From Pocillopora damicornis (taxonomy: Eukaryota): a stretch of 64,000 nt of DNA. Every line of letters begins with the position of its first letter. Positions within the stretch are counted from its first letter, which is position 1. Location of the stretch: positions 62,001-126,000 of the forward strand of contig NW_020845585.1 in the NCBI RefSeq assembly GCF_003704095.1, written 5' to 3'. The notes under the pieces are model-generated. The model saw only the letters and a program-made list of their open reading frames with translations. It was not told where the DNA came from and did no database searches. The position numbers were made by a program, and so were the translations under genes. Positions 1-64,000 of this stretch are shown here, in pieces.

Positions 1-1332
1 AAAGTAAATGTCAATTGGTTACAAAAAGAAAAAAACACTCAGCCCAAACGGAATGAAGACTTCTAGCTAATAAAATGATCCTTTGTAACTTCCCTTCTGA
101 CAGAGTACCTGAAAAAAATTGCTGTAAATAATTCATCTTGCTTCCAAAGCAAGTCATAACTAGTAATGCTGAAAGAATCTAAAATTATCACATGTTTAGG
201 GAAGTGAAAATGTGACAGCTTTGTACTCTCATCCACTAAGCAGAGTACTCAAAAAACCATACAAGTGTTGTGATTAGCTATTACTAAGTGGCTTGAAACA
301 ACAGGTAACAGTTACGATATTACAGTTTTCACAGGACAGCTTAAAACCCACAAACTGTCTTCCAGACTTGAAATATTTGAAGGTTGAAAAATCTCTCTCA
401 ATCTCGCTTTATATTGCTCACTGAAAAAAATAGTCTAACGCTAATTGAACAGATTAATGATAAGGAAATATTTTATCTGGGCTGTCATACATTCTATATA
501 TATAAATAACAAACGATAAATCAATGCACGCATGGAAAAGGAAGTATTCAAAGCTTGAGAAATGTACGCTTTCACTCTGGGGGCCAGTATTCAAACAACA
601 ATAAATACTAGCTTATATGATAACTTTTGACGTATGCACCCTGCTTAGCACGCTTTAAGATGCTGATTAATGTTCAATCTTTAGCTGCAGTTTGTTTTCA
701 CAACACGCTTACAAGAGTGATCAATACCTGAAGGTCAGAGTGACGGAAGGTAAATCATACAAAACGCAGTCAATTAGCGAATTTTCGCTTGAATTGGCGA
801 ACTTTTCGCTTGAATTAACGTTGTGTGGAGCTATTTATTTCTACAGACCACGAAAGGGATTGGTTAACCATTTAAAATGTGATGTACATTTTGCGTGCGA
901 AATTACAAGCCGCTGCCGGACATAATTTTTCCAAGTGCATTACGCTTTTAATTTCTTTTTCTGCAAATTAGACGGAAGGTAAAGATCACACTGTGCGGAG
1001 AGTCAAAGCTTTCCTTGTACGTCATTAGACGTAGAGACATGTATTTGCTTGACATACCTACGGTCAGCAGATATTTGATCAAATTCCACAACAAAATTTC
1101 AAGCTTTACATATTCAAACAGTTCAAACACATTATCACATTAGTGTTTGAGGTTGATCAGATTCCAAAAACATCCGATTCGGAATTGAAAGAGATCTTCA
1201 AAATCTATTTTCAATCTTACCTATAGCAGTATGAAATTCTGACTTTTCAGCCTCTTTGCTCTTCCCAGATGCCTTGATCGTTTTCCCAGATTTTGATCGT
1301 TCTGTTAACGCTTTAACTGGCTGCTGACCCAT
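1..1332 (-). CDS. 5' part of an unidentified spliced gene (exon 1 1332-1221; probable exon 2 starting at 108), continuing off the window
   Basis: ATG at 1332 opens MGQQPVKALTERSKSGKTIKASGKSKEAEKSEFHTAI and ends at a strong AG|GTAAG donor. A polypyrimidine acceptor (TTTTTTTCAG) at 109 continues in phase as GTLSEGKLQRIILLARSLHSVWA. No family recognised. Confidence 0.45.
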
Positions 1333-1663
1333 ACTAGCTTAGCACAGTTGGGTCTTAAGTTCTCGACGTCTCGCCACAAGTGCCATATTACAGCCCGAGT
1401 TGTCAACGTGATCTTCTCACACAGATTACCCACAACTCACATAAAACCAAGCCATTGGATTCGATCAGTTGTCAGCTCAAGGCTACCCTATAGACGGAAA
1501 TGAGAAACCAAAACGCTTTGCTGTACGTCCGTCCAAACACTTTCTCGATGTCATGCGACCCGGAAACTAAGCTGGCTCCCAGTCCCCTCCCTTACAAGCT
1601 CCAAGGGAAAATTTCATAAGAACATGCGCAAAATGCAATTCGCGCCAAGGCGCTAAATTCAAG
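1333..1663. promoter_or_regulatory. Probable bidirectional promoter between the left-edge gene and DSN1
   Basis: ~330 bp CpG-rich gap between divergent ATGs. Contains E2F-like TTCGCGCC (1639-1646), a CHR-like TTGAA on the - strand next to it, ETS-like CCGGAAA (~1560), and YY1-like AAGATGGCG over the DSN1 start codon. Confidence 0.5.
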
Positions 1664-4600
1664 ATGGCGACTGTGAGGTCATCATCTACGAGGTGAGTTT
1701 CCATATTTCTTTGGTTTGTTTTAGCTGTATATGAGATTGGTGACTGTAAAAAGCTCACAAATGGACCTACTACTTACTAGGGTCCCTTCATACGCCTCTA
1801 GTTTGACGTTCGAAATGAATATTTGATATGGTAGTGTCACAAGTATGTTTCGAAGATCAGAGAGTATGATATTATGTAGATGTCTTAGGTCAGCACCGCT
1901 TGCAGACTGTGTAGAAGTTACTCAGTGATCGCTTCTGGGAGTTAAAGGGTTAAGAGAAATTTCAACCAAGGATGTCGATACTTTTTTTTAGCTTGAATAT
2001 TTTGTTATTAGCCTAAGATGAATGATGATAAAAAGCAGCAAACAATAATACCCCATTAAACACTTGCTCAACTATGGTTTCTTTGGCTTTAGGAAAAGAA
2101 CCAAACGCACAGAAGAAATACCAGAGGTAGGGGAATTTACCTATTGTGCATTTAAATGATATTAATCACTTGTACCTTGAATAACTATGTTGAATTTTTA
2201 GTGGATAGTTTCTCATTTCACATCTGTAGCCAGGCTGTGACTAGACAGATTCCTTTTTATTTCAAGGAGAGCATAGATTCATGGAAACCTCCCACTATCT
2301 CTGTCTGTTTTGGGCCACATGTTTCTTCTCAAGCTACCTTCAGCTGTAACCTGCCTTGCTGTAAACCAGTTGGAAGACATAGAGGACTCAGATTTCTTGG
2401 CTAAACTTCAGAATACCCGGTCACTTTAGTCCACCTCACTTACATGTGTCGGGAGGCTTTGAAGATCAAGGCATGACACAATAGATGCTATTCTTATTCA
2501 ATGACATGTAAATGAGTGGCCGGGTATTCTAACATTGCTCCAATTTCTCTCTTTCTCCATTGCTCTTGACAAATATTGAACATCTTTCTACATTTAACTA
2601 GCAATCACAGAATTAACATTAACATCTTTCTCAAGATACATGTGTTTTCAAAATAGTTTCGTTGAATTTATTTTAATGGCTGGTAAGATTTTTCTCTCGA
2701 CGATCAACTGCAATAAGAAAAATTGTTACTTTATTTTAAAGGATGTAGGCTTACAAGCAAGTGGATTCAAGTTCTCGCGCCAGAGTCGCTACCGAAAGGT
2801 AGAATGCTGTTAGCTCTTTATTTTTTAAGATTTTATCTGAATCAAGGAAATTTATATATCATTTTGTTCAGATCACTTGGAACCTAACCATAGCAAGGTC
2901 ATTGTGGTTTGTTTCTGGACAAAGACTCTTAAATATTGCAGTGCCTCTCTTGATCTAGGAAGATGATTGGGAATCACCAATTGTGAAGGAAACCTGACTG
3001 AAAAGGTTGGGAATGACTTGTAATTCCCCAACATTCCATAATTTGGAAGGAGATACTCCCTGTTATGAAGTTATACACAGACTGGTAAAAGCTCTGGTAG
3101 TTATGAGCCATTTGGTTTAAAGAGGTACAGTGATCTTTTTCTTTTTAAGGCTCCCCAGAAAAAAGGAACAGCAAAGAAAAGTGAACAGAAGAAAAGAAGA
3201 TCAAGCTTTGTTAGAGGGAGGAAGGAACGCAAGTCTCTTGTGTTTTCATCTGCAAAGTCTGGTTTGTGATATATAATTGTTTGTCTAATTACTAGTATTT
3301 TGAATAAATCAAGTAATACTGTAATAGCCTGCATAAAGGTATCTCTTATTTCCTGTTACTTGTGCCTCATGCGTCCAAGCAAAGGAGGTGGAGATGCCTC
3401 TGTCAAGGTGAAATCTTGGCTATGAATGATTTCTTATCAAATTTTTTTCTTAGCAATGGTAAATTCTTTGAGCATGCTGGACTACAAATGAGGAAGGATA
3501 CACTTAGGCTTGATAAATGATACCAATAATCTGTTGTGATCTTAGGCAAGACTCTAAGCCTTGACAGTGCCTTTCTCACCACTTAAAAGAGTAAATGGGT
3601 ATCACCAATCTATCGGAAAACTTGACCAAATGCTTGAGGATTGTTTTTTAATGGGAACAGCATACCATCTGTTGCGTATTCATTTATATTCTATCATTAA
3701 TATTCATTGATCAAGTATCTAATAAGCTGGTACAATCTTGTTACTTAATCAAAATACTTTTACATCATTCAGTAGTCCCACAGTGATAATACTAGCATTG
3801 GTACAAGTACTTTTACTATGTTCTCAATACACTACACCATCCCATAAAATTAATAATGTACTTCAAGGAGCTTAATGCTATAAAAAGAGAGACAAGTACC
3901 AGCACTTAAAGGGCACTGCTCTCTTTAGATTTCCAACAAACTTTTTTGCATCATGTTGTGCTGCAGAGCTTTATAAAGAGATTCCTACTGATTTGACACC
4001 TGAGGAAAGACTAAAAAAGTTATTTGAAGCCTGTCTTAAGGTAAACTTTTCAACTGTCAAATATGCTAAAATGTTACCAACTGATCCTATTTAGACTCTT
4101 ATCAGAGGGGGATAAATGTAGGCTGTATTGAAGACCTGATATTTTGGACAGTCTCTTCAGGAACAGCTTGTAAATTTCCCACTGAACCAGAAATGAAGAG
4201 GTGTTTTTAGATTTTAGAGTAGGCCTCTTTGTTTCCAAATCATGACTGATTTGCTGATTAGCAAAAAGTTGACCTGTCTAGAAACCTTTCTCATAATAGA
4301 ACTTACAGAATTGTATATTCTACTGTGGATGACAGAAACAGAACTTTTCACTGACCCATATAAACACTAATTGATCACCTTATGAATTCTATTTCATGAA
4401 ATATAATTGTGCCCTAAAAGTTGCACTTATTCAAAATATGAGTTTCATTATGACCAAGTTTGTTTGCAAGCTATTTGAAATGATATTCTTACCAGCAAGT
4501 ACATATAGCAACCATTATGGAATGGATGCTTGATATGAAGCCTCTAGTTACTCTTAATGTAAATTCTTCCTGTGTTTCGCATGAAAATACATGGCAATTT

Positions 4601-7600
4601 GGAAATAAAATCTATCAATTTGTCATAGGTCACAGTGGGCTTTTCCATTCTCCCCTTCAAATCACAGTTAATAGAAACTAATTCTGAAAGGGAAGACAGA
4701 TGGCTTTCCCAATGATATTTTGTAAACAAAAGAAAGCAATGCTCATTTGTCCATCAAGACTCAAAAAAGTTCAGCCCAAGCTTATCTTTATGTCATGTTT
4801 TCAGGGAGCATTGGAGAAACTGGAGAACAATCCATTGCAATATGAAGTTGACAGTATACCAAACTTTAATGCAGAAGGTATAGAATTTAGTGAATAAATT
4901 GGGTTATTTAATGAAAGAATTAAGCATTGCGGTGGTGGTGCTCATCTCCTTCACTCTCCACTCTCCACTGGCTTTTAGTGGTACAGTATAAAAAAAATCT
5001 TGGGTTTAAAGGGCTATATCACAGGTAACTCTATTAAAATTATTGGGTTTGAAATTTTCAACTGAAGTTCATCATTTTGCTATCCGCCTTCACCTTTACC
5101 TTCCTTGACCATCATCTTTTCATGGGAGTTTATTCTAACCTCTAATGGTGTTTGTCAAACCAAGTAAATGATTTCTTAAATTTCATGGAGACTACACATG
5201 TTTGAGACTATTTCAATGCTGCTGAAATTATTTAAAATAATGTGGCATTAAGCTACAAGTGAATTATTCTCCCCATAGCAAAGGCACGTAGTGTACGAGA
5301 CTTTATAAAACAAGTTTGAACTGTTGCTCTTTGTTCATTTTCCTAGCAAAAGAAGTGTTCAGCCATTTGCAAACAGTGATATCAGACAGCAATATTGTGA
5401 ATGAAGCTTTTAAATCTGCTACCAGCAAAATGAAGTAAGTAGAAAATGAGTGAAGTGTCAAGAAACAAAATTTATTATTGCTGCTTTAATTGAATTAGCT
5501 TTACAATATTAAATTAGCCATAAGAGTTATTTTTATGTGTTAACCATTATACTCAACAGTAATCCAAGCTGCGACCATTTAGGAAGCCATAGTGGGAAAA
5601 AAGGCCATGACATTCAGCAAAAGTTGCCAAATTGGCGATCTGTGTTTGACAGACAAGGCACTGGCTGCATTGTTTTTATTCATTAATTTTCTTGATCAAC
5701 ATTTGCATGAAATTATTTAAGTGCTCCATCATTGCTTCTTTCTCCTCACTTGAGCAAGTGTTGAAACTAGAAATGTCTCATACATGCAAGTCTTTAAAAA
5801 TGATTGCAAGCTACTGTCAATTAAAACTTTTATCAACCATTTTCTGATTTTCCGTGGCCAAATGGTGACTGATCTCTGTTTCCTAATTACCTAATGATTT
5901 TTTTCTTTCCCACAGGCAGATACCCAACCCTAAAAATGAAGAACTAGAGGCCAAAGCGGCATCAAGGCTGGCTGTTACTGAAAGGTACAACAGTATCATA
6001 ATATATGTGTTTAAAACACTTAATGTAGTAATGTTCTTGCATTCCTCACTTTTAAGGTAGCAGTAAAATTTACTATTGTGGCATCTAGTGCAGCAGTGAT
6101 ATTTTTTTGACTGGAATTTTTTGTACTTTTTAAACTTTTGCTGCTCAAGTTGACCAAAAAAATATCTGCTGGGAGCAATTTTTTGCATTTTTTTTTTCAC
6201 TACCATAACTGTCAAATAGTCCCAACCTAACCAAAGCTATCTAGTTAACTCTAACTGCAGGGGAATTCGAGCAAGAGACTGCAGGCCATCTTAGACTCAA
6301 GGTGCTGTTCAAGCACCAGAAATAAATGAAGAAAACATACTTAGTCTTTTCAAATCCTTTTAAATATTGAGTTATTCAGAGAAATAGCACTAGATGATTC
6401 AAAGATGAATATTTTGAGTCACTCCAAAGTATAGAGTAACTGTAAAAAGTACATAAGAGCTCTGGTTGGACTGAAGATAGCAAATTCTTGTGGCAGAATT
6501 CTTTTCTTTTGGAGAACTAACTGATGACTCATTTTTTCCAATCAAAGACATTAACCCTTTCACTCTCAAGATCTGATTAGTAATTCTCCTGACTATCTGC
6601 CATACAATTCTTATGATGTTAGTTCAGAGAATTTGGTATTGAATCAACTAAGAATCCCATGATTGATATTCTTCTCTATTCTCATCACCTGCCTACTTGA
6701 CATTGTATTGATATTGTAAGGAGAAATTCTGTCTTGGTCACTTGTGCAAGTGAAAGGGTTAAGGAAAATCCCCTTCAAAAGGTGAATAAGCACATATCTT
6801 ATCATTTTTCAGGCTGAAGGCAGAGAACAAGAAGTGGGATGAATTACTGTCCTCCCATAAAAGCAATATGGAAAAAAAAGATAGGTACAAAAAGTAAAAA
6901 CACTATTTTTAACAAATATTCTTTCATTCTATCATTTAATCCTATCATTTTTTCATTCATTTATTCATTCACTCATTCATTAATTCCTCAGCCCAGTCAT
7001 TCTGAGGCAATATTACCATATTCTCTCTCATGACAATTAGTACAATTCCTAGCACAGAAAGACATGCAGTGTAGTGGTCCATGGGGTAAATTTCAGATTA
7101 AGGAGGGTGGGTTTGAGTCATGGGTGGGTCATCAAGTTGTGTTCGTAGACAACACACTAAGAACCAGTGTCCCTTTCTTTCAACCAAGTACAGAACATTA
7201 TCAAAAAACTGAAACTTGAAAGGTTTGTTGGAGGATTAGTCATGGTGAACTCTGTAGCATTCTGACCAGGTGTAGAGGTAATACACATAGTCACTTATTT
7301 CATAGAAACTGGAATAAATTGCAAAAAGCAGTGATAGATTAAGGTTATAGTGATAAACCAGCACAACCTTAGGATCCACAAGCACATAAAATAGCCATGT
7401 ACTGGTTTCTTGTTTTTTGTTTTTTTTGTTTTCAATCCATCCCATCTTGGATAATCTTTAAAACTTGAACCTGACAGCCATCTTGTTATTCTTGCATGCT
7501 AATGATCATTGTCACTAACCAGCACATGACAGTTGGAATGCACAAGTACTTTATATGATTCCTGATATCATTGATAAAAACGTTTTTATTTGACAGAGAA

Positions 7601-8952
7601 AACCAAGAAGATGATGTGAAATCCACAGATCAGTGTCCAGACTTCCTGTCCCCTGAACAGCACCAGCTGCTCTCTGGAAAGCCATCATTGAAAGGGGTAA
7701 TGGACAGACTTCATGAAACAAAACTCAAAATGATATTACAGGTAAATAAATTTCTTTAGAAACAATAACATTAATTAATTTTTTTTACATCAAAAATCAT
7801 GGAGAGTACCAGATTTGAACTGAGTGTCAAGATTGCTGTGGATTCGATTCATTACATTTTGTGATGGGTCTAACAAACTTGCACAGTGTAAAATTGAAAT
7901 CAATCCCTGCTTGGTTACACACTTTGTCCCTTGAATGAGATATAAATATTTGCTCTGAGTTTTCAATGGCCTTTCTTATTTATTTACTTTTGTTTTGATC
8001 AACATTTGGGATTACTTTGGTTTTGATTCAAATTAATTTGAATGTTCTTCAGTTTGAGAATTTCCCCTTGCCTTTGCCTATAAATATATGATCCAAGAGT
8101 GGATCCAGAGGAATTTAAAAAGGAATGCTGAAGTAGCCAAAACATTTGTGAAAAACCTTGACTCCTGAGAAGGTGTGTGTGTCTTTAAGGGGTGGGGGCA
8201 TGACCCTTTAACTCTGCCCATGCAATCATATGATACAGTAGCCAATAGCCTTTGGTCCCTAAGTCCAGTATCTACTTTGTTGTTGTAACTGCTTGATTAC
8301 AGATATTCCTTTTTCTTGTTTGCAGGCAGATGCAATCGCCACATCTATAAATACCAGTAAGGAGTATGAAGCAGTCAGTGGCAGCTTCATAAGCGAGCAA
8401 GTGAAATCGTTTGGTAAGTTGAAGAAGCTCTCATCTTTCAACTACATTGAAACCTCCAACTATGGGGACACCCATGGGGGTAGAAAAAGAATCCTCTCTA
8501 TTGAAGAAATCCTAGGATGGGCTGGTGTTTGCTAAATACAGGGTCTGCTTGATATGGTGGCTGGGAAGGGGGGGAGGCTGCTAACCACAGATATCACTGT
8601 ATTGTGCTCAAGCAAAAATGAAAATTTGTAGAGGGAAACTTAGGACTTGGTTTGGTGTTTGCAAAGGACAGAGTGTGCTTGATATGGTGGGGGGGGGAGG
8701 TCCACTTACCTCAGGTGTCACTGTATTTTGCTCAAGCATAACGACGTTTTTTAGGCTGAGCATACGACTGGCTACGATGGTATTTTGAGTTTCCAAAGTG
8801 TTACAATTTCCCTTTTGAATCCCTATTTACTTATGTGACATTTGGTGCGAGTTTTTTTCTTCTGATTTTCAGCCGGCACAACGTTTGAGGCAGTTAAAGA
8901 GACAGGGACGCCTCGAACAGTGATTCCTCGGTTACTTAAAAAGCTGTTTTAG
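1664..8952 (+). CDS. DSN1: Kinetochore MIS12-complex subunit DSN1/Mis13-like protein, 12 exons
   Basis: Exons start near 1664, 2093, 2742, 3150, 3968, 4805, 5347, 5916, 6813, 7597, 8326 and 8873; all are GT-AG and phase-consistent. The joined protein has SGFKFSR, Aurora-B-type RRSSF...RKSL, ELYKEIPTDLTPEERLKKLFEACLK, PNPKNEEL, RLKAENKKWDELL and a C-terminal PRLLKKLF, matching the motif order of Dsn1/Mis13. Confidence 0.8.
2870..3130 (+). mobile_element. Degenerate tRNA-derived SINE copy in a DSN1 intron (related pieces near 3530-3670, 7060-7190 and 13740-13945)
   Basis: A shared core like GGTCATTGTG..TTCT.GG.CAAGAC.CT...CAGTGCCTCTCT recurs at these loci. The 13.9 kb copy keeps a B-box-like GGTTCGAG on the - strand. 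Boundaries approximate. Confidence 0.55.
6551..6762. mobile_element. TTAA-flanked piggyBac-type MITE (~212 bp)
   Basis: Perfect 14-bp inverted ends TTAACCCTTTCACT ... AGTGAAAGGGTTAA (TTAA target site plus CCC terminus). Related decayed copies near 15990-16100, 20040-20185, 21015-21060, 23340-23552, 48363-48776 and 48990-49100. Confidence 0.8.
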
Positions 8953-9119
8953 ACGTCAATCCACCGTTGGAAATCTTCATTTTTTTCACACCGTATTTTA
9001 TATTCGTATCTACGTTACTGAATCACTGTGAACATTTCTGACTAATAACCGATAGTTCTTCGCTTATTGAAGATAAACATATTTTGTTTTAGTCATCAAA
9101 CTGTATATATTATCACCTT

Positions 9120-9260
9120 TAGTTCATCGCTCTAACGAAGGGCTAACGCCAAGGTGGCCAGTTTACATTATCTACTCAGTTGAAAGACCAACTATCTTGA
9201 AATACCCCTGCCCACCCCTCCGACGCAGCACTGTAGTTTCTTCAAAAACTCAACCCCCCC
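9120..9260 (+). mobile_element. Fragment of a dispersed repeat with a degenerate minimal-hammerhead-like motif (Penelope-associated type)
   Basis: TCGCTCTAACGAAGGGCTAACGC is followed by GGTGGCCAGTTTACATTATC and CGACGCAGCACTGTAGTTTCT. Related blocks occur at 35886-36071 and 45365-45551. Confidence 0.5.
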
Positions 9261-12200
9261 AAAGTGTATATTTCGCTTTAGCTTCGTTAGTCTGTACTGT
9301 AAATCGGCCAAGGTTGTCGAGCAAAGAGGTCGACTGCAACCTAAGCGGGGCAACAGGATTCTTGAATCATTGAAGAGTATGTAAAACCTCCTAATTCAAG
9401 TGAGGGGAAAGTACGGATCTGAAGAATCAACACGGCATGTGTTTCTTTGTGCTTAACCAACAAAATATATTTTTCAATAAAACACAGCGTGAAAGTCAAC
9501 ATGACTGTCAGGTTAGCCTGGGAGAAGGCTGTCATTATTGCCCCCGCATGTGGGCGAACGCTTGCTCGATACGATCCGACGCGCAAGGCGATTATGCGAG
9601 AGGGACCAAAAATTAGAGCCCTTACAGACATCTTCGGGCTCATATCGCTCCACCCTTGTGTCCCGCGCCAGTGAGAAACCGCACAAGGCTACGGTTAGGC
9701 AGATACCCATTGTGCGACGCCCCTTAATAAATGCCATCTACTAAATACACGACAGAAAGACAGAAATAAAAAAGAAACCAATGTCATAAATTTGTGTTCT
9801 ATATTTTGTCTAACGTAGCTTTCTGTGCTACAGAGCCCAGTACAGTTACCCACTGGGTGTCAAAGATGAAAAGTTTTTGCAAATAACTACCACTAGTTTG
9901 GTTGTACGTCAATGTCAGCATACTTACTAATTTAAAAGGTAAAACATCCTCCCACGATCCTTCAAGTTTAAGCCAAAATCTAAACTTTGCAATGCATTTT
10001 AGAAACATTGATAGATTTACAATGAGAAAAAGTGAAACAAGGAAATTGAAAACACAAGCGAAAGAGGATGTGCGTAAAAATGGACAAGGGAAATGTAAAA
10101 GTTACAGAGTGTGATCGAATGAATAATTTTGGTTTTAATTTAGCGATGGCTTACGTGTAGAAAAATCTTCGTCTATTTGTTGGCCCTGTCCACATTTAAA
10201 CGGATAAATCTGAAATGAACATTTTTTTACCAACACTTTTGTCTCCGATTATAGCAAACGAACTTTAAAGGATCTACGTTCCGAGATCGTGAATTAATTT
10301 GAAGGCCTGCCAAACTACCTTTAAAGACAGTTTTAAAAAGGCTGCGACATATTTGTCTGGAAAGATTAAAAATACAAAAGAGGAACACAGTAACCAAACA
10401 CAAAAACAGACCGCTAAGGATGGAGAGAATGCTGAATGATTTTATACAACAAACCGCTCAAAATTTTAAGAGGTAACTTTTCCAAGACCCTAAAACAGAG
10501 ACGCCATTCCTTCAGCTAGATCGTCTCCGGAATGGAGAAGGACGGGGAAAGGTGGAACGTACTCTCTCGTTTAACTTTAATTGATGTGCAGTTTTGACCT
10601 GGTTTTTCAAATTTACAAGAGAATATGGATATTTTTAATCTCTTAAAAGTTCCTAATCATCCCCTAGAACAGGCCTTCTTTCTGAGACAGATTTGTAAAC
10701 CTTGGTAGAGACATTTGAATAGGTATGGCAGTGGGGAGTCCACACTTCTTTGACCCAGTGCTCTTTCGATCTTTTTGTTCATTTTCAAATTTATCTAGAT
10801 TTTGATGGATGGGAACCTTTATCATTTCTGACTCGTTCAAACTTTGGTTATTGTATGAGAATAAAAAACATTGCACCCATGTGCACATATCATGATCAAG
10901 ATCATATCATGATCAAGATGTTCAATTTTGCTGTTAAGCGATGAATTATAAAAATATTCTACAACAAAATTCAAAACCCCAAGGTTCGTGGATTAAACCG
11001 CTTTGCCCTCATGAGTAGCGCCGGCGCTAATTATCCACAATGCATTATGGGTTTGTTTGATTCCAGTCGCCTTGCAGCATGCAGCAGCAAGTTCACAGAC
11101 TTATTACCGTGCGATGTGCGTAGGATTTCAGATAATTTCCGCAAATGGATCTAAGTGTGTTTCAGTATGGTTGGTATCTGAGTGTGTCTTGTGTTCACTG
11201 TCCTCCGTCTGGTATTTTTTCGTTTGTAATTGTCGTGCAAAGTAATCAGCAAACTCCTGTAAAGTGAATAGATTACATGTCAGTAACCGTCTGTTGCAAT
11301 GTCCACAATAAAGTGTCCTCTACCTGCTGTTTTCAGCACAAGCATAAAATTCCTTTCGTAAGAGCCCATGCTCAAGCTAGATCTCGCTAATTTACAGTAT
11401 CCAACACCAACAGGAAGAAAGTCATCAATCCAGTGTCATATTCTTTAATTCGTTGCAACAATTTACTCTTAGAGGTGTCTTAATTCACGTGTGAACATGA
11501 TCAAATAAAATCAGCAGTTCTAGCTGCCTGTCTAGGCTGATTGACTGATTTCAGTGTTGGTAAAATCACAGAGAATAGCGCTTTAAAACGCGATTATCTT
11601 TTTGCCTTGTAAGATTTAAAATTTAAGACGATAACGTAGAATAAAATTGAATTCAATCTAAAACTCTATCCATTAATATATCATTATGTACATTGGAAAT
11701 TTTATAACAATTCAATATCATGTAAACTTTAAGACGTTCCACTTTCTCCAACTAATAATATAACTCTAAAATGCTTCCTTGCTCGAGGAGCTACAAAGGA
11801 AAGGTCAGTAGTGCTAATAAAACTCTACAATACTTCGCGCTAGACCTTATGGGAACTTCTTTTCTTTTTTAAACTCAACATTCAAATCTTACTCGATGAA
11901 AATTTATGAGGAGATCAAAGTTTTTTTTCCGCTCCGATTTTAAACCAAGTTAGTTTTCATACATCTTTCAACAGAAAAACGGAATCTTGTGATGGAAATA
12001 CGTTTGTTTGTATGTTTTTTTTAATTTCTTTGCTTTAAATTTTAAATTTAATTGCAAAAATACATCGTGTTAAATTTTCACTTCCGATTTGCGATTACTT
12101 TATCTAGTAAAATCAAAAATAACTCAAATTAATTTAGTCTTGGGAATAGTGTGCCCTTTAGCGGCTTTCATATAAATAAATAAATATTAATAGTAAAATA

Positions 12201-12424
12201 GACTGAGAGAATTTTAAACAAGTTTTAGCCGGCAATGAAAGCTTCTGACCCTGTAACTTGCTATGATTTAAAAGAAAACCGAAAGAATTTCCATTGATCA
12301 AGGGCGAAGCATGAAACGACCAGAACATTGACTTTTTAAACAATTTGTGTTCAAGTGAACTTAACTCTCTCGAATCAACAAGTGCCCTGACACGACGCAT
12401 CACATGAGAATTTTTCTGTTAAGA

Positions 12425-15400
12425 TTAAGGTGTGTGAACGTGAAGCCTTACGATTCTCCGGCGCCTTCGTATGAAATAGATGTACAAGGCGATAACTGCA
12501 AAAGCTATGGCTGAATATAAAATCAGACACATGCTGGCGTCAATGGAACTCAGACCGATTATACTAAGATGAGAAACAGAATGACGCTTGGAATGTTTGC
12601 TTACAATATCAGTGTCCTCTAACTCTGGGGCTGATCGCGCTGGCGGTTTCTTAATCCTGATATTGTCTACTCCATAATGATTCTTCAAAAATTCCAAGAC
12701 GACCGCCTCATTCCACTGAACGTTGTGATCATCAGAGCCAGGAACCCGACACTCCTCACAAAGGTCCTTAGACGGAAATTGGATCTTGGGGTGCTTCGGA
12801 TCCTCACTTTGGTCGCCAGCCAGTCGATCATTCACCTTGTTGTGACCCCGCCACAGCCATAGGATTGCCTCGTTGTGCGAATGGACTTCGTTACTAAGAT
12901 TTGAAGACATCGCCGTGAAGTGTTTCCTACATTCTTCGCAGCTAAAGAAGTAGCGGATGAATTCTCTGATACGAGAGAGAACATCCAGACCTGTTAGCTG
13001 GTGGCTCGAGCCGCAGTTCACGGTGAGCGTGTGGAATAAAGTCCATAAACTACACGGGTAGCCTCGGTACTCTGGCTTGCTACCAGAACAAGCCGCCCAC
13101 TTAACCTTTTTGGGTAGAGGATGGGCGTTTGAGCCACCGTCCAGTTTCACGTTCGCCTGAAAATAAATTGTAGAGACACTGTACAATCAGCCACTGTCAC
13201 ATGATTAACGTCAGTGACTTGCAACTCGCTTACCTAAACTTTCCCCCACGTAATTCATGCTATACAGCCACTAGGAGTAACACTTCTTTCCCTTGATGGG
13301 GTGCTAGTCACAACAGGCTACCTCATTCACAGTAGTCTTGCAGTTGTTGGTGTCCACACTGATCGAGTTCACCAAAAAATGTCCTGGGCCATTCTTTTAA
13401 CATCAATTTTTTTACTTGAATAAAACCCGCAAAATGTCTACCCTTGTATATGCTTTCACAAAATTGAAATCAATACTAACTTTAAATGCTTTATTCGGGC
13501 TGACCACCTTTGAAGCGAGCGCTCCCTGGGCTGTATTGCTAACTACAATGAAAACTTAACCCTGGCTTAGTGTCCACCGTGGTTAGAACACTAACCTGAG
13601 ATCAGAGACAGGCAAACTCAGAGGTAGTGTGGAAGAGTTTGTTAGCCCACCAATACCGGGGTAGACTGGGGTGTTCTCCAATTCTATGGGTTTACTGGCC
13701 AATTACTGTCGATAAGAAACGACTGGAACGATTGCTACCCAGCCAGGACAAGACGCTAGTCAAAAGCCGATAACCTCCCAGAGATTAGTCAAAGTTTCCC
13801 TGGAAGTTCGCAGCGACCCACGAATATTCCTGAGAGGGGATAAGTCCTGTGAGAGTGAGATGTTTTACCCACACGGCTAGAGCTCGAACCCAAACCTCTC
13901 GATCGGCAGTCCAGCGCAAGAATCAATCGGCTATCACCTCTGGCACAGCCGATCCATTAGTTTACCGCTTCAGTCACACACGACAAGTCATTCATCGATG
14001 CGAACTTCACCAGGAAAAAAACACGGCTTTTTTTTGTAATCACACGAAGCTGAAATCCCACCTTAGCGGCAGAAACGACCCAAGTAAATCAGGCCTTGCT
14101 TTTATGTTTTTGGGAATGAGCTGAAGGAAAAAGTTCACCTGTAAAAACTTACCTGAGATCGCTGCACATTGTACAAATATTCCGACCTGAAAATGTTTGT
14201 CCGCGTGAGAGGCAACTTGGCGTGTAAGTTGTTTAACACCTGGCCCAAGGATGGTCTTCCAGGAAAACACTGAAAATATACATTTTTTTTAATGGAGTTA
14301 GTCATTATCTCTGACTGACGTGCACTCTACTTATGTACTCTAATTATCTACTCTAAATATTGGAGACTAACAAAGTTTAAGCATGCATTGTTAACAAATG
14401 TCGTCATCATTATCATCACAGTCATTGACGTTATCATTAACTGAATAAAAAAGAGACTAAATTAACCATTCAACAGAAGTGATTTTGTCATAAGATAGGG
14501 ATACACAATGTATCACACACATGTAGCGTACTTCTGAAAACGGATGAAATCTCTAGGTTACCTTTGCCAGCATTCCTATAAAGTTCCTCAGCGCCAAGTA
14601 CTCATCTCCCTGGATGATCGGCTTGGTAGCCACTTCAACGTTCAGCATAAAAGATAAACCACTTTCTAAGTCTTGCATATATACCTCGGAACTGTTTCAA
14701 AAAGAGGGAAAAAATGCCTTCATAACGTAAATCTTACCAAATCAGTTATTTGGGGAACAACAAGTACATATTATATGATTCAAATGGAGATTAACGGACC
14801 AACCAAATGAAACTGACACACTGAACTGACTGGCTTGTGGGTAGAATGACTGGTAGGCTAACTGACTGACTAACTGGCTGGCTGGTCGGCTGGCGGACAA
14901 AATGACTGACTGACTGATATACAGACTGAGCAACTGACTAACTGGCTGGCTGAGTGACTTACTGGCTTGCTGGTCAGCTGGCTGACAAAATGACTGACTG
15001 ACAGACTGAGCAACCGACTAACTGACTGACAGACTGAGCAACTGACTGAGTGACTGATTGGCTTGCTAGTCAGCTGGCTGATGAAATGATTGACTGACTG
15101 ACAGACAGACTAAGCAACTGACTGACTGACTTACAGACTGAGCAACTGACTGACTGACTCACTAGTTGACTAGGTACACCTGACTGACTGGCTGGCTGAT
15201 GGAATGAATAACTAACTGACTAACTGATTTATGCACAGACTAGGTTACACAGATTAACTTAACTGAACAAACAATTGAGAACTAACTGATTGGCTCAACT
15301 GATTTGAGAGAAAATCAGTAAACAGTCAATTTCTTTATTCACATAGTCATTTGATAAGAAAGGTATTACCACAATGTTCCCACCTGCTTCCAGCTTCTTG

Positions 15401-18400
15401 CTTTCTTTTCTCTGCTTTTCCATGCAATCTCTTGTACAGAGTCATAGCTTCAGTGATTTCTGGGAGCTCCACAGAAGGCTTCACTCCTAAACAAAGTTCT
15501 TCAAGGGATTTTTTGTAGCTAGCATGTGTCTTTTCATCACTGCACAAATGAGAAAAAATAATTGTAGCAAAAAGGTCTCTGGTTTTTTCTAATCCTATGC
15601 AGTTACAAATTGTATCAAAAAAGTTTTCACTTACTGTGAAAGTTCTTTAAATGTGCCTCTTCGATGGACCACAATAAGAGAAGGGAATTTCTTTATTGCA
15701 TATTTCTCTACCAAAAATTTCTGTGTAGAAGAGTAAAATGATTGATCAGTATTTTCTAAAAATTTGGAATTGGAAGACCATCAAGTTACTTGATTGCAAG
15801 GGGGTGACCAGTTATTTCACCCAGAGCTGAGTAGCCTAGGGCATTATAAGAGACTGAGGAGCCTTTAAAAAATGCTTTCTCTGATTGTTTCTTTACTTAC
15901 TGGTACATGTTGTGACCTAGATAGAGTGTTAACCTCCTATGCCCAAATAACAGCTAAGTTATCCATACTGTATTTGTTTAACAATCAAGAGCTTCTTTTG
16001 TAGGTGATCATGTACTTCATTCTTGTGACCTTAATGTTTGATTGAGGGGTGATATTGTAAAGAGAAATTTGATGCTAGTCAATTATAGGAGTTACAGAAT
16101 TAATGAGTCCCTCTACATTGATGAGACATCATTTGATTAGTGAATCTTAGCTACTTGGAGTTTTTGCTGTGAAGATATCTAGCTAGATGCCAAATTGTGC
16201 TGAGCGAGGGAATGGAACCAAATGTGTAATGACAACAGACACCAAATGAGGTCTCAAGACGACAAATATTTAAAAGTGAGTTAAATAGAAAAAAAAGAAG
16301 GACAAAAAGTGACAATGATATAGGAAAATGATGGCCAATTCAAGCTGTACCAGAGCAAGGAATATGTTTCAAACATGTATTAAAATTCTGACCAGTAAGA
16401 TTCATGCCCTAGAAGCAAAATAAGCTCACAAGGTGATTGTCTGACAAAAAAAAAGAGTCAAATCAAATAAAATCTGTAAAAAACTTCAAAATATGGTGAA
16501 TAAGCTGACAAATACGTGTCACGTTTAACCATATGGCTGCCAAATATTCATGCAAAAATCAAATTGAAGACAAGAATTAAAATTGCTCATATCTATTTTC
16601 GAACCGTTTTCATCTTTGATTTCAAGACTTTGAAGCCCTTTTCCAGTGGAGCATTCTTCTGTATGTTTGCTCTTTGTTTGTGAGGTCTAAAAGGAGTATT
16701 TTTATCAAGAATGGAGCAAAAGAAGGAAAAACCACCTTGATGATTTTAAGGAACAGTCCAACAATATATTTCCATATTGAACATTGGGACTGTTGTCATT
16801 GTCGATATTAAGACTTTGAAGCCCTTTTTTCCCAGTTGAGTATCCTGCACACATTTCCTGTTCATTTGTAAGGTCACATTTGCTGTTCATTTGTAAGGTC
16901 TACACAGGTGTATTTTGATCAAGGATGGAGTGAAAAAAAAAAAAGGAAAAAACCCACCAGATCATTTCAGCCTATAAGCCTGACAGCAGATGCCAATTTG
17001 AATTATGTTGATAAATCCATGTACTCAGGCAACTATTTCGGCCTTTGTACCACCTCAGTTATTTTAACAGAAATCAAATGCATGATATAGGGAAAAGAGG
17101 AAAATCTAAAAAGGGAAGCAGGGAATAACCCATTTAATCCAAGTTTTAATGAATAAAATTAATTGTCTGACAGAACAGAGAATGGAGGGAGGGAATGAAG
17201 GAGTAATTAAGTAAATTTCTGACTGATGTTATACCATGAGATAAAATGTCAACATAATATCTGTAGAGGATGCAACTTATTGCAATGGTGCAACGATTGT
17301 GTTTGCCAAGATTAAGATATAGACAAGACACTCACATTTCGACTCAGGACTCTTCTGACACCCAACCCTGGGCATTTCATCATGTCTAACATGACCTGAA
17401 AAAATATATAATCATGGTTATATTCAGCTCAATAGTGAAAGCATACAATGCAATTTACAATGACTTTCAACTACTAATTTGATTTTTTATTGTTAAGCAC
17501 CATAATTGATTTACAAAGAGTATACAAATCACAGTAGTTTAATTAAAATCATTTTCAGCTACAAAAGATATAGGATTTAATTTTGTGCAGTCAAAACTTA
17601 ACGACAGGCTACTAAAAATATCTAATCATTGGGGCCTGCTTTAGAAAGAACTCACCTCACGACCAATGTATGAAGTTGGTACCTCAAAAATTAATGCCAA
17701 CTCATCATACGATGTTTTACCCTCCACAAAACTGGATACAAATTCTTTCCTGCAGGAAAAATTTAAATTTAGGTAATAAAGAAACTGAATTCAATGCCAA
17801 CAAAACTTTATAAACATTAATAAATTAAAAGAAATAGCAAATGTGTGGAAGGGTGGCAATTTTTTACATCAAAATCATATCTCTTTATTATATTAACTGC
17901 GGTGTTTACAGCCCCGAGAAAAGCCTTAATTAATGCAAAATTCAATATATTTTTGTGAAATGGGTTTGATATTCCCATCATCTACTGACAGGTAACTCAC
18001 CTACTGACAGGTAACTTGCCTTTCTCACCATTCTATTAGGCAGATGAATGAATAACAAAGTGTTCACCAGTCGACTTTTCTTGTCAGTAAAGACTTATAG
18101 TGTTTATTTTACCAAACAAGATAACAAGTGGTTGCTTGTAGATATGGCATTTCTCTTCCTGTGTTCAACTTGATATCTCTTGAGTTAGCATAGAGAATTA
18201 TGGAGATATGAAGTTGAACACTTGAAGATATCAACACCCACCCATACATCATTCTTTATTTCTCAATTAGCTTACCTTATGGGTACAAAATCCAAATCTG
18301 TACGAATTAACCCAAGCGTTTTTTGTAGCTCAGCAACCTTGACCATTTCATGGATAATACCTAGAAGTGTTCTTTCTCCTAATTGAAATAAAGAAAATTA

Positions 18401-21400
18401 ATAAATTTCAATTCCAACTATTAACCAAAATTTCACACAAACTGAGCAATAAAAGATAATTATGACAAAATCCCCAATTGTGATCGGTCATTAGCCACTT
18501 TTATCTGAGCATTTGTAGGACAGTATACATATATGGTTGTGTACAAAAGCATAATAGGACAGTTTAGAAATCATGCCATACATGTAACTGACATTCAAGT
18601 GAAGGCAGATCTGATCGGTTGTCAACTTTGGTTTTTTTTTCAGTGAAGTCTTTCTCAAACATATTCCTACTTTCTTGTAACAAAACTGATATTAAAAATA
18701 TCTTTTTATCTTGTTAGGCATGATCTTAGAAAAATTGAAAGGTTAAATTCTACACATAATCTATTAATTGACTTAGCACTAACTCAAGAGTGCAAAAAAT
18801 TTTAAGCATGCCATCTTTTAATTACTGTTAATCATTTTGAGATTATTTACAAATCACCAAAATAGTGAAAATAATAAGAATCAATCATTAAATAATAACA
18901 TCCAAAAATAAAAAAAATCACAGTTAATGCTTCATGGGAATATTTAATATCCTAACTGTATGTGACAAGAAAGTTATCTACATCATATCCTAACATCATA
19001 CCTGTAAATGTTTTGCCTAGATTAGAGCTTGGAGCAGATGCATTAAAAAACTGTTGGAGAGAAAACATCAGCAGAAGGGTAAATATAGTGTGTTGAAACA
19101 AAAGCGCCTGGATGTACACAGTAAATCTTTTCTGTTAATAATTAAGACTCAGCATAAATAATAATGTCAAGACACTTTATAAGTAAATCAATAGCATTAT
19201 TTCATGAGAAAAATGCTTCCATGCACTAGTTTATACAGCTGTATATTTCATCAAGCAAACAAATTCCATCTGAAATGACATATGATTTAAACTGTGTTGT
19301 TGGTTTTTATGGTGCTTCATTCTCGAAAGGGATCAATGGCAATACTTCATGTGTATTTGTAGAGAAAGAAGACCTCCGATGACATGAAAGCCCCTTTTTT
19401 GTGTAATATAATCTGAGAAACTCAAGTGGTGTGCTGTTTGATTTCACATGGTCTTGGACCAAGAAAATTTTGCTGATCTCTTCTTGCCTAAATCTTCTCT
19501 ACATTCTCTGTATCAAGAATGTAGATCACTAGTCATATAATATCATAAAATTGTCTTCATACAAAACATCCCTAAATGTGGTCCATAAGAAAATTTTGAT
19601 AATTTTGTAATAAAAGCCTGTTTGTGTATTATCTCCAGAAGTGTCACAGCCCACAGAAAATGCACAGATACAATTGACAGTTTGTTGCAAAGCTCCTTTT
19701 TTTCCAGGCTTCCCAGAGCACCTTCAAATTCAGAATTAAAGCCAAATCCTACATCACACAGCACCTGACCCCTTGAGTCTCTAATTCCACATTAAGATAA
19801 GATTGACAGTGGAGACACACAAAGTTTAGCAGTCATTGTGACTCATTGCAGGTCATAAATCACAGAAAAAATTCAATTTAATTGCTATGCATAATTTTGT
19901 ACAAAAAAAAAAAAAATTATCTTAAAGCACAGACTTTTGACCCAAAGACAAATTGTATTATCATAAAATAACGAGTCATGACACATTGTGTAACCTTCCA
20001 ACTTCTAACAATGGCTAGCTACTTAGTTTTGGCTTATAGTATCACCACTGAAAGAGAAAAACAAAAATGATAGCCAGCTAAAAAGCTTTTGATTGTTATC
20101 AAAATTCTCCTTGTCATTACCACAGGCAATATATAAATTATACTGTGGAGAATATGCATACTGATGTAAAGTGTTAAGAGTTAACAATAAACAGATTGTA
20201 TGACTCGTTGTATGGACCTGCCACAGTGACCTGTTGCCTTGTGTTTCATGACCTCTGTTATAATGCCATGCTAAACTGAGCACCAACAAATGACTGGTGT
20301 GTCACACTCACCTTTACAGAAGGATAACCTTCTATTTGATAATGTACACATGTTGCTAGATTACGTTCTTCAGCACAATCGATAGCAGCAACATGTATAA
20401 GCTGCTTCCAGTCTATAAATTAAAGAATGTAGGTAACAGTGAGAACTCAATGGAAAAAGGGCAAATTCTAAAATTAAGAGGAGATTCACAATGCGGCTAC
20501 ACAATATCCTCTGTTTAAACTTTTCCTTGTTTGTTTTAATTATTGTTCATATTTAAGGCAAGATGTGTAACAATGAAAAATTCAAAAAATTGATTTCAAG
20601 ACAGACATGATTTCATAAATGAACTTATAAAAATAGTTCATTATAATTCCTGTCATAATCCATCTGATATTTTTGCTTGCTAGTAATTGATATAATTGCA
20701 TCACATGATGGAGCATGCCCCAGCTACAACTAGGGAATATCTGAGGATATAACCCAAGTGATATTTGCCAATTTTCAAACCGTACATCAACTGCAATAAA
20801 AGCAATTGTTTAACATTCAAATCAAGATGAAAGAGCATTTAGCTGTTGTTACAGAGAAAGGGATGTTTTTTGGTTCATTAAGTCATACCAGAGATTACTG
20901 AAAAGTAAATATCCCATGTGCAGCAAACAGTCAATTGTTTCAAACACCAATTCATTGCAACTATCGATACATACTATCAAACCAAATAGAGGCTACTGCT
21001 TAATGTATAATTCTTGACCCTTTAACTCCTAAGATCTGATTGTTAATTCTCCCTTCCTGTCAATTTTGTTTTCTTCTTTTCCTCTACAAGTGAATTTTGC
21101 ATTTAAAAGAAAACCAAGTGCTTGTGGAAGACAGGGGAAGGAAACAAAACTTTGCATGAAGCCAAGATGGACACTGCACATTTTAAAGGCAAAAAGACCA
21201 AAAAGCTAAATTTTTCCACAGATTTTGTTTGAAATTGTACTTTAAGATGGTTCTGATCAGAAATCTGATTTAATCTAAAGTAGATATAATGTTCCTTCTA
21301 AAAATAATCAATAAAAATCATTCATCAAAGAAATAGGAGGCATCTGCATATAGGCTATCATGCTTAGACTCAATATTAAATTCTATATATATCATACATT

Positions 21401-22706
21401 TCAGCTGTTCAATAAAACTGGCACAGGTAAAATTTATCTCTGTTTTAAAACAGATTTTAGTGCAAAACAAAGCGATGAGAAAATCATTATTTCATTTCAT
21501 GCAAAAAGATACCTTATTTTCACAAGAAAGGTGTAGCACTTAGACTTATTTCTTCAGTGAAGCTTTCTCTTTGACAAATAGCTTTTTGTTCAAAAAGAAA
21601 GGCCTTGTGCCTGTCTAAATTAGACATAATGAATATACTTGTTATTCTGAATAAATTTGCCTCAATAATAATGGCTGGTTTTCTTTCCGAGCTTAATGTT
21701 TTAATTGAAACAAGCAAACAGCTTCCACATGTATCCCTTGTGTCTAAGTCTTGTTTATCCACACCATCATTTGGTTTTAGTAAGATCACGACTTTAAAGC
21801 AAATCAAAATAAAGGATATAAAAGAGCTGAAAAGGATCAGCAAGTAAAATAAAATGAAAACCAATGGGGTTTTGTCGCGAATAGGTTCTCAAAAAACCAG
21901 CTGTTTACTTATAATTTACATTTAAATAGACTTCCTCTTCGAAACTTCATTCCGTGGGCCAATACAAGAAATATAATGGTTTTCGTTCTTTCAGCTCAAG
22001 CTTTAAGTTCGTTTCAGCCTTATTTCTGCAGCAGGCACCGAAGAAGGAATGACGATTTAAAAAAATTCCCCATAACTGTGTGGTGTTAAGTTCCCTTTCC
22101 TCTGTGACTGATAAATAATTTATCAGGATAAAGAAAATGAACTTGCGACGGCAGCTGACTTTTGTCGCCAATCTTAGATTCGACAGATTGACCCTGACAA
22201 AACATATTATTCGCTTCTTAGCAAATAAAAGGGAAGGGTTGGGAAAATAGTTCGCCCTGAAACAATTATTATAGAGATCTCATTCCCTCTTATTTCATGT
22301 CATTAAAAATAGATCACATCCAAACAAAGAACATTCGATCGCGAGCAGATTGATAGATTTTTAGTTATCCACTCTTGTAGTTCTTTCCCAATTTCCTCAG
22401 TCATATCACATCATAAATAAATTTCTACCGCAAGATACATTCTATTCGTTAGGACTCACCTTTTGCCATTTTTGCCAGCTTCTTCCATGTAGGAGCAAAC
22501 GCATGACAATGTCCGCAAAAACTGGAATAAAATTCTACTACCCAAGCCGATGGGCTATTATGAATTACACTGGAGATTGTATCGTTTTCTAAAAGAACCA
22601 TTTGATCGGCTGACGAATATAAAACGCCATAAGAAAGTCTAAAAGAAAGGAAAAAAACAAAACAAACTACAAAACAACAGCGTATGTTTCCTCTGTGTTC
22701 GGCCAT
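12425..22706 (-). CDS. QSOX: Quiescin sulfhydryl oxidase (thioredoxin + Erv/FAD domains, C-terminal transmembrane helix), 11 exons
   Basis: Exon 1 (22706-22460) has a signal peptide and WVVEFYSSFCGHC. Later exons encode VAAIDCAEERN..C...IEGYPSVK (~20.3-20.4 kb), VYMQDLESGL..ML..EVA (~14.6 kb) and CFPGRP (~14.2 kb). The last exon (13156-12425) has YRGYPCSLWTLFH, FFSCEECRKHF, WLWRGHNKVNDRL, DPKHPKIQFP, a TM helix and an RRRRR stop-transfer. Confidence 0.95.
14820..15230. repeat. Degenerate (ACTG/GCTG)n tetranucleotide microsatellite in a QSOX intron
   Basis: About 400 bp of ACTG/ACTA/GCTG units with a recurring higher-order block, ACAGACTGAGCAACTGAC. Confidence 0.9.
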
Positions 22707-24198
22707 CTTTCATGACGACCGCGATTTACCGCTGGTTGTATTGAAGGCTCATAAAATTTGACTGAAGACCGAGAGCGATTGCTGGCCTGTCAAGAGGCTT
22801 CTAAAAGAACAAATATTTTTATAAAGGTCCGACATCGGCTATTATCTGATAAAGATTCGGTTTCTGATTGCATGGAAATTGACCAAGAGAGGGCAAGAAC
22901 AGGTCCCCCTGATCGCCTAAATTATTCGATTGTCTACAGCTTTCCTATGTGAATTTTTTCACACCTGCGTAACTTTTTAAATCAATAGTATTATTTATTA
23001 GGACATAATCGCAAACCGTATTGACTCGTGCTGCTTTGTGACCTGCCGAAAACTGTTTCAAATGACCAATTTTTTCAGCCGGGTCTTTGAAATATTCCAC
23101 ATCGGATGCTTTGGTCGAGTTCACGAATCAGGTGAAGCATGGGCCCCGGGTTGCTGGGCGAGAACTGCGTAAGCGATTTAGAAGTCAAAGGCATGACGCT
23201 TTCCGCTAATATTACTCCAATTTCCAAAAATGTTCCCAATACTAACGAATATTGCTGAAGCTTCATTTTGGAATCCACGTCCACAAGATGCAAGTCCAAT
23301 TTATAGTCGATATGGGAGAGTAAGGCTTATGGTTGCACAACCCTTTGACCCCTAGAAGTGACTGGCATCTATATTCTCCATACAATGTCTCCAAAGAATC
23401 AAACATTAAGGTAACGAGAATAAAGGAAAAAATCACGAACTAAACAAGCTCTTGATTTTTAAACAAATACTTCTTGTCGACACCACAGAAAATGTGTAGA
23501 GAACGGTATGAAGAGTATGTATTCTGATCAGTGTTGGGATGTAAATGGTTAAAATGAAGTGCACGTAATAACGAGTACATTTGACATAAGTGCACGTGAT
23601 ACCTTTTTTACACATATTTCACCGTGTTAGCAAATGCAACAGCTGGGAAAGGCACTGAGATGAAAAATCAAAAACTGCTGACAAAATGACAGTTCCAAAA
23701 ACGACAGTCTATTTATAAGTTTATTCCTAAATATTTCTTCGAAAAAGCAGGAAAGGCTGACTGAAAGACTGAGAGGATCATTTACTGTAATCTCCCTAGA
23801 ATCTACAGGCAGCTAGGGTAGGAGCCGGCAACCAGGTTTCCAACAATGGCGCGTGAAGGTGGCTCTAACTCCAGGCTCCCTCAACGGCCAGACTCGGTTG
23901 CTGTACGGTTGCTGATTGAGAGTTTTGCTTTGGTGTTGCTCTCTTCAAGCTGAGAAAACGATGCGATTTAGAGCGAAAAGAGAGGAGCGATTCGTGAACA
24001 AATCGCACTGCTGAGAGCCCATCAGATTGCAGAGATCATCTATGATTTAAAAATTGATGCAATAAATCGAGATACCACTCAATCATTTAATCGCTGATAA
24101 TTTTTTTTTCTGTATTATTATCGTAACCTGTTGGCTAGATAATGTACATTCATATCACAACATGAAGCTAATTGTTAAGCATTTCCAGGACTTACTGA

Positions 24199-25692
24199 TT
24201 AATATGAGTTTTTCGTACAATCGATCAGTTGGAAGTTCCTGCCACGCATCTTTACGCCATTTTGAACAAGAAAATCACGAATAATCCGGCTACTCACTAT
24301 AATATACCAACAACCTTCGTGTTCTTGACAGATAAGTTTTATAACTCCCAGCTGAACAAAACCTTCCAAACTTTCGGCAATTTCCAGTATTGAAACGTCG
24401 GGAAAGTTCTTCTTTCTTTCACTACGTTGTGCTGTGAAACCAAGCTTGTATAAACTCTCATCTTTTGTGTTCATTTCGTCGTGGGAATGCTCAATCACAA
24501 GAACCGAACATTGACGATCATCTTCCGAAGCTGAAAACCCTTTGTCTTTCGAAGATATATTTTTTAAGTCTTTTTCCTTGTTTCTGTATTTTTCGTTAGG
24601 TCTCTGAGGTAAATTTGATGTGCTTTCCTCTTGGCTGTTTCTAGCTGTCTTAAAGTTTCTGTTGCCGCCTCTCGTGGTTTTCCTACCTTCAATTTGAGGA
24701 AATATCTCTTCCTCTTTTACTCCGGATTTCAAAACTTTTTTCACCCACTTAGACTTCTTTTTGCTTTTCATTGACTTGATGTCAAATATTCCTACACTGC
24801 TGTTATGAAGCATTTTCAAGAAATTGGTTTTCGGTGCTGGCATTAAAGGGTAAGATCGCGATCTCAAGTGATGATTACTGGTTTGCAGCGGAGCAGTCGA
24901 TTGTTTACGGTTCTTCATGTGTTCTTGACTCTTTTCTGATATTCCTTTCTCGCCATTTATAAGAGTGGACGCCCCCTGCCTGACTTTCAAGAAATTTGTG
25001 TCTGGTTCAACCGCTATCGAGAGGTGAGACCGAGATCTCCAGTGATGACCATTGGTTTGCAGAGGAGCAGTCGATTGTTTTCGGTTATTTCTACGTTCTT
25101 GACTCGTTCCTGATTTTCCAGTTTCACTAACTTCAAGAGTAAACGTCCCCTGCCTAACAAGAGGGGCCGAAAAAGATACAGTTTTATTTCCTATTGTTTT
25201 GTGATTTGACTGAGCCGAAGTCTTCACAGTTTTTCCGTAACAACGTCTATTAGTATCTGTGTTTTGATCAACAGCTAATGACTCTGGCCTACTCATTTTA
25301 TTTTTAGCGGGCTGAAAATCTCTTTCTTTAACTTTTACACTATCCTTGGTAATATTTCGCTCTTGCACTCGAAGTTTCGATCTGCTGAGAAGTTTTCCCT
25401 TCTTTGTTTTAGCTCGCATCAATGCTGTGTTTCCATGCCGACCGTCATTGTGTTTGTCGTAGTTATGTGAAAATCCTCTTGCACAGGAAGAAGTCGCTAA
25501 AAACCGAGGCTCCTGTTTGTCAAAATCCACCAAATCGACCTCGCCTAAAATTTCCGACAAGTCCTGATCACCAGTCTGAAACTTTCTATCACAGCCAATA
25601 CAGCCTTTCCCAGTACACAGAATATTCCCTATTTTCGTTTGGTGGACCCGATCTCTTGTGTACAATGGAGCTGTCGATATGAGCTCGCTCAT
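24199..25692 (-). CDS. Intronless ~497-aa uncharacterised protein: basic disordered body, internal 58-aa duplication, C-terminal domain resembling LINE ORF1p
   Basis: 1.5-kb uninterrupted ORF in AT-rich DNA. The first in-frame ATG is at 25692; the track's start at 25782 is a TTG. Confidence 0.75.
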   Translation of the reverse strand: MSELISTAPLYTRDRVHQTKIGNILCTGKGCIGCDRKFQTGDQDLSEILGEVDLVDFDKQEPRFLATSSCARGFSHNYDKHNDGRHGNTALMRAKTKKGKLLSRSKLRVQERNITKDSVKVKERDFQPAKNKMSRPESLAVDQNTDTNRRCYGKTVKTSAQSNHKTIGNKTVSFSAPLVRQGTFTLEVSETGKSGTSQERRNNRKQSTAPLQTNGHHWRSRSHLSIAVEPDTNFLKVRQGASTLINGEKGISEKSQEHMKNRKQSTAPLQTSNHHLRSRSYPLMPAPKTNFLKMLHNSSVGIFDIKSMKSKKKSKWVKKVLKSGVKEEEIFPQIEGRKTTRGGNRNFKTARNSQEESTSNLPQRPNEKYRNKEKDLKNISSKDKGFSASEDDRQCSVLVIEHSHDEMNTKDESLYKLGFTAQRSERKKNFPDVSILEIAESLEGFVQLGVIKLICQEHEGCWYIIVSSRIIRDFLVQNGVKMRGRNFQLIDCTKNSY

Positions 25693-26580
25693 TGTTTTCT
25701 TACTTGAAACAGAACACTGTGAATACGAAGTTGACGAAGGTCGCTGAAGCAAAAAATCCTCACTTCGTCTGGACACCGTCAAAGAGTAGAAAAATAAACC
25801 TCTTTTCGTAAAACATGTCTACCAGTCTTAAAGTGCGACTGAAAACTCATAGGAATTCATAGATATACTCCTTTAGTCGAAAACAATGTATTTAAAATTC
25901 ATTTTCAATCCTTTTTGATTGGTGAACGCGGACACCTGCCGTTTACCATCGCGATCAATTAGCGCTTTGATTGGACAAAATGTTTATTTTATGCAGTGCT
26001 TTGATGAAAGGGGTGAAAACTCGGCACAGCAAGTAAGATATTACAATGAAATGACAACTTGCTATTTGCACAAAATATGTACTCGATCACTTTTGTGAAA
26101 TTATGCATGTGGGGCGACGTCCAAAGAATTAATTCACACGACGGAGACAAACTATCGTGATTAACCAGAAGCAGACCACATAATATAAAATGGCTTTTTG
26201 CGTTTGGAGTGTTACAGTTGAAACTGTAATACTTTTAATTTTAAAGATTTCAAACATATGTTTTTGAGAGCTTCGGTAAGGAACATATTAAAGTGTATCT
26301 TTTCCGCCAGAAAAATTCCCGGCTATTGCATGTCTTCCCCAAAAAATGATAAATATAGAGTGTAAAATTCTACACAAAAGCTGTCGGAAAGACTTTCATA
26401 AATAACAAAACCACGTCTAAACGTCTAAGGATGAAAATAAGTGAAAACCAATTGTCATGGAAATCAGATACATTTTGTCGATCTGAAAATGCACCAGTGA
26501 TAAAAAACAAATCAGGAATAAAATATGAGGCACGAAAGATGACAACCCAATTTACTAAACTCCAATAATTTTTATCGAGG

Positions 26581-26990
26581 GAGGCATTGGGGCCTATTAG
26601 AAACCGCAAAACCGTAGAAAAAAACCATCCAGAACCAAAAAACCGAAAAAATTCGACCAAGACCGAAAACCGCATGCAAAACTGTCAAAACCGATACATT
26701 TTCACATCCCAGTTATTAAAACCCTGATCGATCCGATACAGTGGTGACAAGTGGAACATACAGAGTAAACTACATTAATTCCACTCAAGACGCGTGAACC
26801 CCCAAGGGATCCCTTCGATATTTCAATTTGTTTGTCACGCATTCCTCTCAATAACATTTGCGTTTAGCGTTTATTCAATAGGAAAAACCAAAAACTGCAT
26901 CGGATATCAAATTCGAAAACCCGTCGGTATTTTTCATGAAAACCGAAAACCAAATGCTAAAAAACGGGAAATCCGTAAACCGCAATAATC
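26581..26990. repeat. Dispersed repeat rich in AAAACCG units (likely non-autonomous DNA transposon remnant)
   Basis: Many AAAACCG/AAACCGCA iterations; no coding potential. Confidence 0.5.
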
Positions 26991-27309
26991 CGTGTACCTT
27001 AGTGCCAACCGATTTTCAATTGTAAAGGAAAATGAAACTCAAATTTTATTTTCGTTTTTCGTTTGTCTTTGCAGTAAAAAAACGATAATGGACTTTCATT
27101 TTGGTTTTTTATTTTTCCCCGTCGGGAAGGAAACGGAATTCAAATTCACTTAATGCTCTCCGTTTTTCTTTTTCTGTAGCTCAAAAAAAAAACGGATTTT
27201 AATTTTCTTTTTCGTTTAAAAGTTAAAGGTAAAACATATTGCTCATATCATGCGATCCAAGAATAAAATATCTAAAAAAGGAGTAAAAATATTATCCCTA
27301 AGCTGACTT

Positions 27310-29450
27310 AATTTAAAATGTTTATACAAAGCATTCTTCAAAGTATTTACAGATTGAGAAGCGCGTAGCCTAAGGGGGAGGTGATTCCAACATCTTGAGG
27401 TTGTTGCAGAAAACGTGCGGCCTCCCTCTTTCTCTCTAATGTATCTTCAAGGTAAAATTGTTAAATTAGCACCTCGTGTATTTCTGCTGTGCTGGCTGTT
27501 TGTTTAGTTCTAACAGTTCGTTTATATAGGCAGGGCAAGTACCCATAATCTTCTTGTAGACCATTAAGCATCTTTTGATGTCAGACTCGATGTTATATGG
27601 CACCTACCCTAAAGTACTAATTACGTTGTTGGGCGTCAAGGACGATTCGAGCACAGCGTTTCTGCAGCTTAAATATCTTATTTATATCATCATGACTACA
27701 GCAGCTTGTCCATGTTACACTGCAACATATATCAGTGGATTAATAAAAGAATTATAAAGTGTACGCTCTGCTCATGGTAAGTAAGCCTTAATTTTGTTAA
27801 GTATGCCGATTCGCTTTGAAAACTTCTTACATAAAGAGTCGATATGAACATCGAAACTGAGCTGTTCATCAAGTTCAAGGCTTAGCAGCTTGACATTCTT
27901 GACCTGTTCCAATGTGCTTCCCTTGAGCTCTATCTTGAGCTTGCGATCTTCATTACTCAGTTAAACGTTTTCGTAGGCGCAGTCCATCAGTTCGTATTGT
28001 CTTCGTCTCGGAACAATTTGGCACAAAACAGAGGCAGTTTGTTGTTTGTTGCCCACTCATCGACGAGGGAGAGTGTTCTTGAGCTCTTCTACATTTATAT
28101 AATAAGAAGAAGCGAGGAGGGTGGTGTCGTCAGCAAACATGCCGTCATTTCGCGTGTGAACATTTAAGGGCAAGTCATTTATGAACTACACAAAAAGTAA
28201 GGGACCCAATATGGAACGGTCGATGTCTGTCCTTTGAATGAAACCAGTTGAATACGATTGTTTATATATGACTTGAGTAAGTAAAGTAAAAGTGCTCCTA
28301 TCCAGTTTATTGGCCTTAAGCTTGCTAAGTAGAGTCACGTGATCTACCATGTCAAAGGCCTTTTGTATAATTAACTAGAACCATACCATTGATATGGTTT
28401 TTGTCCAGATTGAATCGCAGAGTATCAACTATATAGGCAAGCGCTGTCTCTGTGCTGTACTGCTTTCTAAATCCGGACTGGTTCTTATAGATGAGGTCGT
28501 GCACATTTAGATATTCAGACAAATGGTCATGCACATGACGTTCGATGATTTTAGACAGCACGGGAAGTACTGAAATAGGCCTATAGTTATTTACATCATC
28601 CATGGATGGCAGTCACTATGGCTCTTTTCCAATGACAAGGAAAAGTCCCCGATGAAAGCGATAGGTTGATTAGCTTTGCTATTGACGGCGCTAGTAAAGA
28701 GCACAACTGATTCCGTCAACTTCAGTTGCTTTGTTGGCTGGAATTTCAGTAAATATGCCTTCACCATATCAGCTGTGACCAGAGGTATAGTGAATTGTGA
28801 TTCTACAGGTAGCCTTTCGCTAACAAACTATCTGAGTTTGTCAAGATTGCAGCCGTTTGTGGCCAGGAGAGATCGTTTCGCTTTATCTGCAACAGCTGTA
28901 AAGTGCAGATTGAAATAATCCGCTATGTTTGCCGCTGTTGAGATTATCTTTTCTTTGGTAACTTTAAGAAATTCTGGTTGACGGGTTGGTCTCCTCCAAG
29001 GGATCTTATTAACTTCCAAATACATTTAGAGTTCCCTTTGCTATTCTGAAACGACGCCTTGAAGTAGTTTCCTTTTGCTTGTGATCATATTGGTGGCCGG
29101 ATTTCGCGCACCGCGAAACCTTGCCCATGCGTCAGCGGTGTTATATGCCCTGGCTAATTTCAATTGGGTGTCTCTTTTTGACAGCTGATCTAAAATGTCT
29201 CTTGTTAACCGTCGCGGCTGCTTGACTTTAAGAACCCGCTTATGCATGATAGGCGCGTGCATATCAATTGCCTGAAATATTTCCTGCCCCGGCAGATGGT
29301 CTGAAAGAGCATATTTTAGCACCAGTACATCTACAATATTCTTGCTCCTATTTGTATAAATATGATCCAAACAAGTTCCTCTCGCGAGTATTATTACGTA
29401 AATTATTAGCTGGTCAAAGCGCATGGTCTTGAGACCTTTTGTCATGTATA
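27310..29450 (-). mobile_element. Decayed CR1/L2-type LINE ORF2 (endonuclease + reverse transcriptase), frameshifted
   Basis: TCLDHIYTN and LSDHLP (APE endonuclease), NYRPISVLPVLSKIIER, NQSGFRK..STETAL, KAFD-like, SILGPLLF, MFADD (~28130) and C-terminal RTFS....WNHLP occur in order, broken by stops and frameshifts. Confidence 0.92.
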
Positions 29451-31549
29451 CAGTTCTTGGATCAAGGTAACAATGGTGAAAACAAAAGATTGCCTGTGCG
29501 ACTACAGACTTTGGACAAAATTTTAAATACTTAAGAAGTTGAATAACATCAAAGCGCTACTCTTGAAGCCAAAGTTTTTTCTCCCTTGTACTCTACAAGT
29601 TAGGCTGCGTGGAAGATGTTTCATTAGAGGGTTTGATTAGCAGAACTGAATATCTTCCAATGGTTGATCCAGGTAAGTTACCTCTTGGGTTATCGATTAA
29701 GCAGCAATGGTGCAACATAACCGCACATTTCGCAAAGCGCGATTTCTTACCGATTCACGCAACTGTGTCCAACAAGTTTTGTAAAGCTTAGTGTTTAAAT
29801 AGTATATCGAACGAAGAAATAATTTGAGATGGTTCGGCAGGTCGAATTTAACACTTTTGCCTGAAGTTTTTAAGTCTCTAATACAGAATCTTGAAGTGAA
29901 ATGTTCAGTGAACTTAGCCGAATTATGGCTCATAAAACAACACGCGAGTTTTTTTCACATGACAAGGTAGAAAACAAACTGTTCAAGGCGAGTGTTTTTT
30001 GAATGAACGACAGCCGAATTCACCGGAACATGAAGATCGCTAGGGATGACAGCGCGTCAAAACTCGGCTGCAGTAACAGATGTGACTTTCCACTCAACGC
30101 ATCGGAAAGGATATCAGAGCAAGCTCTTATTTTTTCACTCGAAGGGTGGCCCATGTGGTTTCTGAGGCTTGCTTTACTGTGATGACCGGAGATCGCCATG
30201 ATGAGCGAGCCGCTATGGACTTCAGCATGATCATATTCGCTCAGACACCGTCATGATTAGAATGAATTTTAACAGTTCTGCCAGTTTGGTTATATTTTTC
30301 ATCATTTCTGTTTTGTTCTGTTTTGTTTTTGAAGACTGAACTTTATATACTGTATGAGTGTTAGCTGTGTTTGATTTTTATTTCCGTACGTAAGCTTGCA
30401 ATCTAACTGAAAGTGAATTAATCTTTAAACTCGGAATGTCTATTTTGTTTTTCCTTTGAGGATTTTCGTATCTGCTCACGTTTTAATAACGTAAATTACG
30501 GCGCCTGGTATGTTTACAAACCTTTGTTTGGTTCTTCTGTTGCTTGTTGCCGGCTCGCTTGTTCCGAAATTTCACTTTCAATTATCGGAAAAAAAGCTAA
30601 AAAGAAGTCCCGGAAAAGGTCAAACATAGTACAATTTGGCAGATGGCGCGACAGCTTTAGCTCAGCTCTACGCTCTATATTCTCATAGGACACACTCTTT
30701 CAACCAATGACAGCGCGCGTTTTAACCGAACTTTATTATGATAAAAAGTAGCACGCGTAGGACGATTTTCCGTAAGGCACCTTATTTTGTCGACAATAAC
30801 CATGGCATAAAATGACGTTTTTCGTCGTTTCTTTGAAGTACCCCTATTTTGTGGTCCCTGTATTAAGCGCCATTACCCGTGGTTTCGTTATATTTTGAGA
30901 ACGCTCTGTTTTTAATTGGCGGTCATGACAGCTTTAAAACGTTGATGGGATGGAATGATTGCGTGACGTACAAGTCTGACATGACAACGTCTGCGTTCTC
31001 ATAGAAAAGCGTCACGTCTACTGACCTCACGTGCTCTTACATGAGGCGAGTTCGCATCGCGTTGAAGCCGTTAGAATGTGAGAAAAAACGTTTGGATGAA
31101 ACGGTATAACGCCATTTCGTCAAGAAGAAAACAGAGGCTTTTGCACTGGGCCTGGACCAAGGACGCAATCATTGCTGTGAGTAGGACTTTCAGTCGCCTT
31201 TAGATGATCAAGTTACCAGACGGTCGAACTGGTTGTTTTGAATTTTCATCTTCCTTCCCACCAATTATCATTTAGAATTCTTCAGTATCCTTGATGTGGG
31301 ACAGCTTTTGAATCAGGGTAAATGCAACTGATGTTGATTTTAAAGCTGTAAATACTTTCGTGAATAAACTCATCGGTCTTCGTTGATTAAACTTTGCATA
31401 ATAGTGTATTCATCGATCCAGATTGTGAAAAATAATTTATGCTTTCGGAGAATCCTATGCTCAAGTTACAGAACACATAAATATAATTGTTATGACCAAC
31501 CCTTTCGATCTTAGGCTAAAATTGTTTTGTTTAAAAAAACTGCGAGGAT

Positions 31550-31995
31550 ATGGCAAAATCGTTGGTATATTTGAGGCGACATAAACTAAAACTATTGATG
31601 TTATTGCTATTATGCTCGATTGTTTGCCATCTTCTAATTTTGGGATTCAGCAGTGCCAACAACTCAAATTCTGTGCTTTTACAAACGTTCAGTCTCACCA
31701 GACTGGACAAACGCAATGGAACTTCAGATAGTGTGGCTTCTGATTATGTGAATGATCTTCGCAGTAGTGTGGCTTCTGATTATGTGAATGGTCTTCGTAG
31801 TTGGGTGGCTTCTTTAAATGCCTTGTTATACACTGGAGAATGGCAAAATTCATTTTCTTTCATCTACTCGAACGGTGGATCAAGCCCACCAGGCGTGACG
31901 GATGAAAATAATCGCTACGTGATGGTTCTACCTTTTTCAAAAACAGAGGAGAAGGCTTTTAACGATTTGGCCGAAGACGATAAACTCTCCCTTTT
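31550..31995 (+). CDS. N-terminal half (type II membrane anchor + stem) of FKRP/LicD-like gene copy 1; runs into gap
   Basis: MAKSLVYLRRHKLK followed by hydrophobic LLMLLLLCSIVCHLLILGF; open up to the N-run. The link to the LicD halves is inferred from geometry. Confidence 0.7.
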
Positions 31996-32095
31996 NNNNN
32001 NNNNNNNNNNNNNNNNNNNNNNNNNNNNNNNNNNNNNNNNNNNNNNNNNNNNNNNNNNNNNNNNNNNNNNNNNNNNNNNNNNNNNNNNNNNNNNN
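31996..32095. other. Assembly gap (100 N)
   Basis: Run of N; a placeholder length. Confidence 1.
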
Positions 32096-32668
32096 CTTTG
32101 TAATAAATCGACACCAGGACGATTCCAGCGAATCCTTCATTTGATTATAAAGTTTTTCCTGGTGCAACTCATGATCCGCTCGTTTGTGTTCAGTTAACGG
32201 TTGTAAACATGTTGCGCCGTCGAAACGGACCGTCACATCGAGAAATTCATACAGCGTCAAAAGGGAGAGTTTATCGTCTTCGGCCAAATCGTTAAAAGCC
32301 TTCTCCTCTGTTGTTGAAAAAGGTAGGACCATCACGTAGCTATTATTTTCATCCGTCACGCCTGGTGGGCTTGATCCACCGTTCGAGTAGATGAAAGAAA
32401 ATGTATTTTGCCATTCTCCAGTGTATAGCGAGGCATTTAAAGAAGCCACCCAGCTACGAAGATCATTCACATAATCAGAAGCCACACTATCTGAAGTTCC
32501 ATTGCGTTTGTCCAGTGTGGTGAGACTGAACGTTTGTAAAAGCACAGAATTTGAGCTGTTGGTACTACTGAATACCAAAATTAGAAGATGGCAAATACCC
32601 GAGCATAATAGCAATAACATCAACAGTTTTAGTTTATGTCGCGTCAAATATACCGACAATTTTGCCAT
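32096..32668 (-). CDS. N-terminal half of FKRP/LicD-like gene copy 2; runs into gap
   Basis: Close paralogue of 31550-31995 in the opposite orientation, open to the gap. About 350 bp of upstream DNA is also duplicated. Confidence 0.7.
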
Positions 32669-33003
32669 ATCCTCACAAATTTTTTTGAACAAAACTATCC
32701 ACTGTTTAACCGAAGATCGAAAGCGTTGGTGACAAGAACTATACTTATGAGTTCTGTGACTTAAGCATAGGATTCTCCAAAATCAAAAATTATTTACACA
32801 ATCTGGACGAAGACCGATGAGGTTACCGGTATTCATGAAAGTATTTACAGCTTTAAATCAACATCAGCTGCATTTATCCTTATTCAAAAGCTGTCCCAAT
32901 AATTCGTAAGAGTTTCCGGAGTCACATCAAGGATACTGAAGAATTCCAAATAACAACTGGTGGAAATGATGAAAATTCAAAACAACCAGTTTGCGCTCTA
33001 ACC

Positions 33004-33104
33004 TGGTGTAGAAGACACAGTATTCGTCACACTATTGTTTTCATTGTTTTCGTATTTCCGGTTGTGATGAATCTTATTGTGACGTAACCGTGTCTTCTAC
33101 ACCA
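33004..33104. mobile_element. ~100-bp MITE-like element
   Basis: Perfect 15-bp terminal inverted repeat TGGTGTAGAAGACAC ... GTGTCTTCTACACCA. Confidence 0.65.
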
Positions 33105-34030
33105 ATTAAGAGCCACCCGCTTTACCTAATCTGCGACGCTTATCTATGACCACACAGACGTCCTCAGACTTGTCACATCATGCAATCATTCATTCAAATC
33201 AAAGTTTGCAAGGGTCAAAGTAACATCAACCTTAAGGAGGTCACGGCTTTGGATGTTGCGTTTCGAAACCTTTCGTATTTTCGGGCGGCACGAATTTAAC
33301 GGAAGTTGAAACGTTAAAAATCAACCGTGAACCGCTGAATAAACTGTCTCGATGTGATGACGAAAACTGCCACGTTGTCGAAAATAGCGGTAAATTTCGA
33401 TTTTACGATTTCTGTGAATTATGGCTACCTCTATGATTTTGAGAACGTTAAAATAATTAAAGGGATTTAAAGGGACCAAAGGATTTCAGGTGGAAAGGTA
33501 AGCTGCAGTCCTGACTTTGTAGTGAAAATAAAGCAGTTCAGAGTCGGTTAAAGAAAATTAAATTGTACTGAATTAAATACTTTTCATGGAAGGTCAAACA
33601 AACAAAGAAAGGAAGGTTTGTTCTTCCAAAAAATGAATGACCAAATCAACATTGGAAAAATAACATCTACCTAAGGGTCGGCGCTGTTTCATTTAACATC
33701 CAACTAAAGGTATTTAGGTTAAAGGTCTGACAAACAGGAGAAGAAGACTTGACCACAAATATTAAACGCGAACTTTTTTATGTCAGAGTCCAAAGGTTAA
33801 AAAAAAAGAAAAGAAAATATATATTTGAGACGTAATCCATGCATTATATCTGGATGCATTCATTTATAATACGGCGATACTGTAGAGTAAAGTATGAAGT
33901 CGTATCTTATCTCATCGAATTATCAACCGTGCTAAGGGTTTCTTTCAGTGCGCGTCGACTTCTCCCGTTGCTTCAGTGGCAGAGACTTCTGGCACTGCAA
34001 GTGGTTTATCTGATTTGTACTTTTTAATAG

Positions 34031-34445
34031 AGGTCCGCACTGAATCGCACATAATTTTCTGGGAAGATTCACAGCCTGTTAAGGGACAGAAATTAAATTT
34101 CGACGGCATTCCTTTTATGATTATCGGAACAGCCGTATATGACTGCCATCAGGGAAAAGACAGAAATCTGGCGTTGAAGAAGCGCATCAAAGGAGAAGAA
34201 ACGAAGTTGAGAAGCTAAATCTCCAAAATTAGACATCAAAAACTTTAATGCAACAGCTTTTGATTTGGTTGAAAAGGTTTAATAAAAAGTTTCTACTGCT
34301 ATCTTTACTTTTCGTCTTAAAGATGAAATCTGGAGATCATTGTGGAGGGCCCATTTCAAACAGAGTCACACAAAATACAAAGAAACTGGACTGTTCAGCA
34401 CGGATCATTGTGAGGGAAGTGGTCATGTTCCCTTCATGCCATCGG
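34031..34445 (+). pseudogene. Truncated CaRF-like (calcium-responsive transcription factor / MULE-related) DNA-binding domain, two exon-like pieces
   Basis: LNFDGIPFMIIGTAVYDCHQGKDR and TKKLDCSARIIVREVVMFP match the CaRF pattern DGIPF...ECQYG...TCPARIYIKKVQKFP. Acceptors at 34030 and 34322; similarity stops abruptly after VMFP. Confidence 0.7.
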
Positions 34446-34559
34446 AAACAGGAAAAGCTGTAAGCAAATGGAAAACTTTTCCCAAGGATACAACTGATCA
34501 TCTCTTTAGTGTGAGAGGCCGTGAAAACAAATTAGTTTCAGTGCCTTTTCTTAACATGT

Positions 34560-35145
34560 GGAAGTATTTTTCAAGTGCTGAGCTTACCTCCCGTCTTCAG
34601 TTTTTGGTTAGTTGGGATTTTTTCTGCATCTCTCTGATATGGGTGTGTTGTGAGAGTTGTTTGACGCCAAATCCATTTGCTTAAATCAGGTAGTAATGCA
34701 AAGTAGAACAGAAAAGGTGCACATTTAACACAGAGTCACATGTAAGCTTTGTCAATACCGTCAAAACTGACAACTTTTGGATCAACATTGGGCCGAATAA
34801 TTAGCGACTCTTTTTTTCAACAGTTCAAGAAAAGGTGGCTAAAAAAACGTGTCGATCATCGAGTATCACACATTTTTCCTACACCGTCTCGGACAGAATT
34901 GGCCTGACTAATCATCACGATTATCTGTAGAAAATTTACATTAATTGGCAGTTTTACGGTTGGTACTTCTCTTACTACATAAAAAAGGTTTATACCGCCG
35001 TAAAAAAACAACATCAAAGCTTAGCCATTGGTCCCATACATGCATTTCAACACTAGACACGAAGTGATTGAGAAACAGATGATCAACATGGACGCCATCA
35101 TGGCGAAGTTCATCACAGATATGACTTCGTTTCCGAACACCCTGA
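34560..35145 (+). pseudogene. DUF229-like pseudogene fragment
   Basis: Reverse-complement homologue of 43740-44350 and 39960-40450, encoding KPLVPYMHFNT and MINMDAIMAKFITDM, with stops and frameshifts. Confidence 0.65.
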
Positions 35146-35567
35146 GATGAGACGGCTCGGGGTGGGATGGGGTGAATTGTGATGAGTGGGATGGGTGAAG
35201 TAAAGTGGGACTGCATGAGGTGCTTTGAGCCAAGGCCAGTGGGATGTGTAGAGGTGCGGTTGGTGGAGTGGGGTGGGGTGAGATAAAACATTTGAACTGA
35301 CGAGGGCGAATTGGTGCGATGGGAGGAGAGGGGTGGGAGAGTTCAGGCAACACGAGGGAAGTTTGAGGGGAGGAGTGCAGTGGGTGGAAAATTTGTAAGG
35401 TAAAAACTTATGAAAACGTGCCTTAATTTAAACTGATTTTTATATTGATTTTCCCCTTTCAGGAAACTGTAACTCACACACAAAACATGGCTATGGGAAC
35501 TGCATACGCTTGGTTGGAAAATCATTTGAAAAGATTGTCAAGCGATTTTGAGGGGAATACATTTTGA
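35145..35567. repeat. G-rich (GGGTG/GGGAT) dispersed repeat; inverted second copy at 42740-43150
   Basis: Direct reverse-complement similarity, also visible as paralogous spurious ORFs (MIFQPSVCS..., MLPELSHPS...). Confidence 0.85.
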
Positions 35568-35568
35568 C

Positions 35569-35629
35569 CGTTGTCACGGTATTGTTTGATCGTTGTCACG
35601 GTATTGTTTGATCGTTGTCACGGTATTGT
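35569..35629. repeat. 22-bp tandem repeat, ~2.8 copies
   Basis: Unit CGTTGTCACGGTATTGTTTGAT. Confidence 0.9.
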
Positions 35630-35885
35630 GAATACCGCGGTTCTCTTACTGGGAAGTTAATAGGCCCTACAAACTATATCGAGGTAAATTTTTTGCAGTA
35701 TCTTTGGAATATATGGAGTAAATACCAAAATTGGAAGCCTTGCAATTTTATTTAAATTTACATTGCGTTTCGTTTAGCAGTCCCTGATTCTACACCTGAC
35801 GACACTTGAACAAATATTAAAATGTTCCTATAAACGTAATGAATAAAATATTTAATCGGCGAAGCTGGCGGTTGAAACAAAACGG

Positions 35886-36071
35886 TTTGGTTTTATCAAC
35901 TGCGTTAATAAGAAAAATTGGCCACCGTAAAAAGGTATCTAAAGCTGAAGTTTCGAACGTTATCTCTTAATCATTTGCGAAGCGCTAACGGACTTAATAT
36001 TTGAAACGTCAACTTTTGAAACTCTTTTCGTTGGCCAATTCACATATATCGACTCCGTTGATAAAACCAAA
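35886..36071. mobile_element. Palindromic (fold-back) repeat with degenerate hammerhead-like cores
   Basis: Arms TTTGGTTTTATCAAC / GTTGATAAAACCAAA, inner AATTGGCCA / TGGCCAATT, and AAAGCTGAAGTTTC / GAAACGTCAACTTT. Confidence 0.7.
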
Positions 36072-36080
36072 TTTTATTAA

Positions 36081-36172
36081 CGGTTCAAATCCCGTACAGG
36101 CCTGGATTTTTTTTGGAGCCTTATTTCACTACAAGTAGTGTTAATAACTGCGAAGATCGCTTCCATATTCAT
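36081..36172 (+). mobile_element. 5'-truncated tRNA-derived SINE; paralogous copy on - strand at 39829-39921
   Basis: Starts at B-box-like GGTTCAAATCCC. The body ...TACAGGCCTG..TTTTTT..GCCTTATTT.CACTAC...ATAACTGCGAAGATCGCTTCCATATTCATG is shared with the second copy. Confidence 0.7.
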
Positions 36173-36629
36173 GTACAAATTATATTGTTCCTATAAACAG
36201 TCATGCAAAACGAAACTCCTAACGAAATCGTGAGCAAGAAATACCCAACTAAGAGGAGACGAAACAGAAAATTGCCACAATCCAAGAAAAATTCCTATTG
36301 CTAGAAAGGGCACCTGCCTGCCAGAGATTGTTACCAAAGACAAAACCTGCAGCGAACCTGAAACGTGACAGATTGCAAGGCAGATAAATTAATCTACATA
36401 AGAGACGACATGCGTTAACACGCGCGTCGGAGAAAGCGAACTTCCCACGAGCGAGTGTGGGTCTGTTTTACTGCCCACCCGTTTTATTCGGCTGCTTAAT
36501 GTACAGGCTATCATATCTAGGGGGAAAATTGACACTCTTGTGAGCTGTGACAAATGAAAAAGTGAAAAATGGCATTTGTCTAAATTAGGAGGGAGCAAAA
36601 CTTTGCAACACTTGCGGTCAGAAAGTTTG

Positions 36630-37640
36630 TTAGTCTGAGCAACCAAACCATTCTCCTCCATGAGCTGGTTGAAGATAACCTTTGCCATACCAATTAGTTA
36701 ACTCATAGTCAATGTCCTTCAGAGTAACAAATTGTTCATTGTTAATGGTAGCAAAAGCGGATCCGTTCAACCAAACGGAAGGGGAAATATAAAAGTCGAC
36801 GTAACGACGTTCTCTCCAGCGTGATGAAACAGGCAGCATACCCTGTACGGCTTGCTCAATATCGCTGCTAAATAATAAATTATTACCTTCTAAATCATCA
36901 GGGCCATCAAAAAGGGAAGCTGTGTCAACCTCTATATAAGGTGCCATCAGCATATGGGCTCTTGGTATACCCATATAAGATATCCCTAAATAATAATGGC
37001 TGCCCTTTGTCCTTAAAAGTTCTGCAATAGATGAATAGGTCGAAGAATTACCGTAGTCAGCCTTCGTAAGCGCGATATCAACATCACACGTCCAAGGTAT
37101 AACAGTCTGACTTCTAACTGCACCTAACAGAGTACCATAAATAACCCGATAATCTACACCAAGTTGGGTCAGTGCCCATGTTATATCTTTCAGCATTTGA
37201 AATAAGACGATCCCGCAACAAATCGGTGCTGCCACGCTGGACAGCTCTGTTGGCTTAACATAGGGTTTCTCCGGGCATAATTTCCAGTTTGACACACACG
37301 TTGTCCATTCAATTCGATTGTTTGTGACGATGCGAAGAATATTGAATTTATTTCCAAAAGCGGCGTACTCCGGGACATCGTTTGAACCCTCTAATGTTCC
37401 ACGATCCACGCGCGCTATTTCGTGTGTCCAACTGCAATTTGAAAGTTTCGCTATCTTTAGCTCGCCTTTAGATCGAACAAAAAATTCTAACAAAGCCATT
37501 CTACCAAATCCGTTGAGCAATCCTCCATAGCGATGAAACACGTCACCTCTCATCACGAAAGGACCTTGTGCAACGTTACAAACTTGGTACACAATCAGTA
37601 TGCCGTTCGCTAAGTCCGGAAACGAAAATTTGTTTGAAGA
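36630..37640 (-). CDS. C-terminal half of an FKRP/LicD-family phosphotransferase; 5' end lost in gap
   Basis: EWTTC-x6-C...PICC zinc-finger-like segment followed by YRVIYGTLLGAVRSQTVIPWTCDVDIAL, the LicD nucleotidyltransferase motif, arranged as in FKRP. Confidence 0.85.
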   Translation of the reverse strand, partial: SSNKFSFPDLANGILIVYQVCNVAQGPFVMRGDVFHRYGGLLNGFGRMALLEFFVRSKGELKIAKLSNCSWTHEIARVDRGTLEGSNDVPEYAAFGNKFNILRIVTNNRIEWTTCVSNWKLCPEKPYVKPTELSSVAAPICCGIVLFQMLKDITWALTQLGVDYRVIYGTLLGAVRSQTVIPWTCDVDIALTKADYGNSSTYSSIAELLRTKGSHYYLGISYMGIPRAHMLMAPYIEVDTASLFDGPDDLEGNNLLFSSDIEQAVQGMLPVSSRWRERRYVDFYISPSVWLNGSAFATINNEQFVTLKDIDYELTNWYGKGYLQPAHGGEWFGCSD

Positions 37641-37740
37641 NNNNNNNNNNNNNNNNNNNNNNNNNNNNNNNNNNNNNNNNNNNNNNNNNNNNNNNNNNNN
37701 NNNNNNNNNNNNNNNNNNNNNNNNNNNNNNNNNNNNNNNN
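37641..37740. other. Assembly gap (100 N)
   Basis: Run of N; a placeholder length. Confidence 1.
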
Positions 37741-38827
37741 ATGGAGCCTTCATATAAAGAATACAGGCCCGGTGCTAAATACACGTCTCGAAAGTAAAAC
37801 GTCAACAAATGGATACTCTCCAAACAAATTTTCGTTTTCAGACTTCGCGAACGGCATACTGATTGTGTACCAAGTTTGTAATATTGCACAAGGTCCTTTC
37901 GTAATGAGAGGTGACGTGTTTCATCGCATCGGAGGATTGCATAACGGATTTGGTAGAATGGCTTTGCTAGAATTTTTTGTTCGATCGAAAGGCGAGCTGA
38001 AGATAGCAAAACTTTCAAATTGCAGGTGGACACACGAGATAGCGCGCGTGGATCGTGGAACATTAGAGGGTTCAAACGATGTCACGGAGTACGCCGCTTT
38101 TGGAAATAAATTCAATATTCTTCGCATCGTCACAAACAATCGAATTGAATGGACAACGTGTGTGTCAAACTGGAAATTATGCCCGGAGAAACCCTATGTA
38201 AAGCCAACAGAGCTGTCCAGCGTGGCAGCACCGATTTGTTGCGGGATCGTCTTATTTCAAATGCTGAAAGATATAACATGGGCACTGACCCAACTTGGTG
38301 TAGATTATCGGGTTATTTATGGTACTCTGTTAGGTGCAGTTAGAAGTCAGACTGTTATACCTTGGACGTGTGATGTTGATATCGCGCTTACGAAGGCTGA
38401 CTACGGTAATTCTTCGACCTATTCATCTATTGCAGAACTTTTAAGGACAAAGGGCAGCCATTATTATTTAGGGATATCTTATATGGGTATGCCAAGGGGC
38501 CATATGCTGATGGCACCTTATATAGAGGTTGACACAACTCCCTTTTTCGATGGCCCTGATGATTTAGAAGGTAATAATTTATTATTTAGCAGTGATATCG
38601 AGGAAGCCATACAGGATATGCTGCCTGTCTCATCAGGCTGGAGAGAACGTCGTTATGTCGACTTTTATATTTCCCCTTCAGTTTGGTTGAACGGATCTGC
38701 TCTTGCTGTGATTAACAATGAACAATTTGTTACTCTGAAGGACATAGACTATGAGTTAACTAACTGGTATGGCAAAGGTTATCTTCAACCAGCTCATAGA
38801 GGAGAATGGTTTGGTTGCTTAGACTAA
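37741..38827 (+). CDS. C-terminal half of a second FKRP/LicD-family phosphotransferase; 5' end lost in gap
   Basis: Same motifs as 36630-37640; intact and open from the gap to the TAA at 38825-38827. Confidence 0.85.
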
Positions 38828-39106
38828 TAAATTTGCTGACAGCAAGTGTTTAAAGTTTTGCTCCCTCCTGAATTTAACAAATGCCATTTCTCACTTTTTT
38901 ATTTGTCACTGCTTATAAGAGTGTCGATTTTCCCATAGCACAATCATACAACTATGACTAAATGGTGCTAGCTTTCACAAAAATGTTCCTTCAGTTTTCA
39001 ACATGTGGTTTTCGAGTGCACCCTAAAAAAGGCAGTTACGAGGTGGCCGTGTTCTTTCAATGTTGGCTGTACGTTAGCCAGCTGCATGAAAATAGTAGCT
39101 CTCGAA

Positions 39107-39852
39107 GGGTTAGTGTTTTGTTGTCACACAAAGCTAGCACAGGGCACTAAAAATGCATTTACATAAGCATTTACATGGAAAAACTTCTCCGGCTCTCTTT
39201 GACGAGCATCGTTTTGGAGTGTCACTCGCTTAAGAATATGATAGCCTGCACATCAAGCACCCGATTGGAACGGGTGCTCGCGCGTGGGAAGTTGCGTGTA
39301 TGACTGTTTATAGGAAAAATATAACTTGGACATGAATATCGAAGCGATCTTTGCGGAGGGTTAGTGATTTGTTTATACAAACAAAGCGAGCACAGGGCAC
39401 TAAAGATGCATTCATATAAGCATTTACATGGAAAAACTACTCTCTCTTTGACGAGTATCGTTTCGGAGTATTATTCGCTTAAGAATATGATAGCCTGCAT
39501 ATCAAGCACCCGATTAGAACGGGTGCTCGCGCGTGGGAAGTTGCGTGCATGACTGTTTATAGGAAAAATATAACTTGGACATGAATATGGAAGCGATCTT
39601 TGTAGGGGGTTAGTGTTTTGTTTATACAAACAAAGCGAGGAAAGAGCACTAAAGATGCATTTACATAAGCATTTAAATGGAAAAACTACTCTCTCTTTGA
39701 CGAGTATCGTTTCGGAGTGTTATTCGCTCAAGAATATGATAGCCTGCATATCAAGCACCCGATTAGAACGAGTGCTCGCGCGTGGGAAGTTGCGTGCATG
39801 ACTGTTTAGAGGAAAAATATAACTTGGACATGAATATGGAAGCGATCTTTGC
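39107..39852. repeat. ~249-bp tandem repeat, three copies
   Basis: Units start at GGGTTAGTG at 39107, 39358 and 39607. Each contains AAGCACCCGATT.GAACG.GTGCTCGCGCGTGGGAAG. Confidence 0.95.
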
Positions 39853-39959
39853 AGTTATGAAAACTACTTAAGCAGTAGTGAAAATAAGGCCTAAAAAAAT
39901 TCAGGCCTGTATAGGATTTGATCATTCGTTTCCTAGTCATTTCGTGTCCAGTGCTGAAA

Positions 39960-41230
39960 TCCATGTATGAGACCAATGGCTTAGCTTGGATGTTGATTTT
40001 TCAGGCGGTATCAACCTTTGTTATGCAGTCAAAGAAGTACCAACTGTAAATGCAAATTTTCCCCAGATAATCGTGATGATTAGTCAAGCCAATTCTGTCT
40101 AAGGCGGTGCAGGAAAATGTGTGATACTCGATGATCGACAAGTTTTTAGCCACCTTTTCTTGAAATGTCAAAAAAAGACAGTCGCTAACTACTCGGCCCA
40201 ATATTGATCCAAAAGATGTCAGTTTTGACGGTATCGACAAAGCTTACATGTGACTGTGTTAAATGTGCACCTTTTCTGTTCTACTTTGCATTACCAGCTG
40301 ATTTAAACAAATGGATTTGGCGTCAAACAACTGTTAAGCACACCCATATCAGAGATACGCAGAAAAAATCCCAGCTAAAGGAAAGCAACAAAAATTTACC
40401 TAAGTGCCTTCTGCTTTCAGTTTTGTGTAAGCTAAAGTGCAAATATTTTAGTGAGTTATATTTATCAACAATTGCAAGATTATATTGCTAAAGGAATAAG
40501 GAGTTTAACTCAGCATTCATTTTTGCCGTTTTCCTGTTGCTACATACGCTGGCCTAGCTTGGAATCACTCAGCAAAGTCGTGGTTATGCCTAGCGTTATG
40601 ACCAACCTTGTGCCCACGGTACGCTGCATTGGGACATTGCAATCACCAGGTTGTACATCGTTAACGTGCAAGCACATACGATTCCTTGTTACACACGCAG
40701 CGTACATGCGAACTACCTCCTCCTTTCCCCCTTCTAAATACGTAATGCCGAGATGAATGCCCGCATTGCAGTTATTCACGCATCCTTAAAGTGACACCTT
40801 GTACGGACGTTCGGTTCAATGGTCACGTAATATCTCAAATTTTCTAGGCTTTATGGTTATTAGTATCACTACCATTTTTATAGGTATGGGGCTTCGTTGC
40901 GCGCTGCGAGCTCTGCTATAATTGATAAAACTAACTCGACCAAAGAGTCTCAACCCATTTCACATTATTCAGAAAAACCATAATGCTGTGCACTACTTAC
41001 CTTTCTTTGGTCAAGATCAGATAAACCAATCCCCCAAATATTGTACCAACAAAGGTCTTCTTGAACGTCTGGTAGCGTCTGGTAGCGTCTGGTAGCGTCT
41101 GGTAGCCCCACTTTTTAAAGGCCCCATATAACACCTCTACGCCTAGGGGAGCCCGTGTATTCTTCGCGGAGGCACTAACCTCGTCGTCATCTAGCGAGTG
41201 ATAAAGTGTTTCTAATAAATACATCTTACA
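39960..41230 (-). pseudogene. DUF229-like pseudogene fragments, including an exon remnant ending at a GTAAGT donor near 41000
   Basis: 39960-40645 parallels 43830-44545. 41000-41200 encodes LGVEVLYGAFKKWGYQT then, frameshifted, QEDLCWYNIWG, resembling the DUF229 GY-T-x-x-ED motif. Confidence 0.6.
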
Positions 41231-41871
41231 TCTGGGTACGACATCACTGGGGCTTCTAAATACTTACTCCTAGTATATCCTAGGGCAGTGGAGGCTGAAA
41301 CTGCAAATCCTTCCCAATGATCTGGTGGAACATGTTCTTCGCAATAGTGAATGGCATAACGAGTAAAGAGAGTTTCAACTCTTGGAGCGCTTCTCGATTG
41401 AATATTGTAAATCCAAAACCAAACTGAGTAACTACAACGTCAATCAGAGCACAAAGAAATATTATAGAGCCAATGAGATTTCAGAGCAAAAAAAAAAAAA
41501 GCAAGCAACCGGCTGAAGCGCGGGAAAACGCAGTTGACTAAGTCGCGATTGGTTTAGGTTTGGCATTTGATCGGTTGAGAGAGAGACAAGAATCATCTGG
41601 ACCAATTGGAGACCACAGTGAAGCAAAAACAATAATATCCCGCATTTCTTTTGACATTCACTTAAAAACCTGTGATGAATTTCGCCATGATAGTGTTCAT
41701 GTTGATCATCCGTTCGTTTTAAATATGTTTTATTAGTAACATTTTTCATAATCGGTATGGGGCTGGTAGTTGATTGACAGTATTATTTAAAACTTATCAT
41801 TAAATTATTTAGAAAACCATACGATAATGTAATGACATGATTAAAGTTTAGTTGCATTTAGCTGATAAAAA

Positions 41872-42252
41872 GTGCCTCTTTATGCTCTATGACGTTCACA
41901 AAGCATTCATGAGTTTGAACGATCCTCAGAAATGAACTCCAATGGTTATACAATAACGGAAATATTTTCAGAGATCCCTGTAAACCGCACATGTGCCGAC
42001 TTCTACATGCTTCCCTTGACTAGATGGAAGTGTGAGGGTTTTGACGCAGAGATTCCTGTAAATGACAGTGCAAATGGTCACATGGGGCTGGCCGAATTCG
42101 CTGTTGGGTACATAAATGATGCTATACAAAAACAATACATGAGTGGTGAGACTGCCTCTGTTTGTTGATATATTTTGTTGCTATGTTTAAATCACTTTGC
42201 AATGAAGGAGATTTGGAAATCCACAATCACGAATTTTCATCTTAAATCCATT
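41872..42252 (+). pseudogene. Inverted duplicate of the 3' part of the DUF229-like pseudogene
   Basis: Reverse-complement match to 43184-43572 (LYDVH.AFMSL, IFSEIPVNRTCAD, NDAIQKQY). Confidence 0.75.
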
Positions 42253-43159
42253 TTGAAAGGAGAGCAAAGCTTGTCAAAGGATCGGCTGCAGGATAGCATA
42301 GCTAGCATAATTTCGGTATGTTTGTCCTCTTTTTTCCCTGCCGATATTACATTTATTCGTTGTCATTCATGAAAGCGTTAACTGAAATAGCAATGAGATT
42401 GAATTCTACCAACCACAGTTTGCATGCGTCGGTCAGCCTGAATGTTTTTATAGTATTAAGAAGTATTATAACGTGCATTAAGTGTCAATTATCGAGCTCT
42501 CTTTTCTCGCGCTTACTTTTTAATAAGAGCTTAACTTGAACGGCTCTTTGAACATTGTAGTACATGAGAAGTTGCAGGTTAGGGTCAGGGTTAGGGTTTG
42601 CTTAAGGTTGCGTGTGCCTTTGTGTGCAGAGTTGGACGCCATGATAAGAAAACTGACATCCTTGATCTGTTTTGACATTTTTCAATCAAAGTGATATCGG
42701 AATGCTTTAGTTGGTGAGACAAAAATAGTGTTTACCCTCGTCAAAATGTATTCCCCTTGAAATCGCTTGACAATCTTTTCAAATGATTTTCCAACCAAGC
42801 GTTTGCAGTTTCCATAGCCACGTTTTGTGTGTGTTACAGTTTCCTGAAAAGGAAAAAAATAAATTTAAGAATCAATATAAATTAAGGCACGTTTTTATGC
42901 CTTTTTATCTCACAACTTTTCGTTCCACTGCACTCTTCCTCTCGAATTTCCCTCGTGTTGCCTGAACTCTCTCATCCCTCTCCACCCATCGCACTAAGTC
43001 GCCCTCATTTCACACACCCCACCCCACTCCACCAATCGCACCTCTACACACCCCACTGGCCTTGCTCAAACCACCTTATGCAGTCCCACTTCTCTCCACC
43101 CACCCCACCCATCACAATTCACCTCATCCCACCCCGACCCGTCTCATCTTAAAACCTTT

Positions 43160-44545
43160 AACTGATATGATCACATCGTGTGCTAATGGATTGTGGATGA
43201 AAATTCGTGATTGTGGATTTCCAAATCTCCTTCATTGTCCAATGATTTAAACATAGCAACAAAATATATCAACAAACAGCATATGGAGGCCGTCTCACCG
43301 CTCATATATTTTTTTCGGATAGCATCATTTATATACCCAACATCAATTCGGCCAACCCCATGTGATCATTTGCATTGTCATTTACAGGAATCTCTGCGTC
43401 AAAACCCTCACACTTGCATCTAGTCAAGGGAAGCATGTAGAAGTCGGCGCGTGTGCGGTTTACAGGGATTTCTGAAAATATTCCTGTCACTGAATAATCG
43501 TTGGAGTTCATTTTCTGAGGATCGTTCAAACTCATGAATGCTTCCTGAACGTCATAGAGCATAAAGAGGCGCTTTTGGTTCGTTATCAAGGCACTCGTCC
43601 TTCTTGCCCCCAGTTTGTCCTTGACGCCATCAGGAATGGTCATGAAGAACAGTGGATCGAATAATTCTCTCCTTTCTTCTTCAGTGTAGCTAAACGGAGT
43701 CATTGTGTGGCCATGGTCAGATAAGATGAATGTCTGAAGCCATATATGTGATGAACTTCGCCATGATGACGTCCATGTTGATCATCCGTTTCCCAGTCAC
43801 TTTAATTTGTGTCCGGTGTTGAAATGCATGTATGAGACCAATGGCTTAACTTAAATGTCGTTTTTTATGGCGGTACAAACCTTTGTTATGCAGTCAAAGA
43901 AGTACCAACTGTAAAACTGCTCATTAATGCAAATTTTCTCCGGATAATCGTAATGATTAGTCAAGCCAATTCTGTCCAAGGCGGTACTGAAAAAATGTGT
44001 GATACCTTGATAAACGACAAGTTTTTTAGCCACCTTCTCTTGAAATTCGTTCCACCCGTTAAAAAAAGACAGTCACTGATTGCTCGGCCCAATGTTGATG
44101 CAAAAGATGTCAGTTTTGACGATATCGACAAAGCTCACATGTGACTCTGTGTTAAATGTGCATCTTTTCTGTTCTACTTTGCGATATTATTACCTGATTT
44201 AAACACTGAATCGATTTGGCGTTAAACAACTCTTGCAGCACACACGTATCAGAGAGATGCAGAAAAAATCCTAGCTAAGGGAAAACAGCAAAAGTTTACT
44301 CAGGTATCTTCTGCTTTCAGCCTTGTGTAAACTTGAGCGCAAATATTTCAGTAAGTTATATTTATCAGCAATTGAAAGATTATATTGCCAAAGGAATAAG
44401 GAGGTAAACTCAGGCTTCATTTTTACCGTTTGGCTGTTGCTACAAATGCTGGCCTGGCTTGGAATCACTCACCAAAGTCGTGGTCATGCCTAGCGTTATG
44501 ACCAACCTTGTGCCCACGGTACGCTGCGTTGGGACATTGCAATCG
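43160..44545 (-). pseudogene. Longest DUF229-like (alkaline phosphatase/sulfatase superfamily) pseudogene piece
   Basis: FILSDHGHTMTPFSYTEEERRELFDPLFFM...ALITNQKRLFMLYDVQ...IFSEIPVNRT matches the DUF229 SDHG...E...P...L..N..RL...D pattern; multiple frameshifts. Confidence 0.75.
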
Positions 44546-44559
44546 AGTATGCGCTCTTC

Positions 44560-45140
44560 ACTTCAACGCCCATTAGTGGTGATAATTTTAGACTTATCCC
44601 ACCCAATTGTATGGTTAGTTAGGTATGTGTGCTCCGATAAAGCTGAATTTTCCTTTTTACAAAAGAAAACCGCTTTTTGATGCTCTTTCAAACGTGTACC
44701 AAACTGACGTTTGGTCTGTCCAACGTATTCAATTCGTTGTCACAGTCATTGCAAGGAATGGAATAAATGCCGTCGGTTCGTTGTTCTTTCGTGACAGGAT
44801 CCTTAGGTTTGGCAAAAATATGCCCTAAAGTCTGAAAAGGTTTTTGAACAACTTTAACGTTGTGGCTATTCAAAATTCTCTTGATTGGTTCCGCAACACT
44901 CTGAATGTAAACATTAACCGCAAAACCAGTCGCTGGTTCCCTTTCATCAGGAGTGCTACTAGTTGTAACTGGTTTTTGGCAGTTACGGAGGAAAGTTTTT
45001 GTATAGCTATTCGCCTTTAAGACATTAGAAGCATATTTCCTCTCCTCAGCCTTCGAATCGAGTGAAGATGGTAGACAGTCAGCCCTCCTGAGTAGAGTTT
45101 TGGCTACAGACTTTTTATGGCAAATAGGGTGGTGGTTATA
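44560..45140 (-). mobile_element. Penelope-like retroelement fragment (RT C-terminus + GIY-YIG endonuclease)
   Basis: HHPICHKKSVAKTLLRRA...LKANSY...KPKDPV...GIYSIPCNDCDNE, then frameshifted YIGQTKRQFGTRLKEHQK...SALSEH...HTIGWD. Confidence 0.9.
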
Positions 45141-45364
45141 ACGAACGGACCGAGTGAAGCGATGTCCATGCATCACGACAGAGAACCAAATATTTTTCCG
45201 GCCCACCCAACAAAACTCAGTCAATAAGGATTTTATCAATGATACCACTCGTTGAAAAAATTTTGACATTTTGTTTCAACCCTAATAAGATACATGAAAA
45301 ATTACTCTGTCCTGATTGATTAAGATTATCAAAAATAAGTTATTCACGTAGAGTTCTCTAAAGG

Positions 45365-45551
45365 GGGTAAATTACCATAGAAACTGTAGTACTGCGTCGG
45401 TGGGAGAGTATAACAGGGTAATTTAGTATTATCAAATGAGTTGATAACGTAAATTGGCCACCATAAAGAGTTTAAAAGCTAAGCTTTTAAATTTTTCATG
45501 AAGACCGATTTACATCATCGACTCAATTGATAATACTAAATTACCCTGTTA
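45365..45551. mobile_element. Fold-back copy of the same repeat family as 9120-9260 and 35886-36071, internally deleted
   Basis: ~31-bp inverted arms TAACAGGGTAATTTAGTATTATCAA... (45411) and ...TTGATAATACTAAATTACCCTGTTA (45551). An ~80-bp-period local duplication follows (45535-45670). Confidence 0.7.
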
Positions 45552-46221
45552 TCCACATAGTAAGTTATTTTCAAATATGAAAATATTCAATGCTAATATA
45601 TTCAAAATATTCAAAACTAAATTACCCTGTTATCCACATAGTAAGTTATTTTTAAATATGAAAATATTCAATTAAATATCAATATTTCCTAGCCGTAGAA
45701 TGGTCTAAGCAAAATTTATTGAAAATGACCATCTGTCAAATATTTTTGGAAATCTGGGAAAATGTTTTACCCGTGTAAAGATGATTCGAGACTACAACTA
45801 CCGGTACTCATGGCATGCGGCTTAAATACTCCGTGAGATTCATAAGAAGTTTAAGAGTTAAATTTTGGATTGTTTCACAGTTCACGGTTAATCCCTATTG
45901 AGCAGGTTTTGATGATAGATGCACCAGAACGATACAGACCAATACAAGTATCCCTAATGTGTATAACAACAAACCACGACGCAGTCATTTTTTCATGTCG
46001 AAAAAAACTGATTGGCACCAATGAATTATAAGTCATGGTAATAGGATTTAGAGGAGGTGATTCAGTAACAATAATGAAACGTGTGAACTTAATCTTTTTT
46101 CCCCGTCATAATTCCCGCACCAGTTTGATTAGGACTTCGCAAACACCTCTAAGAGGCCGCCCTAAGTATGGTCTTTGAGGAACGCACGCCTCTTTACTTG
46201 CCGTCACACGCTGAACACTCT

Positions 46222-46234
46222 GTTGCTAGGCTAC
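46222..46234 (+). promoter_or_regulatory. Candidate RFX X-box upstream of LRRIQ3
   Basis: GTTGCTAGGCTAC, one mismatch from GTTGCTAGGCAAC, about 100 bp before the ATG. Confidence 0.5.
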
Positions 46235-46325
46235 GCGTAGCAAAACTACAACAACTGTCATGGCTTCCCGGCTTTGTTGTTTCGTCGAGTTGGTCTCAAC
46301 ATTGTGACAGTGTTTGCGCTTAACG

Positions 46326-49300
46326 ATGGTTTATGACGGTTCTAACAAGGGCTTTCCGAAGACTCCTGGAAAAGGAAGTGTTTTAAAGAAGTCACAAAAG
46401 TCTAAGTTCGAGAAGCAACGAGAGGAAGAAGTTGTTAGAAATGCTCACGAGCGAGGTTATTTGCGCACCCCGACAGCGAATGATATTTGGGACAGTATCG
46501 GCGAAAAGTGCGATCTTAATGACATAAGCTACTTGAATATGAGTAGGATATGCCTTCATACTGTTCAAACCATTGACTGGTGTACGAGGCTACGAATATG
46601 CGTCTTGCATTCCAACTACATTTCTTCATTTGATTCTTTAGCAACCTGTAGGGATCTTGTTTTCTTGGATTTACATAATAATCAGGTGAGCTTTTCATTC
46701 CCTGTATGCCGTGAACTTCGGAGCTTCACGTACTCTCGAGTCAATTCCTAACATTTTAGATTTTCAATGTGGCATTGTTTCATTTTAACCATAACATGAG
46801 AGAGTTTCGGTTCTCACTTTCACAAACCACAAAAAAGGTTGTCTTATTTATTGTTCATCGTCGCACCGGTAGAGCCTAGGTGGTCGTGAGATATCGGACA
46901 TCGGAGAATGTTCCGGCTATTGGCATAAATTTCCGATCAAATTTTGATGTCTCGAATTATTTTTTCTCACTCAGATACGGTGAATATTCAAAAGTCGCCT
47001 AAGTTTATTCAGATGATACCTCTCCTATTCCTCATTAATGAAAACCCTAAGTATTCCTGAAAGAGGGGGGAAGGAGAAGTTGCATTATTTATTTAGTTTT
47101 CTCATTTGATCTTTTACATCATTAAGCATAAACGTTCAAAGTTCTCTAGAGGTACTAGTAGCTGGTGTTCACTTTAAAATTATTTGGGTGAATGGCCGCT
47201 CTTTGTATTTTTAATTTGAATAATTTGTCGTTAGGTATCCAAATTGATGATAAATAAGTTTATGTTGTTAATAATGAGAACGATCTTAATTCTAGGATAA
47301 GATCTTTTAATGGCATATATGAAAGCAAAAATCTGTAATCTGTACTCATCAGATAACAAAACTCCCTGGTCACAAGTTTTGGGCATCGCTCACGGAACTG
47401 AAGGTTGTTTTTCTACACAACAACAGCATTTCTAAACTTGATGATGTGAACTACATGGCTGCATCTTCCAGCATTTCTATTCTGACTCTAAATGACACTC
47501 CTCTCAGCCTAAAACCAAACTACAGACACCATTTGGTGAACAGTTTGTGGACCTTAAAGTCCCTTGACAATTATGTGATTTCTGACGAAGAAATCATAGA
47601 GGATTCATCTTTTGGTGGTCGCTTTGCACCTTTGCGATCAAGTTTTTACATTGACTGTTCTTGTTCTCTAACAAAGGTAAGAAAAACCTTGTACTTAGTA
47701 TCTGGCCTGGCTCTCAATCAAATCACCTGACCTCAGTTGCATCAAATAAATAAGATAAAATTGTTTTTTCAAAATCAATTGGTGTTAACTCTGTGAAGCT
47801 TGAAGGGGCGTTTGAAATTATTTATTTCCAGTACAAAACAGAAAACCTCTTGATCAGATTTGATCAAGAGGTTTGAATCCTCACACAGGACAGATGTTAC
47901 TTTGTCCCTTGTTCATAATAAATCCGTGACATATTTCTTTAAAGTAAAGCTGTTGTGAATCATTTTGATGTTCAGCATATTTCTATATTGTTTAGCATGG
48001 TGATAAAGGTAAAGTCTTTGAGAAATTTAAAACCTGTAATTGTAATGAAGTAGCCTGTATCATACAGTGTGGCATAGTAACCTCTCTTAATAAATTGTCA
48101 GGTGTCAAGTTTAGAAAGATCAATTTATTTTGGTTCTTTCAGGAGAACACTTATGAGGAAGCACTGAAAGAAGTTCACAGGCTTACAGCTGAAGTGAATG
48201 AAATTCAGGCAAAATATTGCCCAGTGTTGATAATACAAAGATACATCCGTGGACACTTGTCAAGATTAAGGTTTAAGTTCATTCAGGACATGAGATTATG
48301 GTGAGACTGAAGTAAATTTAAGTTAAAATGTGCCTTGACTCAAACATAGTTGGGTTAATAGTCTTAACCCATTACACCCTAAGATTGTCATCCATATTCT
48401 CCATACTACTCTCTTTACATTTCCAAATCCAAAGAGAATTTGTTCAACAATCAATTAGGTTCTTAGGCAATCTTTTCTCTTAACCCCATTACTGCTTGCG
48501 TAAGGTACAGAGTATGTCACACAATTTGAATACTGTGTGCCTCCATGACCTACTCAGTACATCAAAAGTTAGGGTAATGGTCAAATCTCTTGCACTGGAG
48601 ATGTTAAATACGCTGGCCTCTATAACAAGTTAAAATTTTGAAAAATAATTAATACATTTGCTGTGACACACTAGGACTTCTCAGTAGATTTGGTAGTTCA
48701 GTGGGTAATGAATGATTAAACAGTATTACTGTTCGGAAAAATAAGATGCTGGTCACTCTCAGGGTTTAATGAGTTAAAGGAAGCCGGTACAAATCCAGGA
48801 TTTTAAGTCCAGAGTGCATTTCAATTGGGGTGTTTTAAAGCCAAATCTGATGTTATCACAACTTTAAAAATTTTCAAGAGGAATTCTTGACTGCCACTAT
48901 TCTGTGTCAGCAACCCTTGTTCTTGGTGTTTATCGCATCCATTTTTACTCCAAAGAGGTACCAAATGTTTTTTTTTGACCTCACTTGTTGTTCACCCTTT
49001 TAACGCCCAGAAGCGAAAAGTGCTTAACCTCTTACAATATCAAACAAACCGAAAATGAGAATTGATAAACTTTCGCGGAAGGTTGTTATCTTGATGTAAC
49101 TGGTGTACCCGTAACTTTCCCATATTTGAAAGAAAATGAAAGGAGAGACATGTGTGACCATGAACGTTCTCTGTTCCTCCCGTTCGTGGGCCTAAGTAAC
49201 TAACTAAGCCTGTTCCTCAAGTAGCTATTTTTCGTCTCGTCATCAGGGCTGCAGTCTCCATTCAGCGGTATTACCGTCACTACAAAGGATACACAGCAGG

Positions 49301-50984
49301 GGGTACCCTACCACCACCAACATCCCCAGCCCCCAGCCGTTCCAACTCATCCTTGACTCGCTTTGATTACGAGACGTATTTGCATGGAATAAAACCCGGT
49401 TATCCGATCAGTCCAAGGGCTTCCGCTGGGAGGATTGCAAGACGCCCTCGTAGTCGTAATGTGTCCATAACCGTGGAACCTATCAGCAGCATCATTGAAG
49501 AAGGCGAAAGAAGAACAGAGGGAAGAGTTACAACTTCTCCGGTAGAAGATCTTGAGATTCCAAGAAAAGACAGCTTCCCGGTTAGAATAACTACTAGAAT
49601 TTCTTTGAACCTTAGGAAGCTGGAAACTAGTACTTCTGACGTAATTAGAGCTAAAAAGGAAGCTGTGACTATTCATAAGAACCTGGGTCTGATCGATATC
49701 AAGTCCAGGAAAAGTATGATTGAAAGTCGTGAGTCGATGCGGATCAAGTTAGCCACACGAAATGACATCCGAGCGAAAAGCAGGGAACTACAGAAGGAGG
49801 AACAAAAAATAGAGGATAAAGAGGGAAAGAGGAAAAAGCCAGACCGAATTGGGAAGTACACCACTGTGCGAGTTTTCCTGGGGCGAGTTGTCGACTCGCA
49901 GCCGCGCACCGAATGCGAACCGAACGACACTGAGCATGAACCGAAGAAGCAACGATTTCGATTGTCGGGTCTTCGCCCCCCGATTCAAAAAACTGACCCG
50001 CTGCGTGAGATGCTAATTTCTAAACAAGAGGCTGGAAAGGATGTTAGAGAGGCTGCAAGGGAAATAGAAAAAAGAGCGGCTGAGGAACCAAAGAAAGTTG
50101 TTACTAAACGTCAAACGGTTACCACGGATCAAAGACTATTCATCCGCACTCACGGCACGATGGGCTTGGCGTGTTTACGAGCCGTTCAGCATGCCTACAG
50201 AGAAAGGGAGCGAGCTGACACTGTCTCTTCAAAAGCCATCACAGTGGCACAGATGAGAGAAGACCGTGAACAAGCTAAAGAACGCGTCAAAATATTTAAA
50301 CAGGAGTACAAGGAAGCATCGCTAAGGAGGAGAGTTCGAGATGGTGTTAGAACCGCCGAGGCTCTCAAAGAGCGGCAAGCGAAGGAAGTTATTGAACACG
50401 AACGGCTGTCGACAGCACGAGCTGTTACTGCGGAACAACTGAAATCAAGACGGGCGGATTGGGCGTTCATATCAGACTTTAACTGTCAGCACACATCCAT
50501 TTCCAACGCGTTGCAGCGCCATGACCGCGCCTCACAGAGAGACGAACGTGTGCAAGAAATTGAAGATACCGTGCGCAAGGGGAAAGAAGTCTCACAAGAT
50601 CAACAAGCTCTGGTACGTCGATACATGGAACACCGGCAGTTGTTACGTCAAGCAGAGACAGCCATGGCACGCGCTGAGTTGGATGCGCATTTGACGCGGG
50701 AAGCCAGTCAGCGTAAGGCGGCTGCAAAAGAGCGCGTGGCACAAATAAAGGCGCGAAACCAGGATACACAGGAGTTTTATTCTCCGCCTGTGACGCATGC
50801 ACCGGCGAGACTTCCTCCTCTGGCCGTTGTATCGCCCGTGCAAATGGACGTCTGGAATGACTTGGAAAAATTTGAATGGACTCCGGCGAGTCACGAACGC
50901 TGCTTTTCTGAGCCATACGGTAGAGTGGTGTCTTCAAGAAGACAGCGAATGTATTCATTAGAGTCCACGTACGGCATAGCATGA
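46326..50984 (+). CDS. LRRIQ3: Leucine-rich repeat and IQ domain-containing protein 3, 4 exons (46326-46685, 47353-47676, 48143-48300, 49247-50984)
   Basis: LDLHNNQ|ITKLPGHKFWASL.ELKVVFLHNN, PLSLKPNYRHHLVNSLWTLKSLDNYVISDEEII (LRR cap), IQ motifs IIQRYIRGHLSR and SIQRYYR, and a long coiled-coil tail. Splice phases are consistent. Confidence 0.88.
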
Positions 50985-53900
50985 TGCATGGGAACATTAT
51001 TTTGATCAAGATGCAGTGTGTGTTTTTATGTAGCTAGCCATAGATTCGATTGTTCTTTTTTATATTATTTATTTAAAAAACACTGCACTCGATCAATAAG
51101 AAAGCTGGAGTGCATTATGCGTTGACGATTAAAGAAGTTCTTATTTATTTTAAATCAGAGTGTATAATATAAGTAGCGAAAACGGACTTCAGTCGTTTTT
51201 TTTTTGTAGTGATTGATAACATTGTAGATAGTGTGAGGTATCAAATAGTTTTACGACTTAAAGTCTATAACACAGCGCAAAGTTAGTTAATATAATATAC
51301 TGTATAGATAAGATATTTGAAATTGTTTGAAAGTATTTCTTTGGTTGATTAATATTGCATATCTCATGAACCTAGTCGCCGCATTTTTTTTAGTAATGGA
51401 AAGTGTTTAACTTTTGGACCATGTAAGCTTCGCGTTTTCTAAAGAGTGCATTTCGGTGAAGTGTCGTATGACTAAATACAAAATAATCCCAACGGCCAAT
51501 CAGATCAAAGGAAAATGTCACAATTAACCAATCAGACAAGCATACTGCCCGAAGCGCGGGATAACGTGGATGGTCTTGCTTTGAATCTGATTGGTTGAAA
51601 AGTAGCACGAGTTTTCTAAACCAATCACTTAGAGACACCTGGCTATCTTCGCCAATCAATAGGACTTTGCTACAAATCTTCCTTGACAAATTTGGATTAG
51701 ACGAGTGCCACTTTGGCGCGCAAAAAATCAGAAAACAGGAAACGCCTACACCGGGGTTCTACCACCAAAGTAGATCCACAAAAAAATGGGAAAAGATCTT
51801 TTGAAAATATTTCGAAATTAGTGCTCAAAATGAAGGCAATCAGCAAAGGTTCAACTCTTTTGGGTTACTTCTCTCGCATTAGTACTCCTAAGTCTCTTCA
51901 AATTTCGTAGAAACTGTACAGACGTGGCAAAGTTTTCGCGCTAATCCTAAAAAACGCTTTGAAAGGAACGGAAAATGGATTCAAATTCTTCAGTCCAAGA
52001 ACTATGGTTACGCTCGATGATTATCTAATCTATACGAGAAAACTAAAGGGCATGTCAACACTGTAACAATGGTAGGATACAGGTCAAAATTTACACAGCC
52101 TTCCTTACATCCATGGTATGCCCCATCACATCGCTATACGCGTGCGCACATCCGGCGATCGATATTACTAGGGTCCGAGAGTAAAGCAAAATTTTATGTT
52201 CATTGTTTATCTTTTTATATATTTATCCGCCGGAAAAGGGTCTCTTGCGATTCGTTTCACACGTACATTAGTCCTATATTTGACCGAGTCAGGGGAACAC
52301 AACCTTAAATATTGGGGACCGTCACAAGAATAGGCGAAATCCGCACACGATTGCTAGCACTCTAGCGACAGTCAGCACGTCGTGCAGGCTTGTGTCAGTC
52401 TAAATATCTTGCTAAAGGGACAATCAAGAAACAAATTATGAACCTCTATTTAAACTAGAAATTTATTATTAACTAATATGCATGTAATTTGATTACAGTG
52501 GATAAAAGTTGGAAGTAACTCATCAAGAATTTTTCTCTCTCGTCCACGTTTGCGACTAAGCATTTTAAACATAATTATTACTGTGGGTATATTCATCGTT
52601 ATACAAAGATACATAACCATTTTCTATAGATAAACACTATTTAGTGTGTAACAACAAAGAGTACTGGCAAGTATTTGATCTTCCAGGCCCTCAAAACCAA
52701 CCCGTCCAGAATTTTGATAAGTTCCCGAAAACCTATCAAAAAATTGTAACTACTTCACTAATTCCTTAAATGCTAAGTTAAATTAAATGTCAGTCTTAAA
52801 AAATTATGATCATAGACGGTACGCAGCTGCGGTTTATAAACGCGCTACCCTTTTTTGGCGCTTTCTACCAAACACGCCCAACTTGAACCCTACGAGAACC
52901 AAAATTACAAATTTTTAACTTGGTGGACGAAATTACTTCGCTGCAGCCATTAAAGGTGGCCACGGAAAGTGACTTAATATTTACGGAAATAGTATTTCGA
53001 GTAGTTTTCAAAGAGGAGCAAATCTCGTGAATTGCTACCTCGAACTCTCTTTGTTATCCATTAGACTGACTTTTTTGATATATAAAACACTTGAACGTTG
53101 ATGCCCTTGTTATAATCTTGTGTGTTTTCCCCAATGACAAGCAGAAAAGACTCTCTGACCAGATAGCTCTTCAAAGAGTCATTAGGTATTAAACCTTTCG
53201 CTACTCCCAGTACTTTTTTAATCAGGTCACACTGGAGGTCCACAGAACACTTGACTTGCATTTAAGTTTTATTCCGTCGCACAGCATAAATTTAAAGACC
53301 GCCATTTTCCCGGGCTTTGTTCGCAGTCACATATTAGTAGTCCCCAAAGGAAATACTCAATTCCACACCAATTAACTTCAAATTAAATTATGTAGGCCTC
53401 ATGAAAGCAAGACATTTAGGTATTAAATACTATATAAATACAAAACTTGTTGTCTGTGCGAACTGACTGTGTAAGGATTGAAAAGCAAACGAATGGCCTA
53501 TACCAATATAGAATGATACACCATTTAAAACAACTCTGACATTGTCCGGGAACTATTCAAAGCATCCTTGCTTTACCATAGAGAGAGAAGGAGGGAACAT
53601 TAACTCCATACGCATGAAATAAGGTTTTGTCAGACGGAGAAGTGTAAGGGAAAACGAAGCCCACCAACAACGGTTGCAGAAAAGAGAGATGGGGGGGGGG
53701 GGGGGGGGGGGGTAGGGGCATGTTACAGAGTGGAGAAACTTAAATCTTAATCCCACTACATCAACATTCTACCGGTTCCAAAAAGTCAATTGATTGACAT
53801 ATCTGTTCCCTTGTTAGCTTCAGTCTATTTGAGTGCTAAGTTCAACCTTCATAGGTAATATTATTTGGTGGCATTTCATATTGTTACAAGTCAGTGTGGA

Positions 53901-54151
53901 TGACTTGCATCTGACCCTTGAACTATAACATCATCTTTTTTATGGGTCCAGCTTTAAGCAACCTTTGAAAATATGCCCACAGACTGACCCAGAAGATTGT
54001 ATGATAAATATCCTCCACACAAAGCAAAAGCTGGTGCCACATGCTGATGGAATGCAGAATTTATCACCACTGTTGGGATCTAGTTTGTAAACTTCTAACT
54101 GTTTTTTTTTTCAGGAATTTACTAGTTCAAGACTTATTTTCCAATGTAATG

Positions 54152-57100
54152 TCAGCTTTCAGCTTCTGAAACATAGTCTGGCCCCTTAGGAGAAAAAGGA
54201 AAAAAAATTACAATTTTCATTCTCAAAGTAAGTCACTAATTGTGTCAGTAACATTATGAGCAAAACCATACTGTCTAAACTCAACTCTCAAATTACAGAG
54301 TCCTAGCAATCTGACAATTAAATCAAAATGTGAAACAGCCAATGCAAACAAAGCACTAAATGCTAATAGCTAATCAAATTTAGCTACCTCTTCAAAGCTA
54401 CCATTCAGCATCAAGAAAATAATAAGGTTAGTTAGCTTGGGGTTAACCAAATTCAGCTTGAAAATATGACTTGTGGACCATTTTAGAGAGTTGAGTTTTA
54501 GGCAAATGTATTACTTTGGATGCTTGTCCTGACACTAAATGCTTCTCCTCCAAGTTGCTCCCATTTTGTTATTGACAGAATAAGACAAAATAACTGAGAA
54601 AAATTACTAATAAAATTTTGTACAGACAACATCAGTGATTGATAAAACCTCAAACATGAATTACATTTCATTGGCTGATCAACTGACTTAGTATGAAAAC
54701 AAACCTCTGCAATTTTTTGATCAAGCATTTTGAAAAACTCCAGTTGAGACTTTGTCATTTGCCTAATGGAGAAAAAAAAAGCAGGGATTATAAAATAACA
54801 TGAAAACTCACACTCACATCAGTGATACTCTACAATGTGTCTAAGTCCTATGGGTCTAGAACCTTTGCTGTTTCTGTCCCAAAACCCTGCAACTCTTTGC
54901 CTGATATCATGCATTTATGTGATAATTTTAATACCTTTGAATTTAAGCTTTTTATATAGCCATTTTAATTTTGTTTAAATATTGATTTAGTTTTAATTGA
55001 ATTTTCAAGTTTTTGAAGCACCTAATGCTGTATAGGTGCTATACAAGTATTGATTATTATTATCATTATCATTATCATCATTATTATTTTTATTATTATT
55101 ATCATTGCTTCTTTTAGATACCACATGGGCAAACAAAGGGAAAAATAAGTTATTTAGAAAACCACCCAAAAGAATCCTTACTTATGACTGACAAGAAAAC
55201 ACTAATTTAATCTAAAATTTTATCAGTAAATCATGACACAACTAGTGTCAAAACATATAATTCACATACACCATTATTCAAATCATAGCACCACTAGATA
55301 AAGAAAAGCAAATCCAAACAATAACTTGGGCTTGAGCAGCTCTTGGCACAGGTATTGGTTGGTTGCACATCCACTGTTTATAAGTCCAAATGGTATTAGA
55401 ATGTTGGTGAAGGGAGGAAATCTACAAATCCTGAACAAACCCAATAAGCCATTTTCAATGTAATAAAGTTAAAACTTGGCTCTGAGGCTTTGGGAATTAA
55501 AAAAAGGGATGAATGATTAATTTATTTTGTTTTAATTCCCCCTAGTCTGGGTACCATGTTAGAATTTTTAATATATAAAAAATGGCCTATTGGTCACAGA
55601 GGACCAAGAGTGACAACCCGAAAAGATATTCAAGCCACATGTTACGCAAAGTACATGAATCAAAGCTGGGCCATAGACCACTATCATAATGCTCCATTTC
55701 ACTAAAATAACAGTATTTAAGCAGAGCTGATCTAAATACAAGGATATATGGAAAAAAAACCAGAGTGACTCTTGATGCAACCTAAAATTTTCCTTATGTT
55801 CCACAAAGGAATGTAAGACATTTGGGGAGGAGAATCTTGCAGGCTGTCAGAATTCACTTACAGCTTTTTTCCATACACCCTCACAACTAATCAATTTGAT
55901 CTACAAGTCTTACACTCTGACTTGACTGATTGGAACAGACTTTGGGGCAGCACAGTGGTTGTCATTTGTCCTAAAAATACATCAAAATGTTTCAGGTCAA
56001 GGTCGTTTTAAGATTATTTTCAGAACATCTTAGTTACCCCTAGTATCATAACTAATATGTACAAAAAGAGATCTTATGTAAACTTAATCAACATCCCCTG
56101 TCAGCAAAATGGTTTAAATAAATATAGTTCAATACTGCATCACTATTTGCAAGTTAACACCAAGGACAATTTATGAATCTCATACACCTGACAATAAATT
56201 ACACAGCAAAAAGCAAAAATTGTCTATCTTGAGTGTTGACTCCCTTTTTTTAGAAAAAAAACTGTTTACATTTGAGAATATTTTTCATCTGAGAGGAAAA
56301 TGTGAGGAAGGTTTCCAACTGCCCTACCTTATTGGGGTAGGTTTTCTTCTAGGGATTACATCCTGATTCTGAAAATAAATTAATGAATTGATTGAGATTG
56401 GTAAAAACGGCTAATCATATAAATGTATGGCAACTATAACTAAAATCTTTTTCCACCCTTATACCAGCTATAGTACTTTTCTATATCAACAAACTACCCA
56501 ATTTAATTAATCACTCCATCTGTGGTCAATTCAAACTATTAAAAATGATCAACTTTCCCTTGCATGAAATACAACTTTCAACAAAACGCCATGAGCCAGC
56601 TATTTACCAAAGGTCTAACCCAAACTGCAGTTTTCCCCAAGTTGAGGGCCTCAGGTATTCTCATTAGAGGGTTGATTCAATCATATAAATGTCTCTCTAC
56701 TATTAGCTTTTGGCCCTCCTAACACTGTTAACAAAATAAATGTTCAGATAACAGGTTAGTCTAAATTGAATATGGATAGAACAAGGTTTTGTTAGACATT
56801 GGCTAAACTTTGTTTAAATGACTGGCCCAACAAGTCTGTTACCTTATCCTTGATTACTGAGGACCTGTCATTTTTGGGTTCTGGAATATCAGGCTCTTTG
56901 ACTGAGGTGATACTATTAGATGAATCTTTTCTGCTGTTTTTGAGTGCACTGCTTTCAAGTGAGTGTCTTGGAACATCTGTAATGAATACCAACAAACAAT
57001 ATGTGAAACTGAATTACCGGTACAATGGTTCAGTAAAAAATGTGTTGATGTCTTTTACACAACAGTATCTAAACCTGGATGGCAGTCTCCACTGTAAATT

Positions 57101-57372
57101 TACACAATTCATCTGCAAATGAATTTCCAATTGAAAACCTGGTTTATATTAATTTTTAATATAATTATCCTCTGGCAAACACTGAACACCCTTGAGATGA
57201 AGTAAAAAGAACCTGTAATAAAAGCTGTCTTTGCTGTCAAAAAAGACACTGTATAAACATTCCTACAATTCTCACCAGGTGTATGTACTGAGCAACCATT
57301 CTCTTTTGCTGAGTGGGAACTGGAGCTGACTTCTGGACTTGTGGTCATATGCTTACCAGCAGAACATCCCAT
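54152..57372 (-). CDS. C1orf21: C1orf21/DUF4612-family small lipid-anchored protein, 6 coding exons
   Basis: Starts MGCSAGKH and ends MTKSQLEFFKMLDQKIAE|GPDYVSEAES, matching the family's MGCASAKH ... SQQEFFRMLDEKIEKGRDY. Exons near 57372-57276, 56977-56844, 56367-56327, 55970-55914, 54762-54705 and 54184-54152 are in phase. An acceptor near 57459 implies a non-coding first exon (candidate donor near 61717). Confidence 0.85.
55050..55106. repeat. (ATT/ATC)n microsatellite
   Basis: Visible trinucleotide run in an intron. Confidence 0.85.
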
Positions 57373-59514
57373 AATATTAGCCCACAAGGGGCGAGGCTTT
57401 CGCCAGGACCACCCAATGGTGAAACAGATGAATTCTTGGTTCTTGCAAAATCAACAATCCTAAAAAAACAATACTTTGTTAATGCTGTGGAAATAAAAGG
57501 ATATACATTTCAACCTGTATTAAGCAATCATCCATGCAGAATGGTAGGATGACTGCTTAATGCATTACAGGTTACCAGCTTAACACCAGTTCCAAAGAAA
57601 AGGAGTCAAACACGATAAAAAATGCCATTTTAGGCCATACTTAATAGATCAATCAATGTCCAGTTTATTCAAAACCTTGCTCGAAAGTGCATTGACTGCT
57701 CATAATAATCAGCACCAACAAAATGGTGGTGCGATGTAAAAACTGAGCAATAAAGTAGAATTACTTTATGTGATAAACTGTAATCAAATTTTTGAACAAT
57801 CTAGGTCATTAACTAGAAAATAACTTGCACGATGTTCATGCGCAATTATTGCCCTAAGAAGAAAGATAATCTGTTATATATTAAAGACAATTGACCTCCA
57901 AGTTGGAAGGTAAATGTAACAACGATTTGACTTGAGAGATTATTCTGACTTAGTTCTGTTTGCATGGAACCACTTCATGTGACTGATCAAACCAGGTGAC
58001 AAAAGAGAATACAAAAAAAGCCGTCAGGACGCATGACCACCTACAGGACAGGCGACCACCATTACCAAAAGTTATGAGGGGTTAATTGATTAAAACAAGA
58101 TTCACACAATTTGAAGTAATGGGATTTCCTTTTAGGTGCTGATCTGCTTAGGGCAGCTTAAAAAAACATGATTGTGTAACAAACACATCTGTAAAGTGTC
58201 TCTTTGAAATGGCCACTTAGAGAAATTGTTACCAAATATAGCAAGTATTCACAGGAGTTCTAGGTGGTCTTTTTTTTCTTTTAAGTAGTTCTTTGAAGAG
58301 CATTCCACTTATAGGAATGTCCATTAGAATAGCTGACACTGCAGTTGGAAAGGGAAGGTGACTTGTAAAATCAACAAATGATCACTGATTGTGGCCAAGT
58401 TGAAAATAATGAATATCTTAACTGGATAAGATGACCCATCTGAGCCCACATCAACCCAATACCTAATTACTTAAGAATTAAAAGTATGGGCCACAAATAG
58501 ATCACCTAAAAAAAAAATCACTGTAGGAAGTAACAAAAGTCAAAGAAAATCGCAGCACTTAAAGCTAAATCAGCTGACTCTGGATCTTTCCCACATTTAG
58601 TCCTGTGCTGAAATGATATCAAATGAAAAAATGAACTATGCCAAAAATGAAGAAAGCAATCTTGCTAAAAGCTGTCATAATTATGAACTGTTTACTGAAG
58701 TGAAGGTGGCTTGTGGCATATATCAACCTAGCCACAAAGTGGTGAGGTAAAGATCCACTGCAACCCACCAACACTGAGGTAAATTGTTCACACAAAAAAA
58801 GTGAGATAATATAGCACAAAAAGATGATTTTAACCCATTTATTCCTACAACAATAATAACATTTCCATGGAAATCCCACGTGTGTTGCTCAGAGATGAAT
58901 AGAAAAAGATATTTGGAATTTGGGTAGCCAATCAGGGTGTGCCTTCAACAATAACCACTTTTTTAGTACATACTTAAGTACTGCATGCACTACTTTCTTC
59001 ATCACAAAAATGATGGCTGAGGCATTTCTGCCTCTTCTGGTAACATAAAGCAAAGTGCACCAAATGGGTGGGAGTACCTGTGGTTTTTCTGCAAAACTTC
59101 ATGGGAATGATACCTATTGATAATACAATCAGTCAAGTTTTCAATTAAAGCACTAATTTGGCAACCAAATTGAGATACATTCAATTCTGGTAAAGGGCAT
59201 AATATAAAATTAATGCAGATAAGCACTCTGTCATACTTTTAATCATATGACTACTTTCAACATCATGTGCAGAAATTCTAGCGATCTGAACTTATCAAAT
59301 TTCATCTTTTAATTTTTTGGTATTAAATTTTTATGACCTTAAGTTATGCACTAATGATTAAAAAATATTTATAAAGTATATTGTCCATATAAATATCCTT
59401 TAATGCCCTTTATAACACTTTGCGGGGGACTTTGGCCTAACCACATTAAGCAGTAGTAACCAATCTTTCAAAGGAAACTTTGCAGGTGCTCGCAATTTTG
59501 GAATTTTTGGAACC

Positions 59515-59805
59515 AAAGCCAGACCACAACAGTGGGAAGTACATTTCCAACTCTGTGCGAGAGGTGCATGGGTTCTTTAACATTCCCTACTAACTTTTAA
59601 AGAAAAGATGTGAAAGACAGGACCTACATGTATGGTTTACTGTCCTTATCCCAGAAGACTAGAACATCAAACCTTTTAAAGATGTCATACCAAAGGCTGT
59701 ACATTTTTCTCACTTATTTTAAGATCCTGAGTGTTGGCAGATCTACGGCTCCAACCCTTGAGCTTTTATACAGCAATCCCACGCTCTACAACCTAAGCTA
59801 ACCAA
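59515..59805 (-). mobile_element. Decayed tRNA-headed SINE with a Nin/Deu-like central domain
   Basis: The - strand begins with an A-box-like GTTAGCTTAGGTTGTAGAGCG, then CACTCAGGATCTTAAAATAA, GATAAGGACAGTAAACC and GTTAAAGAACCCA, blocks I associate with Nin/Deu-domain SINEs. Confidence 0.6.
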
Positions 59806-62800
59806 GCTTGAATAAATAGCAATGCCCCCAAGTCATATGTGACACCTGTCCTGCATGATATAAGATCAGCGTCATGCATGTGAACAGAATAAGAAAAATG
59901 GACATTCTGTACTTTTTTTGAACCAGCTCCAATTTACATGTTTAATTTTTCTTGCACCCATTGAGTGTCTTTACCTCCTAAATTGGCTATAACATTCTCA
60001 ACAATCTTGCTCAAAACAAGATGCTTGGTAACAAAGACAAAAACAGCTAAAAATGTCTCAGTATCGGTAGAAGATTGAATCACGATCAATGATGTCGCAA
60101 TACCACTCAAAAAACTCAGACTGTCAAAAATTGTATATTTCTTGATGCCAATTCAATGTTTCCATGGTAATAAAACAAACAAAAGGTTTCAATGGTTTAA
60201 TCTTGACAGCTGTCGTGACAATTGCTCGCGCTCACTTCACCAAACTATAATTAAAAAGAAATGTTCTGCTTGTTGATCCTGTGTTTGCAGTTAAACTTCA
60301 GGAGGTGTCAGATTCAAATGTTATCTCTAAGTACTGATTCCCTTAAGCAGCTTAGAGAAAATGCATGGTGAAACAGGATGAGAATTTTCAGTTTGGTTTG
60401 CTAAGTAAGTAGATTTGAGGGGAAGTTAACAACAATGCACTCAAAAATGAAATGCAAATTCAATTGGATGTATAACTTTTCCTTTTCAGAGGGATTAAGC
60501 TATAGTGAGAAATTCTCTTATATTTCAAAACTGCACCACTAAAGTTTTTTCGCAAAGTAGGCGTATCGTTTATCCTCTTCACACTGATTTTAATCTAAAG
60601 ACTGAGGTAACTCAGTTGTGCTTAGAATTTTAAATACAAAGATATTCTTCGAATTTCAAAGAGTTTACTCACTAATAAATCCGTAGATTACTAGTGGTAA
60701 GTTCTACACTAGAGATTCATCGATAAGATAAAACCAGGTTTTCAATAAGTGGAGAAAATGTGGTGAAACGTTGATGACAGTTCTAGTTCTTGAACGTTAT
60801 GAAAACATAAAAAGTGCTTCAAAAACAAAATGGAGTGCACAATGCCTCGAGAGAGGAAAGTGGGTGTGCATTATGTAAAACAAACTCATGCCACACATTC
60901 CCTAGAAGATGAAAATTTTCGAACTCGAAAACGTAATGTCACACTTGTTCACTTTTCATAATCACTTACGGGTCCACAAACGTAACTTGACAAGTTTCGA
61001 ACATCGTTCACTTTTGTTCATGAATTTCTGGCTACAAAGAAATCTATTCATGCCTACAGGGCGACTTCGCCAAACCTCGTGTCGAAAATTAAATTCTAGA
61101 GTATGAAAAACCAAGGGCTGAGAAAATAAGTTGCCCAACTATAATAGCATTAACCCAACATAGAAAAACAGCAGCTGTGCAGCTGTACACAGTGATCCAA
61201 TCGAGTAAATGTTTCGTACATGATTCTCAATGATATGGTGAAGAAAAAATAGACTCAGTCAGCGCAAAGCGACAAAAGCGTTTTCCTAGCGAGATTTCGA
61301 ATTCAAACTACCAATGCTCAGCAGTCTCTGATAATCTTTTCGCAAATAACGTCATAACAAAGCAAGCTCATACTGCTCTGTCGGATTAAGGACTATGCAA
61401 ATGAGGAACAGTTCTCTTGCTTCAATAATACTCGCTTACAATTCCGCACAATTCACTTCAGTGTGTTAACGTTCTAGTTCATTAAGTTCAGCAGTGAATG
61501 CGGCATATCTTCGACAAAACAGAAAGAGTAATTCGGCCAACGGGACATCCATCGTGTACCGCTTGGAATCATTAAGAAATTACACAGCAGAAAAACGCAC
61601 TCCATCGCAGATTCACTTAACCGATTAAAACGAATCTATTCGCCTCAAACAGCATTTTCCTAACTAACGAAACGACTGATATACCAGTCACCAGAGCAAA
61701 ATAGCAGGCAACTTACCTCAGTGGCGAATCGGCATCTATTTAAATACAATCATTTGTGGGACACCCAAGTTTAAAGTAGTATAAACAGGCGATTTGTGCA
61801 TCGCTTCATGTATTATGGAGATTGAGAACGTCGCGCCAGCAGCGAGCTAGAAGCAATTAATCACATCGCCGGACACTGAAAAATAAAATTCACATCGACT
61901 TACTTCCACACGTCATGAGCCCACAAACCCACAGAGGTGCCAGGCTAGCCCGCAAACGTTCTAAGTATCGACAAGAAAACTTAATCCGTAAAACCGCGAT
62001 TTAGCATGCTAAGAACGACCATAGCAGTCACTTTACTTCCCACCGATACTTATATCGTGGGTGACAGACCTCACGAACTTTATCAGCCCGAGGAAATAGT
62101 AAAAAATTCTACTTCACTCGATAAATTTCAACAAATTAAAAGCAAAACGATCGTACCTTTTGTTCTTGCACAATTTGGACGGTTGTAAAACACTACGAAT
62201 AGAACACTGCCGGCCTGTTTGAGCGTGTGTTTTCGTGATACTCGCACGAAGTTTGTGACGTTGCCAGGGTGAATGACTAAACGGAAGAAGGGTGACGGGG
62301 TATAGCCCTGTGTCATCACCAGTGGGGTGGGAAGTTGACCGAAAAAAAACAGAACAGAAAAAAACTCCCCCGCTCAAACTCTCCAGGTGATCGACATCGC
62401 CATTTCATTTGAATTCAAACTTTTATGAAGAGAGCTACTACGCTTAGATTGGGAGTAAAAGCGGGCATAGGAACAGAAATTAAAGGAAAAAATTCACAAA
62501 AAATACGGGTCAAGGGAATGGAGACGCATAAAAATTGAACGTCTACCTTCATCATTTTCGCATTTTCTATTTAATTTAAGGAAGAAAAACAGATGTTATT
62601 CTTTAAAAAAAAAAACTGTAATCTTAAAATAAATTATAACTAATGGCTTATTTTTCATACCTTTTCACAACGCTTAAGAGGTGCTTTTGTCTTTTTCTCC
62701 ATTCTTATGTAATCGATGTTCAAAAACGACTGCAATTTTTTTACTGGGTAACTGGCAACTAAAACAAGGACACGGCATACAAGTTAAGTCTCTTTGTTGT

Positions 62801-63505
62801 TAACGCAGGTAAGTAACGGCTTCTAGACACCAAAATGGCATGTTACGATACAGCAATTCGGTAAAACCGAACTAAATGTCAAAGTTTGAATATGAATTAT
62901 CAAACGGATATAATCTCATCTTTTTGAGGACACATACTTCCTGTACTGCATTATAATATTCATTGTATACAGAAAATAAACATTGTAATATAGAAACAGA
63001 AAACAGAATATCTTAAGGACAGTTCCTATTTCTAAGTGTGTCGAAATCTTGAGTATACGGTATTAACAAGCCCGATCTTGACAAAGGAACGGCCTATTCT
63101 TTTAATTATTATTGTTATCTTTATTATCATTTCATGAAGTTGAGGTAAAAGAAAAAAAAACATTTAAAAATATCCAGCCATGTTGACCAAACAGGTCTAA
63201 CGAATGGTCATAATTTGTCACCCGGGGGAGGGGAAGTGAAGGATATTGGGGGATCAGAGGGTTTTCTGTGGGAACAGGAGGGGGATCAGCCGTTGCCAAT
63301 AAGGTAAACAGGGGGGAATATGGACAATTCACCGCCAAAATGACGCTGGGATCATAAGAATATCACAGAGCCTGAACAAGGATCCGGTAAAATTTCTCGT
63401 GACACAACCAAAATCCCCCATCCCACCCTCCCTCTGGGGGTGGGATTGGACTAGTCTCCTGGCCAATAAAATTTAAACCTGGGAAATCAGTATTGATGCT
63501 ATCAA

Positions 63506-64000
63506 TCAGTCATCAATGTCCGGGGTGAAGTAGCTAACAAAACAGACCAACATAATAACCACAAATATCGGAAAGAACAAAACCACAATCATTAGATAAC
63601 AAAAAATCAGCAGGATCGCTTCAAAAGGACTTTTTCCCTGCCGGCAAAACCAGCTGGAACATTTCCTCACATATTCGCTCTCTTCCATCGTGAGACTGAG
63701 GTCGTGTTCGCTGTCATCAGGTGCCAAAGTAACGATACTCGTTGCATCTGTTTCGTTGTTGACTACCTCAGTCACGTGATATGTCTGCTGAGGACTCGTC
63801 CTCCCGTTGACGAGGATTGAATCGTTATCTACAGGAACACCAACACCAGTAGGAATCCCAAGTGTCAAATGGCCACCTCGTTCCAGGCTGTTTGATATTG
63901 AAGCGTTGCACACGGAAACTTTCAAATTCACAATGGTGTTGGAAGTAAGAGGAGATTTCAAATTCACCTCTTGAAAGCCAACTTCATCTTCTTCGTGCTC
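63506..64000 (-). CDS. 3' end of an uncharacterised protein with a C-terminal hydrophobic membrane segment; start lies beyond the window
   Basis: The frame is open from the window edge (EHEEDEVGFQEVNL...) to the stop at 63506, and includes AILLIFCYLMIVVLFFPIFVVIMLVCFV preceded by a Cys pair. Confidence 0.7.
   Translation of the reverse strand, partial: EHEEDEVGFQEVNLKSPLTSNTIVNLKVSVCNASISNSLERGGHLTLGIPTGVGVPVDNDSILVNGRTSPQQTYHVTEVVNNETDATSIVTLAPDDSEHDLSLTMEESEYVRKCSSWFCRQGKSPFEAILLIFCYLMIVVLFFPIFVVIMLVCFVSYFTPDIDD

Follow-up and report, generated by a model that had tools for sequence, protein, structure and literature searches.

The window analysed here, a 64,000-nt stretch of the Pocillopora damicornis genome, raises the question of why four halves of FKRP-like genes lie around its only two gaps, on strands that keep each half from its partner. 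The gaps, at 31996-32095 and 37641-37740, are 100 N each, a placeholder length that carries no size information. A preliminary description had proposed that the contig between them is mis-oriented and that flipping it restores two plus-strand genes; the positions and strands it gave for the four halves (N1, N2, C1 and C2) proved exact. The locus is laid out as follows.

30937..31549, plus strand: sequence upstream of gene 1, of which a second copy precedes gene 2 (31227-31549 matching about 32991-32669, and 30937-31013 matching 33207-33135)
31550..31995, plus strand: N1, 5' portion of gene 1 encoding residues 1-148 of the 565-aa form (anchor, stalk and start of the GT-A-like stem); 145/148 residues identical to P0158
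31996..32095, unstranded: gap 1, which after the flip replaces about 241 nt of gene 1; this fill size is estimated from P0158, whose residues 149-229 (81 codons) are missing except for 2 nt that are present
32096..37640, minus strand: middle contig of 5,545 nt, with C1 and N2 at its ends and a 3,961-nt spacer between them
32096..32668, minus strand: N2, 5' portion of gene 2 encoding residues 1-191 of the 553-aa form; P0003 and P0153-P0157 are identical to it at 187-189/191 residues
34600..36522, unstranded: flank downstream of gene 1, parts of which are homologous to the corresponding flank of gene 2
36630..37640, minus strand: C1, 3' portion of gene 1 encoding residues 230-565 (remaining stem, C4 zinc finger, LicD nucleotidyltransferase domain and stop); 332/336 identical to P0158; LicD E 1.1e-7
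37641..37740, unstranded: gap 2, after the flip only 2 nt, the first two bases of gene 2 codon 192
37741..38827, plus strand: C2, remainder of gene 2, from the last base of codon 192 through residues 193-553 to the stop; 355-359/361 identical to P0003 and P0153-P0157; LicD E 1.1e-7; FKRP 6kaj E 1.3e-5
38828..44286, unstranded: flank downstream of gene 2, in which rearrangements have left a 249-nt triplication (39106-39854), a duplicated stretch (39918-40644 / 43778-44544) and an inverted one

All four halves are free of stops. In the unflipped scaffold, stop-to-stop frames run through both gaps and give four chimeric ORFs of 220, 281, 483 and 436 aa, as the preliminary description had foreseen. 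The halves form two paralogous pairs: N1 and N2 are identical at 391/410 aligned nt, apart from a 36-nt tandem repeat at 31729-31813 that gives the N1 stalk a 12-aa duplication, and C1 and C2 are identical at 966/1011 nt. The dN/dS ratio was 0.29 between C1 and C2, with intact ORFs, and 0.82 between N1 and N2, a value based on few sites.

Which half belongs to which was established from full-length proteins in other records. We found that P0158 (565 aa) corresponds to N1 plus C1 (13/13 and 18/21 diagnostic residues), and six 553-aa proteins (P0003, P0153-P0157) to N2 plus C2 (12/13 and 18-21/21), while neither N1 with C2 nor N2 with C1 occurred among the 13 full-length proteins compared. The pairing first proposed is thus confirmed, and the N- and C-halves form one ORF in relatives, since the junction is spanned within a single protein in 89/93 aligned family members; what these proteins prove is the pairing, not the orientation of the contig in the sequenced individual. 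C1 was sister to P0158 in a quick tree, for which SH-aLRT is the only support value (98). The protein cluster of P0158 holds 261 members. The contig flip could also be right for an array of more than two copies, or for three contigs drawn from different haplotypes, with further copies hidden in gap 1. Other variants among the relatives (P0159/P0160, 491 aa; P0163/P0166), three close locus tags in Desmophyllum and the sizeless 100-N placeholder speak for this account, but N1 and C1 match the same protein at 98-99%, so that the 241-nt fill suffices, and we regard it as very improbable.

The junctions themselves bear on the orientation. After the flip, N2 and C2 abut, and the sole missing residue is 192 (2 nt), which is Glu or Lys in relatives, while gene 1 falls short by 241 nt. 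The four-residue spacing at the N2/C2 junction is kept in 82/82 rows having both anchor residues. Moreover, in the predicted model (mean pLDDT 84.7) the adjacent strands 187-191 and 194-198 flank the break, indicating that the halves cannot be separate genes because the breaks sit within one folded domain. The description of the halves as membrane-anchor and LicD catalytic parts stood for LicD, which is present in both C halves, but not for the boundary, since the breaks fall inside the GT-A-like stem (model residues 81-324). It could be argued that the scaffold is correct and that four whole genes lie here, with a tail-to-tail pair at gap 1, a head-to-head pair at gap 2 and the missing halves concealed in the gaps, given that 100-N gaps leave the true sizes free. 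This arrangement would need four hidden half-genes and, in addition, that N2 and C2 came to within one codon of each other by chance (p about 0.002-0.012 for 0-3 nt), where two gene types explain all four halves; we consider it scarcely conceivable.

Each of the four contig ends lies no more than 2 nt from a codon that is variable among close relatives, a property of 29% of local positions (p about 0.008-0.025, post hoc). The last 54 nt of the left contig are identical to N2, and C1 starts only 3 nt before a paralogue difference. The 54-nt identical end might be read as the signature of a k=55 de Bruijn graph break; this idea loses weight because the assembly passed through longer stretches of identity (60, 62, 115 and 290 nt), and the position of the C1 start also counts against it. 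The contig ends bear as well on the alternative of a genuine inversion of recent date, perhaps confined to one haplotype, that broke within both paralogues. A single codon contains both the end of N2 and the start of C2, which is what a true breakpoint would produce. Each junction would then form an almost perfect hairpin and, as hairpins assemble badly, the gaps would be accounted for; the haplotype concerned would have lost both genes. Against this, the break falls on the Glu/Lys variant codon and all four ends adjoin variant codons, both breakpoints would be needed in the same 81-codon stretch of two genes, and no half shows any sign of decay, all being 97.9-99.4% identical to their intact counterparts. 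Furthermore, the paralogues are direct repeats once the contig is flipped, an arrangement in which recombination causes no inversion. In favour of a real inversion, one inverted segment (41868-42252 vs 43576-43185) is present within the right contig. Overall, we judge a real inversion to be very unlikely.

The flanking repeats share their geometry with the gene halves. In the scaffold, each of the 13 local alignments that connect the middle contig with its flanks is inverted, and flipping the contig makes each of them direct; one involves a palindromic element and is uninformative. The 21-mers common to the middle contig and the flanks comprise 0 on the same strand and 720 on opposite strands. 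The left half of the contig contains 806 nt resembling the left flank and 268 nt resembling the right, and the right half 0 and 1968 nt, respectively. The repeats said to become co-oriented did so: a SINE-like piece at 36085-36207 matches 39921-39795 at 85% identity, and a G-rich element at 35145-35568 matches 43149-42740, also at 85%. The claim of co-oriented DUF229 pieces held in part: ORF 43329-43778 matches DUF229, but the middle-contig piece at 34600-35128 carries the label by DNA homology alone, to 43736-44286, which overlaps the 5' end of that ORF, and none of the other 17 pieces searched matched Pfam DUF229. An Rfam search over 28000-47000 gave no match on the SINE-like piece; its 3 matches were all to miRNA-precursor families, below gathering scores, on a palindrome at 45404-45558. 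We rejected the co-orientation of the flanks as independent proof, because any flip turns inverted matches direct, and inverted duplications, as in the arrangement of four whole genes, would fit the flank homology equally well. The inverted piece within the right contig is unaffected by the flip, and its presence shows that inversions do occur at this locus.

Taken together, the pairing in full-length proteins and the abutment of N2 and C2 support the original proposal, and the contig at 32096-37640 has very probably been scaffolded backwards, splitting two direct tandem FKRP-like genes into four halves. The genome would then carry the gene twice, apparently without introns, as direct tandem copies that lie about 5.7 kb from each other, encode 565 and 553 aa and share about 95% DNA identity. 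The assembly would have broken within both, and the 5.5-kb contig between them would have been placed backwards. The breaks may represent forks in the assembly graph where alleles or paralogues differ, and links mis-mapped between the paralogues may have caused the wrong orientation, since the left-resembling end of the contig was placed on the left and the right-resembling end on the right. Proximity scaffolding is known to place short contigs in the wrong orientation, and such contigs hinder gene prediction (PMC7672694). The case described there is alike in having a short contig between fixed-length gaps, a wrong orientation and disturbed gene prediction; in contrast, paralogy at both contig ends is here the likely systematic cause.

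The product has the architecture of FKRP: an N-terminal membrane anchor, a GT-A-like stem, a C4 zinc finger and a LicD nucleotidyltransferase domain. A hydrophobic segment at 12-37 (Kyte-Doolittle 2.8; 11-37 in P0158), overlapping helix 2-35 of the model, is the single predicted N-terminal anchor. Both C halves match Pfam LicD (E 1.1e-7; 32.6 bits against a gathering cut-off of 22.6), with only profile positions 5-40 of 227 covered. LicD is matched by 91/93 family members, and no relevant Pfam family was matched in N1 or N2. FKRP was the top fold match across both domains (Foldseek E 7e-11; VIA Z 13.9), with model residues 88-548 aligned to FKRP 47-489 over 300 residues; the whole-chain rmsd of 13.3 (13 A) indicates that the two domains are placed unlike in the crystal. 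Taken singly, the stem (model 81-324) matches B4GALNT1 (Z 10.6, rmsd 3.7 A, 172 aligned), and the catalytic domain (model 359-540) matches ANT(2'')-Ia (Z 9.7, rmsd 3.2, 125 aligned), indicating an NTase fold. Asp403 and Asp405, each in 92/93 members, correspond to FKRP Asp362 and Asp364, and Asp499 (90/93), on model strand 497-502, is a candidate for the third catalytic Asp (FKRP 416). Cys332/339/358/359, present in 93/93 rows, correspond to FKRP Cys289/296/317/318 and form a putative zinc finger.

The closest known system is FKRP itself (PDB 6KAJ-6KAN, 6L7S-U; Kuwabara 2020, PMC6965139), a tetrameric ribitol-phosphate transferase that moves ribitol-phosphate from CDP-ribitol to the alpha-dystroglycan glycan, with which the coral proteins share the anchor, the GT-A-like stem, the C4 loop and an NTase fold with its Asp pair. 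Beyond this architecture the two diverge. FKRP Asp360, indispensable for activity, is replaced by Thr401 in the coral proteins (Thr in 80, Ser in 10 and Asp in 1 of 93), and Arg295, which binds the acceptor ribitol-phosphate (PMC6965139), by Leu338 (69/93); the neighbouring Lys337 (71/93) might stand in for the arginine. The hG[GS] motif (Gly344-Gly345-Ser346) reads Tyr385-Gly386-Thr387, with Gly in 91/93 and Thr in 93/93. Structural identity to FKRP is 12-17%, the stretch before the third Asp is longer, and the coral genes are multicopy and tandemly duplicated. Pfam FKRP_N (PF22921) was matched by 0/93 members at E <= 0.05, although the model was included in the profile library; an Atlas feature search that used a homologue, P0167 (58% identical to P0003), rather than the genes of the window placed FKRP_N-bearing clusters first (0.92). 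On the mismatches at Asp360, Arg295 and FKRP_N we rejected FKRP orthology, so that the earlier label FKRP-like is upheld by sequence and fold in the sense of likeness. With LicD phosphocholine transferases (Pfam PF04991) such as Mycoplasma mf1 (PMC11982090) the proteins share the LicD core, to which they add the anchor, stem and zinc finger. Their stem superposes on B4GALNT1 and other GT-A glycosyltransferases, but the family alignment holds no conserved acidic pair after strand 111-115, where by its inferred position a GT-A DxD would be expected. The coral stem looks shortened and is probably a binding module, like that of FKRP. In FKRP, the stem residues His252 and Lys256 bind phospho-mannose.

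By analogy with the family, the proteins would most likely work like FKRP and LicD, as type II membrane enzymes of the secretory pathway. With Mg or Mn held at Asp403, Asp405 and Asp499, an alcohol-phosphate would pass from a CDP-activated donor to a glycan and CMP would be released. Such a metal-dependent transfer appears likely, donor and acceptor probably differ from those of FKRP, and a Golgi location is assumed from FKRP. More tentatively, and with considerable doubt, the coral-expanded subfamily may add aminoethylphosphonate, phosphocholine or phosphoethanolamine from a CMP/CDP-activated donor to cnidarian glycans. Jellyfish O-glycans carry aminoethylphosphonate, whose transfer route a review calls unknown (PMC6994554), and bacteria make CMP-AEP near LicD-like genes (PMC6697681). 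On this reading, the subfamily would be marked by Thr for Asp360, the shortened stem, repeated tandem duplication and sequence exchange between copies.

All 13 organism-named relatives are from stony corals, several with adjacent locus tags, and two such pairs in Oculina are sisters in the tree. A literature search that covered few subscription papers found nothing on LicD in corals or on LicD/fukutin in Cnidaria, and its listed titles for fukutin-related and coral all concerned human, mouse or zebrafish disease. Both the type of assembly error and the enzyme family are already known; what the error very probably hides is new members of that family. Two apparently intact genes are unreadable in the assembly until one contig is flipped, upon which gap 2 shrinks from 100 to about 2 nt, and the case is a clear example of how near-identical tandem paralogues can distort coral gene-family counts through palindromes and pseudogenes that do not exist. 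The locus points to a multicopy FKRP-like subfamily of stony corals with an active site that differs from that of FKRP, and the repaired genes would be testable candidates for enzymes placing zwitterionic or phosphonate groups on cnidarian glycans.

Two gaps, each of exactly 100 N, are the only ones in the window, and four stop-free coding pieces adjoin them:

31996-32095, gap 1
31550-31995, + strand, N1, a 5′ gene part (membrane-anchor side) adjoining gap 1
32668-32096, - strand, N2, the second 5′ part, adjoining gap 1
37641-37740, gap 2
37640-36630, - strand, C1, a 3′ gene part (LicD side) adjoining gap 2
37741-38827, + strand, C2, the second 3′ part, adjoining gap 2

The preliminary description, which had placed four gene halves at these positions, is thereby confirmed. 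N1 and N2 were identical at 391 of 410 aligned nt, with an extra 36-nt tandem copy in N1, and C1 and C2 at 966 of 1,011 nt. Pfam LicD was matched by both C1 and C2 (E 1.1e-7), and fukutin-related protein (FKRP) was the sole PDB sequence match at E <= 1 (E 1.3e-5). A naive ORF caller crossed both gaps, giving four chimeric frames. As had been claimed, flipping the middle contig (32096-37640) co-orients its matches to the flanks, since 13/13 alignments were inverted as scaffolded and direct once it was reverse-complemented. This pattern would follow from a flip and from a genuine inverted duplication alike and is not decisive for orientation. The right contig contains an inverted piece of its own.

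The deciding evidence, as read from sequence comparison, is the pairing of the halves. With C2 as the query we found P0003, a 553-aa database protein whose residues 1-191 matched N2 (187/191 identical) and residues 193-553 matched C2 (355/361). P0003 as the query returned five further 553-aa proteins of its kind and, from a cluster of 261 sequences, the 565-aa P0158, which matched N1 at 145/148 residues, duplication included, and C1 at 332/336. At the diagnostic residues distinguishing the window's two copies, P0158 was N1-type at 13/13 and C1-type at 18/21, while the six 553-aa proteins were N2-type at 12/13 and C2-type at 18-21/21, supporting the proposal that the flip yields gene 1 as N1+C1 and gene 2 as N2+C2. 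None of the 13 proteins compared at these residues paired N1 with C2 or N2 with C1; the N part was undecided in three (P0159-P0161), and the diagnostic N sites were absent from three. A quick tree was built from C1, C2 and the C-terminal 345 residues of 63 database proteins (65 rows); it joined C1 to P0158 (SH-aLRT 98) and placed four of the 553-aa proteins with C2 (SH-aLRT 89). Moreover, among 93 aligned family members, taken from 245 proteins by omitting near-duplicates, fragments and distant LicD hits, 89 spanned the junction within one protein, and the four-residue spacing there was kept in all 82 members having both anchor residues. In the flipped arrangement the gene starts lie ~5,659 nt apart with a spacer of 3,961 nt, gene 1 missing 241 of 1,698 nt and gene 2 missing 2 of 1,662; so close an abutment of two unrelated ends has a probability of ~0.002-0.012.

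We therefore consider it very probable that scaffolding reversed the 5,545-nt contig between two tandem FKRP-like genes. Since the full-length proteins belong to other records, they prove the ancestral pairing and not this individual's orientation; a genuine recent inversion that left hairpin junctions is nevertheless improbable, given that the contig ends adjoin variant codons, the halves show no decay (97.9-99.4% identity to intact proteins), dN/dS is 0.29 for C1/C2 (0.82 for N1/N2, on few sites), and direct repeats offer no mechanism for it. Further gene copies concealed in gap 1 would be less likely than such an inversion, and four whole genes would be the least likely.

All four contig ends lay within 2 nt of a codon variable among close relatives, as do 29% of local positions (p ~0.008-0.025, post hoc), and the single residue missing from gene 2 is Glu or Lys depending on the relative. 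Ends near variable codons may reflect forks in the assembly graph. We did not accept a signature specific to k=55, because the assembly crossed stretches of identity reaching 290 nt. In the left half of the contig, 806 nt resembled the left neighbour and 268 nt the right; in the right half, 1,968 nt resembled the right neighbour and none the left. Mis-mapped linking reads would favour exactly the palindromic order observed, because the contig ends resemble the neighbours they were placed beside. Proximity scaffolding is described, in the available portion of PMC7672694, as mis-orienting short contigs and harming gene prediction.

The AlphaFold model of P0003 had a mean pLDDT of 84.7 and a pTM of 0.80. 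FKRP was its best match in both Foldseek (E 7e-11) and VIA-align (Z 13.9 over 300 residues, model 88-548 on FKRP chain 47-489), with an rmsd of 13 Å, indicating that the two domains are placed differently. The stem (model 81-324) aligned with B4GALNT1 (Z 10.6, rmsd 3.7) and the catalytic domain with ANT(2'') (Z 9.7, rmsd 3.2). In this model both breaks fall inside the stem, and the gene 2 break separates neighbouring strands; hence neither half makes up a protein alone. We compared the coral protein with the FKRP features given in the accessible part of its structure paper (PMC6965139). The four zinc-finger Cys were kept in 93/93 members and the Asp362/Asp364 pair in 92/93 each, and Asp416 probably corresponds to Asp499 (Asp in 90/93). 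In contrast, Asp360, called indispensable there, is Thr in 80/93, Arg295 is Leu in 69/93, the hG[GS] motif reads Y-G-T, and the Pfam stem family FKRP_N matched 0/93. The Thr is not coral-specific: the weaker matches P0033-P0152 carried it in 50 of their 109 instances of the motif. The label FKRP-like thus holds for layout and fold, but the protein is not FKRP.

All 13 distinct matches carrying an organism name, a minority of all matches, were from stony corals (Desmophyllum, Oculina, Stylophora and Pocillopora). Adjacent locus tags were present in Desmophyllum and in Oculina, where each of two pairs formed sisters in the tree, indicating that tandem duplication is usual for the family. Members are already listed in UniRef as LicD/FKTN/FKRP nucleotidyltransferase-domain proteins; a literature search covering few subscription journals found no paper on the coral members. 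C1 and C2 were identical over 290 nt (38201-38490 vs 37256-36967), a stretch that takes in the catalytic motif and the zinc finger's second half, where ~6 synonymous differences were expected (p ~0.002, post hoc), and paralogue-specific residues were swapped in relatives (P0003 at 480-484, P0153 at 442/445). These sequences suggest gene conversion between the copies; assembly collapse is another possible source of the 290-nt identity. The 36-nt duplication in the gene 1 stalk (31729-31813) is real, because P0158 has it too, and P0001, another database match, carries a longer repeat array at that position.

Other features of the window were as follows:

12425-13186, - strand, exon that encodes an Erv1/Alr domain (E 8.4e-22) together with a hydrophobic segment at the C-terminus, which we take to be QSOX-like
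24199-25818, - strand, low-complexity open frame of 539 aa, internally repeated (24849-24984 / 25023-25158); no Pfam family matched at E < 0.05
33898-34215, + strand, ALS2CR8/CARF-like fragment (PF15299, E 2e-9) in the spacer that separates gene 1 from gene 2; the region downstream of gene 2 has no equivalent
35886-36071 and 45410-45552, pair of palindromic, MITE-like elements matching each other at 77% over 78 nt
39106-39854, three repeats of a 249-nt unit (92% matches) that takes in the tail of a presumed SINE-like element
41868-42252 vs 43576-43185, second, inverted copy of a portion of the DUF229-like sequence, within a gap-free contig
43329-43778, - strand, DUF229 match (E 9.5e-9) among duplicated, apparently decayed pieces
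44688-45275, - strand, 195-aa frame with no Pfam match, presumably resembling a Penelope-type retroelement fragment
46308-50984, + strand, multi-exon leucine-rich-repeat gene (LRR_9 E 1.3e-5; final ORF 594 aa)

The miRNA-precursor matches on 45410-45552 were spurious, being produced by the palindromic element. CpG observed/expected was 0.7-1.2 over 22000-54000, around the FKRP-like pair, and 0.04-0.33 in the flanking blocks 2000-8000, 14000-22000 and 54000-60000, a contrast that we presume to suggest methylated gene bodies in the flanks and an unmethylated FKRP-like locus.

The coral protein probably acts in the secretory pathway as a type II membrane enzyme. It would use Mg/Mn to move an alcohol-phosphate onto a glycan from a CDP donor, its stem serving as the acceptor-binding module. 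An inactive protein is unlikely, and FKRP's own reaction more unlikely still. In the portions available, LicD relatives are reported to transfer phosphocholine (PMC11982090), jellyfish O-glycans to bear aminoethylphosphonate, with a transfer route yet to be established (PMC6994554), and bacteria to make CMP-AEP near LicD-like genes (PMC6697681). By analogy with these precedents, the boldest reading, offered tentatively, is a candidate phosphonate or zwitterion transferase. Taken together, the probable mis-orientation was a correct and useful catch: an ordinary error of a known kind on an ordinary tandem duplication, whose two genes add new members to an established family.
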